Virus record (IMG/VR): IMGVR_UViG_3300027749_000044
DNA length: 64,000 bases
Strand: one strand, 5' to 3'
DNA from: a virus
Part shown: piece by piece, positions 1 to 64,000 of the stretch
Layout of the letters: each line of letters starts with the position of its first letter
Numbering within the stretch: the stretch's first letter is position 1
Translations under genes and position numbers: made by a program
Notes under the pieces: model-generated
What the model saw: only the letters and a program-made list of their open reading frames with translations
Database searches by the model: none
Told to the model about the DNA's origin: nothing

Positions 1-137
1 GTAGGATTAATCACAGTATGCATATACTTATCGATAGAGGTCGATAAAACTGCACCACCAAATACATTATAAAATTCAGCAACGTCAGATCCGCCACCGA
101 AAAAACTAATCCGTAAAGGTGTTTTTGCTACAATCAT
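1..137 (-). CDS. GHMP-family sugar kinase (HddA-like heptose-7-phosphate kinase), truncated by window edge
   Basis: Manual translation [19 protein letters not shown]...[12 protein letters not shown]; the PLRISFxGGGxD motif is typical of HddA-type kinases. Confidence 0.8.
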
Positions 138-349
138 AGTACTTTTATATATCCTGGTTCATATTCAATCTCAACGTTTGCCCATTCTAAATGACTCCCG
201 TGAGAATCGGTTACAATATACCCATATTGTAATACTGGCATTTTTCCCATTTGATAATACCAACGAAGTTTAACTGGTCGCAAGTCCACAGTTTTCCATG
301 GAGATAAGTATGATGTTTGTATAACATTTGCTGTATCTTCGAACATCAT
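134..349 (-). CDS. hypothetical protein
   Basis: 71 aa ORF with stop/start overlaps to both neighbours. Confidence 0.6.
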
Positions 350-1368
350 CTCGTTCCTGTATTGAACGTGACAACTTGTTTAGGAAGAGCAAGGGACTTG
401 CCTTCATACTCTCTCAATAATCCTTGCAACAGATTTGTCCACTGTGCAGTAATTTTTGTCCAATTATACCTTTGGTCCGCATACATTTTTACGAACTTAA
501 GATAATTTTGCATATTTTCTTCATTGACTGTGTGGATGGCTTCGTTCATCATTCCGTAAAATATACTGGCATTGATATTTCTATTTCCATCCCATTGATA
601 CATTGCAGTCAATCCTCCGGCAGTATCTGCCAGACCTGCATAATTTGGGTGAATACAAAGACAACCTGCGGACATTGCTTCGATTAATGAGCGCGAATTG
701 CATTCCATCCAAATAGACGGATAAGCAAAAACATGAGCATTCTTGACGGTTTCTCTGACCACTTCATTTGTAGCAAACCCATGATAATTGATTTTCGGAT
801 GTTGTCTGCAACGTTCATACAAAGGCTCATAATCAGCATCTCTTTGTTCCCATCCATAAATTTTAAATGAAGAAAATACGTCCAGTTGTAGGTTATCGTG
901 GTGCTTGCATAGTTCTTCGAATACAGGAACTAGAAGCTCCAGACCCCGTTGGGGAGTGGAGGTATAGACAAACCGGATGATACCATCGTTTGGCTTTGTT
1001 ACATGTGGAAATGGAACAATAGCCGTCTCAATGACAGTTGACTTTGTGTCATGAGGAACACCATGGGTCATTTGGTATGCATTCATTTGCCAATGTCCGC
1101 AGTACACGGTCTTATGGAAACGATTTCTCAAATTGACATCTTTTAGATGTTCCGTTTCCGGATCACCAGGAAGATCATGTACATGATATATTCTAATTTT
1201 ATCTTCTCGTAAATGTCTAACCCTACTTGAAATTAATTGAAAATGCTGAATTAATTCTTGATCAACTCTAGAAACGATGCCTTCCATCATTTGTTCAGAG
1301 CCACCCATAGAATTTTTATTCAATTCGTTACGTTGCCATGCAACGTATTCTTCTTTCTTTTTAGTCAT
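346..1368 (-). CDS. GT-B (GT4-like) glycosyltransferase
   Basis: GGSEQM N-terminal motif, YTSTPQRGL, YPSIWMECNSRSLIEAMSAG; start re-called at MTKKKEEY (1368). Confidence 0.85.
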   Translation of the reverse strand: MTKKKEEYVAWQRNELNKNSMGGSEQMMEGIVSRVDQELIQHFQLISSRVRHLREDKIRIYHVHDLPGDPETEHLKDVNLRNRFHKTVYCGHWQMNAYQMTHGVPHDTKSTVIETAIVPFPHVTKPNDGIIRFVYTSTPQRGLELLVPVFEELCKHHDNLQLDVFSSFKIYGWEQRDADYEPLYERCRQHPKINYHGFATNEVVRETVKNAHVFAYPSIWMECNSRSLIEAMSAGCLCIHPNYAGLADTAGGLTAMYQWDGNRNINASIFYGMMNEAIHTVNEENMQNYLKFVKMYADQRYNWTKITAQWTNLLQGLLREYEGKSLALPKQVVTFNTGTR

Positions 1369-2302
1369 TATTATTATCCTTATAATATTTCCATGCACTT
1401 TCAATGATATTATCGATATACGACGACTCACTGTAATGTGCCAAAAATTTCAAATCTCTGTTTTTGAATTTTGTGTTTGATCCTATCAAAATATCAGGAT
1501 CACCAGGTCGATATGGACCAATATTGAAATCGATTTTTGCGCCTGTTACTTCTTTGAACGTCAAAAATAAATCTATGTTTGACGTTCCTACACCAGTACT
1601 TAGATTGTATGCTTCCGCACCATAATTTCCTGCCAGTAATTCCGACAAAATGGCCCGACATACATCCAACACATGGATATAATCTCGAACACAGGTTCCG
1701 TCAAACGTTTCATATTTTTGACCATTGATCGTGAAATTTTTACCAGCAACTGCCGCACGACACATAGATGTGATAATATGAGGTTGGTCTGCCGATTGTC
1801 CTGTATTGTTTTTATTGTCGGCCCCGCAAACATTAAAAAATCTAAATGAAGTTGATTGGAATCCGTATGCCTCGAATGCATCTTGTAAAATATGCTCAAA
1901 ATGCAATTTTGTTTTTCCATATGGATTAATCGGATCTTTTTTGTCATACTCATTAATTTTACATCTGCGATTGCCATATACAGCAGCCGAAGAAGCAAAA
2001 ATAAATTTGCCTTTCCATCCACTGCCAATCAAAGCTTTCAGCATGGAAGTAGATCCTACCACATTATTATCATAATATGATAATGGATCTTTTACTGACG
2101 GTCCTAAAAGACTGTGTGCGCCTAGATGTACAATACCATGAATTTCATTCGGCATTGAAGTAAGTAATCGACGAATGCCGGTATAGTCATTACTGGGAAC
2201 GTCACGAAGATCCAATCCATATACTTGGTATCCAAATCCTTCCAAATACTTCTTAAGTACAGAACCAATATATCCTTTATGCCCGGTGATTATAATATTC
2301 AT
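1361..2302 (-). CDS. galE: UDP-glucose 4-epimerase-like NAD-dependent epimerase
   Basis: TGxxGYIG Rossmann motif, FASSAAVYG, YGKTK (YxxxK), DGTCVRDYIHV. Confidence 0.9.
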   Translation of the reverse strand: MNIIITGHKGYIGSVLKKYLEGFGYQVYGLDLRDVPSNDYTGIRRLLTSMPNEIHGIVHLGAHSLLGPSVKDPLSYYDNNVVGSTSMLKALIGSGWKGKFIFASSAAVYGNRRCKINEYDKKDPINPYGKTKLHFEHILQDAFEAYGFQSTSFRFFNVCGADNKNNTGQSADQPHIITSMCRAAVAGKNFTINGQKYETFDGTCVRDYIHVLDVCRAILSELLAGNYGAEAYNLSTGVGTSNIDLFLTFKEVTGAKIDFNIGPYRPGDPDILIGSNTKFKNRDLKFLAHYSESSYIDNIIESAWKYYKDNNND

Positions 2303-2469
2303 TCTTCTTCCTTAAATTCTATTTCTTCCATTAATAGCGTATTATAACCTTCTGCGACTTGTAGTGCCAGCGACAAAGCAGCAAGACTATTAATTTTAAA
2401 CGCAATTTCCATTAAAGTTTTTGCAACCCACGCGGTAAAATATTGCCACCCAGTTAACTCATGTCTCAT
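2299..2469 (-). CDS. small hypothetical protein (56 aa)
   Basis: Manual translation MRHELTGWQYF...EFKEEE; fills the gap with ATGA overlaps. Confidence 0.55.
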   Translation of the reverse strand: MRHELTGWQYFTAWVAKTLMEIAFKINSLAALSLALQVAEGYNTLLMEEIEFKEEE

Positions 2470-2756
2470 AGACCAAACTCAATTGAAAGAATTGAATCGA
2501 CTCGGATCGAACGCCATTCATTGATTTCTGTGTCAAATACAGAGATTACACCAACAGAAGGAACTTTTGTTCTTTCGGTTTTCTTTTCCGGAGCCACGTA
2601 ATTTTCAGTAATATATTGATTGTTCAACGTGCAATACATCCGACGGGTGGTGCCATCTTTCTTTTCGAATTCAATTACGACGGTACCTTCATGTAAAAGT
2701 CCATCTAACCATGCCTTAAGTTGTACTTCTTGTGTATTATCTACTTCATTGTCCAT
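2466..2756 (-). CDS. conserved T4-like small SH3/WYL-like protein
   Basis: FEKKDGTTRRMYCTL...VFDTEINEWRSIR pattern. Confidence 0.7.
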   Translation of the reverse strand: MDNEVDNTQEVQLKAWLDGLLHEGTVVIEFEKKDGTTRRMYCTLNNQYITENYVAPEKKTERTKVPSVGVISVFDTEINEWRSIRVDSILSIEFGL

Positions 2757-2991
2757 CGATATATTCCTCTAATTGTGTGAATCCGCCGATATAAGTTTCA
2801 TGACCAGAATTATGAACAACTATTTGTGGATATGTTTTTGCGTCAGGAAACTTTTCTAAAAGTTCATCGCGAGTAAAATGTTCGCCTAAATTAAAATATG
2901 TGTATGATTTGTCACATTCTGCCAATAAAGTTTCTGTCATCTTACAAAATGTGCAATCTGTTCTACCGTAAACATAAAAATGTTCTGCCAT
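2746..2991 (-). CDS. glutaredoxin
   Basis: CTFC active site, TYPQI, IGGFTQL. Confidence 0.9.
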   Translation of the reverse strand: MAEHFYVYGRTDCTFCKMTETLLAECDKSYTYFNLGEHFTRDELLEKFPDAKTYPQIVVHNSGHETYIGGFTQLEEYIDGQ

Positions 2992-3470
2992 TAATTATTT
3001 TCCTTTAAATTAAATGTAAATTCGCCATCGACGACATTGATTTCTACTCTAGGATACTTACATGCATCTCCTCCGAGTCGGACGTAATCTCGACCACCGT
3101 CAATGAACCCGCCTGGAATACCATGCATATCATGCCGATATCTAGAAATATGAACTTCGCCTTTAGGATCTACAACACCCAATAATGGCGAGTCAAAACA
3201 CTTTTCACCGTTTGCTATCAAAAGTGGTCCTTTGGACCCATCATAATTTCGTTGATAATACATTGCAAAATAATTTGAATGACCAAGAGACCGGTCTGGA
3301 TTTTCTACGTAAAATAATTCGACAGGTTCTTCAGTCCAATTGCCGTTTTTCCGTGGCATTGCAAAATAACCTAGATACTTTGCTTTATATTTTTCACAAA
3401 CAATATTAATACCTTTGGCATTCAACCAATAGCCATCCGTAGGAACCGTAAGGAACATAGCTTTCTCCAT
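2991..3470 (-). CDS. hypothetical protein
   Basis: 159 aa ORF, first gene of the leftward operon, IDGGRDYVR motif. Confidence 0.7.
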   Translation of the reverse strand: MEKAMFLTVPTDGYWLNAKGINIVCEKYKAKYLGYFAMPRKNGNWTEEPVELFYVENPDRSLGHSNYFAMYYQRNYDGSKGPLLIANGEKCFDSPLLGVVDPKGEVHISRYRHDMHGIPGGFIDGGRDYVRLGGDACKYPRVEINVVDGEFTFNLKENN

Positions 3471-3483
3471 GATTTATATCCAA

Positions 3484-3512
3484 TCATACACCCTTCATAT
3501 AAATAAGGCAAC
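3484..3512 (-). promoter_or_regulatory. sigma70-type promoter for the leftward glycosylation operon
   Basis: Minus strand GG-TTGCCT-17 nt-TATGAT, same family as other GGTTGCCA promoters here. Confidence 0.6.
3498..3505 (+). promoter_or_regulatory. T4-type late promoter
   Basis: TATAAATA upstream of gp14. Confidence 0.8.
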
Positions 3513-3529
3513 CAGAAAAATAGGATTTT

Positions 3530-4237
3530 TTGATGCCTACCACAAATTTCTTTTTTAACAATTTTTCATCGGCATCTGAACAGAGGCTTTTGGCTGATCT
3601 TAGTACAGAAATGATCAAAATGTATGGAGTGGAAGCTTATTATTTGCCTCGAACTCATGTTGCATTGGATCAACTATTTAATGCTGATGCTCTATCAAAA
3701 TTCGATCATGCCATTCCTTTAGAAATGTATATCAAAAATTTTTCTGGCTATCAAGGCGAAGGTGACATGCTATCTAAATTTGGCATCACAATGGCCGATC
3801 AAATTACATTTTGTATTTCTCGGACTAGATTTAGCGAAGATATCGGAAGTCCATATAATTTAATTAGACCAAATGAAGGTGATCTTGTTTATTTAGGCAT
3901 GACCTCCGCTTTGTTTGAAATAAAATTCGTCGAACATGAATCTACGTTCTATCAAACCGGATCATTGCAATATTATGAAATGAAATGTGAACGCTTTAAT
4001 TATAATAGCGAAAAACTTAATACAGGAATTCCAGACGTCGATATTATTGCCAATACATATAGTGAAGCTGGCGCAGTATTAACAACTATATCTGGAATTT
4101 CATTGCAAACATTAAATGGTGAACCAATTGAAATAAATTCAATTTCTGATCCTGCCGCACAAAATGACTATTTCGTTAATGCTGCGACGCAATTTGTTGA
4201 TTTTAGTGTAACAAATCCATTTGGAGATGTAATATAA
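3530..4237 (+). CDS. gp14: neck protein gp14
   Basis: YYLPR, LSKFG, RPNEGDLVY, FEIKFVEHE..FYQ.G, DFSVTNPFG; synteny. Confidence 0.9.
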   Translation: MMPTTNFFFNNFSSASEQRLLADLSTEMIKMYGVEAYYLPRTHVALDQLFNADALSKFDHAIPLEMYIKNFSGYQGEGDMLSKFGITMADQITFCISRTRFSEDIGSPYNLIRPNEGDLVYLGMTSALFEIKFVEHESTFYQTGSLQYYEMKCERFNYNSEKLNTGIPDVDIIANTYSEAGAVLTTISGISLQTLNGEPIEINSISDPAAQNDYFVNAATQFVDFSVTNPFGDVI

Positions 4238-4238
4238 C

Positions 4239-5144
4239 ATGTTAGGTTCTAGTTTTTATCACGGCACTATAAGAAAATATGTTACTCTTTTTGGATCAAT
4301 GTTTAATGATATTTACATTGATCGTGTCGATTCTAGCAATAATGCATTACAGTCGATGCGGGTTCCTATTTCGTATGGACCAAAAGATAGATATATTGCG
4401 CGGGCCCAACAAAATCCAGATTTACTTCGGCCTGTGTCTCAAGTATTTCCTAGGATGTCATTTGAAATTAATAATATAAGATATGACCCAGAAAGAAAAC
4501 TCAATACAGTAGGAAGAAATTCTGGACCTAATAGTTATAAAAATAACGTTAATACACAATTCAATCCTGTGGCATATGATTTTGATATTACTTTATCCAT
4601 AATTGCAAGAAATTCCGACGATGCTACAAGAATTGTCGAACAGATATTGCCATTTTTCACACCAGAATGGACAACAGCAATTAAACTTATTCCAGATTTG
4701 GTCGAAATGGATATTCCTATTGTTCTAAAGACGGTATCTCTTGAGGATTCATATGAAGGAGATTTTGAATCCAAACAATTTATCATATGGACTTTGGGGT
4801 TTACACTCAAAGGTTATTTGTATGGGCCAGTAAATAAGAAAAAAATCATCAATCAAGTCGAAATTAACTTCTATACACCTTCGACAAATACTGCGGCACA
4901 AGGTGTAGGAAACACAAAAATTTCAGAATATGTAATTGTCACTCCAGGATTGGATGCAAATGGCAATCCAACAACTTTGCCGGCAAATTCTATTCCTTTA
5001 TCTCAAATTGCAGCAAATTCTAATTATGGATTTATTGTTGAATTTTTGACTAATTATCAAGTGGAAAATACAATTCTTTATGGAAATAATACTGACTTCA
5101 GATTCAAAGAAGCCAGCCAATATATTGATTTATTATTACTCTAG
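4239..5144 (+). CDS. gp15: tail sheath stabilizer/terminator gp15
   Basis: FYHGTIRKY..LFG.MFNDI, VPISYGPK, PRMSFE, EQILPFF. Confidence 0.9.
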   Translation: MLGSSFYHGTIRKYVTLFGSMFNDIYIDRVDSSNNALQSMRVPISYGPKDRYIARAQQNPDLLRPVSQVFPRMSFEINNIRYDPERKLNTVGRNSGPNSYKNNVNTQFNPVAYDFDITLSIIARNSDDATRIVEQILPFFTPEWTTAIKLIPDLVEMDIPIVLKTVSLEDSYEGDFESKQFIIWTLGFTLKGYLYGPVNKKKIINQVEINFYTPSTNTAAQGVGNTKISEYVIVTPGLDANGNPTTLPANSIPLSQIAANSNYGFIVEFLTNYQVENTILYGNNTDFRFKEASQYIDLLLL

Positions 5145-5155
5145 AAAGATTTAAA

Positions 5156-5557
5156 ATGACTAACGATCCATTAGCCAACGTGCTAAACATAACCCCAATG
5201 TCAACTTCTTTGGTTACAACTTCTAATAGTGATGTTGTACAACATCAAACACCAGTTGAAAAAATAGAGCAAGATTTCGAAGAAGTAAGACAAAATTATA
5301 AAAACATGATTGAGGTTGGTGATGATGCACTTACCGAAATTTTAAATGTTGCTAAACAATCACAATCGCCTCGCGCGTTTGAAGTTGTGGCGACATTGAT
5401 ATCAACTCTCAACAATGTTAATAAAGATTTGTTAAATTTACATAAAGCTGCCAAAGACCTTGCAGGTGAACAATCTACTAACGTCACCAATAATACTCTC
5501 GTTTTAACAACAAAAGATATGTTAGAATTGATGAAAAGAAAACCAGAAGAAGAATAA
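5156..5557 (+). CDS. gp16: terminase small subunit gp16
   Basis: SPRAFEVVATLI motif, NVTNNTL; position before gp17. Confidence 0.9.
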   Translation: MTNDPLANVLNITPMSTSLVTTSNSDVVQHQTPVEKIEQDFEEVRQNYKNMIEVGDDALTEILNVAKQSQSPRAFEVVATLISTLNNVNKDLLNLHKAAKDLAGEQSTNVTNNTLVLTTKDMLELMKRKPEEE

Positions 5558-7219
5558 ATGTCAGAAAATTACTTAGGTAATATTAATCTAAAGGCTGCCG
5601 GTGTACCAGTCGAATGGACACCAGAAACATTCGCTGAATATTCTAAATGTTCGCAGGCGCCTGTTTATTTTTCTAAAAATTATGTTCAAATTGTCAACGT
5701 TGATAAAGGATTGATGCCATTTAATATGTGGCCATTCCAAGAAGAAATGATGATGAACATGGTGAACAATAGATTTTCTATTGCTAAAATGCCACGTCAG
5801 GTAGGTAAAACCACTGTTACCGCAGCAACAATTCTTTGGCATATATTATTTAATTCTAATTATTCTGTTGCAATACTCGCAAACAAAGAAGCTCAAGCAA
5901 TTGAAATTCTTTCTCGTATTAAAGATGCGTATGAATTGCTCCCTATGTGGATGCAACAAGGCGTTCTTTCTTGGGGAAAAAGAAGTATCACTTTAGAAAA
6001 CGGATCAAAAATAGTATGTGCGGCCACCTCATCGACTGCTATTCGTGGACGTTCCATGAATTTAGTATATCTGGACGAATTTGCATTCGTACCTACAAAT
6101 GTCCAAGAAACGTTTTTCGCGTCGGTATATCCTACAATTTCTTCTGGTACAACAACAAAAGTTATCATCACTTCTACTCCAAACGGATTCAATTTATTTT
6201 ATAAGTTTTGGCATGATAGTGAAGAAGGACGAAACCAATATGTCCGATCTAATGTTCATTGGTCTGACATTCCTGGGCGAGACGAAAAGTGGAAACAAGA
6301 AACCATACAAAACACTTCTGAAAAACAATTCAGGGTCGAATTCGAATGTGAATTCCTTGGTTCTTCTAATACACTTATCGATGCCTTCAAATTGCAACAA
6401 ATGGTATATCAAAATCCGTTGCGTAGTTTCGAAAACTATGCGGGACCAACTGACATTTATTTCTTGCCTGAACCAAAAAGAAAATATGTCATTACGGCCG
6501 ACGTTGCGAGAGGAGTCGAAGGAGATTATTCGGCGGCTGTTGTATTTGACGTCACAGAATATCCTTATAAAATTGCTTGTAAATATAAATCAAATGAAAT
6601 ATCACCTTTGCTATTTCCAAACAAAATATATGAATTGGCAAAAGCATATAATGATGCCGTAGTACTTGTTGAAGTCAATGATATTGGTCAACAAGTCGTA
6701 GATATTCTTTATATGGATTTAGAATATGAAAATGTTTTGGTCACGCAAACGAAAGGTCGCGGTGGTCAAAAAATCGGCGGTGGATTTGGTGGCGTAAGGC
6801 CTCAAATGGGTGTAAAAACCACAAAACAAGTAAAAAGAATCGGGTGTGCTAACTTAAAAACTTTGATCGAATCTGACAAATTAATCAATTTAGATTATGA
6901 TATTTTTTATGAATTGACAAGGTTCGTCGAAGTACGAGATTCATACGAAGCAGAAGTTGGCGCCCACGACGATTTGGTTATGTGTTGCGTGTTGTTTGCA
7001 TGGCTTGTCAACCAATCATATTTTAAAGAATTATTCACAACAGATGTTCGCGAGCAACTTGTGCAAGATAACCAAAGAATCATTGAAGATTCTGGTGTAA
7101 CTTTTGGATTTATTTCTGATCATGGAACCGAAGAATTATCAGAAGGTCCGAAGTTATCATTATCAGAAAAAGAATTTTATAATATGGATTTTCATCCTGA
7201 TACTTATCATAGGTGGTAA
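5558..7219 (+). CDS. gp17: terminase large subunit gp17
   Basis: YLGN.NLK, PRQVGKTT Walker A, YLDEFAF Walker B, TSTPNG, HDDLVM nuclease motif. Confidence 0.97.
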   Translation: MSENYLGNINLKAAGVPVEWTPETFAEYSKCSQAPVYFSKNYVQIVNVDKGLMPFNMWPFQEEMMMNMVNNRFSIAKMPRQVGKTTVTAATILWHILFNSNYSVAILANKEAQAIEILSRIKDAYELLPMWMQQGVLSWGKRSITLENGSKIVCAATSSTAIRGRSMNLVYLDEFAFVPTNVQETFFASVYPTISSGTTTKVIITSTPNGFNLFYKFWHDSEEGRNQYVRSNVHWSDIPGRDEKWKQETIQNTSEKQFRVEFECEFLGSSNTLIDAFKLQQMVYQNPLRSFENYAGPTDIYFLPEPKRKYVITADVARGVEGDYSAAVVFDVTEYPYKIACKYKSNEISPLLFPNKIYELAKAYNDAVVLVEVNDIGQQVVDILYMDLEYENVLVTQTKGRGGQKIGGGFGGVRPQMGVKTTKQVKRIGCANLKTLIESDKLINLDYDIFYELTRFVEVRDSYEAEVGAHDDLVMCCVLFAWLVNQSYFKELFTTDVREQLVQDNQRIIEDSGVTFGFISDHGTEELSEGPKLSLSEKEFYNMDFHPDTYHRW

Positions 7220-7238
7220 ATAGTGTAATTCTAAATTC

Positions 7239-7246
7239 TATAAATA
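7239..7246 (+). promoter_or_regulatory. T4-type late promoter
   Basis: TATAAATA upstream of gp18. Confidence 0.8.
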
Positions 7247-7291
7247 ATAAGAAATTTAATGTAACTATAACGCCTCTTGAGGAGAAAAAAT

Positions 7292-9418
7292 ATGGTCGGA
7301 CAAGTAAGCCCAGGAATTAATACTAGTGAAATTGATCTAACAACTATTGTTCCTTCGGTATCAACTACAGTAGGAGCAATTGCCGGTGTTTTCCGTTGGG
7401 GTCCAGCTAACCAAAGAGTATTGGTTGATTCTGAGGCAACATTGGTTAGAATTTTTGGTAAACCAAATTCCAATAATTACGAAACATTTTTTACAGCCGC
7501 TAATTTCCTTTCTTATGGAAATGCTTTGCAGGTAGTACGTACTGTTGAGAAATCAACAGGTAACGCATATAACGCTTTCGCGAACTCAACTGGAGCAGCG
7601 ACAGCAAATGTTGTGCAAATTGATAACGCCGATGCATTTAGCACAACTACAATTTCAAATACTGCAATTGATTTCGTCGCTAAGTACGAAGGTTCTTTGG
7701 GTAATTCAATCAAACTATCTATTTGTGATAGCGCGAACGTTTATAACTCAAACATTACAGTAACTGGCGGATCTCAAAATGCATTCGTATTTTCTGCAGG
7801 ATCAAACGTCGCTCAAATTCAAATCACAATGTCTTCTAATGCGGCCGCAGTTGGTAACGTAAATACTGTACTTGCTGGATTAAAAGTAGGTGATTGGGTT
7901 GTAATCGGCAACACAACCATTGGAACTCAATATGCTAAAGTGTCTGCTATTCCCGCAAACTTAACGACATCTACTGCAAACGGAGGTAACTTTACTGCAT
8001 TAGCCAACGTTTCTTTGGCTACTGTATACAATGGATCAACGACATATCAAGCAAACACAATCAGTCGTTATTGGGAATTCTATAACGCCGTAACGAAATC
8101 TCCTGGAACAACAAATTTCATGACCATTAATGGTTATGGTACTGTTCAAGACGAACTACACGCGGTTGTTGTAGATTATAATGGATTGTTTACTGGAAGC
8201 CCAGGACAAATTTTGGAAGTATTTTCAGGTATGTCGCGAGCAATTGATGCCAAAACTGACCAAGGTGGAACAAATTATTATAAAAACGTTTTAAATAACG
8301 GGTCAGCATATGTTTGGGTTGCCAATTATGAAACAAACAGAAATGCATCTACAGGTGGATATTCAAACACTGGCGCCGTTCTTTATACCAACGTAGGAAC
8401 ATATACGGCAAATGCCACTGCTTATAGCGTAGTTTTTGGTAACGGGTTCGATGGTGCGGCCGAAGGTAACTGTTCTTTGGCAACATTAACAAACGGATAC
8501 AATTTATTCCTTAATAAATCAGATGTTGACGTATCTTTGATCCTACAAGGCAAGGCTAGAGGAACAACCGTAGATAACGGAGTTACGCCTTCGTCTAATT
8601 CCGTTTTATATACTCAATTGGCTAATTACATTGTCAGCAATATCGCAGAAGTTAGAAAAGATTGCATCTTGTTCGTTTCCCCTTCATATTCTGATGTCGT
8701 TGCGACCGGATATACTTCTGTCACTGATCCAACAACAAATATCGTTGCATTCAGAAACAACATTTCTTTGAATAGTTCGTATGCTGTATTGGATTCAGGT
8801 TACAAATATCAGTATGACAAATATAATGACCTATATCGTTGGGTTCCATTGAACGGAGATGTCGCGGGCACATGTGTTGTCACTGACCTTCTTCGTGATC
8901 CATGGTTCTCTCCTGCTGGATTCACAAGAGGTAACATCAAAAACGTCGTTAAGCTTGCATACAATCCAAACCAAGCACAAAGAGATACATTGTATCTAAA
9001 AGATATTAACCCAGTAGTTTCATTCCCAGGACAAGGAACTGTACTTTACGGGGATAAGACACTTATTGGTCGACCTTCTGCATTTGATCGTATCAACGTT
9101 AGACGTTTGTTCATTGTACTTGAAAAGGCAATTTCTTTGGCAGCACAGTCAAGCCTATTCGAATTTAATGATTCGTTCACACAAACACAATTTAAAAATC
9201 TAATTGATCCATATCTACGAACTATTCAAGGTAGACGTGGTATTACAGATTACCGTGTTGTTTGTGACTCTTCAAATAACCCACCACAAATTGTTGACTC
9301 CAACCAATTCGTCGGAGACATTTATGTCAAACCAGCGCGTAGCATCAATTTCATTCAGTTGAATTTCGTTGCTGTCCGTACAGGGGTAGACTTTACAACA
9401 ATTGTCGGCCAATTTTAA
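7292..9418 (+). CDS. gp18: tail sheath protein gp18
   Basis: SPGINTSEIDLT, FRWGP, PWFSPAG, FDRINVRRLF, KPARSINFIQLNF; GAGGAG RBS before ATG 7292. Confidence 0.97.
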   Translation: MVGQVSPGINTSEIDLTTIVPSVSTTVGAIAGVFRWGPANQRVLVDSEATLVRIFGKPNSNNYETFFTAANFLSYGNALQVVRTVEKSTGNAYNAFANSTGAATANVVQIDNADAFSTTTISNTAIDFVAKYEGSLGNSIKLSICDSANVYNSNITVTGGSQNAFVFSAGSNVAQIQITMSSNAAAVGNVNTVLAGLKVGDWVVIGNTTIGTQYAKVSAIPANLTTSTANGGNFTALANVSLATVYNGSTTYQANTISRYWEFYNAVTKSPGTTNFMTINGYGTVQDELHAVVVDYNGLFTGSPGQILEVFSGMSRAIDAKTDQGGTNYYKNVLNNGSAYVWVANYETNRNASTGGYSNTGAVLYTNVGTYTANATAYSVVFGNGFDGAAEGNCSLATLTNGYNLFLNKSDVDVSLILQGKARGTTVDNGVTPSSNSVLYTQLANYIVSNIAEVRKDCILFVSPSYSDVVATGYTSVTDPTTNIVAFRNNISLNSSYAVLDSGYKYQYDKYNDLYRWVPLNGDVAGTCVVTDLLRDPWFSPAGFTRGNIKNVVKLAYNPNQAQRDTLYLKDINPVVSFPGQGTVLYGDKTLIGRPSAFDRINVRRLFIVLEKAISLAAQSSLFEFNDSFTQTQFKNLIDPYLRTIQGRRGITDYRVVCDSSNNPPQIVDSNQFVGDIYVKPARSINFIQLNFVAVRTGVDFTTIVGQF

Positions 9419-9437
9419 TCCATAGGAGCATACAACA

Positions 9438-9998
9438 ATGGCTTTTTCCGTAAACGATATTCGAAGTGCTCTTAAATTTGGTGGCACCCGTAATACATTA
9501 TTCAGTGTACAATTGACGTCGCCTGCTTTTTTGGGTGGTTCACAAGCAGATCAAAAATTAACTTTTACTGCTCGCGCATCTGAAATTCCAGATGACACAA
9601 TTGGTACAATTCAAGTAGGATATTTTGGTCGTAAGATCAAATTAGCTGGAGACCGTGTGTTTCAACCATGGACAACAACAGTAATCAATGATGAAGATTT
9701 CTTGGTACGTAATAACCTAGAAGCTTGGATGTCTTCTATCAACGGACATCAGGGCAACCTTATGTCGCAAAATGCCACCAACGTAAACTATAAATCAACT
9801 GCTATTGTAACTCAATATGCAAAAAATGGTACTGCTATCAGAACTTATCAATTCAATGGTATTTTCCCCGCTTCCATTTCTGCCGTGCAACTTAATTGGG
9901 ATCAAACAGACACAATTGAAGAATTCCAAGTTCAATGGAATTACGATTTCTGGACTGTTGTCCCCGGCCAAACAGGTACCGGTGGTACTCTAACATAA
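9438..9998 (+). CDS. gp19: tail tube protein gp19
   Basis: GRKIKLAGDRVF.PWT.TVINDEDF, IEEFQV. Confidence 0.95.
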   Translation: MAFSVNDIRSALKFGGTRNTLFSVQLTSPAFLGGSQADQKLTFTARASEIPDDTIGTIQVGYFGRKIKLAGDRVFQPWTTTVINDEDFLVRNNLEAWMSSINGHQGNLMSQNATNVNYKSTAIVTQYAKNGTAIRTYQFNGIFPASISAVQLNWDQTDTIEEFQVQWNYDFWTVVPGQTGTGGTLT

Positions 9999-10043
9999 TA
10001 GAGACTATCTACATACCTTATATAATAAAAGTAAGGAAATACT

Positions 10044-11792
10044 ATGGAGTTTTTTGGGTTTGAAATAAAGCGAAAAGAAGAAAAAGATTATACGCAGGAT
10101 ATTACGACATTTGCTCCTGTCGATAAAGATGACGGAGCAGTAACAGTATCAGCCGGCGGCGCCTGGGGAACATATTTGGACCTAGAAGGCGCCGCCAAAA
10201 CCGAAGCCGAATTAGTTACAAAATATAGAGAGATGGCTTTACAACCAGAATGTGAAAGTGCCATCGATGAAGTTATAAATGAAGCTATCGCAAAAGAAGA
10301 CAATCAATCCATTGTATCTCTTAACACAGATGAATTAGATGGTATTGTCCCTGATAGTGTCAAAAAAACAATGCATGATGAATGGAATAAAGTCCAAGAA
10401 ATGTTGAATTTCAACAATTTTGGATATGAAATGTTCCGCCGTTGGTATGTCGATGGCCGTTTATATTATCATATGATGATTGATACGAATAATCCGCATG
10501 ATGGCATTCAAGAATTTAGATATATTGATCCCAGAAAAATACGTAAAGTTAGATCGACCCACAAAGAAAAACGGGGCACAGCCACTGTATTAATTACAGA
10601 TGAAGAATTCTTTATTTACAACGAAAAAGGATTTAAAAATACTAGTGGCGTAAGTACAGGCGATAACCAAGGTCTAAAAATTTCAACCGACTCTATTATT
10701 CATGTGACATCTGGACTGTTAGACAAAGAAGGAAAATTAGTACTTTCTTATTTGCACAAGGCAGTTAAACCTTTGAACCAAGTTCGTATGCTAGAAGACG
10801 CAACTGTAATTTACCGTATTTCTAGGGCCCCAGAAAGACGAGTGTTTTATATCGACGTAGGAAATCTTCCAAAAATGAAAGCGGAAGAATACGTCAAAGA
10901 TATGATGACACGACATAAAAATAGATTGGTATATGACGCGGCCTCAGGAGAAGTCCGAGACGACCGTAAATTCATGACCATGTTAGAAGATTATTGGCTT
11001 CCTCGCCGTGATGGCGGGAAAGGAACCGAAGTTTCTACTTTGCCTGCCGGCCAAAATTTAGGCCAAATGGAAGATGTATATTATTTTGAAAAGAAATTAT
11101 ATAAAGCACTAAATGTTCCTCCTGGAAGAATAAATGGCGGAGAAGATAGTGGCGGGTTTAATATGGGTAGGTCTTCGGAAATTTCAAGAGATGAATTGAA
11201 ATTCCAAAAATTTATCAATAGACTAAGAACAAAATTTTCTGATTTTCTATTACAAGCATTAATGAAGCAACTTGTGTTGAAAGGAATTTTCAACAGCGAA
11301 GAATGGGATAGCATTTCAAGTAAAATTTTCTTTGAATTTTCTAAAGATAATTATTTTGCTGAACTCAAAGATGCCGAAATTCTCACACAACGGCTCAATA
11401 CTTTGCAATTGATCGATCCATATGTCGGTCGTTATTATTCTATGCGTTGGGTTAGAAAGAATGTGTTGAAACAAACTGATGAAGATATAGAAGAAATTGA
11501 TTTCGATAATGAAGAGGCCGCGGCTGAAAATGCAGAAAAAGGATTAGATCCAGCGGGCAATCCTTTGATGGATCCAATGGGAGGCGATGGTGCCGGTGGT
11601 CCTCTAGGCGGCGGATCTGACACTGGTGGTGGAGATTCATCCCCTTCTCCAAGTTCTAAACCACCACAAAAAAAAAGTAAACCCAAAGTAAAGAAAGAAG
11701 AACCAAAATCAACGAAGGCTATTGGTTCTTATAAATATATTACAGTTCAAGGAAAAACAAAACCTTACTATAGAAAAATTTCAAAGAGATAA
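10044..11792 (+). CDS. gp20: portal protein gp20 with Gly/Pro- and Lys-rich C-terminal extension
   Basis: IYRISRAPERRVFYIDVGNLPK, MLEDYWLPRR.GGKGTE, EISRDELKF. Confidence 0.97.
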   Translation: MEFFGFEIKRKEEKDYTQDITTFAPVDKDDGAVTVSAGGAWGTYLDLEGAAKTEAELVTKYREMALQPECESAIDEVINEAIAKEDNQSIVSLNTDELDGIVPDSVKKTMHDEWNKVQEMLNFNNFGYEMFRRWYVDGRLYYHMMIDTNNPHDGIQEFRYIDPRKIRKVRSTHKEKRGTATVLITDEEFFIYNEKGFKNTSGVSTGDNQGLKISTDSIIHVTSGLLDKEGKLVLSYLHKAVKPLNQVRMLEDATVIYRISRAPERRVFYIDVGNLPKMKAEEYVKDMMTRHKNRLVYDAASGEVRDDRKFMTMLEDYWLPRRDGGKGTEVSTLPAGQNLGQMEDVYYFEKKLYKALNVPPGRINGGEDSGGFNMGRSSEISRDELKFQKFINRLRTKFSDFLLQALMKQLVLKGIFNSEEWDSISSKIFFEFSKDNYFAELKDAEILTQRLNTLQLIDPYVGRYYSMRWVRKNVLKQTDEDIEEIDFDNEEAAAENAEKGLDPAGNPLMDPMGGDGAGGPLGGGSDTGGGDSSPSPSSKPPQKKSKPKVKKEEPKSTKAIGSYKYITVQGKTKPYYRKISKR

Positions 11793-11816
11793 TAGTAAGA
11801 AAATAAGGATTTAAAT

Positions 11817-11999
11817 ATGACATATTCTGTAGATGATATTGTAGGATTCGCGGTAACTAAAGATCATATGGGTCTAAAATCTGCAATTGATGATGTTCTA
11901 TCACAAAAAGCGGCCGATGCTTTAGATTACGAAAAGCAATTGGTTGGTCAATCATTTGGCTCAAACGATACCGAGGAACAATATGACGAAGAATATTAA
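11817..11999 (+). CDS. small prohead core protein (gp67-like)
   Basis: Small acidic ORF directly after portal; synteny. Confidence 0.6.
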   Translation: MTYSVDDIVGFAVTKDHMGLKSAIDDVLSQKAADALDYEKQLVGQSFGSNDTEEQYDEEY

Positions 12000-13782
12000 T
12001 TTACACGAAATCGAAGATACAGAATACAAATATTATGAGCCTAAACCGAAGGACGAAAAAGAATTCGTCGCTTCTCATAAACCAACGCGCCGGGACGTTC
12101 CTAACGAAGATGGCAAAGATGTATTCCGTCATATCAAAGCAATAAAAAAAGATAAAACACGGCCGGCCGATCCTGAAGGCTTCGATAAAGTAAATCGCGG
12201 CGGAAATTTAGGCAAAGAAGTTCGTGCAATGGAACTTCCTGAATCTGATTGCAAATGTAAGCTTGATAGAATCAGAAATAAAGCCAAGAAAATTTATGAA
12301 GGAACAGATGACGCTGCTCCTCCTCAACCTGTGGCATCTGATAATCCTCAGACGGGAAATATGCAAGCCGAACCAGATCCAAAACCTTCATCTGCCGATC
12401 CAATGGGCCCAATTCGTATACAATTGAAAAATATTGCATTAGCCGCGGCTGATATTTACGATGGTGTTTCCGAAGATACTACCATGGAACCATGGATGAC
12501 ACAGACTATTTCGAAAGCCGAAGGTGAATTTAGTAAAATCATTGAACAATTCAGAAAAAAATCCGGCGCCGAAAATCAAGTTTCTGAGACATATGAACAA
12601 AAAAAGGATAATAATCCTCAACATGTTAAACCATCAGTAAATCCTGAAGTTGCGAAAACACCAATCAAACCAAAACGTCCTTTCGGATCAGATAAGATTT
12701 CTCCTACTAAACCTGTAGAATATACAATGGCAAAAGAAGCATTTGATCCTCCAAATCCTAAATTGGTTGGAGATCACAAAGGCAATCCAACGTATGTTTA
12801 TCCCATCAAGAAAGTTACTGCTAAGCCTAAAAGGATTACAGATTTTCCTTTAGTTTCACCTAATCTTTCTCCTACGAATGAAGACATGTCTATTTCAGGA
12901 AACGAAGGTTCTTCAACTCATGAAGAATTATCTAACTTGTCATCTTCGCCAAATGGCAGAGTAAAAATTCAAGGTAAAGCATTTCCTATTAAACCAGGAG
13001 CAAGATCCGATACAAGAAGAGAAACTAGATATTTGCCAAATGTTACACCAAAGTCAATCAAAATTTTGGCTTCACCTGTTTATGAACAAGAAGTAATATT
13101 TGAATCTTCTTCATATAAAAAATTGTCAAAATTGCATGATGCATTAATCAAAGCTGGTTATAAACATTTGCACACAAAACATTCGAATCCTGAAGAAACT
13201 GAATATTCCACAGGAAGATCAGAATATCATAAAATTTTCCCAGGCGGCACAGATCAAATTGTTGTACAGCATTCTCCTGGTGATGCCGGTTCCGACCCGG
13301 GTCTTCATAGGATCATCAGAACAAAAACCACCGGACAAAAGCCAGAAGATTTTTCTTTGTCGGAATCAATTCATATTAACGAGGTACTAACAATGTCAGA
13401 CGATCAAATGTCACGCTATGCTAATTATATTGCATTGCATGAATCAAGAAGAAAAGGTTTAACTGAATCCGCTAGACGTGATGCCATGAAAGCTATGGGT
13501 CCTGCCGCCAAAGAAGTTGAACATGAGCCAGAAGATGAAAATCTTGAGCATGACGAAGAAGGTAACGCGAAAGGCGGGTCCGGACGTTATGTAGATGATT
13601 TACGTAAAGTTCCAAACACTGGCGGCATGGTCAAACACGGCGACGGAAAAATGCATCATGTTTCTAGAGTGGAAGCAAAGCGACGAGTTGCTGATATTCT
13701 GTCAAAGACAGTTGCTCATGGCGCCAGAGAAGCATTGCAAAATCAACATTTCAACAATCCACCAGCGCCACCAAAGGATTAA
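11983..13782 (+). CDS. large modular prohead core/internal protein in the gp68 position
   Basis: Lies between gp67-like and gp21; many (L/I/V)xE sites; start re-called at MTKNINLHE. Confidence 0.7.
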   Translation: MTKNINLHEIEDTEYKYYEPKPKDEKEFVASHKPTRRDVPNEDGKDVFRHIKAIKKDKTRPADPEGFDKVNRGGNLGKEVRAMELPESDCKCKLDRIRNKAKKIYEGTDDAAPPQPVASDNPQTGNMQAEPDPKPSSADPMGPIRIQLKNIALAAADIYDGVSEDTTMEPWMTQTISKAEGEFSKIIEQFRKKSGAENQVSETYEQKKDNNPQHVKPSVNPEVAKTPIKPKRPFGSDKISPTKPVEYTMAKEAFDPPNPKLVGDHKGNPTYVYPIKKVTAKPKRITDFPLVSPNLSPTNEDMSISGNEGSSTHEELSNLSSSPNGRVKIQGKAFPIKPGARSDTRRETRYLPNVTPKSIKILASPVYEQEVIFESSSYKKLSKLHDALIKAGYKHLHTKHSNPEETEYSTGRSEYHKIFPGGTDQIVVQHSPGDAGSDPGLHRIIRTKTTGQKPEDFSLSESIHINEVLTMSDDQMSRYANYIALHESRRKGLTESARRDAMKAMGPAAKEVEHEPEDENLEHDEEGNAKGGSGRYVDDLRKVPNTGGMVKHGDGKMHHVSRVEAKRRVADILSKTVAHGAREALQNQHFNNPPAPPKD

Positions 13783-13786
13783 TAAG

Positions 13787-14455
13787 ATGAAACTTATCGT
13801 CGAAACCGTCGAAGAGATCCAAGTTATAACAGAAGCTCGCGAAGATGGCAAGAAGAATTATTTCATTGAAGGCGTATTTCTTGTATCCGAAAAAGGCAAT
13901 AGAAATGGACGTTATTACCCAGAAAGTGTAATGGACCAAGAAGTTGCAAGATATACAAAAGAAGCAATCCAAGCTAACCGTGCTTATGGTGAATTAGGAC
14001 ATCCTTCGGGTCCAGCAATTAATCTTGATCGTGTATCTCATATGATTAAAGAATTACGCAAAGACGGAACCAATTATATTGGTCGTGCTTTGGTTACTGA
14101 AACTCCTATGGGTAAAATTGTACAAAATCTTATCGATGCTGGCGCCAATTTGGGTGTTTCTTCCCGTGGGCTAGGAACACTACAAAAAGGCAGAGATGGT
14201 TTGATGGAAGTAAAAAGTGATTTTAGATTAGCAACCGCCGCAGACATTGTTGCTGATCCTTCTGCTCCTGGAGCATATGTACGTGGAATTATGGAAGATA
14301 CCGATTGGTGGTATGATTTGGCTTCTCAATCCTGGAAAGCATCCAGACAAATTGAAGAAGACGTAAAAACAATCAATAAAGTTTCAAGCAAAGTATTATC
14401 AGAGCAAAAGGTTGCTATGTTTACTCGATTTGTAAACTCTTTGGTTCAAAAGTAA
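13787..14455 (+). CDS. gp21: prohead protease gp21
   Basis: NRNGR.YP, GELGHP, INLDRVSH, GVSSRG.G, DIVADPSAP.A; start re-called at MKLIVE. Confidence 0.97.
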   Translation: MKLIVETVEEIQVITEAREDGKKNYFIEGVFLVSEKGNRNGRYYPESVMDQEVARYTKEAIQANRAYGELGHPSGPAINLDRVSHMIKELRKDGTNYIGRALVTETPMGKIVQNLIDAGANLGVSSRGLGTLQKGRDGLMEVKSDFRLATAADIVADPSAPGAYVRGIMEDTDWWYDLASQSWKASRQIEEDVKTINKVSSKVLSEQKVAMFTRFVNSLVQK

Positions 14456-14460
14456 AAAAA

Positions 14461-14468
14461 CATAAATA
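14461..14468 (+). promoter_or_regulatory. late promoter
   Basis: CATAAATA upstream of gp22. Confidence 0.65.
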
Positions 14469-14503
14469 ATAAGAAATTTTTATCCGACAGGAGTTTAAAG
14501 AAT

Positions 14504-15625
14504 ATGAGCAAGAAAGACATTCACGAATTTGCATCAGTTGACCAACAGTCGCATGTTCCTGACCCAATTACAACCGCCGGGCATAATCGACCAGCCGACA
14601 AATTTGATCGCGCCAATGGCGGAGAAACATACTCGGATACAACCAAGGCAGAATCTATGGCCAAGTTGATGGCCATGGCAGGACAACTCGGCAAAGAAGA
14701 GTTGAATGATATTTTCACTCAAGTAGCCGCGGCTCTTGGTGGATCATCTGCGCGTTCGGCCGACAAAGCCACTGGAGAAATTGGAATTCTTGCAATTTCA
14801 CCTTCGGCTGCTCCTACGAACGGTAACGTATATAAACCAGCCGGCGCTGTCCACAGCGTTCCAGGTGGTAAGGGTGAGATTGGTCAAGTACGTTTATCAC
14901 CTACTGCCGTAATGGCAGAAGATATGGACGAACTATTCGCTGGCGACGATCTCTCAGAAGAATTTAAAACAAAAGCTACTGTAATTTTCGAAGCTGCAAT
15001 CAATGCCCAATTGGCTGTTGAAATTGCTAGATTAGAAGAAGAAGCAGAAGCTATTTTGGAAGAAGAAGTAGAAAATATTCGTGAAGAATTAGTTACAAAT
15101 GTTGACAAGTATCTTAGCTATGCAGTAGAAGAATGGGTAAAAGAAAATAAACTTGCCATTCGTCATACTCTAAAGTCAGAAATTGCAGAAGATTTCATCC
15201 TAGGATTAAAATCTTTGTTTGAAAATAATTATATCGATCTTCCAGAAACCGAAGTTGATGTAGTTGCTGAATTGGAATCAGAAATTGATGCTCTAAAAGA
15301 AGAGTTGTCAAATAAAATTGAAGATATCATCGAACTTAACGAACAACTTTCTGCTTATGACGCTTCAGAAGTACTTTCTGAAATGACTCATGGCTTAACT
15401 TATAACCAAGCCGAAAAACTTAAAGTTTTGGCTGAAAACATTAGCTATGATTCTGCCGATGAATTTCGGTCAAAAGTAGGAATTCTACGTGAATCTTACT
15501 TTGGTAACAAAACCGCAAATCTAATCGTTGAGCCTTTAAATGAAGAGTTTGAACAAGAAACTCCAACAGCTACTGGCGTAATGGCAGACTACGTTGCTGC
15601 AATTTCTAGAACAGTCAAAAAGTAA
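14504..15625 (+). CDS. gp22: prohead scaffold gp22
   Basis: LSEEFK.KA..IFEAA, VDKYL.Y.VEEW..EN..AI, LRESYF. Confidence 0.93.
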   Translation: MSKKDIHEFASVDQQSHVPDPITTAGHNRPADKFDRANGGETYSDTTKAESMAKLMAMAGQLGKEELNDIFTQVAAALGGSSARSADKATGEIGILAISPSAAPTNGNVYKPAGAVHSVPGGKGEIGQVRLSPTAVMAEDMDELFAGDDLSEEFKTKATVIFEAAINAQLAVEIARLEEEAEAILEEEVENIREELVTNVDKYLSYAVEEWVKENKLAIRHTLKSEIAEDFILGLKSLFENNYIDLPETEVDVVAELESEIDALKEELSNKIEDIIELNEQLSAYDASEVLSEMTHGLTYNQAEKLKVLAENISYDSADEFRSKVGILRESYFGNKTANLIVEPLNEEFEQETPTATGVMADYVAAISRTVKK

Positions 15626-15630
15626 TAATT

Positions 15631-15638
15631 TATAAATA
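15631..15638 (+). promoter_or_regulatory. late promoter
   Basis: TATAAATA upstream of gp23. Confidence 0.85.
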
Positions 15639-15661
15639 AGATACCAACAAGGAGAACAAAA

Positions 15662-17011
15662 ATGTTTCTAAACGAAGAAATTCAAAATAAGTGGGATAAG
15701 GTCCTTAACCACTCAGAACTACCATCAATTGGTGACGTACATCGCCGATCGGTTACAGCACAATTGCTAGAAAACACCGAAAGAGCTATGCGCGAATCCG
15801 GTGGTTGGGCTCCACAGTCTCTAATGGAAGTCTCTGGATCTGCTCCTACCTCTCTAACAGGTGGTTCAGCTAACTATGACCCAGTATTGATTTCACTCGT
15901 TCGTAGAGCTATGCCTAACCTCATTGCTTATGATATCTGCGGCGTTCAGCCAATGACAGGACCAACTGGTCTTATCTTTGCCCTACAACCACAGTATAAC
16001 ATCCAGAGCGATCCAACTACCGGTTCTGGTAACAACGCATTCTACTACGAATCCAACACAGGATCTTCTACCTATGGTCTAACCGCCAACGGTGCTGGTG
16101 CTCCTCTTGGTCAAGCTGGTAACAACTTCTCTGTTAACTCTTCAATCGTTATTTCTTCAAACACCCAGCAGTATAACTTCTCTGGTGGTACTACTACCGC
16201 TCAGGCTGAAACTTTGGGTGCAACTGGTAACGTTGATTTCCGTCAAATGGCCTTCAGCATTTCGAAGGTCCAAGTAACTGCCCAGAGCCGTGCTCTTAAG
16301 GCAGAATACTCAATCGAACTCGCTCAAGACCTCAAGGCCATCCATGGTCTAGACGCAGAAACAGAATTGTCAACAATTCTTTCTTCTGAAATCTTGGCCG
16401 AAATCAATCGCGAAATCATTCGTACAATCCAAATTACTGCCGTTCAAGGTGCTGTTAACACAACAACCGCAGGCACATTCGACCTCGACATCGATTCAAA
16501 CGGCCGTTGGTCAGTTGAGAAGTTCAAGGGCCTTATGTTCCAAGTTGAGCGTGAAGCAAACGCTATCGCCAAGCTAACCAGACGCGGTAAGGGTAACATT
16601 GTTATCTGTTCTTCAGACGTTGCGTCTGCTCTACAGATGGCCGGTGTTCTTGATTACGCTCCTGCTCTAAACAGCAATAATCTAGAAGTTGACGATACAG
16701 GCAATACTTTCGCTGGCGTCCTTAACGGCCGTATCCGCGTTTATATTGACCCATATGCAAACGGTCATTATATGGTTGTTGGTTACAAGGGTTCATCTGC
16801 ATTCGATGCTGGTCTCTTCTATTGCCCATACGTTCCACTACAAATGGTCCGTGCAGTCGGTCAAGACACTTTCCAGCCAAAGATTGGATTCAAGACACGT
16901 TACGGCGTCGTCGCCAACCCATTCTCACCTGGTGCCCAGTTGTCAAACGGCCAGCTAGTTGCTGCAACCAATCAGTACTATCGTTCAGTATTGGTGAATA
17001 ATATTCTCTGA
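15662..17011 (+). CDS. gp23: major capsid protein gp23
   Basis: DPVLISLVRR.MPNLIAYDICGVQPM.GPTGLIFA, SRALKAEY, FQPKIGFKTRYG. Confidence 0.98.
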   Translation: MFLNEEIQNKWDKVLNHSELPSIGDVHRRSVTAQLLENTERAMRESGGWAPQSLMEVSGSAPTSLTGGSANYDPVLISLVRRAMPNLIAYDICGVQPMTGPTGLIFALQPQYNIQSDPTTGSGNNAFYYESNTGSSTYGLTANGAGAPLGQAGNNFSVNSSIVISSNTQQYNFSGGTTTAQAETLGATGNVDFRQMAFSISKVQVTAQSRALKAEYSIELAQDLKAIHGLDAETELSTILSSEILAEINREIIRTIQITAVQGAVNTTTAGTFDLDIDSNGRWSVEKFKGLMFQVEREANAIAKLTRRGKGNIVICSSDVASALQMAGVLDYAPALNSNNLEVDDTGNTFAGVLNGRIRVYIDPYANGHYMVVGYKGSSAFDAGLFYCPYVPLQMVRAVGQDTFQPKIGFKTRYGVVANPFSPGAQLSNGQLVAATNQYYRSVLVNNIL

Positions 17012-17038
17012 AATAGACACTTTATTATTAGATACACT

Positions 17039-17071
17039 AAATACTCCCGTAGCAATGCGGGAGTATTTTTT
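17039..17071 (+). terminator. gp23 terminator hairpin that also sequesters the endonuclease RBS; overlaps late promoter ACTAAATA (17036-17043)
   Basis: AAATACTCCCGTA-GCAA-TGCGGGAGTATTT followed by TTT then ATG. Confidence 0.85.
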
Positions 17072-17647
17072 ATGTCTAAAGAAAAAACATCAGGGTTTGT
17101 GTATATTTGGTTTGACCGTAAACACAAGCGTTATTATATTGGTTCTCATTGGGGTGACCAAAATGACGGTTATATTTGCTCATCGGATTGGATGAAAAAG
17201 GCCTATAAACGAAGGCCGGATGATTTCAAACGTCGTATATTAAAAATTGTAATAACCAATCGACAAGATTTGTTGAATGAAGAAAATAGATGGCTATCTA
17301 TGATAAAAAAAGAAGAACTTAAAATCAGATATTATAATCACCATAATACTGAATTTGGCCATTGGTCAACAGATGAAAAACGTCGTGCTGAAATAGGCCA
17401 AAAAATATCAAAAACCAATAAAGGAATGAAGATTGAATTTTCAGATCCTGTGGGGCGCGGACAGAAGATAGCTGAAGGTAAACGTAAAGCATTCGAAAAA
17501 CGTAAAAAAGAAACGGGTGAATGTTTTAGTGAAGAACATCGTGAAAAATTGGCAGCCAAGAAACGAGGCACAACTAGATCACCAGAAGCAAAAGCCAAAT
17601 TATCTGAAACATTGAAGAATAAATATGCTTCTGGTTGGAGAGCCTAA
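17072..17647 (+). mobile_element. free-standing GIY-YIG (Seg-like) homing endonuclease
   Basis: GFVYIW...YYIGSH.G...DGYICSS; C-terminal NUMOD3-like segments (SEEHREKL, SPEAKAKLSE). Confidence 0.85.
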
Positions 17648-17673
17648 ATACCTAAAAGTGACAGAGGTTATAC

Positions 17674-18198
17674 ATGTCAGCATTAACAGAAACACCAACA
17701 GATAAAAATTTTCTATCACCATTAGGTTTCAAATTTGAAATCCAAAGGTTAACGCATTTTAATTATTTTATTCAATCTGTCGATTTTCCAAGTATGAATA
17801 TTGGTGATTCTGGATATTCAACTCCATTTAGCAAATTATCTATTGCCGGAGACCATGCCAAATTCCAAGATTTAACTGTGACGTTTAAAGTTGGAGAAGA
17901 TATGTATTCGTATACTGAAATTTATGATTGGATGACAGGGTTAGGAAAACCTGAATCTTTCGATCAATATAAATCATTAGAAAGTGGGTTGCCTGGATCA
18001 GGTAAAGAACTATATTCGGATGCAACTTTGATTTTTCTCAATGGAACTATGAATCCAAATGTCATTTTTACATTTTATGATGTGTATCCAAAAGCCCTTT
18101 CTGGATTCAATTTGGATTCTAGAAACACAGACGTGAATTATGTTACAGCAACAGCAACCTTTAATTATAGAGAATTTGTTTATAGCAGGACGGTTTAA
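17674..18198 (+). CDS. gp3: tail completion/sheath stabilizer gp3
   Basis: NFLSPLGFKF, Y.EIYDWM, SDATL, ATATFNY; late promoter CCTAAATA at 17643. Confidence 0.9.
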   Translation: MSALTETPTDKNFLSPLGFKFEIQRLTHFNYFIQSVDFPSMNIGDSGYSTPFSKLSIAGDHAKFQDLTVTFKVGEDMYSYTEIYDWMTGLGKPESFDQYKSLESGLPGSGKELYSDATLIFLNGTMNPNVIFTFYDVYPKALSGFNLDSRNTDVNYVTATATFNYREFVYSRTV

Positions 18199-18632
18199 TG
18201 AATATTGATCAAATTTTTGCATTATGGAATGAAGATTCGGAAATAAATGTTTTGGATGTAGGGCAAGAAGCTCTGAATATACCAAAATTGCACAATAAAT
18301 ATATTCAAATATACACAAAAGAAAAACTTCTTCTTCTCAAGTTAGAAAAAGAATATTCAAAATTACACAAAAATTTATATGAATATTACTCGGGCACTTT
18401 AGATGATGTTACTCGAAAGGAACTTGAATTGGTTCCTAATCCCAGAATTGTATTAAAATCTGACATTCCCATGTATATGGAATCAGATGATAAAATCATT
18501 GACATATCCTTGAGGATTGGCGTACAAAAAGAAAAATTGCAACTTTTAGATTCAATATTACGAAACATAGGAAATCGAGGGTTTCAAATCAAATCATATA
18601 TTGATTATCAGAAATTTATAAACGGAGCCTAA
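18198..18632 (+). CDS. uvsY: recombination mediator UvsY
   Basis: W.EDS.I, IPKLHNKY, YYSG, RGFQIK..ID..KF..G. Confidence 0.9.
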   Translation: MNIDQIFALWNEDSEINVLDVGQEALNIPKLHNKYIQIYTKEKLLLLKLEKEYSKLHKNLYEYYSGTLDDVTRKELELVPNPRIVLKSDIPMYMESDDKIIDISLRIGVQKEKLQLLDSILRNIGNRGFQIKSYIDYQKFINGA

Positions 18633-20108
18633 ATGGCCGATATTGTAATTGAAAAAATTAATGAAGTATTTGTAAAAGTACGATGTGATTTAGGCATAGG
18701 ACACGAATTGCAAGAATGTTTTACATTTATGGTTCCAGGTGCCCAATTTAGTCCTAAGGTAAAAAATAAAGTTTGGGATGGAAAAATTCGACTGTACAAT
18801 CTAATGACTAAAAATATATACATTGGTTTGGTTCCAGATATTGTAGACTGGGCCAATAAAAATGGATATACAGTAGACATTAATTATGACGTAGGAGCAA
18901 AAAATTTATCCATAAAAGAAGCCAGCGAATTTATTCGATGGTTAAAAACGGGTATGATTCCTCATGAACACCAAATGAAAGCTTTTGTTCATTGTGTTCG
19001 AAATGGGCGTGCAGTAATTTTATCTCCTACCTCAAGTGGAAAAAGCTTTATCATTTATACACTTTCGCGGTATCTAAACAAAAAAACTCTTGTCATTGTT
19101 CCTAGAATTGGCTTAGTCAAACAGATGACGAAAGATATTGCTGATTACGGCTACAAAAAAGACGTACATATGATTATGGAAGGATCAGAAAAAGATACTG
19201 ATAGTTTAATAACCATTTCTACATGGCAATCCATTCAAAACATGAAAAAATCATGGTTTAAACAATTCGAAACTGTCATCATTGACGAAGTGCATATGGC
19301 CAAATCAAAGGCGTTTGTTAAAATTTTGGAAAATTGTGATTCTTGTGCCAATCGGTTTGGATTCACAGGAACTTTAGATGATATTGATGTACATGAATTG
19401 GTGATCAAAGGTTTGATTGGACCCATCAAACAATTCGTAACAACTTCCCAGTTGATGGAAAAAGGAATAGTATCAAAACTAAATATCAAAGCTTTGATAT
19501 TACAATATCCTGAATTATTGAGAAAAGAAAAAAAAGCATTCAAAGAAGCAAAAAAAGAAAATTCTCCAGTTTTAGGGTATAAAGATGAAATTGAATTCAT
19601 TGTTACTAACAAAGAACGCAACAAATTCATCCGAAACCTGGCGCTATCTCTCGACAAAAATACTCTTATCTTGTACCAGTTTGTGGACAAACAGGGAAAA
19701 GTATTGTATGATGATATTGTAAGTAAATCAAATGGAAGACCTGTATATTTTGTTGATGGATCAGTTAGTGCCGACATACGCGAAGAAATACGAACAAAAG
19801 TCGAAACCGACAAAAATTGTATTATTGTAGCTAGTTATGGGACATTCTCTACAGGAACTAGTATAAATAATCTACACAATATCATATTTGCATCTCCGAG
19901 CAAATCAAAGATAAGAGCCTTACAATCAATTGGCCGTGGACTAAGATTACATGGAGAAAACAAACAAGCAACTCTATACGATATCTCAGACGATTTGTCA
20001 TGTAGATCCAAAAAAAATCATACGTTGGATCATCTAGAAAAAAGATTGATGATATACAGTAAAGAAAATTTTGATTATAAACTCTATAGGATTAAATTAT
20101 ATGACTGA
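18633..20108 (+). CDS. uvsW: DNA helicase UvsW
   Basis: WDGKIRL, SPTSSGKS, DEVH, GFTGT, QSIGRGLR. Confidence 0.95.
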   Translation: MADIVIEKINEVFVKVRCDLGIGHELQECFTFMVPGAQFSPKVKNKVWDGKIRLYNLMTKNIYIGLVPDIVDWANKNGYTVDINYDVGAKNLSIKEASEFIRWLKTGMIPHEHQMKAFVHCVRNGRAVILSPTSSGKSFIIYTLSRYLNKKTLVIVPRIGLVKQMTKDIADYGYKKDVHMIMEGSEKDTDSLITISTWQSIQNMKKSWFKQFETVIIDEVHMAKSKAFVKILENCDSCANRFGFTGTLDDIDVHELVIKGLIGPIKQFVTTSQLMEKGIVSKLNIKALILQYPELLRKEKKAFKEAKKENSPVLGYKDEIEFIVTNKERNKFIRNLALSLDKNTLILYQFVDKQGKVLYDDIVSKSNGRPVYFVDGSVSADIREEIRTKVETDKNCIIVASYGTFSTGTSINNLHNIIFASPSKSKIRALQSIGRGLRLHGENKQATLYDISDDLSCRSKKNHTLDHLEKRLMIYSKENFDYKLYRIKLYD

Positions 20109-20460
20109 AGAAACTTATCTAATCATTAGAACCATTGGCGGAAATATTATTGGAACGAGAGTACTTAGCGAATACAATGATTCTGAAATTGTATTGAAAA
20201 ATGTTATGGATATTATCCAAGAAGAAGACGGCGGAGCTATCTTCTATTCAATGGTACCACATTTTATTCTCTACGAGAATGAGTCCGTTACTTTTAATTC
20301 AAGATATATTTTAGAACAAAGTAAGCCAACTGAAAATTTGATCAAAATCTATCAAAAGTCATTTGACAAATACATGTTAAATTTCAAGGAAAATAACCGT
20401 GAAACCACTAGAGATGAAATCTCAGAAGGATTAAAATTCGACAAAGGTCGGCTTAACTAG
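20101..20460 (+). CDS. conserved hypothetical protein between uvsW and gp55
   Basis: ORF in a conserved T4-like position; start re-called at MTEETY. Confidence 0.6.
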   Translation: MTEETYLIIRTIGGNIIGTRVLSEYNDSEIVLKNVMDIIQEEDGGAIFYSMVPHFILYENESVTFNSRYILEQSKPTENLIKIYQKSFDKYMLNFKENNRETTRDEISEGLKFDKGRLN

Positions 20461-20478
20461 GTCCAATTAATATCCAAT

Positions 20479-20529
20479 AATTTCAAAACAACACCTGATT
20501 ATAACAATATCCTCCGGGGTTGGCAACCA
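20479..20529 (-). promoter_or_regulatory. orphan minus-strand sigma70-type promoter, near copy of the primase promoter and leader
   Basis: TGG-TTGCCA-17 nt-TATAAT-CAGGTGTTGTTTTGAAATT on the minus strand. Confidence 0.75.
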
Positions 20530-20558
20530 AAATCCGCCATGAAATTAAATTATTTTTG

Positions 20559-20589
20559 TGGTTGCCAACCTCCTAGGATTTGATACATT
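20559..20589 (+). promoter_or_regulatory. sigma70-type promoter for gp55
   Basis: TGG-TTGCCA-16 nt-TACATT. Confidence 0.6.
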
Positions 20590-20618
20590 AGGATCAACAA
20601 TAACAATAAGGTATTACC

Positions 20619-21191
20619 ATGGCCGAAAAAACCAAACCAATCCATTACGTTGACAACAAAAAATTCTTCCAGGCAATGGTGGCATACCTCGACAAATGTA
20701 AACTTGCAACTGAAGCCGAACAAGAATTACCAAAAATTCCAGATTATATTGGCGACTGTATTTACAAAATTGCCGAAGGACTATCATACAAAAAGAATTT
20801 TATAAATTATTCTTTTCGAGAAGAATTGGTAGGAGATGGAATTGAAAGTTGCATTAAATATTTGAGAAGTTATAATCCAGAAAAAACAAATAATCCTTTC
20901 TCATATTTCACGCAAATTTGTTTTAATGCCTATATACATCGCATTGGCAAAGAAAAAAAAGAACAATATACAAAATATAAAATGATGGAAAAACATTTTA
21001 CTTTTGATATGAATTCTGAAGACTATCAACATTTAAGGGATAGTGGGCATAATTTCGAGGCCGGGGATAATATTATTACCTCGTTCGAGGCAAATTTAGA
21101 AAAGAAAAAAGCAGAAAGTAAGGCCAAACAAGGCCTCGAAAAATTTATTTTGGAGACAGAAGATGAGAGAGACACTACCTCCAATCCTTAG
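20619..21191 (+). CDS. gp55: late sigma factor gp55
   Basis: HYVDNK.F, YIG.C..KIAEGLS, NFINY, NPFSYFTQI, RI.KEKK. Confidence 0.95.
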   Translation: MAEKTKPIHYVDNKKFFQAMVAYLDKCKLATEAEQELPKIPDYIGDCIYKIAEGLSYKKNFINYSFREELVGDGIESCIKYLRSYNPEKTNNPFSYFTQICFNAYIHRIGKEKKEQYTKYKMMEKHFTFDMNSEDYQHLRDSGHNFEAGDNIITSFEANLEKKKAESKAKQGLEKFILETEDERDTTSNP

Positions 21192-21321
21192 AGATTGGAT
21201 CACCCAGTTTGAAAATGAAAAAAATCCAAAGATCAAATACAATTTCTATAGGCAACTGTTGAACTGTCAACAAGAAATTGAAAAAGTCACGAAGAATTAT
21301 AATGAAAGTGTCAAGGTATAA
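21163..21321 (+). CDS. small hypothetical protein (52 aa)
   Basis: Manual translation MRETLPPILRDW...ESVKV; GGAG upstream. Confidence 0.5.
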   Translation: MRETLPPILRDWITQFENEKNPKIKYNFYRQLLNCQQEIEKVTKNYNESVKV

Positions 21322-21324
21322 TTA

Positions 21325-22386
21325 ATGGTTAAGGTAGCAATCCTCGGTGATACTCATTTCGGTGTAAGAAATGACAACCTAAAGTTTCATGATTTCTACC
21401 GCAAATTTTATACCAATGTTTTCTTTCCTTATTTGAGAGAAAATGACATTGGAGATATTATTCAACTCGGTGATTTGTTTGACCGACGTAAGTATATTAA
21501 TTTCAATACTTTATATTTGTCGCGTCAATATTTCTTTGATGTGATAGAAAATGAAGATTTTCAATTATATGCTTTTCCTGGAAACCACGACATTTTACAC
21601 AAAAATACATTAGAAGTAAATGCACTTGATTTATTGCTAGGTGAATATAAAAACACAAAAGTAATATCAACGCCAAGTAATTTACTTTATGGAAACACAG
21701 AAATTGCTTTGGTGCCTTGGATCTGTGATGATAATGAAGATGATGCTCTCAGTTTCTTACATAATACCACAGCCAAAATTTGCATGGGACATTTCGAAAT
21801 ACAAGGGTTCGAAATGCACAAAGGTCATGTATGTGAAACGGGGTTTCCAAGAAATGCATTTTCAAAATTTGATTTAACGCTTTCTGGGCATTATCATACT
21901 CGTTCAGAAAAAGAAAATATTACTTACGTCGGTACACCTTATGAAATGACATGGAGTGATTATGGAGACCAAAAAGGATTTCATATTCTTGACACAGAAA
22001 CTTTGGACTTGACATTCGTAAAAAATCCATATAGAATGTTCAATAAGGTACATTATGACGACACAACAAAAGACTTAAAAGAAATTTTGAATAAAGATTT
22101 TGATTCGTTAGACGGAACTTATGTTAAAGTTATTGTGTCAGGAAAAACCAATCCCTATTGGTTTGATTTATTCGTCGATGCCATTGAAAAATCTTCTCCG
22201 GCGCATATCCAAATAGTAGATGACAATCTTAAATTGGATACGGAAAATGATGATCATATAATTGACGAAGCAGAAGATACAGTTACTATTTTATCAAAAT
22301 ATATTGATAATTTGGAAGCAGATGTTAACAAACCACAATTAACAAATTTGATTAGAACACTTTATAATGAGGCAATTAATTTATGA
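21325..22386 (+). CDS. gp47: recombination endonuclease subunit gp47 (Mre11-like)
   Basis: GDTHFG, GDLFDRRK, GNHD, SGHYH. Confidence 0.95.
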   Translation: MVKVAILGDTHFGVRNDNLKFHDFYRKFYTNVFFPYLRENDIGDIIQLGDLFDRRKYINFNTLYLSRQYFFDVIENEDFQLYAFPGNHDILHKNTLEVNALDLLLGEYKNTKVISTPSNLLYGNTEIALVPWICDDNEDDALSFLHNTTAKICMGHFEIQGFEMHKGHVCETGFPRNAFSKFDLTLSGHYHTRSEKENITYVGTPYEMTWSDYGDQKGFHILDTETLDLTFVKNPYRMFNKVHYDDTTKDLKEILNKDFDSLDGTYVKVIVSGKTNPYWFDLFVDAIEKSSPAHIQIVDDNLKLDTENDDHIIDEAEDTVTILSKYIDNLEADVNKPQLTNLIRTLYNEAINL

Positions 22387-22481
22387 AAAATGAAAATATC
22401 GTTGATAGAGCCAGCAAAGGCCTCCCGCCTTTATATCTATAGTTTAAATTTATTTGTTTTTGTCAAGTTGGAGTATACTTT

Positions 22482-24194
22482 TTGCTTAATTTTCGAACTG
22501 TTCGATACCGGAACATACTTAGTACCGGAAACGCATTTATTGAAATTAATATGGACGAAGCCAGGTCTACGCTTTGCCATGGGGTAAATGGTGCCGGGAA
22601 AAGCACATTCATCGAAGCAATTTCATTTGCATTGTACGGTAAGTCATTCAGAAAAACAAATAAACCACAATTGGTAAATTCTATCAATAAAAAAGACATG
22701 TTGGTCGAAATAGAATTTGTTGCAAATAACCGTGAATATATGATTCGACGCGGCATGAAGCCAAACATTTTTGAAATTTTTGAAAATGGAAAATTACTGA
22801 ATCAAGAATCTGCAACAAAAGACTATCAGGAAATTCTCGAAAAATCTATTTTGAAAATGAACCACAAATCATTTTCACAAATTGTTGTTTTGGGTTCTGC
22901 TAATTATACTCCATTCATGCAATTGTCAGCCTCCGCGCGGAGAGATTTGATTGAAGATTTGTTGGATATCCAAGTATTCTCGACAATGAATATTTTATTG
23001 AAAGATAAAATTTCGGCGGCAAAAGAAGATTTGACAACCGTCAGATATAACATTGACATAACCAAAGAAAAAATTGAATTACAAAAAGAATATATCAGAA
23101 AAATTCGACAGAATGCAAAAACTGTCATCAAAGAAAAAAAAGCAAAAATTAAAGAAAATAATTTATTGGTGAATGCATATACAGATAAAATTTCGGAAAT
23201 TTTGATCGAAATTGAAAAATGTAATCGTGCAATTGCTGATAGCGATGAGACCTTGAAGAAAAAATCGACCATGGTCGATATGCAAAGACAAATACAATCA
23301 AAAATAGCGAAAATCATTAAAGAAATTTCATTTTACGATGAAAATAAAACTTGCCCTATGTGCAAACAAGGAATAGATCATGATTTTCATTCTGACATAC
23401 AAGATGAAAATAGAAAAAAAGAAAATGAATTTCGGTCGGCGGCAACATTGATTTCTAAAAAAATCTTGGAAATTGACAAAAAAATAGATGTAATACATGG
23501 GGTCAATAACGAAATCCAAGGATGGAACCTAAAAATTGCAGGTTATAACCAAAGCATTTCAGGAGTAAACAAATATACGTCTGAACTACAAAAAGAAATT
23601 TTAGAATTGCAAAACAAAGAAGAATTTGACGATAATGAATTGCAAAAATTGGAAGAATTGACCGAGACATTGACTAAATATGAGAGCCAGAAAGAAGAAA
23701 TCTTGGCCCATAAAGCCACATTAGATGTCGCATCCATGATCTTAAAGGATGGCGGAATCAAATCAAAAATCATCAAACAATATATTCCAGTAATCAATAA
23801 ATTGATTAACAAATATCTGGCACAAATGGAATTTGTTGTAGATTTTAATTTGGATGAAAATTTCAACGAAACTATTAAATCTAGATACAGAGACGAATTT
23901 AGTTATGCAAGTTTTTCTGAAGGCGAAAAGGCCAGAATTGACGTTGCTCTGCTATTCACTTGGAGAGCAATCTCCAAATTGAGAAATAGTAATAATACAA
24001 ACATTCTTGTATTGGACGAAATTGGCGACAGTTCATTGGATTCTTCTGGTGCAGAAGAGTTTATCAAAATCTTGCAAGACTTGGCAGGTGACACAAATAT
24101 TTTCATGATTAGTCACCGAGCAGGAGATATACAGGATAAATTTGACCGAACAATTGAGTTTGTAAAAGACAAAAATTTCACACGATTAGTATAA
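22482..24194 (+). CDS. gp46: recombination ATPase gp46 (Rad50-like)
   Basis: G.NGAGKST, CPMC zinc hook, FSEGEK, LDE, ISH; TTG start after GGAG. Confidence 0.95.
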   Translation: MLNFRTVRYRNILSTGNAFIEINMDEARSTLCHGVNGAGKSTFIEAISFALYGKSFRKTNKPQLVNSINKKDMLVEIEFVANNREYMIRRGMKPNIFEIFENGKLLNQESATKDYQEILEKSILKMNHKSFSQIVVLGSANYTPFMQLSASARRDLIEDLLDIQVFSTMNILLKDKISAAKEDLTTVRYNIDITKEKIELQKEYIRKIRQNAKTVIKEKKAKIKENNLLVNAYTDKISEILIEIEKCNRAIADSDETLKKKSTMVDMQRQIQSKIAKIIKEISFYDENKTCPMCKQGIDHDFHSDIQDENRKKENEFRSAATLISKKILEIDKKIDVIHGVNNEIQGWNLKIAGYNQSISGVNKYTSELQKEILELQNKEEFDDNELQKLEELTETLTKYESQKEEILAHKATLDVASMILKDGGIKSKIIKQYIPVINKLINKYLAQMEFVVDFNLDENFNETIKSRYRDEFSYASFSEGEKARIDVALLFTWRAISKLRNSNNTNILVLDEIGDSSLDSSGAEEFIKILQDLAGDTNIFMISHRAGDIQDKFDRTIEFVKDKNFTRLV

Positions 24195-24206
24195 TAGGAA
24201 ATAATA

Positions 24207-24797
24207 ATGGAAAATAAAATAAATTCGGTGTCAGGATTTCTTGGCGAAATCTTAGACAAAACACAATTAAATTTTTCGCCTCCTTTAACCATTAGAGATT
24301 ATAACGATCCTATCCTTAAACAAAAATGTGAAAATTTTAATTTTAAAGAGCCACAAGTTGATATTGTTAAATTTTCTACTGACCTCGTAGAAACAATGTA
24401 TAAGAAAAATGGAATTGGTCTTGCTGCAAATCAAGTTGGTGTGCCGTTACGTATTTTTGCTATGCACGCCGATCCTGCTCTAGTTGTTATTAATCCTAAA
24501 ATCATTGAAGTGTCGGATGAGGTTGTTTTGTTAGAAGAAGGTTGCCTTTCGTACCCAGGCCTGTATGTTAAAGTAAAGCGGCCATTGTGGATTAAAGCTA
24601 GATTTTCATATCCTAATGGTCAGGCAAAAACCTTCAGATTTGAAGGCATGACTGCCCGAGTATTTCAACATGAATTCGCCCATCTTGAAGGATTGAACAT
24701 GTTGGATTTTACAAATAAATTTTACAAAGACAAGGCAATGAAAGTATTGTCTGCCAGAGAAAAAGCATTGAAACAAATTGAAAAGGTGATCGCATAA
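24207..24797 (+). CDS. def: peptide deformylase
   Basis: GIGLAANQVG, EGCLS, HEFAHLEG motifs. Confidence 0.93.
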   Translation: MENKINSVSGFLGEILDKTQLNFSPPLTIRDYNDPILKQKCENFNFKEPQVDIVKFSTDLVETMYKKNGIGLAANQVGVPLRIFAMHADPALVVINPKIIEVSDEVVLLEEGCLSYPGLYVKVKRPLWIKARFSYPNGQAKTFRFEGMTARVFQHEFAHLEGLNMLDFTNKFYKDKAMKVLSAREKALKQIEKVIA

Positions 24798-25126
24798 TGA
24801 AGAAAACACATGAGCCTTGGGAAATCGACTATAAATATAGTGAAAATTTAATTATGGAAGATTTACAACAACATCTTGACTCCACATACAGTCAACATTA
24901 CATTGCTGACGACAACATCCAATGTTTCGATGCATGGATTGCCATGGGTGATTCCACACCTACTTTCCGCAACACTGCAATGAAATATCTTTGGAGATAT
25001 GGCAAAAAGAACGGCAACAATAAAGCCGATCTAATGAAAGCACTTCATTATATTATTCTATGTTTGCATGTCGACCATTATAGAGATGCGTCATATGAAT
25101 GTGAAGATGGAGTTTGTTCTATATAA
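24797..25126 (+). CDS. DUF3310-like protein
   Basis: TYSQHY, KYLWRYGKKNG....DL.KA.HY. Confidence 0.7.
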   Translation: MKKTHEPWEIDYKYSENLIMEDLQQHLDSTYSQHYIADDNIQCFDAWIAMGDSTPTFRNTAMKYLWRYGKKNGNNKADLMKALHYIILCLHVDHYRDASYECEDGVCSI

Positions 25127-25148
25127 ATAATTATTTCCGGAGAAACTC

Positions 25149-25511
25149 ATGTTGTCTTATTCTTTATTCTGCGAACGTTCACAAACAAACAGTCCAGTAT
25201 TCAAAAGACTTAAGTCACACGATAAATCTTTCCATACAGTCCGACAACACGGCGACGGATATACCAGTAGCACCGCTGATCCTAGATCAGGTGTACTACA
25301 TCATGGACGAGATGATGGACAACATGAAATAGGACACGTAGCCCACAATAATGAACTTATAGGTAATGTAATTCCTGTGCGAAATGAATCTGGAGGTCTA
25401 GAAGGCGCAATTCCTGTTACACATGGCAAAGAAGTCGGTGAAATGATACCAGGAAAAAATGCCGTCATGGATGCAGTCGATCATGTAATTAAAACGCATA
25501 AAGGTGGGTAA
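25149..25511 (+). CDS. His-rich putative internal head protein
   Basis: Late promoter TATAAATA at 25122; CTS-like MLSYSLFCE; 11 His in 120 aa. Confidence 0.6.
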   Translation: MLSYSLFCERSQTNSPVFKRLKSHDKSFHTVRQHGDGYTSSTADPRSGVLHHGRDDGQHEIGHVAHNNELIGNVIPVRNESGGLEGAIPVTHGKEVGEMIPGKNAVMDAVDHVIKTHKGG

Positions 25512-25726
25512 TGTCATACACAACTAAAGAAGAAAACCATGGAGTTGTTACTGTACATCATGAAGGCGAAAAGGTCGGCGTAGTTGTTCCGGAAAGACAT
25601 CCAAAAACAGGAGACGTCCGGGCACATTGCGCCATACATCAATCCGGTGATTGTTATCCTAAAATACCAGAAAAAGAAACTGCAATTAACGCTGTGATTG
25701 CAATGGATAAAAAACACAGGACATAA
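25511..25726 (+). CDS. His-rich paralog of the C-terminal half of the upstream ORF
   Basis: Shared V.H..E..G.V.P.R....G...H...IP.K...A...VI pattern. Confidence 0.6.
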   Translation: MSYTTKEENHGVVTVHHEGEKVGVVVPERHPKTGDVRAHCAIHQSGDCYPKIPEKETAINAVIAMDKKHRT

Positions 25727-25762
25727 ATACAATAGGCTATAAAATATTTTAAGGAAAAACTC

Positions 25763-26452
25763 ATGACCGACAGATTTCTAAGATTCACTGCAAACAGATT
25801 AAATACACAAAATATTAGTGAAATGTTTGGTAGGTCAAGAAAAGAAGATGACACTCTGTCGGAAGGTCCTTTTTCTCAAGGTAGCGTAAAGCCCACCCAA
25901 AAAATGAAAGATGAAATGGATCGTATTTCATCTACTATGCATGGCGTCGATGAAAAAGGTTCTTTTACTCAAAAGAAAGTAAATGGAAAATTGGGACCAA
26001 AAGTTTATGCCGAATCTGTAGTCAATGAAATGTTTGGTAAAAAGAAACAAACAGTTTCAGGGGAACAACATTTGCAAAATCTTTCGACCGATGCACATAA
26101 AATAAGCGGCGAAGCCGGTTGGTCTAGTGACGATGCATGGCATAGAAAGCCAATAGAAAGCCAAATTAATCCCCGAGCAAACCGAGAACACGTAAAAAAT
26201 ATAACAGCTGGTCTTTATCATCCTGAGGCAAAAAATTCAGATGCAGAAGATGTAAGAAGTAATCATCAAGTTGCACAAGAACATCATGAAATTGCTGGCG
26301 CCGCACATAGCGCCGCTGGTCAAGAAGCCCTCAAACAAGGTAATCATGATTTGGCAAAAGAACATTTCGAACATGCCAAACAACATGCAGTACACGCAAA
26401 AGCACACCAAGATGAATATGAAAGAGTAAACGGAACACATTACACCTGGTAA
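25763..26452 (+). CDS. His-rich modular putative internal head protein
   Basis: Late promoter CATAAATA at 25722; ISE/LSE/YAE/VNE sites; EMFG repeated. Confidence 0.6.
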   Translation: MTDRFLRFTANRLNTQNISEMFGRSRKEDDTLSEGPFSQGSVKPTQKMKDEMDRISSTMHGVDEKGSFTQKKVNGKLGPKVYAESVVNEMFGKKKQTVSGEQHLQNLSTDAHKISGEAGWSSDDAWHRKPIESQINPRANREHVKNITAGLYHPEAKNSDAEDVRSNHQVAQEHHEIAGAAHSAAGQEALKQGNHDLAKEHFEHAKQHAVHAKAHQDEYERVNGTHYTW

Positions 26453-26505
26453 TTTATAAATCTGACTTGAATTAAACTTTTACTATAATATATAAAGGAA
26501 AAATA

Positions 26506-27357
26506 ATGGAAATTAATATTGAATTAGACGAACTACGTAAGCGTAAATTGTTTGTTGCGGCCCCCATGTATGGCGGCCAATGCGCAGGCATGTTTTGTCG
26601 ATCCACAAATGACTTGTCCGCAATGGCAGTTCATTACGGAATCGATTTGAGATTTTATTATCTATTCAATGAATCATTGATTACTCGTGCGCGTAATTAT
26701 TGTGTCGATGAATTTATGAGATCAGATTGTACTCATATGCTATTCATTGACTCTGACATTGGATTCGATGCCAAAGACGTAATGACTTTACTTGCATTAA
26801 TGGATGACGAAAGTCCATATGATGTACTTTGTGGTCCTTATCCTAAGAAGTGCATTTCTTGGGAAAAAATTAAACAAGCTGTTGACTTGGGTGTTGCCGA
26901 CGATGATTCAAATGTACTAGAACGATTTGTCGGCGATTACGTTTTCAATCCAGCCGGGGGTCAAACACAAATTAAAATTGATGAGCCGGTCGAAGTTATG
27001 GAATCTGGTACGGGATTCATGATGATTCGACGACAGACATTTGAGAAGTATGCAGAAGCATATCCTCAATATTGGTATCGTCCGGATCACGTCCGAACCG
27101 CCGCCTTTGATGGGTCTAGGGAGATCATGATGTATTTCCAAGCAGATATCGATCCTATTACGGATTCAAAGAGGTATCTTTCAGAAGACTATTGGTTCTG
27201 TCAATTATCACGGGCCGCCGGACTTAAAGTATGGCTATGTCCATGGATCCAACTCAGTCACGTCGGTTCTTATATTTTTGGTGGATCTCTCGCTGACATT
27301 GCGTCAATTGGGGCTTCGGCGACTGTAGACCAAGCTAAACTTGGATCAAAGAAGTAA
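26506..27357 (+). CDS. GT-A-like glycosyltransferase
   Basis: PMYGG, ESLITRARN, FIDSDI (DxD), GTGFMMI, YLSEDY.FC. Confidence 0.75.
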   Translation: MEINIELDELRKRKLFVAAPMYGGQCAGMFCRSTNDLSAMAVHYGIDLRFYYLFNESLITRARNYCVDEFMRSDCTHMLFIDSDIGFDAKDVMTLLALMDDESPYDVLCGPYPKKCISWEKIKQAVDLGVADDDSNVLERFVGDYVFNPAGGQTQIKIDEPVEVMESGTGFMMIRRQTFEKYAEAYPQYWYRPDHVRTAAFDGSREIMMYFQADIDPITDSKRYLSEDYWFCQLSRAAGLKVWLCPWIQLSHVGSYIFGGSLADIASIGASATVDQAKLGSKK

Positions 27358-27372
27358 AAAAGGAAATTATAT

Positions 27373-27784
27373 TATGCAAGCACTTGGTAAAACACTTAAT
27401 ATTAAAACAACATTTGCGGTAAAAGACGTCATTGGATTTCTAGAAAAGCATCTAGAACAACATAAGAAAGAATATGCTGAAGCGGTTGAAGTTTATGAAA
27501 AAACCGTGGCAGAAAAATTGCAAGTACTTTCGGCCGTAGCATATGACATGTCAGAGACAAAATATAGCTATACCAAACTAAGCGAACCTTGGTCTGCAAT
27601 TGTTTCTCTTAAAGTTCCTGTAAATCAAACAGAAATGTACGAACAATACATTTCAATTTTCAAGCAATCCACTTCTACGGACGTTGAATTGTCTATGGAA
27701 GATGCGAATTGCTTGATTAATGACGCTTGGGATTGGGCAATGACTGCCAAAACCACAAATTCATTTTATTCCAGCCAGCGTTAA
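27373..27784 (+). CDS. hypothetical protein
   Basis: Start re-called at MQALGK after AGGA. Confidence 0.65.
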
Positions 27785-27790
27785 AAAATG

Positions 27791-27828
27791 GGTTGCCATT
27801 ATCCTGGAGTTTGATAGACTCCAGGATA
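27791..27828 (+). promoter_or_regulatory. sigma70-type promoter for gp45 overlapped by an 11-bp inverted repeat
   Basis: GG-TTGCCA-16 nt-TAGACT; TATCCTGGAGT/ACTCCAGGATA. Confidence 0.6.
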
Positions 27829-27858
27829 TACCCCACAAATTCATATCATGAGGATTAA

Positions 27859-28518
27859 ATGAAGATTTCTGATCGCGCACTAATGGTACTAAAGAATTTT
27901 AGTTCAATCAACCAGTCAATTATCATTGAGCCTGGTAATGCCATCGTTACAATGTCTCCACAAAAGACAATTATGGCCAAGGCAGTGGTTGACGATACAT
28001 TCGATAGGACCATGTGCATTTATGACCTATCACAATTTCTACAAGTACTGTCATTGTTCAAGCAACCTGAACTTGAACTAGAGACAGAAAGTGTTCTTAT
28101 TCATGATGCACAAAGAAAGTCTCGGTATTTTTATGCCGATGAATCTCTGTTGCTTCATCCTCCTACCAAGGAACTTAAGGTAAAGGATGACATTTCATTT
28201 TTCCTTCCTTATCAAGCTATTTCTAGCATTCTTAAGGCAACTAATATTCTTTCAGTTCCAGAGGTTGCCTTTGTCGGAGAAAATGGTAAGCTGTATATTC
28301 GGTCTATCGATACGAAGAATTCTTCATCAAATAGTTTCAGTCATGAACTTGGTGAAACTGAAGCCGGCGAATTTAACGTAATTTTTAAGCCAGAATATCT
28401 TGCCAAGCTGTTCGATGCTGATTATAATGTGATTATCTCGTCATCCAAGATCGCAAGGTTCGAAGCAAAGAATATTGTGACTTATTGGATTGCCGTTGAA
28501 AGTAATTCAACTTTCTGA
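27859..28518 (+). CDS. gp45: sliding clamp gp45
   Basis: MKIS.....LKNFSSINQSI, IYDL.QFL, YWIA.E. Confidence 0.93.
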   Translation: MKISDRALMVLKNFSSINQSIIIEPGNAIVTMSPQKTIMAKAVVDDTFDRTMCIYDLSQFLQVLSLFKQPELELETESVLIHDAQRKSRYFYADESLLLHPPTKELKVKDDISFFLPYQAISSILKATNILSVPEVAFVGENGKLYIRSIDTKNSSSNSFSHELGETEAGEFNVIFKPEYLAKLFDADYNVIISSSKIARFEAKNIVTYWIAVESNSTF

Positions 28519-28539
28519 CACTAAATAGAACATAACAAT

Positions 28540-28613
28540 GCGGGGATGGTATATTGGTCGTGCCCCGGGTTTCCAACCCGTAGAAGTCGGTTCGATTCCG
28601 ACTCTCCGCTCCA
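28540..28613 (+). tRNA. tRNA-Gly(TCC)
   Basis: Cloverleaf folded by hand; loop TT-TCC-AA, TTCGATT T-loop, U73, encoded CCA. Confidence 0.92.
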
Positions 28614-28628
28614 TACATACAATATCAG

Positions 28629-28705
28629 GGCGGGGTGGAGAAGGTAGTAATCTCATCAGGCTCATAACTTGAAGGTCGTCCGTGGGACTCGGACTCCCGC
28701 CCCCA
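28629..28705 (+). tRNA. tRNA with CAT anticodon (Met-like), atypical
   Basis: TCAGG-CTCATAA-CTTGA anticodon arm; T-loop TGGGACT; C73; encoded CCA. Confidence 0.8.
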
Positions 28706-28724
28706 TTTTTTAATTAACAGGATT

Positions 28725-28832
28725 ATGGATTATTTAAAACATTATAATTCTTTGATAGAACGAGCAATATCTAGGAAAAATTTGGTGTGGAAGGATCCAG
28801 AGCTGGAAGTTCTTATTTTTCTTCGATACTAA
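28725..28832 (+). pseudogene. remnant of an HNH homing endonuclease N-terminus
   Basis: MDYLKHYNSLIERAISRK, stops after 35 aa; resembles the MxYxxxYxxLIxRA start of phage HNH endonucleases. Confidence 0.55.
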
Positions 28833-28869
28833 AGTCAAAAAATATTGATGTATTGAATAGAAGAAATTC

Positions 28870-28944
28870 GCCCCCAAAGCATAAAAAGTGATGCGCCGGC
28901 TTTGTAATCCGGAAAACTCCGGGCAGTACGGGGTGAGGGCACCA
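28870..28944 (+). tRNA. tRNA-Thr(TGT), atypical
   Basis: CCGGC-TTTGTAA-TCCGG anticodon arm; A8, T-loop GGCAGTA; ends ACCA. Confidence 0.8.
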
Positions 28945-28973
28945 TTATTACACCATTATTATGAGGATTTAAT

Positions 28974-29144
28974 ATGACTGAAGAAAATAATCAAACAGAA
29001 GAAATGGCGGAAGTTGAACTTGAATTAACGGAAGAGCAATTTCTGCGTATCGCCAAAATGGCACACGAGAATGATATTACATTCAATAAACAAATTGAAC
29101 TCATTCTCACTCACATGATTGAAGAACAAGAAAATAATGTCTAA
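28974..29144 (+). CDS. small conserved phage protein (56 aa)
   Basis: Manual translation ...IAKMAHENDITFNKQIE...; GAGGA RBS. Confidence 0.65.
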   Translation: MTEENNQTEEMAEVELELTEEQFLRIAKMAHENDITFNKQIELILTHMIEEQENNV

Positions 29145-29703
29145 CATTTTTTTATATTCTGATCCTCATTTTGGACACCAAGGTGTCTGTAATTTCACTA
29201 GGGAAGATGGATCTCCATTGCGTCCTTGGAATGAGGTCGAAGAAATGGATGAAGCTCTCGTTGATCGTTTCAATAAAGTCGTCGGTCCAAAAGACAAAGT
29301 TTATTTTTTGGGTGATGTTGCCATGCGTAAACCAGGATTACAGACGGTATTGAGATTGAACGGTGACAAAGTACTGATCAAAGGCAATCATGATATTTTT
29401 GATCTTAAAGATTATTTGTCTGTAGGTTTCAGAGATATCCGCGGATGTCACGTATTGTCTGGTATGATTATGACTCATATTCCCATTCATACTCAGTCAT
29501 TACAAAGATTTGGAACTAATATCCATGGACACCTTCATGCCAACAGGATCATGAAATTTGATACATTTCGAGGATATGAAATCGATCCTGACTATCATTG
29601 TGTTTGTGTAGAACATACGGATTACGCTCCTATTTCATTAGAAGATATTAAAAAGAAAATCGAAACCGAAGGCGGGTGTACTTCATTTAGGGAAAAGAAA
29701 TGA
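29137..29703 (+). CDS. calcineurin-like metallophosphoesterase
   Basis: SDPHFGH, LGDV, GNHD, THIP, HGHLH. Confidence 0.9.
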   Translation: MSNIFLYSDPHFGHQGVCNFTREDGSPLRPWNEVEEMDEALVDRFNKVVGPKDKVYFLGDVAMRKPGLQTVLRLNGDKVLIKGNHDIFDLKDYLSVGFRDIRGCHVLSGMIMTHIPIHTQSLQRFGTNIHGHLHANRIMKFDTFRGYEIDPDYHCVCVEHTDYAPISLEDIKKKIETEGGCTSFREKK

Positions 29704-29873
29704 CTTTTGAAGACTGGTTTGATGGCGAAGAAGGTTTTGGATTCAGGTCAGAAAGATTTTTTGACGGCCTTCCTACATTAACCGAAAGTGAATCGAAATA
29801 TATTATCTTATGGCTAAAAACTGCATATGGTCAAGGCGTCTTAGACGGATTCGATCTCGGTCGAAAAAAATAG
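29700..29873 (+). CDS. small phage protein (57 aa)
   Basis: Manual translation MTFEDWFDGEEGFGFRSERFFD... Confidence 0.6.
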   Translation: MTFEDWFDGEEGFGFRSERFFDGLPTLTESESKYIILWLKTAYGQGVLDGFDLGRKK

Positions 29874-29923
29874 GTTGCCATTCCTTCCAGACCACGTATG
29901 GTGGGATCAAATGAGAGGTCAAA

Positions 29924-31063
29924 ATGTTTCCTGAAATTAATCATATCGACGACGTTTTGTCGGCTATCAAAGCCCGGGATGAATTTATCGTAGCCGAGAG
30001 AGAAGGCTATAAGGTGGTCAATTATATGGTCGCCTTGCAAGATACTTTTCCTGATCGCATCCATAAGGATGCAGGGATCCTTCGCGAGCTGCGAGGTATT
30101 ATTTTTTGTTCGGAAACCGGCAAGATTTTGGCTCGTCGCCTTCATAAGTTTTTTAACGTAAATGAACGGGATGAAACCAAGCTGTCTGCTTTGCCATGGC
30201 ATGAAGAGTTTTATGTTATGGATAAGCTTGACGGTTCCATGATCACTCCTATCAAGATCGGCGACCATATCCGATGGGGTACGAAGATGGGCGTAACTGG
30301 TGTTTCAATGCAGGCCGAAGAATTCGTGGCCACTAGGCCGGAATATCAAGATTTGGCAAAGTTTCTGATTTCGATCAATTGCACACCAATTTTTGAGTGG
30401 TGTTCGAACCAGCAGAGAATTGTAATTAATCATCCAGAAGACAACCTGATACTACTTCACATTCGAGAAAATGTGACAGGTAAGTATTGGCCAAGACAAA
30501 ATGTAGAAAGATTGGCTTCTTTCCGTAGTATTCCTACTGTCAAAACTTGGTCTTCCCTTGATTATAGTTCTTCAGAACTTTTGGAATATATTCGCAATCT
30601 TGAAGACGCCGAAGGTGTTGTTATTCAATTCCATAATGGCGACATGGTCAAAATGAAATCTGATTGGTATGTCCGGATTCATCGTGCCAAGGACAAAATT
30701 TCTGATGACCGACGGACCCTCGAATGCATTTTAGAAAACGAAATCGATGACCTGTTGCCTATTCTTCCTGACGAAGATGTAGACAGAATCCGGGCCCTCG
30801 AAAGAAATTTTCTTGGTGCAGTTGCGAAATCTACAGAAATTGTCATGTTCGAACTGAAAAGTATGAGGGTCGATAATGTTACCCGTAAAATGTTCGCCCT
30901 GGATAATAAGTTTAATCCTGCCATTCGTGCGGCCATTTTCAAGTTTTGGGATGAACAAACTCTTCTTAAATCTGAAGTGTCTCAATTTTTTATCGACCTG
31001 GTAAAAAAGAATATGACATCTGGTGCCAAATTTGACGAAATTAGAAAGACGATTGGATTTTAA
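29924..31063 (+). CDS. rnlA: RNA ligase 1 (RnlA-like)
   Basis: RELRGIIF, KFFN..E, KLDGS motif I, EGVV, KMKSDWY; promoter TTGCCA-16-TATGGT at 29875. Confidence 0.92.
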   Translation: MFPEINHIDDVLSAIKARDEFIVAEREGYKVVNYMVALQDTFPDRIHKDAGILRELRGIIFCSETGKILARRLHKFFNVNERDETKLSALPWHEEFYVMDKLDGSMITPIKIGDHIRWGTKMGVTGVSMQAEEFVATRPEYQDLAKFLISINCTPIFEWCSNQQRIVINHPEDNLILLHIRENVTGKYWPRQNVERLASFRSIPTVKTWSSLDYSSSELLEYIRNLEDAEGVVIQFHNGDMVKMKSDWYVRIHRAKDKISDDRRTLECILENEIDDLLPILPDEDVDRIRALERNFLGAVAKSTEIVMFELKSMRVDNVTRKMFALDNKFNPAIRAAIFKFWDEQTLLKSEVSQFFIDLVKKNMTSGAKFDEIRKTIGF

Positions 31064-31065
31064 TT

Positions 31066-31527
31066 ATGCCTAAGTTGATCATGTTAGTTGGTATTCCTGG
31101 TTCGGGTAAGTCGACCTGGAGAAAGTTGCATCACGACAATTTTATTGTTTTGAGCACAGATGATTACATTGATAGGGTTGCCATGAGCAATTCCATCTCA
31201 TATACTGAGGCATTCAAAGATGCCATCGGTCGTGCAACAACCGCCATGGAAAATAGTATTAAGGATGCATTGTCAGCAAAGATGAATGTCATCTTTGACC
31301 AAACTAACGTAACCAGAAAGACTCGGGCCAAAAAGCTTAAGCCTTTCTTGGATGCTGGATATAAATGTGATGCATATTACTTTGAATCCAAGTTTTCATT
31401 GGAACAAGTGAATGAATTGCGGACAGATAAAATTATCCCGTCGCACATTTATTACAATATGTTGCACGACCTTGAAATACCTTCTGTTGAAGAAGGTTTT
31501 GATTATGTTTATCATGTGAGATATTAA
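31066..31527 (+). CDS. polynucleotide 5'-kinase (PseT kinase domain only)
   Basis: GIPGSGKST, STDD, DQTN....R. Confidence 0.8.
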   Translation: MPKLIMLVGIPGSGKSTWRKLHHDNFIVLSTDDYIDRVAMSNSISYTEAFKDAIGRATTAMENSIKDALSAKMNVIFDQTNVTRKTRAKKLKPFLDAGYKCDAYYFESKFSLEQVNELRTDKIIPSHIYYNMLHDLEIPSVEEGFDYVYHVRY

Positions 31528-31536
31528 GGAGATAAA

Positions 31537-32490
31537 ATGACTGTAACAATTTCGAACGCAGATGAATTTCTGTGGGTAGAAAAGTATCGTCCTAAAACCA
31601 TTGAAGAAACTATTCTCCCGGAAAGTCTAAAAGCTACTTTCCGGGAATTTGTTCTCCAGAAGAATGTGCCAAATTTGATTTTGGCTGGTGGTGCCGGCAT
31701 CGGTAAGACCACTGTCGCGAGGGCCCTATTGGAAGAAATCGGGTGTGATTATATTATCATTAACGCATCCATGGATAACGGCATCGATGTTCTTAGAACG
31801 CATATTAAGAATTATGCATCGACCGTATCGTTCAAGGGCGGGCGTAAGTATATTATTCTAGACGAAGCCGACCATTTGAGCCATGCAGTTCAACCGGCCT
31901 TGCGTAATTTCATGGAAGAATTTTCCAAGAATTGCGGATTTATTCTGACCTGTAATTTCAAGAACAGAATTATTTCGCCTCTACATTCACGGTGTTCGGT
32001 TATTGATTTTAACTTCAATAAAAAAGAATTGGCTGTTATCGCAGCCAAGTTTTTGAATCGTGTATGTGAGATTTTAGTATTAGAAAAAATCGAATATGAC
32101 AAAGCCTCGGTTGCGTCATTGATTACATCATATTATCCTGATTGGCGCAGAGTCATCAATGAACTACAAAGATATTCTGCGAATGGCAGAATTGACAGTG
32201 GTGTTTTGGCGTCACTGAGCGACGAATCGATTGAAACTCTGATAAAGTTTATGAAGAACAAAGATTTTATCAGTGTGCGCCGATGGATTGCTGAAAATCC
32301 ACAAGATAATCCTTCTGCTCTATTTAAGAATATTTACGACCGGCTTGGTTTGTTTTTGACACCCAGATCGATTCCTCAAATTGTTCTGCATATTGCACAG
32401 TATGAATATCAGTCTGCTTTTGTGGTAAATCAAGATATCAATACTGCCGCGGCACTTCTTCAAATTATGCATGATGCAGAATATCTATGA
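31537..32490 (+). CDS. gp44: clamp loader large subunit gp44
   Basis: LWVEKYRP, G.GKTT, DEAD, SRC. Confidence 0.95.
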   Translation: MTVTISNADEFLWVEKYRPKTIEETILPESLKATFREFVLQKNVPNLILAGGAGIGKTTVARALLEEIGCDYIIINASMDNGIDVLRTHIKNYASTVSFKGGRKYIILDEADHLSHAVQPALRNFMEEFSKNCGFILTCNFKNRIISPLHSRCSVIDFNFNKKELAVIAAKFLNRVCEILVLEKIEYDKASVASLITSYYPDWRRVINELQRYSANGRIDSGVLASLSDESIETLIKFMKNKDFISVRRWIAENPQDNPSALFKNIYDRLGLFLTPRSIPQIVLHIAQYEYQSAFVVNQDINTAAALLQIMHDAEYL

Positions 32491-32954
32491 TCAATACATT
32501 ATTTGGGGAAGAAAAACAAAAGGTCGAAATACAAGAAACAGCAAAAGTTGAAAAGGCTAAGCCATGGGATTATACGAATGCGATCTATCAACATAAGCAT
32601 TTAATCAATGAATCTGTAGATACTGAGGCAGCCGAAAAAGAATATAATGCATATTTTACAAATCAACATTTTTCTTTTTTCGTTGGTACAGTATTTTATG
32701 CTAATGAAATGAATAGAAATTATAATATATCGAAGAAAATGCAATTCGATTATTATTTCAATTCTATACGTAAACAAAGACCTAACTTCATTAAACTACC
32801 CAAACGCGAACAACCAGAGTCTATTGACTCGGTAAAAGAATTCTATAAATACAACGACAAGCGCGCACAAGAGGCACTGTCTCTTTTGACCGATGATCAA
32901 ATTGTAACTATAGAAAAAAAGCTCGCAAAGGGTGGAGTAAGAAATGGACGATGA
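32487..32954 (+). CDS. gp62: clamp loader small subunit gp62
   Basis: ANEMN, QFDY..NSIRK, A.EAL.LLT; synteny. Confidence 0.88.
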   Translation: MINTLFGEEKQKVEIQETAKVEKAKPWDYTNAIYQHKHLINESVDTEAAEKEYNAYFTNQHFSFFVGTVFYANEMNRNYNISKKMQFDYYFNSIRKQRPNFIKLPKREQPESIDSVKEFYKYNDKRAQEALSLLTDDQIVTIEKKLAKGGVRNGR

Positions 32955-33360
32955 TTTATTCAGTGGAGTTGGTGTAGAAGTCACCCTTAATGACCGTGAT
33001 GCGTTTCTCAAGGTAAAAGAAACATTGACGCGAATTGGCGTTGCATCCAAAAAAAGCAAAACGTTATATCAATCTTGCCATATTTTACATAAGCAAGGCA
33101 GATATGTAATTTTGCATTTTAAAGAACTTTTCATTCTCGACGGCAAAGATTCTGATTTTTCAGAAAATGACGTCGCCCGTAGAAATACAATTGTAAAACT
33201 TTTATCTGAATGGGGTCTAGTGAATATCATTGATCCTATAGAAGATGATGAGCCAATTGCCCCTATTTCTCAAATTAAAATTCTTCCGTACAAAGAAAAA
33301 CCAGATTGGGAATTGATCGCAAAATATCAAATTTCAGGTGGTGACAAATCAAAAAGGTAA
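32944..33360 (+). CDS. regA: translational repressor RegA
   Basis: FLKVKETLTRIGVAS, LYQSCHILHKQGRY.I.HFKELF. Confidence 0.96.
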   Translation: MDDDLFSGVGVEVTLNDRDAFLKVKETLTRIGVASKKSKTLYQSCHILHKQGRYVILHFKELFILDGKDSDFSENDVARRNTIVKLLSEWGLVNIIDPIEDDEPIAPISQIKILPYKEKPDWELIAKYQISGGDKSKR

Positions 33361-33366
33361 TATATT

Positions 33367-33747
33367 ATGTCAAATTTTGAAAAAGTAAAAACCTTTCATG
33401 CTATTTTTGGACAAAAAGATCCTACAGAAGCAACTTGGCCTTCGAAAGAAGTAATTAAGTTGCGTATTGCTCTTATTGTCGAAGAGTTAAATGAACTAAA
33501 GGATGCAATTAAAGATAAAGATATGATTGAAGTCGCCGATGCACTTACTGATATCTTATATGTGACTTATGGTGCCGCGGCCACATTTGGAATTAATATT
33601 GATGAATGTTTTTCTGAAGTACATAGATCAAACATGAGCAAACTTCAGCCAGATGGCACAGTAAAACGCAGAGAAGATGGTAAAATCCAAAAAGGTGAAA
33701 ATTATTCTCCTCCAGATCTTAAGCCAATCGTATATCCAGTAAAATAA
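33367..33747 (+). CDS. MazG/PRA-PH-like nucleotide pyrophosphohydrolase
   Basis: EELNEL, EVADALTDILYV.YG, EVH.SNMSK. Confidence 0.85.
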   Translation: MSNFEKVKTFHAIFGQKDPTEATWPSKEVIKLRIALIVEELNELKDAIKDKDMIEVADALTDILYVTYGAAATFGINIDECFSEVHRSNMSKLQPDGTVKRREDGKIQKGENYSPPDLKPIVYPVK

Positions 33748-33755
33748 AACTTCGC

Positions 33756-33784
33756 TTGACAACTTTTAAGGGTTGTGCTATAGT
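33756..33784 (+). promoter_or_regulatory. sigma70-type promoter for gp43
   Basis: TTGACA-17 nt-TATAGT. Confidence 0.75.
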
Positions 33785-33809
33785 ATATTATGTTTTTAGC
33801 GGAGGATAA

Positions 33810-36302
33810 ATGGCGAAGTTTTATACAGAAGTAAATATTCGTGGAAATACAATTTTTGTTCGCGGCTATGATAATGGTAAAAGAGTCCAACGGAGAGTAG
33901 ATTACAAACCATATTTGTTTGTCTCCACAAAAAATTCTTCGGCTGAATATCGGTCACTCGACGGACACAAAGCCGATAAGATCGATTTTGATAATATCAA
34001 AGAAGCCAAAAATTTCATAAAAAGTTATTCTGGTGTTGAGGGAATGACCATTTATGGTCTTACTTCATTCCTTTATGCATATCTTAATGATGAGTATCCA
34101 GGCGAAGTCCAGTATGACCTGGATATGATCCGTAAGTTGGGTCTTGATATCGAATGTGCGCCCGAAGAAGGCGAAGATCATGGTTTTCCTGATATCCAGT
34201 TAGCTAACCAACCGATCACAGCAATCACATGTTCACTCAAAGGTAAGATGATGACCTTTGGGCTTAAGCCATATAAGGTAACTGATTCTAATGTTACTTA
34301 TAAAAAATGTGCTGATGAACGGCAACTATTGTTGGAGTTTATTGGATATTGGGAAAATGTAGATCCAGATATCGTCACAGGATGGAATATTGAATTTTTC
34401 GATATTCCATATCTTATTAATCGTATTAAACGAATTCTTGGTGAAGATTATGCCAAACGCCTAAGCCCTTGGAGGATGCTAGAAGAAAAATTGATTGAAA
34501 TCCAAGGCAAGGAACAACAGACTTTCCGGCCCATGGGTGTTTCTGTACTTGATTATCTCCGTGTCTATAAGCAATTCACATATGTACAACAAGAAAGCTA
34601 TAAGCTCGAAAACATTGCATTTGTTGAATTGGGTGAACATAAGCTTGATTATTCTGAATATGATAATCTTACTGAGTTTTATCGAAAAGATCACCAAAAG
34701 TATATCGATTATAACATTCACGACGTACGTCTGATCGATATGCTTGAAGAGAAGCTAGGTCTACTTGATCTCGGCTTGACTCTTTCTTATGATGCCAAGA
34801 TCACATATGATGATATGTTCACCAGCATTCGTCTATGGGATATCATCATTCATAATTATCTTCTTGATCAAAAGATTGTCATTCCTATGCCAAGTGGGTA
34901 TAAAAAGGATGATAAATTTGAAGGTGCATATGTACGCGAACCTAGAGTTGGTATGCACAAGTGGGTTGCCACTTTCGACGTGAATAGTCTATATCCGAGT
35001 TTGATCGTACAGAATAACATGTCTCCTGAAACTTTCCGGGGCAAAGTAAAAATGCCGGATGTTGATGAACTATTGAAAGGCAATATTGACGAACGCTTAT
35101 GGAACAAACTACATGATGCCGACTATGCTCTATCGGCAAATGGGGCACTTTGGGATAAGTCAGAACAAGGTATCTTTCCTAAACTAGTTCTGAAAATGTA
35201 CGATGAACGCAAAGCATATCAAGCAAAGTTGAAAGAAGCAAAACAAAAGAATAGTAAGGATATCTCTAGATATCATAATCTACAATTGGTCAAAAAGATT
35301 GTTCTTAACAGTTTGTTCGGCGCAACCGGTCACCCAGCATTTCGTTATTATCAAAATGACTATGCTGAAGGCATCACGATCCATGGCAAGCTTGCTATTC
35401 AGTGGGTTGCGCAAGATATCGATGCGTATTTGAATAAGATTCTAAAAACAGAAGGCAAGCAATATGTTGTTTATTGTGATACCGATTCTGTATTTGTTAC
35501 ATTAGACGTAGTTGTAAATATGACGGGGCTTACAAATACTCCCGAGATTGTGGATTTTGTTGCTCATTTTTGCGAAGACAAGTTAGAAAAAATCATAGAA
35601 AAATCATTTGAAAACTTGAAGAATTATACAAATTCTTACGTAAATCAAATGAAAATGAAGCGAGAAAATATCGCTGATACTTCGATCTTCCTTGCGAAGA
35701 AGAAGTATATCATGAATGTTTGGGACAGTGAAGGCTTTAGATACGAAACACCAAAACTTTACATCAAGGGCGTAGAAGCCGTTAGGTCTTCAACTCCAGC
35801 ATCATGTCGCGAAAAACTCAAAGAGAGTATGAAGATCATTATGTTGGGGTCAAACCAAAAATTGATCGATTATATTGATGGTTTCCGGGAAAAATTCAAG
35901 AAAATGCCATATGAAGATATTGCGTTTCCACGAGGAGTAAATGGTATCTCAAAATATTCGTCTGGAACTTCACAGAAACTTTATACTGACGGAACTCCTA
36001 TTCACGTACGAGGAACGATTGTATACAACCATCTATTGAAAAAAAATAAACTTGACGCAAAATATCCAACAATCAAAGAGGGCGAAAAAATTAAGTTTTG
36101 TTATATGAAATTACCAAATACATTCCAGGAAGATGTAATTTCATCTCCTGGTGATCTTCCTCATGAATTGAATATTCATAGATTTATTGATTTTGATACC
36201 CAATTCGATAAAGCATTTCTTGCTCCAATTAAGAATATTACAGATGCGATTGGATGGAAAACAGAGAACATTTCCACCCTTGAGTCATTTTTCGAAGACT
36301 AA
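33810..36302 (+). CDS. gp43: family B DNA polymerase gp43
   Basis: DIEC exo I, GWN..FFD, YNI.DV, DVNSLYPS, K...NSLFG, YCDTDS, KKKY. Confidence 0.97.
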   Translation: MAKFYTEVNIRGNTIFVRGYDNGKRVQRRVDYKPYLFVSTKNSSAEYRSLDGHKADKIDFDNIKEAKNFIKSYSGVEGMTIYGLTSFLYAYLNDEYPGEVQYDLDMIRKLGLDIECAPEEGEDHGFPDIQLANQPITAITCSLKGKMMTFGLKPYKVTDSNVTYKKCADERQLLLEFIGYWENVDPDIVTGWNIEFFDIPYLINRIKRILGEDYAKRLSPWRMLEEKLIEIQGKEQQTFRPMGVSVLDYLRVYKQFTYVQQESYKLENIAFVELGEHKLDYSEYDNLTEFYRKDHQKYIDYNIHDVRLIDMLEEKLGLLDLGLTLSYDAKITYDDMFTSIRLWDIIIHNYLLDQKIVIPMPSGYKKDDKFEGAYVREPRVGMHKWVATFDVNSLYPSLIVQNNMSPETFRGKVKMPDVDELLKGNIDERLWNKLHDADYALSANGALWDKSEQGIFPKLVLKMYDERKAYQAKLKEAKQKNSKDISRYHNLQLVKKIVLNSLFGATGHPAFRYYQNDYAEGITIHGKLAIQWVAQDIDAYLNKILKTEGKQYVVYCDTDSVFVTLDVVVNMTGLTNTPEIVDFVAHFCEDKLEKIIEKSFENLKNYTNSYVNQMKMKRENIADTSIFLAKKKYIMNVWDSEGFRYETPKLYIKGVEAVRSSTPASCREKLKESMKIIMLGSNQKLIDYIDGFREKFKKMPYEDIAFPRGVNGISKYSSGTSQKLYTDGTPIHVRGTIVYNHLLKKNKLDAKYPTIKEGEKIKFCYMKLPNTFQEDVISSPGDLPHELNIHRFIDFDTQFDKAFLAPIKNITDAIGWKTENISTLESFFED

Positions 36303-36357
36303 ATACGTATGCTGGGGTAGTTCCCCAGGATAAATCAATCAACAAAAGGAACTAACC

Positions 36358-37395
36358 ATGTCATTACTCGACCGTCTATCTGGCGCAGGCTCAATCAAGC
36401 AGGCCCATGTACTAGCATCTTCTCCATTTTTCGGAGAAAAAGAACAAGCCTCTACCGGCATTCCCATTATCGATACTGCACTTTCTGGCCACCTCGACGG
36501 AGGCCTCGCGGCCGGACTTACTTTCCTTGCCGGACCATCAAAGCACTTCAAGTCACTACTAGGCCTAATCATGGTTGCTGCTTATATGAAAAAGCATCCA
36601 GATGCCGTATGTTTGTTTTATGACTCTGAATTTGGTATTACTCCTGATTATATCGAAGCAAATGGTATCGATACTTCAAGAGTTATTCATATTCCTATCG
36701 AACATCTCGAACAACTTAAATTCGATATTTCGAAGCGTCTAGACGAAATTAAAAAAGGCGATAAAGTAATTATTTTTATTGACTCGGTTGGTAATTTGGC
36801 TTCGAAGAAAGAAGTCGAAGACGCAATGGATGAAAAATCAGTTGCTGATATGTCCCGCGCCAAAGTCATGAAATCACTTTGGAGAATTGTCACTCCACAT
36901 TTGACTATCAAAGATATTCCTTGTATTGCAATTAATCACACCTATCAGACTATGGAAATGTATTCAAAGTCGATTATGTCTGGTGGAACCGGCGGCATGT
37001 ATTCCGCAAACCAAGTTTTCATTATTGGTAAAGCACAAGAAAAAGATGGCAAAGAACTTTTAGGTTGGAACTTTACGATCAATATCGAAAAGTCTAGGTT
37101 TGTAAAAGAAAAGTCAAAATTTACTTTTCAAATTACTTACGATAAAGGCATCGCTCGGTATTCTGGTCTATTGGATTTAGGTCTAGAAGCTGGATTCGTA
37201 ACAAAGCCAAAGCAAGGTTGGTATTGCTCGGTCGATCCTGAAACGGGCGAAGTTTCGAAAAACTATCGCGAAGCTGATCTGATGACAAATAAAGAATTTT
37301 GGGAACCTATTCTTGCCAATCCTGATTTCCAAAAATTTGTTACTGACAAGTTTAGTGTTTCTGGTGGAACTTTGATTCAGGATGACGAAGAATAA
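36358..37395 (+). CDS. uvsX: RecA-like recombinase UvsX
   Basis: AGPSKHFKS, FYDSEFG, DSVGNLAS, KSRFVKE. Confidence 0.95.
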   Translation: MSLLDRLSGAGSIKQAHVLASSPFFGEKEQASTGIPIIDTALSGHLDGGLAAGLTFLAGPSKHFKSLLGLIMVAAYMKKHPDAVCLFYDSEFGITPDYIEANGIDTSRVIHIPIEHLEQLKFDISKRLDEIKKGDKVIIFIDSVGNLASKKEVEDAMDEKSVADMSRAKVMKSLWRIVTPHLTIKDIPCIAINHTYQTMEMYSKSIMSGGTGGMYSANQVFIIGKAQEKDGKELLGWNFTINIEKSRFVKEKSKFTFQITYDKGIARYSGLLDLGLEAGFVTKPKQGWYCSVDPETGEVSKNYREADLMTNKEFWEPILANPDFQKFVTDKFSVSGGTLIQDDEE

Positions 37396-37449
37396 CTATT
37401 GACATTCGCCTAATTTAGTCGTACACTGACAAGATAATAGGAGAAAATT

Positions 37450-38883
37450 ATGTCAATAGAAAATACAATCCTATCAGCCCTTCTTTTTGATAAAGAATAC
37501 GCACGAAAAGTACTTCCTTTCGTTAAAGAAGATTATTTCGACGAATCCGAACACAAAGTTATTTTTGGACTGATCGATGCCTATACTGAAAAATATGGTG
37601 TGCCTCCTTCGAAGGAGGCACTTTCCATTGACCTCGAAAATAAATCAGGTCTCAATGAATCGACGTTCAAAGATGCGAACATATTAATCGACGAATTAAA
37701 TCATGATCCTCTGACAAATAAAGACTGGTTGTTAGAAAATACAGAACAATTCTGTCAGCAACAAGCAATTAAAAATGCACTCATGGAAAGTATTGCAATC
37801 CATGGCGGCAAAGATAAGACACGGGATAAAGGATCTATTCCTACGATTTTAACCGAAGCTCTTGCTGTTTCTTTTGATAGTAATGTCGGACATGACTTCA
37901 TTGAAAATTTTGAAGACAGATATGATTTTTATCATAAAAAAGAAACAAAGATTCCGTTTGATTTGGATTGGTTCAATCGTGTAACGCGAGGTGGAGTGCC
38001 TCGCAAGACGTTGAACATTATCCTTGCTTCCACTGGCGTAGGTAAGACCATGTGTATGACACATATGGCATCAGCTAATTTATTGGAAGGATATAATGTA
38101 CTTTATATTACTATGGAAATGGCAGAAGAAAGAATCGCCGAGCGGATCGATGCCAATTTGATGAACATTGCTGTCGATGAACTTGCCGAATTGCCTCGCG
38201 ATTCTTATGAAAAAAAGATCGCAAAAGTAAAAAATAAAGTAAAAGGCAAATTGATCATCAAGGAATATCCTACCGGAGCAGGCTCTACTGCACATTTTCG
38301 GCATCTTATTCAGGAATTAAAGATTAAAAAGAATTTTGTTCCTGATATTATTTACATCGACTACCTAAATATTTGTGCATCTTCAAGGATGAAGATGGGC
38401 AGTAGTATTAATAGCTATACATTCGTGAAGTCTATTGCCGAAGAAATAAGAGGGTTGGCTGTTGAAACAAAAACCGCAATATTCACAGCCACCCAATCGA
38501 ACAGAGATGGATATGCGTCAAGCGATGTTGACCTCGCAAACACCTCGGAAAGCTTCGGGGTCCCTGCTACTGCTGATTTTATGTTTGCACTTATTTCAAC
38601 AGAAGAACTAGAAGAAATGAATCAACTTTTAGTTAAGATCCTCAAAAATAGATATGCCGAAACTGGCAAAAAATTTATTGTCGGTATAGACCGATCAAAA
38701 ATGCAATTTTTCGATGCTGATGATTCTGCACAAGATGACTTGCACGATGATACACCTAAACGTAAAGGCAAAAAGAAATCTGATGCCGTAATGGACAATA
38801 CTGGATTTGGCGAGCGCATCGAAGAAGAAACAACTTTTAATTGGAAATCAAAAAAGAAAGATTTTTCTGATTTTATGGCTTGA
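37450..38883 (+). CDS. gp41: replicative helicase gp41
   Basis: TGVGKT, EMAEE.IAERIDAN, DYLNIC, ATQSNR, SESFG.PATAD; promoter TTGACA-17-TACACT at 37399. Confidence 0.96.
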   Translation: MSIENTILSALLFDKEYARKVLPFVKEDYFDESEHKVIFGLIDAYTEKYGVPPSKEALSIDLENKSGLNESTFKDANILIDELNHDPLTNKDWLLENTEQFCQQQAIKNALMESIAIHGGKDKTRDKGSIPTILTEALAVSFDSNVGHDFIENFEDRYDFYHKKETKIPFDLDWFNRVTRGGVPRKTLNIILASTGVGKTMCMTHMASANLLEGYNVLYITMEMAEERIAERIDANLMNIAVDELAELPRDSYEKKIAKVKNKVKGKLIIKEYPTGAGSTAHFRHLIQELKIKKNFVPDIIYIDYLNICASSRMKMGSSINSYTFVKSIAEEIRGLAVETKTAIFTATQSNRDGYASSDVDLANTSESFGVPATADFMFALISTEELEEMNQLLVKILKNRYAETGKKFIVGIDRSKMQFFDADDSAQDDLHDDTPKRKGKKKSDAVMDNTGFGERIEEETTFNWKSKKKDFSDFMA

Positions 38884-38931
38884 CATATGTCCTTTACCTG
38901 CTATCATGACATATAATCATAGGATAAAATA

Positions 38932-40185
38932 ATGGATATAGAAAAAGCATGGGAAGAATGGCTGGAACATAATCCACCTGAGTCCTATAATGAAATTGAC
39001 GAAAAACAATTAACCGAAAATATCATCCGAGATTTATCAAACGTATCTCGGATGTCGGTTGGGGAATATACTCTTTATCAAAAGTGGGAAGAAATTCATT
39101 TCAAATACCAAACAGAAGTAAAACAAACTTTGTTTGGTGAAGAATTGGTTATGTCTGATCATGATCAATGGCTTGAAATCCAAAAAACAAAAAAGAACAT
39201 TTGGATTCCTGAGTCTCCAGATGATTATGTCAAACTCAAGCCTGTATTAGAATTTACTGGTGATGGCAATCTATCAGAACGATGGAATACTATTCGTACG
39301 TTCACTTCAACTATGAAAAACAATAGTAACATTGGCCGAAATCTTAATTTCATCGTTAAAGATGAAGTAACAGATAAGTATCTCGGTGTCATTTGCATCA
39401 GTTCAGATTTCCTGGATCTTACACCCAGAGACCAATATATTGGATGGGATCGATATAATAAGACTCAAGGCAAGATGGTTGGGCACACAGCTATTGGCTC
39501 AACTATTGTGCCATTGCAGCCGCTTGGATATAACTATACTGGCGGCAAACTATTGGCTCTTATGTGTCTTTCAGATACTATTCAGAATCTTTGGAAAGAA
39601 AAATATGGCGATGTATTGGTTGGCGTAACAACAACCTCACTTTATGGCAAAGATAAGAAAGACGGACTGAGCCAATACGATAATCTCGACCATTGGTTAA
39701 AAATGGGATTCACCGCTGGCTCGGTTTCATATGAACCATTGCGCGAAACAAGATTGCAGATTATTGATTGGCTAAAAAAGAATCATACACGAAAATATTT
39801 CGAATGGTATGTGGCCAAAAAAGATTCGGGACAACCATATAAAAGAGATCACAAGAATAGGTCATTGACTTTTGCTTATTCTAAACTTGGTGTTCCTAAA
39901 AATTTGATCAAATCAGAACATGCTCGTGGAATATATTTTAGCCCTCTTTATGATAACACAAAAGAATTTCTGTGTTCGCAAATCAAAGAAGATGAATTGG
40001 TCAAGTCATTTGATACATCCGAACATGCACTTGGTGAATTATGGAAACAAAATCACGCCCGCGGTCGTATTGGATTCTTAAAAAAGAAAAATAAAGTCAG
40101 TACAGATACGTTATTTTATGACGATCTTATTATGTTATCTTGGAATGAATGTAAGGAAAAATATCTTGGACAAGTTGGACGCTAA
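38932..40185 (+). CDS. DUF4338-like (DruA-related) protein
   Basis: IGRNL.F.V.D...KYLG.I...SD...L.PRD..IGW, QPLGYN..GGKLLA, TTTSLYG; promoter TTGACA-16-TATCAT at 38880. Confidence 0.65.
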   Translation: MDIEKAWEEWLEHNPPESYNEIDEKQLTENIIRDLSNVSRMSVGEYTLYQKWEEIHFKYQTEVKQTLFGEELVMSDHDQWLEIQKTKKNIWIPESPDDYVKLKPVLEFTGDGNLSERWNTIRTFTSTMKNNSNIGRNLNFIVKDEVTDKYLGVICISSDFLDLTPRDQYIGWDRYNKTQGKMVGHTAIGSTIVPLQPLGYNYTGGKLLALMCLSDTIQNLWKEKYGDVLVGVTTTSLYGKDKKDGLSQYDNLDHWLKMGFTAGSVSYEPLRETRLQIIDWLKKNHTRKYFEWYVAKKDSGQPYKRDHKNRSLTFAYSKLGVPKNLIKSEHARGIYFSPLYDNTKEFLCSQIKEDELVKSFDTSEHALGELWKQNHARGRIGFLKKKNKVSTDTLFYDDLIMLSWNECKEKYLGQVGR

Positions 40186-40192
40186 TCTGTTG

Positions 40193-40438
40193 ATGATAGG
40201 GCAAACTGTAAAAACTGCCGGAGGACTAACAGGAGAAATAATCGATATTGAAAATGGAATGTATCGAGTTGAAACTTCTGATGGTAAATTTTGGCATTGG
40301 CCTGAACATCTGTTTGATGTTGGAGATCCGGCCGCGCGGCCATATAGAACGATCAAAATTTTGATCGATGGAAATCTTGCCCATATGTTTGTCGCGCCGG
40401 TAGGCGAACGGTTCGGGTTTGAAGCATTTATCATATAA
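40193..40438 (+). CDS. hypothetical protein
   Basis: ORF; start uncertain. Confidence 0.5.
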   Translation: MIGQTVKTAGGLTGEIIDIENGMYRVETSDGKFWHWPEHLFDVGDPAARPYRTIKILIDGNLAHMFVAPVGERFGFEAFII

Positions 40439-40500
40439 ACATGGTTGCCAAAGGTCCGATAATGTCCTACAGTTGGATTCTAGACAGATGGAGAGACGTT

Positions 40501-40680
40501 GTGCGAAATCAAGCACTGGTTGACTACTATGTGACCGAAGGATCCAGCCGAAGCCGGCAAACGGCGCAAATTGACGCCGGCGTTCAATTGAATGGCGCCA
40601 CAAGCGAATTTGCGATACAGACGTATTTGTCCCAAAAACATGGGCGCAATATTGAAATTATGAATATTAGGTGGCTATAA
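40501..40680 (+). CDS. small hypothetical protein
   Basis: GTG start after GGAGAG; promoter TTGCCA-17-TACAGT at 40445 lies in the longer ORF call. Confidence 0.55.
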   Translation: MRNQALVDYYVTEGSSRSRQTAQIDAGVQLNGATSEFAIQTYLSQKHGRNIEIMNIRWL

Positions 40681-40904
40681 TGTCGCAGCTTGAACTAAAA
40701 ACACATCTTCCTGTTATAACACCTAAAGGCTCAGGAAGAGCAATTATAATGATTGACTATGGACCAGAAGAACATCTTTTATGGGTTGTCATTCAAGATG
40801 CAACCGGAGAAATATGGACATGGTCAAATTTAGATATTCGAGTTAAAGATAACATAACATTAAGAAGGAAAACCAATGACTGTTCCGTATTGTTGGAAAA
40901 TTGA
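40680..40904 (+). CDS. small conserved phage protein
   Basis: TPKG.G.A...IDYGPE..L.WVV..D.TGE.W. Confidence 0.65.
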   Translation: MSQLELKTHLPVITPKGSGRAIIMIDYGPEEHLLWVVIQDATGEIWTWSNLDIRVKDNITLRRKTNDCSVLLEN

Positions 40905-41100
40905 GTTTCATGCCATCGGATACGATGGATCTACTTTGGATTGGTGCGATAGTTTAGAAGATGCCAAGTCAGTCAAGGGCTGCGTCAAAGTTGAACTTGT
41001 AAAATCATATGTTGATGATCGCGATCTCGTATGGGCATTGGATGATGAGGAATTAGATGACGAAGAATTAGATGACGAAGAATTGGATGAGGAGGAATGA
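40876..41100 (+). CDS. hypothetical protein with acidic DDEEL repeat tail
   Basis: ORF ends LDDEELDDEELDDEELDEEE. Confidence 0.6.
   Translation: MTVPYCWKIEFHAIGYDGSTLDWCDSLEDAKSVKGCVKVELVKSYVDDRDLVWALDDEELDDEELDDEELDEEE
41041..41097 (+). repeat. 15-nt coding tandem repeat (about 3.8 copies)
   Basis: GATGAYGARGAATTR repeated. Confidence 0.8.
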
Positions 41101-41387
41101 GTGACGATTATTGCCACGACATTGCTTGTGAATATGGATGCAGACACAAAACGCGCGTCTGTCCGAAACGCCAAGGAGAACGGGAAATGACACCCGAAGA
41201 ATGGGTAATACAAAAACTTGAGGCTGACCTTGATAAGTACGTTGCCCACATCGAGGCCTTGGAAGCCGAGAACGCAGCCCTCAAGGCGCTGGTAGCTGAG
41301 CGGGATGCATCCGCCGAGCAGCTACAGTTCTACGCCGATGACCTCAGATCATTCCTGCGGTTGAGTGCGGCAGGAGGAATGTTGTGA
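41097..41387 (+). CDS. hypothetical coiled-coil protein, GC-rich
   Basis: IEALEAENAALKA; GC-rich codons. Confidence 0.55.
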   Translation: MSDDYCHDIACEYGCRHKTRVCPKRQGEREMTPEEWVIQKLEADLDKYVAHIEALEAENAALKALVAERDASAEQLQFYADDLRSFLRLSAAGGML

Positions 41388-41587
41388 TCGAATTTGGCTT
41401 TATCAGTTCTCATACCAAAGGCGGCCAACACACCAATGGTCCTGACTACGGGATCATGACGGCGCGAAGTCCCGAGGGCGTGTACGTAGAAGTCCAGACG
41501 CACCATGGGATGCCACCACATATTGCCCGACAATTAGCCGGTGAGGCCATCGAATGGATTTTGTCTTCTTCGCGAGGCCGGAAATGA
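41384..41587 (+). CDS. mini GGQ (release-factor domain-like) protein
   Basis: KGGQHTN.........P.G..V..Q; AGGAGG RBS. Confidence 0.55.
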   Translation: MIEFGFISSHTKGGQHTNGPDYGIMTARSPEGVYVEVQTHHGMPPHIARQLAGEAIEWILSSSRGRK

Positions 41588-41727
41588 TTCTAATTTTAAA
41601 ATTTATTGTTTGCATTTTTTGTTTTCTTTTAGGATTAATTGTCGCGGCGGTAATTGGGTATATTGTTATTAGTATTATCCTTGCCGGCATCCTTATTACG
41701 ATAGGAAAAATTCTTGGCTTTGAATAA
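41584..41727 (+). CDS. small membrane protein (47 aa)
   Basis: Manual translation is almost entirely hydrophobic. Confidence 0.5.
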   Translation: MILILKFIVCIFCFLLGLIVAAVIGYIVISIILAGILITIGKILGFE

Positions 41728-41986
41728 ATGGATAGGACTGGAAGTATCAAGTCCATATTGGGAAAAAGGTAAAGTGATCGCCGTGAATAACGGAGAAGCA
41801 TGGGTCGAAATACTTCGCCATGGCGGCCGAAAAGATATGGCTACAGTTAAATTATCGGAACTTAAACAGATTGTACAAAAACCAACTTTTATTAATTTGA
41901 TGTGTATCCTTGATGACGACACAATACCTATGACACTTAGAATCAAAAAAATAATGGATTTATACGAGGAATATTATGAAAGTTAA
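41714..41986 (+). CDS. hypothetical protein
   Basis: ORF in operon context; start uncertain. Confidence 0.5.
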   Translation: MALNKWIGLEVSSPYWEKGKVIAVNNGEAWVEILRHGGRKDMATVKLSELKQIVQKPTFINLMCILDDDTIPMTLRIKKIMDLYEEYYES

Positions 41987-42479
41987 TATTGGAAAATATC
42001 CTGGTCCTAGGTCGAAAAAAGAACGTAAGATCGATATTCGGATTGACCGTTGGGACACATGGTCGATGGATCATACTCTTTCTTTGATCATTCATCCTAT
42101 GCTTGTGCAACTAAAAGAAACAAAGCATGGTGCGCCTTTTACCGATGATGAAGACGTTCCCGAAGAACTACGGTCAACATCTGGCCCACCAAAAGAAAAC
42201 GAGTGGGACCTAGATGATCGATTTTTCAAACGCTGGGAATGGATCCTAGATGAAATGATTTGGGCATTTGAATTGAATATCGACGATGATTGGGATAGTC
42301 AATTTCATTCTGGCACACCAGACTTTAGATTTATAGACCAAGATGACGGAACTTCTAGATTAGTCAGAGGTCCTAATGATACTTCTGTGTGGGACCAAGA
42401 AGGTCAAAAAGCATATTCCGACCGAATGCAAAATGGATTTAGACTTTTTGGTAAATATTTTTCGTCATTGTGGGATTAA
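41976..42479 (+). CDS. conserved T4-like hypothetical protein
   Basis: WDTWSMDHTL..II.PML.QLK..KHG.P, W.WILDEMIWAF, GFRLFGKY...LWD. Confidence 0.75.
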   Translation: MKVNIGKYPGPRSKKERKIDIRIDRWDTWSMDHTLSLIIHPMLVQLKETKHGAPFTDDEDVPEELRSTSGPPKENEWDLDDRFFKRWEWILDEMIWAFELNIDDDWDSQFHSGTPDFRFIDQDDGTSRLVRGPNDTSVWDQEGQKAYSDRMQNGFRLFGKYFSSLWD

Positions 42480-42531
42480 ATACTAAATAGCCAGTGACTT
42501 CTTCTTTATTATAAAACAAAAGGAGAAGTAA

Positions 42532-42906
42532 ATGGAAGATTACACAAAGTTAACATTAGGACAAAAGTTAGCCGACGGTGTTGCCACTTTGGTCGGGTCT
42601 TGGCGATTTGTCATTATACAATCTTTATTAATTTGTTTTTGGATAGGAATGAATTTATGGTCTCCATGGAAATGGGATCCATTTCCTTTTATCTTGTTAA
42701 ACCTTTTTCTTAGTTTCCAGGCTGCATATACCGCTCCATTTATCATGATGAGTAGCAATCGGATCGAACAAATTGATAGAGCCCGATCAATTTCCATATA
42801 TAATTTGGAGACAATGGACCACGAAAAACTATTTTCTCTCGCGGAGCACATCGACAACCATTTTGATAAATTGCACGAAAAAATCGACAAAAATGGCTTG
42901 CCATAA
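42532..42906 (+). CDS. DUF1003-like membrane protein
   Basis: GSWRF, DPFPFILLNL.LS.QAAY.AP.IMMS.NR. Confidence 0.85.
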   Translation: MEDYTKLTLGQKLADGVATLVGSWRFVIIQSLLICFWIGMNLWSPWKWDPFPFILLNLFLSFQAAYTAPFIMMSSNRIEQIDRARSISIYNLETMDHEKLFSLAEHIDNHFDKLHEKIDKNGLP

Positions 42907-42947
42907 CCGAAAAATGGTGTATGATAAAAATATGACAGGAGATCGGA

Positions 42948-43223
42948 ATGTCTAATTCAAACGACATCGGCCCACACGAAAATATCCAACTTTGGGCTGA
43001 TTATGATGAACTATTCCAAACAGCCGTATTTTTAAAAAAAATGGGAGTCGGTCGAATTCAAACGATGACCCCAAAAGAAGTTATGTTTGATATATATCAT
43101 GCTCTGTCTATTAAATATGAAATCGATTTCGAAGAAGTTGATGCCGCCCTAGACAGAATGGAAAAATATAATACAGGCACTGCAAAGTATCCCGAATCAG
43201 TTTTGGCCAATCGTAAGCACTAG
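42948..43223 (+). CDS. hypothetical protein
   Basis: AGGAG RBS; promoter TTGCCA-16-TATGAT at 42898. Confidence 0.6.
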   Translation: MSNSNDIGPHENIQLWADYDELFQTAVFLKKMGVGRIQTMTPKEVMFDIYHALSIKYEIDFEEVDAALDRMEKYNTGTAKYPESVLANRKH

Positions 43224-43233
43224 GAGAATATTT

Positions 43234-43401
43234 GTGTATAATGAAGTGACGAATGACCGGCCGCGACCGGCAAAAATTATGACGTTTAAGGCATATTGTG
43301 ACTTGCAAGAATTCGTCAAGCGCGAACGCAAGTTTGAATCCAAGGTTACGTATTTCGATCCATCATTAAAAGAATCATGGGTGTTAGTGGATGAGGACTA
43401 A
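43234..43401 (+). CDS. small hypothetical protein (55 aa)
   Basis: GTG start after AGGAG; manual translation MYNEVTNDRPRP...VDED. Confidence 0.55.
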   Translation: MYNEVTNDRPRPAKIMTFKAYCDLQEFVKRERKFESKVTYFDPSLKESWVLVDED

Positions 43402-43406
43402 TCGCC

Positions 43407-43817
43407 ATGGATTCCAATTTGAGAATCCTGGACACTTTGGCGAAGCTAGCCGAAACGGTACCTAATCATTATAGAGGCCGTCTGGCAGCTGCCCTTGTAT
43501 ACCGAAATGAATTTTTGTCTTTCGGTATTAATCAAATGAAGTCCCATCCGTTTCAAAGTAAATTTTCTTCCACAAAAGAAGCCATCTATCTCCATGCCGA
43601 GACGGATGCAATCCGACATGCATTGAAGAAATATGACTTTAAGACGGTCGCCAAATCGAAGCTTTATATTTGTCGGGTAAAACATGAAACTGCCAACAAT
43701 CCAAGCTTGGTTTGGGGACTTAGCCGGCCTTGCGCCGGATGTCAACGGGCAATTGCTACGTTTAACATTGAACATGTATGCTATACGACGGAGAATGGCG
43801 GATATGACTGGCTCTAG
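43407..43817 (+). CDS. zinc-dependent deaminase-fold protein (CMP/dCMP deaminase-like)
   Basis: HAE ... RPCAGC zinc motif. Confidence 0.8.
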   Translation: MDSNLRILDTLAKLAETVPNHYRGRLAAALVYRNEFLSFGINQMKSHPFQSKFSSTKEAIYLHAETDAIRHALKKYDFKTVAKSKLYICRVKHETANNPSLVWGLSRPCAGCQRAIATFNIEHVCYTTENGGYDWL

Positions 43818-43970
43818 AATGCGGTATGGTCAACATCCAAATGAAAGTTGGGGTCCCAACTGGAAAAAAGAATATGATAAATTCATAGAAGGTTGCGTAT
43901 CCGGCAAAATTACCACTTGCCCTTATTGCAAACATCCTGTATATTTTCCTAATAAACCAAAGGAAACGAC

Positions 43971-44522
43971 ATGAATATATTTTTTGTAGATTCAAATCCT
44001 ATAAATGCCGCACAGGCTCTTGTTGATCGGCATATAGTGAAAATGGTTTTAGAAACTTCTCAGCTATTGTCGACCGCGCATCGTATCCTAGATGGCGCAC
44101 CTGTATTGGTTATGTTGCGTAACCCAGATACGGGTAAAACCCGTAAAAAGACGGTATGGATTTTGCCTGATGCCCGTAATGATATCATGTATAATGCCAC
44201 ACATGTTAACCATCCGTCGGCTATTTGGTGTCGAGAATCAGTAGAAAACTATACCTGGCTTAGTGACCATTTGTTTGCTCTATGTAATGAGTATACCTAT
44301 CGATATGGTAAAGTACATAAAGTCCAACGTACAGGGCTTATGCTTGACTTACTTTCTCCTCCATTGAACCTCAAGACATATGATCACACACCAATGCGTA
44401 TAGCCATGGCAGACGAATTCAAAATTTCCGATGACCCTGTAATTAATTATCGAAATTATTATCGACAAGGCAAACAGCATTTGCACAAGTGGACCAAACG
44501 TCCTGCTCCAGATTGGATTTAA
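43971..44522 (+). CDS. pyrimidine dimer DNA glycosylase-like protein
   Basis: MNIF, D.H.VKM.LE..QLLSTAH, H.NHPS..W.RES, EY..RYGK.H, YR.YY, WT.R..P.W. Confidence 0.75.
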   Translation: MNIFFVDSNPINAAQALVDRHIVKMVLETSQLLSTAHRILDGAPVLVMLRNPDTGKTRKKTVWILPDARNDIMYNATHVNHPSAIWCRESVENYTWLSDHLFALCNEYTYRYGKVHKVQRTGLMLDLLSPPLNLKTYDHTPMRIAMADEFKISDDPVINYRNYYRQGKQHLHKWTKRPAPDWI

Positions 44523-44525
44523 GAC

Positions 44526-44550
44526 AAAGCCCCCTAACGGGGGCTTTTTT
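44526..44550 (+). terminator. rho-independent terminator
   Basis: AAAGCCCCC-TAAC-GGGGGCTTT followed by T-run. Confidence 0.9.
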
Positions 44551-44551
44551 G

Positions 44552-44559
44552 TATAAATA
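44552..44559 (+). promoter_or_regulatory. late promoter starting the cargo operon
   Basis: TATAAATA; further late-type sites at 45512, 48823 and 51051. Confidence 0.8.
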
Positions 44560-44580
44560 TATTAAACTGGAGAAATTGGT

Positions 44581-45513
44581 ATGCTAACTTTCAAAGAACA
44601 TTTTGAACTTGATCTTTTATTAGAAGAAGTATCTCCAAATGACAAAGGTGTTTTACATGAATTGTTGACGGGCAAAGCCCTCAATAATGGCGAACATATG
44701 TCACCAGAAGCAAAAGCCACACACGATAAAATTAAATCAAATATTACAGACGAAGAATATCAAAATCATGTAAAAATGGCCGAAGGTACTGCACATGCAT
44801 TACGCAAAAAATTCGGTCCAATTAGTTCGACGCATTGGTCGTCGAAACCAGGAGACATACACAAAATTACAGGTGTGCATGAAAGCCAACAAGAAAATCC
44901 TTCTGACATTATACTCAAACATCCTGATGGTGGACATACAGGAATTTCATTAAAAATTACACAAAAAAAACATCAAAAAATTCCCGTTGGAAATCCAGGA
45001 ATCGGACAAACTGACGCCGCGTTAGGTACAAATGCGAAAAGACATTATGATAAAGCAAAAGAAAATTTTGAAAAAGAATTTCCTGAATTAAAAGGCAAAT
45101 CCGACAAAGACAAAAAAATCGCGATTAAAGAAAATTCAGAAATGAGAAAACGGGCTGAACATCACTCGAATGATGCCATAGGAAAAATCAGAGATGAATG
45201 GCACGATAGATTTCATCAAATGGCCCACCACGAATTGGCCCATCATCTAAGACATTCTTTACATGCGAATGCTACTAAAATTCCAACATATAAAGTAACT
45301 ACCCGCGGAAATGGCAATGATCATTCTGTAGAGATTGAACATCCTGGAACAGAATATGATCATATTCTAAATCATCCCGAAGGAATAACAATCCACAAAT
45401 CTGGAAATAATAGTATTGAATTTAGACACAATGGCAAAAGATTCATGCGGCATAGAATTAAACCAATGAGTACTCCTATTGCCACGACATTAAAAGGCTC
45501 TATAGAGTATTAA
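44581..45513 (+). CDS. His-rich putative internal protein, PD-(D/E)xK nuclease-like
   Basis: CTS-like MLTFKEHF..LLLEE; G..HE...PSDI.......GISLK. Confidence 0.55.
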   Translation: MLTFKEHFELDLLLEEVSPNDKGVLHELLTGKALNNGEHMSPEAKATHDKIKSNITDEEYQNHVKMAEGTAHALRKKFGPISSTHWSSKPGDIHKITGVHESQQENPSDIILKHPDGGHTGISLKITQKKHQKIPVGNPGIGQTDAALGTNAKRHYDKAKENFEKEFPELKGKSDKDKKIAIKENSEMRKRAEHHSNDAIGKIRDEWHDRFHQMAHHELAHHLRHSLHANATKIPTYKVTTRGNGNDHSVEIEHPGTEYDHILNHPEGITIHKSGNNSIEFRHNGKRFMRHRIKPMSTPIATTLKGSIEY

Positions 45514-45543
45514 TAAATACTTGTTTGGACACGGAAAGAATAT

Positions 45544-46722
45544 ATGAAAAATTATCTCAGTTTTATCGTCGAAGAAAATGAAAAAAGTGCCGGCCACCAG
45601 CATATAGAACATATTTCCGATGTCGGAGCATTTGATGGTCCGCACGGAACAAAAAGAGCAATTGGTGCACTGCAAGGATTTCATGCAAAAACTGATGCTA
45701 CTCGCAAATTGGACGATTCGATGTCATTTCATACGACTAGATTGGCCGACGGTAAAGTTGGAGTTAAATATAAAGGCTCAGGTGCAAAGTGGTATTTTCA
45801 TGACGGCACCGAAAAGGGCATAGAAAATGCACACAAAGAAATTGACGCTGATTTGGCTCATAAACCATATATGGCCGAAAAGCTAAAACATTTGGTATCA
45901 CATATACACAAAGTACTTCCAGATCGACCAGGATCGTGGCAAGGCGGGTATATGCATGATGCAGAATCAAGACATGAAACAAATGGCAAAATTCATTTCC
46001 GGCCAAATACAATCAATTATTCTACCGACGCCGATTCTCCAGAAGGCAAGAAAATCAAAAAGTCAAAGGTAGGAATTGCAATACATACGGAACTAGTTCA
46101 TCCAGACGGCAAACCAGTTCCTGTTTTGGACAACTCAGAATTTAAACATCATCCGGACGTGCATATGATGGGTCACGTCATTCCTAAATCAGAAACTACA
46201 TTGTCCAAAGAAGACCATGATGCATTACATCATCATTTAAAAGAAGCACATGATTTATCCCACAACAGAGATTATAATCACCTCAAAGGACATGAAACCA
46301 CTTTGAGAACTTATATGAATTCTACGGTCAGAGAAAACAAAGAACCAAATGCCGAAGGATACCATAATTGGTTGAGAGATTATCATAATAAAAAAATCGA
46401 CTCTGTAAAAACGGATAAAGCTAAAGCCGCCAAAATTGCCGAACGCGACAAAGCACTCGCTCATGTAAAATCTAATAAAGACCATTTCGATAACACCTTT
46501 AAACTACATCATCATCTAGAAAAAGCTACTGATATTTTGGCCAATCATGTATCTAGACATTCGACAGGAGGATTTGGGCATGATATTGATGGGCAAGAAT
46601 CGGGCCCGGAAGGTGCTGTAATACATGGTCTCAAAATTGTAAAGCGCCGAGGTGGATTTTCAGAGGCAAATTTCCGTAGAGCGGAAGAATTCAAAAAATC
46701 TAGAGCAGAGGCTAAACAATAA
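45544..46722 (+). CDS. His-rich DUF6267-like protein with ligase-like nucleotidyltransferase motifs
   Basis: CTS-like MKNYLSFIVEE; HIEH, KLDD, F.PNTI.Y, EGAV, KIV.R..FS.ANF. Confidence 0.65.
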   Translation: MKNYLSFIVEENEKSAGHQHIEHISDVGAFDGPHGTKRAIGALQGFHAKTDATRKLDDSMSFHTTRLADGKVGVKYKGSGAKWYFHDGTEKGIENAHKEIDADLAHKPYMAEKLKHLVSHIHKVLPDRPGSWQGGYMHDAESRHETNGKIHFRPNTINYSTDADSPEGKKIKKSKVGIAIHTELVHPDGKPVPVLDNSEFKHHPDVHMMGHVIPKSETTLSKEDHDALHHHLKEAHDLSHNRDYNHLKGHETTLRTYMNSTVRENKEPNAEGYHNWLRDYHNKKIDSVKTDKAKAAKIAERDKALAHVKSNKDHFDNTFKLHHHLEKATDILANHVSRHSTGGFGHDIDGQESGPEGAVIHGLKIVKRRGGFSEANFRRAEEFKKSRAEAKQ

Positions 46723-48383
46723 TGGTTGATTCCCCAGATAACACCGGCCCAGATACAAGTAAAGTTGAGCCTGAAGCAAAACAAAAAGAATTACCAAAAC
46801 ATGCCAAGCTTGGTGATATTATAAGAAAAAAATTCAAGTCTGCTGGATTGCAAGTAAAAACTGCATTGGGAGACGAACCGGACGAAATCGTAATTAATCC
46901 TATGACTGAATCTGCCGCGGTGTCCAAAAATAGACATGCGGTTGTTTCATTTGGTCGTATGGGAATTTTTACTAATGGTCATAAAAAATTGACTGATAAA
47001 GTCAAAGCCGTGGCAAAAAAAGTCGGCGGAACAGCATCTGTTTATTTGTCAAAAACACAAGATGCAAAAAAGAATCCTTTATCATATGAAGACAAATTGA
47101 GATATGCCAAAATCGGGTCAGGTGGGGTTGTTAAACATTCTGATGCACGTAATATTATGGAAGTTGCAGCACAACATCATGGTCAGGCAGAACATCTACA
47201 TGTAGTTGTTGGTGGTGATAGAGTAAAAGAATTTCACGATTTGCTACACAAATATAATGGAAAAGAAGGAGCCGCCCATGGATTTTATCATTACAAGTCT
47301 ATTACTGTACATAATGCAGGCGACCGTGACCCAGACGCAGAAGGAACAGAAGGTATTTCTGCATCGAAAATGAGAGAACACGCATCAAATAATGATACAG
47401 AATCCTTTAAACAAGGATTGCCGGATTCATTGAAGCCACATGCCGGCGAAATGATGCATAAAGTAAGAAAGGGCATGAAATTGGAAGAAGAGTCGCTGAA
47501 AAGTATATTAAATTCTATATTCGAAGAAAAATCAGTGAAGGCTATTCCAACCCCAGGAAGTAGCAATATTCGTCCAACCAAATATCCAAACGGTGCCGGC
47601 GACGTTGGAATGGATTCGAATATTGAAGTTGCCAATGGTCCTATAGATCAAGCAAACAAAACAGTACAAAGAAAAAGAGGAGCAGTGGTAAAAAGAATGC
47701 AAGGACCATTGGATCTAGATGAAATGGGAACATTGGATCAACGTGCCCTCCAAGATTTAGAAGATAGAACTCCTAAGAAAGAAAGTCGATTGACTCCTTG
47801 GGAAAGGATTCAAAAAAAAAGAAGAAGTCACAAAAAAGAAACGACAACGGTAAATGAACACATTGTCAAGTTGCCTTCTGGCAAATATAGATTACTTTCC
47901 CATAAAGGCAAAAATTTAGGCACGTTTGATAGTCATGAGGCCGCGGCCAAACATGAGGGTGAAGTTGAATATTTCAAAACTCACAATGAAGGTTTTGATG
48001 TTGAAGAATCCGCCGCCTGGCAACGTAAAGAAGGAAAAAATCCTACAGGCGGACTAAATGATAAAGGTATTGCTTCGTATCGCGCTGAAAATCCAGGTTC
48101 ACATCTACAAAAAGCAGTAACAGGTAAAGTAAAACCAGGGTCAAAAGCCGCCAATAGACGCAAGTCATTCTGTGCTAGAATGTCTGGTGTTCCTGGTCCT
48201 ATGAAAGATGATAAAGGAAGACCAACAAGAAAAGCTCTGTCTCTCAGAAAATGGAAATGCCATGAAGAAAATGAAACAGGCGGACTATTAGAAGACAAAC
48301 CATGTTGGAAACAATATAAGCAACTTGGAATGAAAAAGAAAAATGGGAAAGAAGTGCCCAATTGTGTACCTAAAGAGGAATAA
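46722..48383 (+). CDS. cytidylyltransferase-like (HIGH) domain fused to small modules (polyprotein-like)
   Basis: FGRM...TNGH, KNPL, VVG.DRV.EF, AG.RDPDAEG..G.SASKMR; C-terminal AAWQRKEGKNP...RKSFCARM and PCW..Y...G.KKK.GK.VPNCVP modules. Confidence 0.8.
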   Translation: MVDSPDNTGPDTSKVEPEAKQKELPKHAKLGDIIRKKFKSAGLQVKTALGDEPDEIVINPMTESAAVSKNRHAVVSFGRMGIFTNGHKKLTDKVKAVAKKVGGTASVYLSKTQDAKKNPLSYEDKLRYAKIGSGGVVKHSDARNIMEVAAQHHGQAEHLHVVVGGDRVKEFHDLLHKYNGKEGAAHGFYHYKSITVHNAGDRDPDAEGTEGISASKMREHASNNDTESFKQGLPDSLKPHAGEMMHKVRKGMKLEEESLKSILNSIFEEKSVKAIPTPGSSNIRPTKYPNGAGDVGMDSNIEVANGPIDQANKTVQRKRGAVVKRMQGPLDLDEMGTLDQRALQDLEDRTPKKESRLTPWERIQKKRRSHKKETTTVNEHIVKLPSGKYRLLSHKGKNLGTFDSHEAAAKHEGEVEYFKTHNEGFDVEESAAWQRKEGKNPTGGLNDKGIASYRAENPGSHLQKAVTGKVKPGSKAANRRKSFCARMSGVPGPMKDDKGRPTRKALSLRKWKCHEENETGGLLEDKPCWKQYKQLGMKKKNGKEVPNCVPKEE

Positions 48384-48386
48384 ACT

Positions 48387-48827
48387 ATGTCAACATTGAG
48401 TGATAAATTAAAAGTAGTATTGGCCGACACTTTTGCATTATATTTAAAAACACATAATTTTCATTGGAATGTAGAAGGCCCAAATTTTCCACAGTATCAT
48501 GCATTTTTCGATTCATTATATAATGAATTATGGGAAGCAACTGACGGTATTGCAGAACATATCCGGGCGCTAGATGATTATGCTCCAGGATCTTTTGCTA
48601 GGTTCGGAGCACTGTCAAATATTAAAGATGAAGTACGGATTTTATCAGCCGAAGACATGATTAAAATTTTATATTTAGATAATGACGTTGTAATGAAATC
48701 AATCAAAGACGCATATAAAGAAGCAGAAAAAGCAGGCGAATGTGGAGTAAGTAATTATCTACAAGATCGATACGACATACACAAAAAACATGCATGGATG
48801 CTAAGGTCTACTTCAAAGAAACCATAA
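48387..48827 (+). CDS. dps: Dps/ferritin-like DNA-protection protein
   Basis: KTHNFHWNVEG.NF...H..F...Y.E....D.IAE, KHAWML. Confidence 0.92.
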   Translation: MSTLSDKLKVVLADTFALYLKTHNFHWNVEGPNFPQYHAFFDSLYNELWEATDGIAEHIRALDDYAPGSFARFGALSNIKDEVRILSAEDMIKILYLDNDVVMKSIKDAYKEAEKAGECGVSNYLQDRYDIHKKHAWMLRSTSKKP

Positions 48828-48859
48828 ATAACAAGAATATTCAAATACAGGGAACCAAA

Positions 48860-50866
48860 ATGAACATTAATGAAGCAAAGAAAAGAGCCGAAAATTCACG
48901 CAGAATGTCAGAAATTCTAGCAAAACTTTCATCGGCTCCAAATAAAAATGCCAAGAAAAGAGCCGCAGCCGAATTGTCTCGCATCGGCATTGAATCAGCA
49001 TTGAAGTTGGCTCCTGTTTCTGAAGCCGAAGAATTGTTCAATGATTTTGATGTTCTTTCTGAAAATGAATTTGCGATGAAGTATTCGGGAGTACTTGGTG
49101 TTCCTATCTATGAAGGATTGGTTGATATTGCCAAAAACCATATGAAGACTCGCGGACAAATCGATGCATTGAAAAGTATTTTGAATGGTGAAAAGAAACC
49201 AAAAGCTCCTAAGACCGAAGTATTTCCTGGGTCAAGTGATCCATACAAACGTGGCATTAAAACCATAAAGACACCTAAACAAGTCGCCAAAGAAGATTAT
49301 GAGTTGGATGAATATTATATCAATACTGACGAAAGCAATCCTCACGACAAACGTAAAGTTACTGTACCTACAACAAAAAGAAAAATTTCTGATATAACAC
49401 CGGACGAAATTAAACGTCATATCTATGGACGCGAAATTAACCATCGTATCGGTGTACACCGGGACACAGAAACTTATATGCATAAAGAAGATTATGAGTT
49501 GAATGAAGGCGCCGGTGATTTGTCTGATGAAGCCCGCGAGTTGACTTTACATGCTGATAATGACCGTCATTTACATATGTCAAGTCATGAGCCTATTATG
49601 ACTAATCTTCGTAAAAAAGTAAAAGAAGGGAAATATGATTCTGCACTTGCGAAAAAGCTTTGGAGATATCATGCTGACCGTGCCGCACAAGATTATGCAA
49701 AAAAGCACGGAAATGGAATTCATTGGTCCAAAATGTTCACGCCAGCGCACCGCGACGAGGCGGCCGCCCATTGGGAAGAAATGCATCGTGGCGAATTGTC
49801 CGAAGCAAAAAATCCATTCACTCAAATGGATGTACCAGGAACAATTGCAAGTAGAGTTAGCACCCGCGTTATTTCTGATCCAAAAGCAAGAAAAAAAGCA
49901 GCAAGAGATGCCAATAAACCACCTAAGGTTGATAAAAAAGGCAAAGTAAAAAATCCAACACCAAACGTATTGAATCCTCCCGCAGTTACGCGCGTAGCGA
50001 GACCAAAAACAAAAGCTCCTGGTGTTGTTAGAGGCATTACTGTTCCCATCAAAAAAATCGCAGGAGAAATGTTGGGTGACGTTGTTGGCGCGATCAAAAA
50101 TAGAAATCAGCCTTATGAAAGATTACAAGAGGAACCAGAAATGACCAAAATGACACCAGACAGTATGTCAAAAAGAAATCTAAATGTCGAACGTGATATT
50201 ATGGAAATTATGTCACAGGATCGCGATGTTCGTATGGAAGCAAAGTTGGCCGAAGCAAAGTTGGCAGGCATTATTTCCGAAAGTTCGCCTACACACGACG
50301 AAAAAACAAAATATGCACATCCTGGATTAAACCACGAACCAGAAGAAGAAGGCGGCCCTGATCTCTCTAAGCCTGCCGCCGGACATGAATATCATAAAAA
50401 GCACGGATTGGTTCACCCAGGACTTCCCATGCATCATGGTGGTTGGAGTAAAAGTACCGGAGTTTATAATACCGGACATCATTTTCTATCTGGCGAACAT
50501 ATTCATGACTGGCATAAGCATTTGATGAATACTTCACCAGATGAACATGAAGCACATTTATCACATCTTTCTGACGTCGGTGCTGGGCGTAAAGGTTGGA
50601 GAGGAGTACATTTGGCAACAGTAAATGCACAAAGTATTCTTGCACATCATTATACAAATTTACTAGTCGACCATAAAAAGCATTTGGCTAATGCCAAGAC
50701 TAAAGAAGAAAAAGACGAAGTACATGCCAGACTGGCCCGCGCACATGATGCGGCCATGCACGGCGGAGTAGATATCACCGGCCATGATGGTGTACACCGT
50801 TACGCACAACATATTTTAAATTCACGCAAAGATGCTGAAAGTATTATAGGAAAAAGTAAAGACTAA
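48860..50866 (+). CDS. large modular His/Lys-rich putative internal polyprotein
   Basis: Late promoter CATAAATA at 48823; start re-called at MNINE; repeated (L/I/V)xE linkers; KEDYEL(D/N)E twice. Confidence 0.7.
   Translation: MNINEAKKRAENSRRMSEILAKLSSAPNKNAKKRAAAELSRIGIESALKLAPVSEAEELFNDFDVLSENEFAMKYSGVLGVPIYEGLVDIAKNHMKTRGQIDALKSILNGEKKPKAPKTEVFPGSSDPYKRGIKTIKTPKQVAKEDYELDEYYINTDESNPHDKRKVTVPTTKRKISDITPDEIKRHIYGREINHRIGVHRDTETYMHKEDYELNEGAGDLSDEARELTLHADNDRHLHMSSHEPIMTNLRKKVKEGKYDSALAKKLWRYHADRAAQDYAKKHGNGIHWSKMFTPAHRDEAAAHWEEMHRGELSEAKNPFTQMDVPGTIASRVSTRVISDPKARKKAARDANKPPKVDKKGKVKNPTPNVLNPPAVTRVARPKTKAPGVVRGITVPIKKIAGEMLGDVVGAIKNRNQPYERLQEEPEMTKMTPDSMSKRNLNVERDIMEIMSQDRDVRMEAKLAEAKLAGIISESSPTHDEKTKYAHPGLNHEPEEEGGPDLSKPAAGHEYHKKHGLVHPGLPMHHGGWSKSTGVYNTGHHFLSGEHIHDWHKHLMNTSPDEHEAHLSHLSDVGAGRKGWRGVHLATVNAQSILAHHYTNLLVDHKKHLANAKTKEEKDEVHARLARAHDAAMHGGVDITGHDGVHRYAQHILNSRKDAESIIGKSKD
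49289..49507 (+). repeat. 24-nt direct repeat (49289-49312 and 49484-49507)
   Basis: AAAGAAGATTATGAGTTG(G/A)ATGAA, 23/24 identical. Confidence 0.9.
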
Positions 50867-51072
50867 TGGTCATCATTGCTGGACAAATGAAACTTCTGAA
50901 TTCAGAAGGTGAACCCACAAAAAAGTTGGAGTCTGAAGTTCAACACAAATTGGTTGTTGACTTCACTCCGACATATATTGTCCAAAATGAAGTAATTAAG
51001 TTGGCAGATTATGTGGAAAAGCCATCCGATTATGTTATGGAAATGACCGCGCTAAATACCACAAAAACATAA
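50866..51072 (+). CDS. hypothetical protein
   Basis: ORF coupled by TAATG overlap. Confidence 0.55.
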   Translation: MVIIAGQMKLLNSEGEPTKKLESEVQHKLVVDFTPTYIVQNEVIKLADYVEKPSDYVMEMTALNTTKT

Positions 51073-51087
51073 TAAAGGAAAAAAGCC

Positions 51088-52023
51088 ATGTCTCTCTGGA
51101 GTAATACTCAAAACCAAAATGCCGCACCAAAATTTACAACTTATACTGTCGACCGAATCGCAAAATATAGGTTGTCCGGTGCAGGAAACGTTGCAACCTC
51201 AACTAGCCCTGCCGACCCTTTGTCTTTCACTACGTATAACAACACTTCTATTGCCGCATTTGGAAATAATATTGCAGTAGGAACATTTGGTGTTTCTGTT
51301 GGCGAAGCCAAAGCAAAAAATGGCAATACTTCAGGTCAAGGGTTAGGGTCTCAAGGAAATGGTGGTCCTGGTGTTTCTCCTGGTTGGGTTAACGTTCGTT
51401 TTGGTACAGGACCTGTTGTTGGTGCAACTGTAGCTACGTCGAACGCAACTGTATATACAACATTGTTTGCAAATGGAGAAACGGCTGTTTTCTCTAATGG
51501 CACGTCAAATGCCATTTTGACGGCCGTAACAAATGCAACCGGCAACTTGGTTTCTCTTGTAGTTACAAATGGTGGTTCCGGATTTGCCAATGTTTCTCAA
51601 GGTGTAATTGCTTTTGCTCGCCAGAAACACTTAGGCACAATTGCCGTTACTTCAAACGCTACTGCCATTGGTTATAATAATACAGACCTTATTATTGCTT
51701 CAAATGGTGTAACAAATGCCGTGGCTACATTGACTACTAATGCGACCGGTGGTATTACAGCAACTACAGTAACCAATCCTGGTCTATTCGGAAATACAGT
51801 CGCAAACTCGACTGTTGTATTCTCTGTAACAAATGCCACCGGTGGAGCCACATCCGGCAACGTTGTTTCTACTGTATTTGCGGCTAACTTGGTTGCTAGT
51901 ACAAATACTGGCGCTCAAATCGCAGTAACTTTAGGTGGTCGTGCAGGAAGAATCCAATATGAAACACTTGCTGTAGTTAAGGCCATGGCCAATAACTCAC
52001 CAAGTACAATTTTCCCAGGATAA
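51088..52023 (+). CDS. Asn/Thr/Gly/Ala-rich virion structural protein (decoration/fibre-like)
   Basis: MSLW start, PGWV, GRAGRIQYETL C-terminus, internal duplicated beta-rich unit; late promoter GCTAAATA at 51051. Confidence 0.7.
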   Translation: MSLWSNTQNQNAAPKFTTYTVDRIAKYRLSGAGNVATSTSPADPLSFTTYNNTSIAAFGNNIAVGTFGVSVGEAKAKNGNTSGQGLGSQGNGGPGVSPGWVNVRFGTGPVVGATVATSNATVYTTLFANGETAVFSNGTSNAILTAVTNATGNLVSLVVTNGGSGFANVSQGVIAFARQKHLGTIAVTSNATAIGYNNTDLIIASNGVTNAVATLTTNATGGITATTVTNPGLFGNTVANSTVVFSVTNATGGATSGNVVSTVFAANLVASTNTGAQIAVTLGGRAGRIQYETLAVVKAMANNSPSTIFPG

Positions 52024-52029
52024 TAATTA

Positions 52030-52266
52030 ATGACCTCTATTGCAAATTTAAATTCTACTTCCAGTTTGACGCAAGACGCGGTCTTTGTTGTTGATAATGC
52101 TCCCAATACTAATCCAAGTACAGTAAAAATTACATTGGCGAGCCTTATCAACAACATTATCCCTGGACCATATGCGAATAATTCCATGATGTTGGCCGCA
52201 AATACAGTACAGATAGGACAACCATTTTATTATTCTAATGGGATGGTTGTAGTAAGACTTTCATAA
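52030..52266 (+). CDS. small structural-type hypothetical protein
   Basis: Asn-rich ORF in the late operon. Confidence 0.55.
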   Translation: MTSIANLNSTSSLTQDAVFVVDNAPNTNPSTVKITLASLINNIIPGPYANNSMMLAANTVQIGQPFYYSNGMVVVRLS

Positions 52267-52658
52267 TGTACGAAAAATTGGATGAAAGTAATTTTTTAAT
52301 TTACGCCGCGAAATATTATGATAATCCACAGTGTTTCGATACTCAAGAATTTATGGAAGATTTGAATAGGTTTAGATACGTCAAAAGATTATTAAAGAAA
52401 TATAAAGAAACGGGCGATTTAAAAGAGAGATTGATTCTCAACCATATTATAATAATTTACAATGTTTTTGGGTTGGTCCCAGCTACTCGAATGTTATTTT
52501 TCAAAATGAATACTATGTATTCTGAGTTGACACCGTTTCTTGAATTTCTTGGATATATGCCAGATCGCATTGATAATATAGGATTAGTTCCAAAAACTGT
52601 ATATAATAAAGATATCGAACAGGATAAATATATATTGGATTGCCTCAAAAAAATATAG
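52266..52658 (+). CDS. conserved T4-like hypothetical protein
   Basis: NF..YA.K.YDNP.C....EF.EDL.RF.Y.KRL, RLILNHII...NVFG. Confidence 0.8.
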   Translation: MYEKLDESNFLIYAAKYYDNPQCFDTQEFMEDLNRFRYVKRLLKKYKETGDLKERLILNHIIIIYNVFGLVPATRMLFFKMNTMYSELTPFLEFLGYMPDRIDNIGLVPKTVYNKDIEQDKYILDCLKKI

Positions 52659-52670
52659 AACGGAATCAAA

Positions 52671-53144
52671 ATGAAATGTTATTCTGAATATATTGCCGAA
52701 AAAAAAGAAACAGAAGTTGACGTAAGCCGAAAACATGTTGGTCCCGCATTGGCGACACACAAAGGTTATACTTATCATATTATTAATACCGTCACAGGAG
52801 CCGATTTTGTCAAAGCGAATCCAAGCGCCCAGATTGGCCGATACCAAGTCATCAAAAGATCCAAAGATGGTCGACATATCTCACGTGGCATTTTTACTAC
52901 ACCAGAAGGTGCCATGCGCCAAATCAGACGGTCGACAGGAAGACCAGCCGTGGTTTCGGAGGATGGCGGAGGAGCCGTTGGAGGTGGGGCCCCTGCTACA
53001 TCTACAGCCGGAGTGTCTGGAACTGGCTCGGACAAAACTGTTCCTGTTTCCGTCAAAGCCCAAAAGAAAATCGTAAAAGCAGCACAAGATCCATCACATA
53101 AACCACTTCGCAATATATCAACGACGGCGATGTTTGGCAAGTAA
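52671..53144 (+). CDS. putative internal head protein with T4-like capsid-targeting sequence
   Basis: MKCYSEYIAE closely resembles the T4 IPIII CTS MKTYQEFIAE; internal VSE site. Confidence 0.65.
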   Translation: MKCYSEYIAEKKETEVDVSRKHVGPALATHKGYTYHIINTVTGADFVKANPSAQIGRYQVIKRSKDGRHISRGIFTTPEGAMRQIRRSTGRPAVVSEDGGGAVGGGAPATSTAGVSGTGSDKTVPVSVKAQKKIVKAAQDPSHKPLRNISTTAMFGK

Positions 53145-53146
53145 TA

Positions 53147-53659
53147 ATGAATCCATTATTTTTTCTTAATGTAATTCCTTTACCTTGGAAAATAGTCGGC
53201 ATATCTTTTATGATTGTCGCTATTTTTTTTGCTGGATATTTTCATGGCAAAAAAATAGAACACATTAATTTTGAAAATTATCAACTTGCTCAAGAAAAAA
53301 AATACGCCGAATTAGAAAAAAAAGTTGGACAAGTATCTGTGGAAACAGTCACAAAATATCTAACTAATACGAGTGTGATTGAAAAAAGGATTCCTATATA
53401 TGTCCAAATTGCCAATAATAATGTTCCTTCTCAGTATGATCTTTCTAATGGTTGGGTGTTCTTACACAACACCGCAGCCACAAATAGTGATCCCGACCCC
53501 ACCCGAAGTTCTGATGCGACCCCCTCGGGAATTAAAGACAATACAGCCCTCGAAACCGTCACAGAAAATTACGGAATCTGCCACGAAAACTCAGAACAAT
53601 TAAAGCAATTACAGGCATGGATAAATACCGTCAGTAAAACAAATAAAGGGCCAAAATAA
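53147..53659 (+). CDS. inner-membrane spanin (Rz-like)
   Basis: N-terminal TM helix, helical periplasmic part, NY..C..N..QL..LQ.W C-terminus; contains an embedded lipoprotein gene. Confidence 0.8.
   Translation: MNPLFFLNVIPLPWKIVGISFMIVAIFFAGYFHGKKIEHINFENYQLAQEKKYAELEKKVGQVSVETVTKYLTNTSVIEKRIPIYVQIANNNVPSQYDLSNGWVFLHNTAATNSDPDPTRSSDATPSGIKDNTALETVTENYGICHENSEQLKQLQAWINTVSKTNKGPK
53400..53603 (+). CDS. outer-membrane spanin (Rz1-like lipoprotein), fully embedded in +1 frame
   Basis: MSKLPIIMFLLSMIFLMVG-C lipobox, then Pro-rich PTPPEVLMRPP.EL. Confidence 0.8.
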   Translation: MSKLPIIMFLLSMIFLMVGCSYTTPQPQIVIPTPPEVLMRPPRELKTIQPSKPSQKITESATKTQNN

Positions 53660-54138
53660 TGACTGCCAATTCTTCAATCGAAGTTAGAGTTTCTTTGCTC
53701 GAAAAAGGGTTCGATGGATTGTCTGCTCTATTGGACAAATTTGACGTAACAAACGAAAAATTATCTGATGTCACATATTCTATAAAACAACTTCTGGCTG
53801 TACACGAAATACAATTACGCAAGCATGACGAAGCCGATGAAGAAATTTATAAGTTAATCGAAGCTCGACGTGATGAAATGATGATGATGAACAACGTACA
53901 GAATCAAAAATTTCAAACTTTGCAAACCGAACTCAATAGAAAAATTGATGATACTGAGCGGGAATTACTCAAAGAACTTAAATCAATTAAAGATGACATG
54001 CAAACTCGACATAAAGAAACCGATACAAGATCCCAGCAACTTGAACGTTGGAAATGGATCGCAGTCGGCGCGATTGGCCTAGCATTTTTCCTGGCATCAA
54101 AATCAAATATTTTTTCATTTTTCACCTCTATGATCTAA
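53659..54138 (+). CDS. coiled-coil protein with C-terminal TM helix (possible lysis role)
   Basis: LAVHE..L, LERWKWIAVGAIGLAFFL; directly after the spanins. Confidence 0.6.
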   Translation: MTANSSIEVRVSLLEKGFDGLSALLDKFDVTNEKLSDVTYSIKQLLAVHEIQLRKHDEADEEIYKLIEARRDEMMMMNNVQNQKFQTLQTELNRKIDDTERELLKELKSIKDDMQTRHKETDTRSQQLERWKWIAVGAIGLAFFLASKSNIFSFFTSMI

Positions 54139-54142
54139 TTTC

Positions 54143-54193
54143 TGGTTGCCAACCGTCGGCCGGCTTGATATAATCAGGTGTTGTTTTGAAATT
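54143..54193 (+). promoter_or_regulatory. sigma70-type promoter and leader for primase
   Basis: TGG-TTGCCA-17 nt-TATAAT-CAGGTGTTGTTTTGAAATT. Confidence 0.8.
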
Positions 54194-54207
54194 GATGGTG
54201 GTAACCG

Positions 54208-55209
54208 ATGTTATGGATTGAATCAAAATATGCCGTGAACCTAAGGTCCCGGCTACAGAAATTTGTTATTAAAACCCAAAATCCTATTTTGATTAATTTC
54301 AGATGTCCTTATTGTGGCGATTCTGAGACAAATAAAAATAAAGCAAGAGGTTATTTGTATACTAGAAAGGACAAGATCAAATATTCTTGTCATAATTGTG
54401 GTATTGCAAAGTCATTCGGGGATTTCTTGAAAGAGACTGATAATCTTTTGTATAAAGAATACATCATGGAAATGTTTGAGAATGGCACAAAAAGAGAAGT
54501 GCCTGCCGTAAATGTTTCTTTTGTAGCTCCTGTATTTAAACGACCTCCTGCATCTATGTCAGGTCTCAAAAAAGTATCACAATTAAATCCTGCGCATCCG
54601 GCCAAAATGTATGTTGTTTCGCGCAAGATTCCAAATTTTTATCACAGTAGATTATATTTTGCTCCTAAATTCAACGCATGGACAAACACATTTATTCCGG
54701 ATAAACTGAAATTGGAATACGAAGAACCAAGATTGGTTATTCCATTTTTCAATAAAGAGGGTGATGTATTTGGTTATTCTGGCCGTAGTTTTAAGCCCGA
54801 TACGAATAAAAGATATATTACTATTATGTTAGATGATGAGGCCTCAAAATTATATGGTTTGGATACTTGCGACCAAACTAAGCTTCATTATGTCACTGAG
54901 GGACCTTTTGATTCTATGTTCTTGGAAAATGCCATGGCCATGGCTGGATCCGATGCAACTTTATCTTTGTTTGACCGCGAACTGACAGTTTTTGTTTATG
55001 ATAATGAGCCTAGATCGAAAGAAATTACCAAAAAGATTCATAAAACGATTGTCAGAGGATATAAGGTTGTTATTTGGCCTAATAATCTTCCATATAAGGA
55101 CATTAACGATATGGTTTTGGCCAACGTTGATATCCTTGATTTGGTCCAAGAAAGAACATTTTCAGGCCTTCAGGCGCGACTCATGTTCGAGGATTGGCAA
55201 AAAATTTAA
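54208..55209 (+). CDS. gp61: DNA primase gp61
   Basis: NFRCPYCGDS...KARG...CHNC zinc finger; TEGPFDS and YDNEPR TOPRIM; KDINDM. Confidence 0.95.
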   Translation: MLWIESKYAVNLRSRLQKFVIKTQNPILINFRCPYCGDSETNKNKARGYLYTRKDKIKYSCHNCGIAKSFGDFLKETDNLLYKEYIMEMFENGTKREVPAVNVSFVAPVFKRPPASMSGLKKVSQLNPAHPAKMYVVSRKIPNFYHSRLYFAPKFNAWTNTFIPDKLKLEYEEPRLVIPFFNKEGDVFGYSGRSFKPDTNKRYITIMLDDEASKLYGLDTCDQTKLHYVTEGPFDSMFLENAMAMAGSDATLSLFDRELTVFVYDNEPRSKEITKKIHKTIVRGYKVVIWPNNLPYKDINDMVLANVDILDLVQERTFSGLQARLMFEDWQKI

Positions 55210-55277
55210 TTTTATGGTTGACATATGGGATCCTTGTGATATGATGAAAATATGATGAAAAACACACGGAAAATACA

Positions 55278-55400
55278 ATGAAAATTAAACCGAATTTTAT
55301 ACGGGGCCTAATTAATGGTGCCTTGCTTTCTTCCCTACTTTGGGGAATTATTTTTGTTATTGTTGTGGTCGTACATACAGTTTTTTGGAAAGGACATTAA
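55278..55400 (+). CDS. small membrane protein (40 aa)
   Basis: Manual translation MKIKPNFIRGLINGALLSSLLWGIIFVIVVVV...; promoter TTGACA-16-TATGAT at 55218. Confidence 0.5.
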   Translation: MKIKPNFIRGLINGALLSSLLWGIIFVIVVVVHTVFWKGH

Positions 55401-55727
55401 ATGTTCAAGTCTATTGGATCTGCTATTATTGTAATTTTTGCATCTCTACTTATCGTTTTTGGACTATCTTTCGTTAGTTATGAATTATATTCTTTTTTCG
55501 CTCCAAAATATAATGAAGTAGATGCGCGAGTATTCAAGCAGTCTGTTCAATACAACGAAGGAATGATTCGTGATCTTGAAAATCTCAAGATCGAATACGC
55601 AAATTCAGATGCAGAAGGTAAGAGAGCACTTAAGCCTATTATTCTACATCGTTTTTCTGTGTATGATCGCAATCGTCTTCCTGCCGATCTTCAACTATTT
55701 TACAATCAAGTTGAAGGAATGAACTGA
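55401..55727 (+). CDS. membrane-anchored hypothetical protein
   Basis: N-terminal TM; FAPK......VF..S..Y..G...DL. Confidence 0.7.
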   Translation: MFKSIGSAIIVIFASLLIVFGLSFVSYELYSFFAPKYNEVDARVFKQSVQYNEGMIRDLENLKIEYANSDAEGKRALKPIILHRFSVYDRNRLPADLQLFYNQVEGMN

Positions 55728-55728
55728 A

Positions 55729-56115
55729 ATGATGAAGGCATTTAAAGCACTCGGCGATATTATTTCTAATGAAAAGAAGCGTCGCGATGTAGAACATCAA
55801 GAATTTTTGGCGTTTCTTCGTGAACTAATCGAAACACTTCCTGCGGAAGCCTGTAGTAGATTTGGAAATTTATCTGTTGTTCTTATTGAAAAAGAACTAA
55901 AGAAAAATTTTGGAATTCAATTAACTGTTGCTGATTATCTCTTTTGGAAAGATAAGTTCGAAAATACCGATCTTCGGTTTGAAGAAACAACAGGCCAAAT
56001 TAAAAGCAGAATGCTAGAAAAATTGACCAATGTCGCAGAAGTTAATAATCTAGGACCTAAAGAACGCAAAGAACTACTTGCAATTCTAATTGAAGCAAAA
56101 AAAGAAACAAAGTAA
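55729..56115 (+). CDS. hypothetical protein
   Basis: 128 aa ORF in operon. Confidence 0.6.
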   Translation: MMKAFKALGDIISNEKKRRDVEHQEFLAFLRELIETLPAEACSRFGNLSVVLIEKELKKNFGIQLTVADYLFWKDKFENTDLRFEETTGQIKSRMLEKLTNVAEVNNLGPKERKELLAILIEAKKETK

Positions 56116-56609
56116 TGAATACTCGTATTTTTGCCCTTCTGGGTATTGCTGCACTCACTCTAACTGCCTGTGATTATACTCCTACATCAGATGATCTACA
56201 GAACCAAAAGCAAGAGCAAGCAAACAAACAAGCTGTCCAAACGGTTGGTATGCCTGCTATTGTAAATTTCCAAGAGAAGAGGATTCTCAAGGACATTTAT
56301 GAATTGCGCGACACTCAGATTCGTACGTACACTTATATTACCGACCTGAATGGTCACCTCCACAAGATGTGTGACAGTATTGGTTATGGTATTCCTGGTG
56401 GTACTCAATATACTAACCCACAAAAGGTCGAATACCACACTTCTGGTGGATATGTTACTACACCCCAAGCCGATCCTAATGGCCTGTATTCTCCTGCATC
56501 CTCAGAAGGTACCTGGGTTCTTTGTAATCAACCAGGAAAGGACAAGACTGTTCCAGTTTATATTGAGCCTAGGGTAATTGTTTCTCCTTTCCCTCTAGGT
56601 ACAAACTAA
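56115..56609 (+). CDS. lipoprotein
   Basis: LTA-C lipobox; C.SIGYGIP..TQYTNP, QADPNGLY. Confidence 0.8.
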   Translation: MNTRIFALLGIAALTLTACDYTPTSDDLQNQKQEQANKQAVQTVGMPAIVNFQEKRILKDIYELRDTQIRTYTYITDLNGHLHKMCDSIGYGIPGGTQYTNPQKVEYHTSGGYVTTPQADPNGLYSPASSEGTWVLCNQPGKDKTVPVYIEPRVIVSPFPLGTN

Positions 56610-56613
56610 TATA

Positions 56614-56979
56614 ATGAAAGTTATTATTGCCGGATCGCGTGAGTTTACGTGTGATTTAATGACTCACATTGTAGATCATGCGGTCCGAAAAAGTAAATTT
56701 GATATTAATGAAGTTGTTTCAGGAACGGCTAAAGGCGTAGATACGGCCGGCGAAACTTGGGCTTTTTTCAAAAATATTAAAATTACAAAATTTCCTGCTG
56801 ATTGGAAAAAACATGGCAAAGCTGCTGGGCCCATTCGTAATGGACTAATGGCCGAATATGCGGATGCTCTAATCGCAATATGGGACGGCCAATCTTCTGG
56901 AACAAAGCATATGATAGAATCTATGAAAAAAATAGGAAAACCTATATACGTCTTAATATTAAAGGAATATTCACTATGA
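56614..56979 (+). CDS. SLOG-family (YspA/DUF2493-like) protein
   Basis: IIAGSR, SG.A.G.D, PADW..HGKAAGPIRN..MA.YAD, WDG.S.GT..MI. Confidence 0.85.
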   Translation: MKVIIAGSREFTCDLMTHIVDHAVRKSKFDINEVVSGTAKGVDTAGETWAFFKNIKITKFPADWKKHGKAAGPIRNGLMAEYADALIAIWDGQSSGTKHMIESMKKIGKPIYVLILKEYSL

Positions 56980-57380
56980 ATACGGATGATTTGTATAATG
57001 AAGGCCCAGTCTATAAACTTGGCCAAAAATTATATTATCTTAAAGATACCTATGATTACAATCACGAACATCAGTTTGTTGAAATTGTAGAATGTGAAGT
57101 AATCGAAGTTGAATTAAAGAGCTATTATATATTTAAACCAGGAAAAAATGAATATCGCGTGGAGCGTTGGTATAAATTGTCTGACCTTAATGGTCACAGA
57201 CACGTAGGACCACAAGCACGCCAAATAACTAAACACGAGTTTCTTACCCTTGAAGAAGCTATTGAAGCACGAACTAAAAAGCTGCTTGCTATTCACGAAG
57301 AAGCCAAAAATGAATATGCAAGAACCGAAGCGGCATTACAATCAATAGAAAGAAAGTTATTTGAATATGGGATCAGTTAA
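56976..57380 (+). CDS. hypothetical protein
   Basis: Start re-called at MNTDDLY. Confidence 0.6.
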   Translation: MNTDDLYNEGPVYKLGQKLYYLKDTYDYNHEHQFVEIVECEVIEVELKSYYIFKPGKNEYRVERWYKLSDLNGHRHVGPQARQITKHEFLTLEEAIEARTKKLLAIHEEAKNEYARTEAALQSIERKLFEYGIS

Positions 57381-57416
57381 TTGCTAAATACATGGTAGTC
57401 TAATGGAGACCAATGT

Positions 57417-57986
57417 ATGCATTATAGAAAAATATGGGAAAATTATCACGGCAAAAAAATACCAGAAGGATATGAAATACATCATATAGATGGAAATAGA
57501 AATAATAATAATATTGATAATTTATTATGCGTTTCTATCGAAGGTCATTTACAAATACATTTAGATCAAGAAGATTGGTCTGCTGTGCAATCTATATTTT
57601 TAAGAATAAAAAATGATTTAAACTTTAAAAATGAAAATTTTAAAGAAATTTGTTCTAAAGCACAAAAAAAATTATGGGAAGAAGGAAATCATAATTGGCA
57701 AATCAATTCTGAAAAAAGAAAAATTAATTTTGATTTGCATATGAAAACAAGAATAGAAAAAACCGGCAATGCTTTTTTGGGTATAAATGATAGAGTTGAC
57801 AATGGTCGCAAAGCAGGTAAAATAGCCGCTGAAAAGAATGCTGGATTTTTGAATATAAATTCAAATTTTCATGGAAGTAAAGCCGTAAAAAATACAAAAT
57901 GGTGGACTAATATTGATGGAACAAGAGTTAGATCACATGAATGTCCTCCAGGTGATTGGAAACAAGGAATGAAATATGACAAATAG
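57417..57986 (+). mobile_element. free-standing HNH homing endonuclease upstream of thyX
   Basis: YRKIWE...G..IP.G.EIHHIDGN..NN.I.NL......H...H; AT-rich; overlaps thyX start. Confidence 0.88.
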
Positions 57987-58641
57987 TGTTAAATTAATTT
58001 CGGTTAGTAAACCTACAATAGAAGGTTTAAATACCTCTTCAGAATTACTTGCGTATTGTGCGAGAGTTAGTAACCCTACAAATCAAATGAACAAAGAAAC
58101 ATCAGGTAAACTACTGTCTTATTGTATTAAAAATAAACATTGGTCAATTTTCGAAATGGTCCACATGACGATGGAAATCACCACGACGCGAGACATTGCC
58201 CGTCAAATCCTTCGTCATAGGTCGTTTTCTTTCCAAGAATTTAGTCAGCGATATGCTGTTGCCGAAAACTTTGTTACTCGCGAAGCACGAATGCAAGATA
58301 CAAAAAATCGTCAAAATTCTTTAGAAACAGATGACGAAATTTTACAAAGAGCCTGGCAAATCAGACAAGAGCATATTTTGGAAAATGTCCAATCGTCATA
58401 TGATTGGGCATTGAAGAATGGTATTGCCAAAGAACAGGCACGTGCTATCCTACCAGAAGGACTGACTGAATCTCGTCTTTATATGGCCGGAAATCTTAGG
58501 TCATGGATTCATTATGTCCAACTACGAACTTCAAATGGAACTCAAAAAGAACACCGTGAAATTGCAGAACAATGCCAAAAAATTATCGGACTAGAATTTC
58601 CAGAAATTTTGGATGCATTGTCTGCCGTATCCGAAGGATAA
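57976..58641 (+). CDS. thyX: flavin-dependent thymidylate synthase
   Basis: ARVSNP, HWSIFE, RHRSFSFQEFSQRY, TQKEHR. Confidence 0.96.
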   Translation: MTNSVKLISVSKPTIEGLNTSSELLAYCARVSNPTNQMNKETSGKLLSYCIKNKHWSIFEMVHMTMEITTTRDIARQILRHRSFSFQEFSQRYAVAENFVTREARMQDTKNRQNSLETDDEILQRAWQIRQEHILENVQSSYDWALKNGIAKEQARAILPEGLTESRLYMAGNLRSWIHYVQLRTSNGTQKEHREIAEQCQKIIGLEFPEILDALSAVSEG

Positions 58642-58647
58642 AATCGA

Positions 58648-58935
58648 ATGACTGATAACGGTGTAATTTATGATTATTTTATTTGGGACCATGAAAAACA
58701 AACATATAAGTTTCCATTAGATAATAATCCAGATTGGGTTGCCATTCGAGGAGATAAAGTTGTATTTCTAAATAAAAATGGATATGATTCCGAAAGAGAA
58801 CATGCCGCCAGAGTCTTTGAAGAAGGTCAAATATTAACTGTAGACACCGTGCGTATTGGTATGTCGAAATCTTATTATAAATTCAAAAACCTCCAATATG
58901 AATATAATACCGTAATGTTTGAGAAATTAACATGA
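58648..58935 (+). CDS. hypothetical protein
   Basis: ORF; NGY..E, YNTVMFE. Confidence 0.6.
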   Translation: MTDNGVIYDYFIWDHEKQTYKFPLDNNPDWVAIRGDKVVFLNKNGYDSEREHAARVFEEGQILTVDTVRIGMSKSYYKFKNLQYEYNTVMFEKLT

Positions 58936-58962
58936 ACTCTTTACTGAAGGAATTAAAAAAAG

Positions 58963-59175
58963 ATGAGTAATACAAATATTAATCATGTATTTACTCAAGT
59001 AGAAAATATTATCAAAAAAAATCCAAACTTGTATGATCGAATTAGAAATAACTGGATAGATTATTCAAGTCCACAAAAATATAAAGGATATTGCGCTTGT
59101 TGCGGAGCTCCTAGAATGGAAGATGACACACAAGAACATGATTTTGAATGTATATGGTTTGAAGAGATTGAATAG
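58963..59175 (+). CDS. small Cys-containing hypothetical protein
   Basis: CACCG...H...C. Confidence 0.5.
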   Translation: MSNTNINHVFTQVENIIKKNPNLYDRIRNNWIDYSSPQKYKGYCACCGAPRMEDDTQEHDFECIWFEEIE

Positions 59176-59178
59176 AAG

Positions 59179-59376
59179 ATGAAAAAATTAAAATTTTATA
59201 ATTTGTCATCGATATTACTTTTGGCTATGATCGAATATATATTATTGGGATGTATCATTATTACTCCTTATGCCGGCTCAATATTCTGGCCAATGTTTTT
59301 GTTGCTTCCTCCTGAATTGGTATTATTTGTCATTGTTTATTTGACAATTCTTGATTTTATTCATACGGAACTATAA
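59179..59376 (+). CDS. small two-TM membrane protein
   Basis: Two hydrophobic stretches. Confidence 0.5.
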   Translation: MKKLKFYNLSSILLLAMIEYILLGCIIITPYAGSIFWPMFLLLPPELVLFVIVYLTILDFIHTEL

Positions 59377-59397
59377 ATAGTTATTTTGGAGAAGCGC

Positions 59398-59730
59398 ATG
59401 AATGATACTAATACCAAACAAATTTTAGATTTATTGGCGTTGATTGAAGCCAAAAATGAAGAAAATCAAAAACAATTAGATTCACTTCAAAGCCAACTAT
59501 GGTCAATATTAAACAGACTTAATGTTTTGGAATCAACAAATAATTTATCTTATCCGATTCCATATTACAAATATGCATTGCCTAATGGTCCTCAAGTTCT
59601 GCCGGTGGACACAAAGTGGGAACCAAGGTGGTTAACTATAACCATGCCTCATACCATGAGAAATTATACAATAGGCGAAGGAATTTCAACTACACCATAT
59701 CTTGATAATTCCGGTCCACATTCAATTTAA
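59398..59730 (+). CDS. hypothetical protein
   Basis: GGAG RBS before MNDTNTK; late promoter TATAAATA at 59372. Confidence 0.55.
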   Translation: MNDTNTKQILDLLALIEAKNEENQKQLDSLQSQLWSILNRLNVLESTNNLSYPIPYYKYALPNGPQVLPVDTKWEPRWLTITMPHTMRNYTIGEGISTTPYLDNSGPHSI

Positions 59731-59942
59731 TGACTGATTATTCTATAACTTTTGTTTCAAATAATAATCCTGAAGCAAAAATTTCAGGAAAAATTTCTGA
59801 CAACGGAGAGTTACCTATACAATTGGATCAATTAGTTAATTATTTCCGAAATAATGGAATTGCAGTGAAGGCGATTGGCGTTTCGGATTGGACTTCATTG
59901 GAAATTTACATCGAAGACGATTCTTATTATTATACACGATAG
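59730..59942 (+). CDS. hypothetical protein
   Basis: TAATG-coupled ORF. Confidence 0.5.
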   Translation: MTDYSITFVSNNNPEAKISGKISDNGELPIQLDQLVNYFRNNGIAVKAIGVSDWTSLEIYIEDDSYYYTR

Positions 59943-60006
59943 ATAATCTTCTGGACTCTTATATAAATGTACTAGTACGTATTCAAAAATCAAAAAGGAT
60001 AAAATA

Positions 60007-61854
60007 ATGGATAAATCACAAGAAATTTTAAGTTCTATTACCGGGTTCATGAAGTATTCAAAATTCATTCCTGAATTAGGCCGCCGGGAGAACTGGGAAG
60101 AACTTGTTACTAGAAATAAAAATATGCACATTAAAAAGTTTCCAGAATTACAAAACGAAATTGAAACGGCATATGAATTCGTATATAATAAAAAAATCCT
60201 TCCTTCGATGCGGTCTTTGCAGTTTGCCGGCAAACCAATCGAATTAAACGAAACACGGTTATATAATTGTTGTTTTTTGCCTGTTGATAATTACGTTGCT
60301 TTCAGCGAAATTATGTTCCTTTTGCTTTCAGGAACAGGCGTCGGGTATTCAGTACAAAGTCACCATGTCGAAAAGCTACCTTCTATCACAAAGCCAACCA
60401 AAAAGAAAAGGTATCTCGTAGGAGATTCTATCGAAGGTTGGGCCGATGCAGTCAAGATGTTGATGAAAGCATATCTTGCCGGCAAGCCATTGCCTGTTTT
60501 TGATTTTAATGACGTTCGACCAAAAGGATCACATTTGATTACTGCCGGCGGAAAAGCACCGGGTCCAGAACCACTTAAGGATTGCCTTCATAATATTCAA
60601 AAAATTCTAGACAGAAAAGAAAACGGCGAACAATTAACTACATTGGATGTTCATGACATTAATTGTTATATTGCCGATTCTGTTTTGTCTGGTGGTATTC
60701 GTAGATCCGCAATGATCGCTCTATTCGATATCGATGACGAAGAAATGCTTACATGCAAGTTTGGCAATTGGTGGGAACAAAATCCACAGCGAGGTCGAGC
60801 GAACAATTCTGCCGTAATCGTTCGTCATATGGTCGACGAAGATGTGTTCTTTGATCTTTGGAAGAAAATCGAATTGTCTGGATCAGGCGAACCTGGATTC
60901 TTCTTTACTAATGATGCCGATTGGGGATTAAATCCTTGTGCTGAAATTTCTCTTCGTCCATTCCAATTTTGTAATCTTTGTACAATCAATGCAGGCGATG
61001 TTGAATCACAAGAAGACTTTAATGCACGGGCCAAGGCCGCCGCATTTATTGGAACTCTACAGGCTTCATATACCAACTTCCATTATCTTCGTGATATTTG
61101 GAAAAGAACTACCGAAAAAGAAGCACTTATTGGAATTTCAATGACTGGCATCGCATCTGGAACAGTATTGAATTTGAATATGAAAGAAGCTGCTCATGTT
61201 GTTAAAGAAGAAAATGCAAGAATTGCCGAAATTATCGGAATTAAACCAGCTGCCAGAACTACAACTGTTAAACCAGAAGGCACGGCTTCATGTATTCTCG
61301 GTACCTCATCTGGAATTCACGCCTGGCACAATGACCATTACATCCGTAGAATTAGAGTCGGTAAAGACGAGTCAATTTATCGTTACCTTGCCGACAACCA
61401 TCCAGAACTTATCGAAGATGAATACTTCAAGCCTAATCAACAAGCAGTCATATCGATTCCTCAGAAGTCACCCGCTGGCGCAATCACGCGATCTGAATCT
61501 GCAATTGACCTATTGAATCGTGTATCCAAAGTATACAAAGAATGGATTTCACCTGGACACAGACGTGGTGTAAATAAAAATAACGTCTCGACTACTGTTA
61601 CTATCAAAGCTAACGAATGGGAAGAAGTCGGCCAATGGATGTGGAAAAATAGGAATTCATTTACTGCTTTGTCGGTTCTTCCTCATTTTGATCATACGTA
61701 CGTCCAAGCTCCATTTGAAGATTGTTCCGAAGAACAATTTAATGCATTCTATGAACAATTGCATGAAATTAATTTGGATAACGTTGTTGAATTTGAAGAC
61801 AACACCACATTACGTGACGAAGTTGCATGTGCCGCAGGGGGATGTGAAATATGA
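60007..61854 (+). CDS. nrdJ: class II (adenosylcobalamin-dependent) ribonucleotide reductase
   Basis: PSMR.LQF.G, YNC, RRSA, NPCAEI, FCNL, VKPEGT, C-terminal CAAGGCEI; no nrdB adjacent. Confidence 0.92.
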   Translation: MDKSQEILSSITGFMKYSKFIPELGRRENWEELVTRNKNMHIKKFPELQNEIETAYEFVYNKKILPSMRSLQFAGKPIELNETRLYNCCFLPVDNYVAFSEIMFLLLSGTGVGYSVQSHHVEKLPSITKPTKKKRYLVGDSIEGWADAVKMLMKAYLAGKPLPVFDFNDVRPKGSHLITAGGKAPGPEPLKDCLHNIQKILDRKENGEQLTTLDVHDINCYIADSVLSGGIRRSAMIALFDIDDEEMLTCKFGNWWEQNPQRGRANNSAVIVRHMVDEDVFFDLWKKIELSGSGEPGFFFTNDADWGLNPCAEISLRPFQFCNLCTINAGDVESQEDFNARAKAAAFIGTLQASYTNFHYLRDIWKRTTEKEALIGISMTGIASGTVLNLNMKEAAHVVKEENARIAEIIGIKPAARTTTVKPEGTASCILGTSSGIHAWHNDHYIRRIRVGKDESIYRYLADNHPELIEDEYFKPNQQAVISIPQKSPAGAITRSESAIDLLNRVSKVYKEWISPGHRRGVNKNNVSTTVTIKANEWEEVGQWMWKNRNSFTALSVLPHFDHTYVQAPFEDCSEEQFNAFYEQLHEINLDNVVEFEDNTTLRDEVACAAGGCEI

Positions 61855-62018
61855 AATGGAATGAATTAATTAAAGGTTATTTTTCTTCTTTGGCTTCGAA
61901 TAATAAAGAAGAGGCAAATAAATTTTGGAATCTAATTTTACAAAAAAATTTGGATCTAAATAAAAAAGTCAATGCTGGTAAAAAGCATATCAAACCAAAA
62001 CACACTATTATTGAATAG
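61851..62018 (+). CDS. small hypothetical protein (55 aa)
   Basis: Manual translation MKWNELIKGYF...HTIIE. Confidence 0.5.
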   Translation: MKWNELIKGYFSSLASNNKEEANKFWNLILQKNLDLNKKVNAGKKHIKPKHTIIE

Positions 62019-62026
62019 GTAATTTA

Positions 62027-62188
62027 ATGTCAAAACACGAAAATCAATCATATTCTTGTGGTTATTGTGAAGCAGAATTCGATATCGTACCTAGTAATCC
62101 TCAAGCTTATACGGATGTTTCTTATTGTCCATTCTGTGGAGGAGATATATCCGAAGAAGTAGAAGATATTACAGACTGGGAAGAATAA
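62027..62188 (+). CDS. small zinc-ribbon protein (53 aa)
   Basis: Manual translation C..CEAEF.I........YCPFCG, acidic tail. Confidence 0.7.
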   Translation: MSKHENQSYSCGYCEAEFDIVPSNPQAYTDVSYCPFCGGDISEEVEDITDWEE

Positions 62189-62190
62189 CT

Positions 62191-62220
62191 AAGTACCCTC
62201 CGAACGGAGGGTATTTTTTT
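62191..62220 (+). terminator. hairpin terminator sequestering the RBS of the downstream GIY-YIG gene
   Basis: AAGTACCCTCC-GAAC-GGAGGGTATTT then T-run and ATG. Confidence 0.8.
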
Positions 62221-62640
62221 ATGTGGATATATAAAGGCGAACCATTTACTGAAGATATGATTGGTGAAAATTATGGATATGTTTATGTCATCACTCATAT
62301 TCCTTCTGGCAAAAAATATATAGGTCGAAAATTTTTCACTTCTGCTGGATATAAAACGGTCAAAGGCAAACGGAAAAAAATAAGAAAGCCATCTGACTGG
62401 CAAACATATTATGGATCATCACCTGCGCTCGCCAAGGCTATAGCCGAATATGGGCACGATCAATTCACGCGGGAAATTGTTATGCTCTGTCCTAACCGTT
62501 CCTCCGCCTCCTATTATGAGGCAAAAATGATTTTGTCCGAAGATGCAATTTTATCTGACAATTATTTTAACGATTGGATATCCCTCAAGGTATCATCGAT
62601 GCACGTCAATGCCATAAAAAAAATGAAAAAAGAGGGTTGA
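62221..62640 (+). CDS. GIY-YIG endonuclease (Seg-like)
   Basis: GYVYVIT......KYIGRK, WQTYYGS, F.REI, YYE; start re-called at MWIYKG. Confidence 0.8.
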   Translation: MWIYKGEPFTEDMIGENYGYVYVITHIPSGKKYIGRKFFTSAGYKTVKGKRKKIRKPSDWQTYYGSSPALAKAIAEYGHDQFTREIVMLCPNRSSASYYEAKMILSEDAILSDNYFNDWISLKVSSMHVNAIKKMKKEG

Positions 62641-62695
62641 CATTCTTTCCTAAATGATACATAATAGCATATGGTCCGAAAAAGGAGTATGTGCC

Positions 62696-62869
62696 ATGGT
62701 AGATTTTGTAATTTTTTCGTTTCCTGATCCACTCAAGGACGGGACAAAAAAGGTCGAAGAAACCTATTGCGAATTGCTCTCGCGTCAGCGCCAGGGTGAA
62801 ATCTTGTACCCAGAAGAAATTGACTATTTGGATTATGCTAACACAATTTTGTCGGAATCTAAACGATGA
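62696..62869 (+). CDS. small hypothetical protein
   Basis: AGGAG RBS before MVDFVIF; promoter TTGACA-17-CATAAT at 62637. Confidence 0.55.
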   Translation: MVDFVIFSFPDPLKDGTKKVEETYCELLSRQRQGEILYPEEIDYLDYANTILSESKR

Positions 62870-63108
62870 CCGAAGAAGAATTGTATGAACAGGCAATTAA
62901 AAATGATCCGTTGCGTCAGCGCCTACATGAATTATTCAATCAATTTAATGGAATGACCCGACAATATATTTTACAAAAATATTCAGGCATTTTTAATTAT
63001 TATTATGAAATTAATAATGAGCAACTTGAGGATTTGGTTTCCAAAATGGAAAAAGCTCTCATGAAAGAAGAAGAACGTTTGTTTAATTTGTATAAGGATG
63101 AACTATAA
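62866..63108 (+). CDS. hypothetical protein
   Basis: ATGA-coupled ORF. Confidence 0.55.
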   Translation: MTEEELYEQAIKNDPLRQRLHELFNQFNGMTRQYILQKYSGIFNYYYEINNEQLEDLVSKMEKALMKEEERLFNLYKDEL

Positions 63109-64000
63109 TGGCTCGACCAGCCAAGAAAAAAACTATGAGTCGCCGAGGAGCTAAACTTGCCGGCGATAAATTCATGGGTACAGAACCAGAACTTCCTATG
63201 ATTTATACTCAATGCGATCTTATACAAACTCTCAATTGGTATAATTACATGTATGATCATACAGAAGGTATGAATTGGATCGTAGAATGGGCAGAAAATG
63301 CAGGATATACTCCAAAATCGATTGAAATTTTAAAGAAAGTTGATCCTAGACAATTTTCATTTACAACAATGTCTTTGTCTAGGATTGATATGAATACACC
63401 CGCATTGGATGACCGACTGAAGTTAAAAATCAAAGCTCAAGTTGATGATTTGATTTCAAAGAGCATGGAACCAAAAGATGTTGTTGTCGTAAAGCTTGCG
63501 CCGACCGTACAAGACCGAGTGAAAGAAAAAACAAATAATATAATTGCAGAATTCGATTTCGCAATTGACAATCGTGATCTGGAAATGGATCCATATTCGT
63601 TCATGAAATCACAAGAAATTAAACCTGTACATGCAGCAAAAATTATTTCTTATTATTCGCGAATTGTCGATGAATATAAAAATGCGGATACTCTATCCCA
63701 TATGACTAAGGCGAACGCGAAAAAATTGGTTGCCTTTCTTGAAAAAATAGTGGAAGCTGGTAAAGCTATCCAATCCACAGGCAAGGTGACTAGGGCTGCA
63801 CGTAAGCCAAAACCCAAGGCCGCAAGCCAACTGGTGTCAAAGTTTAATTATGCAAAAGAAAATACGGAATATAAAATTGTATCCATCGATCCAACTGGAA
63901 TCATTGGTGCATCTACTCTCTGGGTTTTTAATCCCCGATATAAGCATATCACATATTATGAGTCTGACACTTCCCTTACTGTTAAGGGCACGACCATCAT
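63108..64000 (+). CDS. conserved T4-like hypothetical protein, truncated by window edge
   Basis: Manual translation MARPAKKK...GTEPE...LNWYNY...SIDP..IIGA..LWVFN...VKGTTI; frame not checked codon by codon. Confidence 0.7.
   Translation, partial: MARPAKKKTMSRRGAKLAGDKFMGTEPELPMIYTQCDLIQTLNWYNYMYDHTEGMNWIVEWAENAGYTPKSIEILKKVDPRQFSFTTMSLSRIDMNTPALDDRLKLKIKAQVDDLISKSMEPKDVVVVKLAPTVQDRVKEKTNNIIAEFDFAIDNRDLEMDPYSFMKSQEIKPVHAAKIISYYSRIVDEYKNADTLSHMTKANAKKLVAFLEKIVEAGKAIQSTGKVTRAARKPKPKAASQLVSKFNYAKENTEYKIVSIDPTGIIGASTLWVFNPRYKHITYYESDTSLTVKGTTI

Follow-up and report, generated by a model that had tools for sequence, protein, structure and literature searches.

The window, the whole 64,000-nt stretch of the IMG/VR virus record IMGVR_UViG_3300027749_000044 that was analysed, derives from a new T4-like myophage of the classical T4 type (~150 kb) and includes a head module with gp20, the gp21 protease, gp22 and gp23. 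All features located below lie on the plus strand. An intrinsic terminator at 44526-44547, formed by a 9-bp stem (6 GC pairs) with a 4-nt loop and a T run, closes one gene block and precedes the block considered here, as an earlier note on this DNA had stated. Four genes of the latter block are preceded, at distances of 28 to 47 nt, by NATAAATA sequence motifs. The exact T4-type late promoter TATAAATA at 44552-44559 is situated 28 nt upstream of the gene for a 310-aa protein, and the variants AATAAATA (45512-45519), CATAAATA (48823-48830) and GATAAATA (52623-52630) are found 31 nt upstream of the gene for a 392-aa protein, 36 nt upstream of the MNINE start at 48860 and 47 nt upstream of the gene for a 157-aa protein, respectively. 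The earlier note had listed four late promoters, of which 44552 proved to be exact and 45512 and 48823 NATAAATA variants, whereas 51051 was rejected since its sequence GCTAAATA is outside the motif. The late-type site at 52623 was missing from that list. In the window, TATAAATA occurs in 10 copies, all on the plus strand, and ATAAATA is present 18 times on the plus strand and never on the minus strand, and 13 of these 18 copies precede a gene start by 25-55 nt.

Three genes of the block encode products that carry no tag and are not counted among the cargo candidates. The first specifies a Dps/ferritin-like protein (48387-48827; Ferritin PF00210, E 3.6e-25, residues 7-142) with homologues at the same place in some relatives (L031, L033, L035 and L039). 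The second (51088-52023) encodes a 311-aa Ala/Thr/Gly/Asn-rich protein that occupies the place of a cyanophage 'virion structural protein', an assignment made by synteny and an N-terminal motif only (MSLW..APKF, similar to MALWGKTD..PKY); BLAST and Pfam returned no match for it. The third, a DUF7207 gene (52266-52658; Pfam E 7.9e-39) with 19 homologues in related loci, is a conserved syntenic marker of the block. As the DUF6267, nucleotidyltransferase, structural protein and DUF7207 genes have a syntenic arrangement in cyanophage P-HM1 and in Stenotrophomonas phage DLP6, the earlier description of the block as non-core genes applies only in part.

In T4, residues 4 and 7 of the capsid-targeting sequence (CTS) determine targeting and residues 8 and 10 processing, as mapped experimentally (PMC9026906). 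Compared to the T4 IPII/IPIII reference leader MKTYQEFIAE, read from NC_000866, MKCYSEYIAE at 52671 is identical in 7 of 10 and MKNYLSFIVE at 45544 in 6 of 10 positions. Both keep the aromatic residues 4 and 7, the aliphatic residue 8 and Glu 10, and these two true ORF starts have the best CTS scores among all start-codon positions on both strands. MLTFKEHF at 44581 is similar to the T4 IPI leader MKTFKEFT. All four N-termini that had been proposed as CTS-like read as quoted, two being CTS-like and one IPI-like, but MNINE at 48860 is a 5-residue IxE leader only, too short for a CTS-like decamer. The decamer is absent from the 553-aa and 668-aa proteins of the block. The best match, at 52671, heads a 157-aa basic orphan (52671-53144) with only two homologues, whose leaders MKSYFEYISE and MKTYAEYISE keep positions 1, 2, 4, 6, 7, 8 and 10. 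In the relative L051, its slot is taken by a 132-aa protein with the leader MKGFKQFVNE followed by a module (CW) that is also found in the 553-aa protein.

Across 124 related viral contigs and the window, the pattern M..[YF]..[YFHW][ILVMF].E was found at 45 of 2846 ORF N-termini and at 5 of 12,202 internal Met residues, a ~39-fold enrichment. In relatives and window, it heads 12 families unrelated by BLAST, clustered in two loci, and positions not fixed by the pattern likewise tend towards the T4 residues K2, A9 and A11. The CTS-like leaders in the window are real, beyond chance. We give very little credence to the view that the proteins are ordinary cytoplasmic late nucleic-acid enzymes with an incidental N-terminal pattern, caused for example by a translation-initiation constraint. 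MK starts are frequent, as are A-rich 5' coding regions, and DUF6267, nucleotidyltransferase and DUF7207 genes are syntenic beside cyanophage replication genes, where the leaders are absent. However, such a view has to accommodate the strong N-terminal enrichment, the restriction to 12 families and two loci, the absence of the pattern from the replication, tail and other genes of the window, and the residue-by-residue agreement with the experimentally mapped T4 CTS (PMC9026906); moreover, an initiation constraint leaves aromatic residues 4 and 7, aliphatic residue 8 and Glu 10 unexplained. The leader is an add-on: homologues of the 310-aa protein, the DUF6267 protein and the nucleotidyltransferase occur both with and without it. 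Our literature search found no paper describing the pattern outside T-even phages. The His content of eight cargo candidates was 3.2-10.2%, compared to a median of 1.9% (Mann-Whitney p 3e-5).

The 310-aa cargo candidate (g310, 44581-45513) carries the IPI-like leader MLTFKEHFELDLLLEE. In its AF2 model (pLDDT 92) residues 1-13 are disordered and the fold, a HinP1I/MspI-like PD-(D/E)XK nuclease fold, begins directly after LLLEE. The model matched HinP1I with Z 10.4 (rmsd 4.3, 211 residues aligned) and MspI with Z 7.8, sequence identity to the two being in the range of 11-12%, and the listed matches from rank 4 down (Z 5.6-3.9) were all nucleases, mostly of the same fold. As modelled, the protein has a restriction-endonuclease-like core fold. 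E27, D109, S123 and K125 are invariant in the family, in the order E..D..xK; Ser is unusual at the middle position of this putative catalytic motif, where Glu or Gln is usual. Many of its 211 homologues have a CTS-like leader and some do not. Neither this protein nor the HADND module described below occurs in 50,697 GenBank phage records, and avoidance of 4-mer palindromes was not found in the window. An active nuclease inside the capsid would require protected phage DNA.

The 392-aa cargo candidate (45544-46722) consists of the CTS-like MKNYLSFIVE and a DUF6267 domain (Pfam E 1.8e-37). DUF6267 relatives read MKSYNQYIAE followed by ADANLHMTHLED and have a motif I KWDG (TKWDGAP); the corresponding region here is RKLDDS, in which Lys and Asp are kept and Gly is lost. 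The nucleotidyltransferase motifs make this protein a candidate for a ligase-like enzyme. Its model reached pLDDT 67, with ligase/tRNA-ligase matches of only Z ~5 among noise, and a PDB sequence search gave no match. The P-HM1 homologue has no leader.

The adjoining gene (46722-48383) encodes the 553-aa multi-module protein, which matches the phrog_3041 'cytidyltransferase' (E 2.4e-55) and DUF6321 profiles. It comprises a propeptide-like N-terminal stretch of 63 aa ending in PMTE, a putative HIGH-type nucleotidyltransferase (~62-269) with the motif FGRMGIFTNGH, a small module (380-418), DUF6321 (438-511, E 1e-23) and a CW..VPNCV mini-module (528-551), the last of which is preceded by LLE here and by a CTS in relatives. 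The nucleotidyltransferase domain has no Pfam and no PDB sequence match, and with TIGR00125 the protein scored 17 bits below the cut-off of 27.7. All 23 non-cyanophage nucleotidyltransferase homologues have [LI]xE 8-18 (mostly 8-11) aa before FGRM or the first strand; in the 553-aa protein itself the pre-domain site is MTE, with no [LI]xE there, and the protein contains 5 [LI]xE compared to 4.2 expected (z 0.5). Several of the xxE motifs that had been listed as linkers lie within the nucleotidyltransferase domain, and the claim that each is a linker is thus not upheld. The domain is ~40% identical to cyanophage copies. T4-GC190, the homologous cytidylyltransferase, was detected in virions of S-SM1 and S-CREM2 (PMC3037559, PMC10665884), with the caution by the authors of PMC10665884 that it may be a co-purifying contaminant. 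As the P-HM1 nucleotidyltransferase, like the P-HM1 DUF6267 protein, is leaderless (and has no upstream [LI]xE), yet T4-GC190 was detected in S-SM1 virions, cyanophage targeting may use other means.

The 668-aa protein (48860-50866), which starts with MNINE, is divided into modules at residues ~1-5, 6-85, 86-151, 152-216, 217-315 ('HADND'), 316-424, 425-474 and 475-668, each boundary being at [ILV]xE. Its homology with P0002-P0024 breaks at LNE216, LSE315 and ISE474, with the BLAST breakpoints falling exactly at the latter two. The HADND module is a conserved, His-rich 99-aa domain with 32 invariant columns that also occurs alone, as a 134-138-aa protein, in other viral contigs. Among 31 non-redundant multi-module contexts, 29 have [LIV]xE within 20 residues before the module, compared to a background of 28% (p ~2e-14), as opposed to none of the 18 stand-alone copies, and its C-terminal ELxE is lost where the module is the last part of the protein. 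Counted without regard to position, (L/I/V)xE motifs do not exceed chance in either the 553-aa or the 668-aa protein; the 690-aa ORF has 10 [LI]xE compared to 6.5 expected (z 1.6). The xxE motifs are present in the places that the earlier note had given, and the boundary positions of the motif are non-random, with the predicted enrichment at domain boundaries borne out by the HADND junctions, but its number is at chance.

The anticipated shuffling of modules was also found: different loci, and different relatives, have swapped them precisely at the joints. The motif might accordingly be a cassette-shuffling joint, with repeats in the linker-coding DNA aiding recombination and the proteins working uncut, with several domains each. 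In line with this, a 65-aa module (49289-49507) is enclosed by a 24-nt direct repeat (copies at 49289 and 49484, 23/24 identical) that encodes KEDYEL(D/N)E on both sides. Nevertheless, the other joints have only [LIV]-x-E in common and vary in the middle residue and in the flanks, which suggests selection on a peptide motif and not on DNA homology; furthermore, the motif coincides with the rule known for gp21 (PMC9026906) and disappears at protein ends. We therefore regard shuffling without cleavage as quite improbable, although shuffling joints and protease sites can coexist.

Related proteins are encoded elsewhere in the window. A 229-aa His-rich protein (25763-26452, CATAAATA at 25722) resembles, in residues 24-82 after TLSE, residues 226-286 after SLSE of P0002, a relative's orthologue of the 668-aa protein (49% identity, E 3e-13). 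A 120-aa protein with 9.2% His (25149-25511, TATAAATA at 25122) has a 9-residue leader, MLSYSLFCE, resembling MKTFKQYCE and MLSYNQFVTE of relatives. A 599-aa K/P/E-rich protein (11983-13782) with the leader MTKNINLHE, MTKKIN[LI]TE in its homologues, is encoded between portal and protease in the gp67/gp68 slot. It differs among homologues by an indel of an 80-100-aa module (residues 388-469) with the edges LH(D/E) and INE, and contains 9 [LI]xE compared to 4.8 expected (z 2.0).

The gp21-type prohead serine protease (13787-14455; Peptidase_S77 PF03420, E 1.1e-34, span 13595-14455), flanked by Portal_T4, T4_CASP and Gp23 in Pfam, is presumed to be the processing enzyme of the cargo. In T4-type processing, gp21 cuts after L/I-x-Glu (PMC9026906). 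The gp23 maturation site is LME here and LTE in T4, so LxE is kept, and the gp22 scaffold, used as a control, contains 18 [LI]xE compared to 7.1 expected (z 4.4). In relatives, HADND-module and CTS-led genes are located between gp20 and gp21, one of them in the gp22 position, and the S77 protease is present in 4 of the 5 contigs with such genes at the head locus. This arrangement, with the L091 HADND-module protein in the expected place of gp22 and the 599-aa protein in the gp67/68 slot, together with the K/E-rich composition and many potential sites of these proteins, would also suit prohead core or scaffold accessories like gp22, gp67 and gp68. The 668-aa and 599-aa proteins, possibly together with the C-terminal half of the 553-aa one, would then be core-targeted and cut like T4 core proteins, whose fragments are expelled before DNA packaging (PMC9026906). 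We consider this rather unlikely: the conservation of the 99-aa HADND domain and its stand-alone copies suggest a function of its own, nuclease-like, ligase-like and nucleotidyltransferase folds are improbable as filler, and a nucleotidyltransferase homologue was found in mature cyanophage virions (PMC3037559).

What is observed, at the level of sequence, comprises the leaders and their distribution over unrelated families, motifs at the module junctions, the gene of the protease, late-promoter motifs and folds. We favour, with a probability of roughly 0.65, the reading that this interval represents the principal cargo locus of an internal-head-protein system of the T4 type. As a T4 head tag at N-termini coincides with a protease motif between modules, the tagged proteins are probably loaded into the head, cleaved into pieces and delivered along with the DNA; the earlier proposal of capsid-targeted, processed cargo is supported to the extent of T4-type leaders and gp21-type (L/I/V)xE motifs in multi-module late proteins, but not as regards injection and anti-defence or takeover roles. 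Late promoters would drive the genes of products with leaders of the form M-K/L-x-Y/F-x-x-Y/F-I/L/V-x-E or the shorter Mxx[IL]xE, and the leader would bind the scaffolding core during prohead assembly. The gp21-type protease would then cut after (L/I/V)-x-Glu, removing leaders and splitting the 553-aa and the 668-aa protein into their modules, and the mature pieces would be retained in the head with the DNA. These would comprise the HinP1I/MspI-fold nuclease-like protein, the ligase-like DUF6267 protein and the HIGH-type nucleotidyltransferase as well as DUF6321, the Cys-containing mini-module, the His-rich HADND module and the basic orphan, there 147 aa long, and would exit with the DNA at the next infection to act before phage gene expression.

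More tentatively, a broad aquatic and soil clade of T4-like phages might preload its capsids with an injected nucleic-acid 'cut, heal and seal' enzyme kit. It would consist of the restriction-fold nuclease, the ligase-like enzyme and the nucleotidyltransferase, with a Pnk-like kinase and a HAD phosphatase added in relatives, each bearing a T4-type leader and some being freed from shuffled polyproteins by the head protease. Such a kit could, for instance, repair defence-attacked phage DNA or tRNAs, or attack host DNA, before phage expression.

If packaging is true, it would account for enzymes that recur in virion proteomes, such as the cyanophage cytidylyltransferase, and provide a sequence rule to predict injected proteins from genomes only. 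The protein pool for the first seconds of infection would be the most plausible place for counter-defence functions, and the natural leaders and linkers would suggest themselves for loading foreign proteins into phage heads.

The T4 capsid-targeting sequence is classic, with a role seen as confined to a few small internal proteins of T-even coliphages. In many uncultured T4-like phages and in the cultured DLP6, a large, shuffled set of enzymes and domains appears to be organised by this tag and by the same protease rule. With T4 IPI, IPII, IPIII and Alt, the proteins share a leader of 9-19 residues whose key positions are the same, the L/I-x-E rule of an S77 prohead protease, hypervariable small basic cargo such as the 157-aa orphan, and at least one enzyme, as in the case of Alt; late transcription, as in T4, is predicted here from promoter motifs. 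Unlike in T4, the tag is found here on at least 12 unrelated families with several enzyme folds, to which relatives add a Pnk-like kinase and a HAD-like protein; several products are chains of 4-8 modules joined at protease-type motifs, and such chains are absent from T4; and the candidate cargo is His-rich and not only Lys-rich, its carriers being uncultured aquatic, cyanophage-type T4 relatives.

In the giant phages phiKZ, 201phi2-1 and SPN3US, the cleavage motif is a small residue-x-Glu. Their inner-body and ejection proteins are processed by the gp21-related protease gp175, and the likeness lies in the cleavage of many head proteins behind a Glu within a short motif, where sites are redundant and propeptides occur (PMC9026906); however, the motif is reported to differ, the proteins are unrelated and no T4-type decamer leader has been reported. 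Cyanophage T4-GC190 resembles the 553-aa protein in its homologous domain and in its gene neighbours (DUF6267, a virion structural protein and DUF7207), whereas the domain is fused here to DUF6321 and other modules, and the papers on T4-GC190 (PMC3037559, PMC10665884) do not connect its presence in virions with a targeting peptide or with proteolytic processing. Finally, the 310-aa protein resembles HinP1I and MspI, two monomeric type II restriction endonucleases, in its modelled whole-protein fold and, putatively, in invariant acidic residues and Lys, but it differs from them by Ser in place of the usual Glu/Gln, by the lack of an adjoining methyltransferase and by its leader of the capsid-targeting type.

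A Pfam search of the window identified its source, recorded as a viral contig of 151 kb, as a T4-like myophage: large terminase (5558), tail sheath (7277), T4 portal (10044), an S77 prohead protease (within 13595-14455, true start about 13787, MKLIVE..), a T4-type scaffold (14504) and gp23 (15662) were detected, with UvsW, gp46-like and family B polymerase genes downstream of the head genes. Its gp23 is 67.6% identical to that of Stenotrophomonas phage DLP6 and ~61% identical to those of Caulobacter Cr30, Sinorhizobium phiM12, Methylophilales Melnitz and Pelagibacter Mosig, and where T4 gp23 has its maturation site, LTE, the window and its relatives keep an LxE (LME, LAE, LTE). Megablast against 50,697 GenBank phage records gave no match to the region. 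Directly 3' of gp23, an ORF at 17072-17647 starting ..GFVYIWFDRKHKRYYIGS.. appears by eye to be GIY-YIG homing endonuclease-like.

The candidate cargo block (44552-53144) is preceded by a terminator at 44526-44547, which was borne out by our check of the sequence. Of the four late promoters proposed in the earlier note, those at 44552, 45512 and 48823 fit, whereas 51051 (GCTAAATA) does not; an additional late-type site, absent from that note, lies at 52623 upstream of the 157-aa gene. TATAAATA occurs in 10 copies in the window, on the + strand only. All 18 copies of the ATAAATA core are likewise on the + strand (0 on the - strand), and 13 of these sites are 25-55 nt upstream of a gene start, including those of gp18, gp22 and gp23. 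The late promoter of this phage seems to be NATAAATA rather than the strict TATAAATA. The genes of the tagged 392-aa (45544) and the untagged 553-aa (46722) protein overlap in TAATG, apparently with coupled translation; a fusion of the two by a -1 frameshift was rejected, because upstream of its ATG the second frame stays open over just 6 nt. Just upstream of the block, a 136-aa ORF (43407-43817) carries HAE...PCAGC, by eye a cytidine/dCMP deaminase-type zinc motif, which may bear on the question of phage DNA modification. Directly after the block, a TM-anchored 170-aa ORF (53147-53659) contains in another frame a 74-aa lipobox ORF (..LMVGC, 53379-53603), together a predicted embedded i-spanin/o-spanin pair, and is followed by an ORF with a C-terminal TM segment (53659-54138).

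All start codons in the window, on either strand, were scored against the T4 leader decamer. In T4 (NC_000866), IPII and IPIII start with MKTYQEFIAE↓A and IPI with MKTFKEFTSTTTPVSTITE↓A (↓, gp21 cut after Glu in T4; elsewhere, predicted cut of a gp21-type protease). The best two scores, 7/10 for MKCYSEYIAE (52671, 157-aa protein) and 6/10 for MKNYLSFIVE (45544, the DUF6267 protein), both fell on real ORF starts, and both leaders retain residues 4 and 7, described as targeting determinants, and 8 and 10, described as processing determinants of the T4 leader, which gp21 cleaves following the rule L/I-x-E (PMC9026906). The 310-aa protein (44581) has the IPI-like start MLTFKEHFELDLLLEE. MNINE is only a five-residue IxE leader. 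The 157-aa protein has only two homologues, starting with MKSYFEYISE and MKTYAEYISE. The Dps-like, 311-aa structural-type and DUF7207 proteins have no leader and were not counted as cargo.

In a comparison set of 124 related IMG/VR loci, the pattern M..[YF]..[YFHW][ILVMF].E was present at the start of 45 of 2846 ORFs compared to 5 of 12,202 internal Met. The leader-bearing proteins (39 distinct, in 12 BLAST-unrelated families) drift to the T4 residues at positions which the pattern leaves free: K2 in 25/39, A9 in 10/39 (tied with T as the commonest) and A11 in 15/39. An incidental N-terminal pattern fits these data less well, and we regard it as highly improbable. Leader-headed families include DUF6267, a 475-aa family, Gly-rich peptides, small proteins built of the CW..VPNCV mini-module, an AAA_33/zeta-type P-loop protein also matching phrog_505 'polynucleotide kinase' (E 1.6e-9), and a HAD-like protein (DxDxT) matching phrog_415 'polynucleotide kinase' (E 1e-4). 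In relatives (L013:4183-5040, L039:8063-8677, L013:5040-6269), three adjacent leader-tagged genes, for the P-loop kinase, the HAD-like protein and the KxDG ligase-like DUF6267, have the appearance of a complete set for end healing and sealing. The leader is an add-on to the protein, since homologues exist with and without it: DUF6267 proteins of relatives read MKSYNQYIAE↓ADANLHMTHLED and that of cyanophage P-HM1 begins straight at ..LKHLEHIEDE, while among 24 of the 211 homologues of the 310-aa protein that were read, most have MLxFKxFLxE-type leaders and several have none. Moreover, residues 1-13 of the 310-aa protein lie outside its modelled fold.

In this AlphaFold model (pLDDT 92.1 overall, <50 for residues 1-13), the fold opens with a helix from residue 19 on, shortly after LLLEE16. 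Fold matches were HinP1I (Z 10.4, 211 aligned) and MspI (Z 7.8), and the listed matches from rank 4 down (Z 5.6-3.9) were all nucleases, mostly of the same fold. The 310-aa protein, whose family has E27, D109, S123 and K125 as invariants, is therefore predicted from the model to have a HinP1I/MspI-type restriction-endonuclease fold. As avoidance of 4-bp palindromes (GCGC, CCGG, others) might be expected with such a packaged nuclease, self-protection of the phage DNA by this means was considered, but no avoidance was found. Ligase-type motifs of DUF6267, KWDG and EGFV in relatives, are weakened to KLDD in the window copy; a fold search with VIA-align gave ligase matches at Z about 5 only, amid helical noise, Foldseek gave no match and a PDB profile search was empty. 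The nucleotidyltransferase domain of the 553-aa protein is very divergent, with a PHROG match at E 2e-55 but scores under the Pfam and NCBIfam cut-offs. Pfam, PHROGs and NCBIfam yielded nothing for the 310-, 668-, 599-, 157-, 120- and 229-aa proteins, tblastn of the 310-aa protein and the HADND module (residues 217-315 of the 668-aa protein) against GenBank phages gave no match, and ESM Atlas scores for the 157-aa protein and this module were under the useful range. The eight cargo candidates are strongly enriched in His, with 3.2-10.2% compared to 1.9% as the median of the remaining 64 ORFs (p 3e-5, Mann-Whitney); values in 44581-50866 and 25149-26452 include 9.7%, 10.2%, 9.2%, 7.4% and 6.5%, and many homologues are also His-rich. 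Such enrichment could reflect a role related to metal or pH. A Dps/ferritin-like gene lies mid-block among these candidates.

The 553-aa and 668-aa (48860) proteins had been read as polyproteins joined by cleavable xxE linkers, a claim that holds for motif placement at module boundaries and not for motif counts, which are at chance. [LI]xE was observed 5 times in the 553-aa protein (4.2 expected, z 0.5) and 10 times in the 690-aa ORF of the 668-aa protein (6.5 expected, z 1.6), compared to 18 times in the gp22 scaffold as control (7.1 expected, z 4.4). Raw (L/I/V)xE enrichment in the two long proteins, not being significant, was dropped as evidence and position alone was kept. For the 668-aa protein, a single homologue spans the full length (57% identity), and more than 20 proteins have in common with it only the 99-aa His-rich HADND module (..ELTLHADND..KLWRYHADRAAQ..HWE..), at varying positions within otherwise unrelated chains. 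BLAST breakpoints coincide exactly with RGELSE315 and GIISE474, and YELNE216 directly precedes the module. Within 20 residues upstream of it, [LIV]xE was found in 29 of 31 non-redundant multi-module contexts, against a background of 28% in 20-residue windows drawn at random from these proteins (binomial p 2e-14), and in 0/18 stand-alone versions (134-138 aa); in C-terminal copies of the module, the ELxE at its end is decayed to ELHH or EVHSD.

Other junctions are similarly built. In the 553-aa protein, CW..VPNCV is preceded by GGLLE↓, and in relatives it directly follows the leader (MKSYSTFVTE↓KCW.., MKTFKQYCE↓ADGCW..); DUF6321 ends exactly where its stand-alone versions end, and the nucleotidyltransferase domain follows ..NPMTE↓S. 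In 23/23 non-cyanophage homologues of this domain, [LI]xE lies 8-18 (mostly 8-11) residues upstream of FGRM, as a short leader (MKKYRQLIKE↓, MLLKELFE↓) or the end of an 80-residue propeptide (..TEPRINE↓A..). The related loci at 11983 and 25149-26452 proved alike: the 599-aa protein (11983, gp67/68 slot) has the leader MTKNINLHE (MTKKIN[LI]TE in homologues) and, at residues 388-469, an indel of an 80-100-aa module between LH(D/E) and INE, and the 229-aa protein (25763) has a module in common with the 668-aa orthologue (49% identity, E 3e-13), both copies after (T/S)LSE↓. A 65-aa module of the 668-aa protein is flanked on both sides by a 24-nt direct repeat coding KEDYEL(D/N)E. Cassette shuffling free of proteolysis is a poorer fit to the data and we consider it improbable.

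Several observations link these genes to the head. In two relatives, HADND-module and leader-bearing genes lie between gp20 and gp21, and an S77 protease is present in 4/5 contigs with multi-module HADND proteins, the fifth being a 24%-complete fragment. A cyanophage nucleotidyltransferase homologue (T4-GC190) was detected in virions of S-SM1 (PMC3037559) and S-CREM2 (PMC10665884), and cytidylyltransferases are frequently detected in cyanophage virions, with contamination possible (PMC10665884). Cultured phage DLP6, whose paper reports no virion proteomics (PMC5349666), has the same block as the window: AAY80_066 is a DUF6267 protein starting MMKFTQFLAE, AAY80_068 a 722-aa nucleotidyltransferase chain starting MKNIKDILE.. 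with ..PPLTE↓ upstream of the domain, and AAY80_069 a 433-aa His-rich protein. The long chains, and these only, could instead be accessory proteins of the core or scaffold, their fragments being expelled; this main rival appears rather unlikely.

Some further features of these loci were recorded. The 722-aa protein (KU682439, 7815-9983), annotated 'cytitidyltransferase', has a DGHHR motif in its C-terminal segment, which by eye is ParB/sulfiredoxin-like. For the gene after it, the annotation as exodeoxyribonuclease VII looks wrong, given its His-rich, modular product with joints of the EEVDQIDE type. In L091, a complete relative of 144.8 kb, a 417-aa protein (9830-11083) containing the HADND module occupies the gp22 place between protease and gp23 and has no BLAST match to gp22.

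Altogether, we favor, with a probability of roughly 0.65, the reading of the cargo block as a T4-type internal-protein system, as judged from sequences and models. The leader would target the cargo to the scaffolding core, a gp21-type protease would cut at leaders and module junctions, and the products would be retained and delivered with the DNA. Injection and any anti-defence or takeover role are suggested by analogy with T4 IPI* and Alt only. We found no paper in which a capsid-targeting sequence is tied to T4-like phages of the cyanophage type or to other aquatic ones. The principle is T4's own; compared to T4, the spread of the leader over many enzyme families and the predicted polyprotein architecture are the new variants here.
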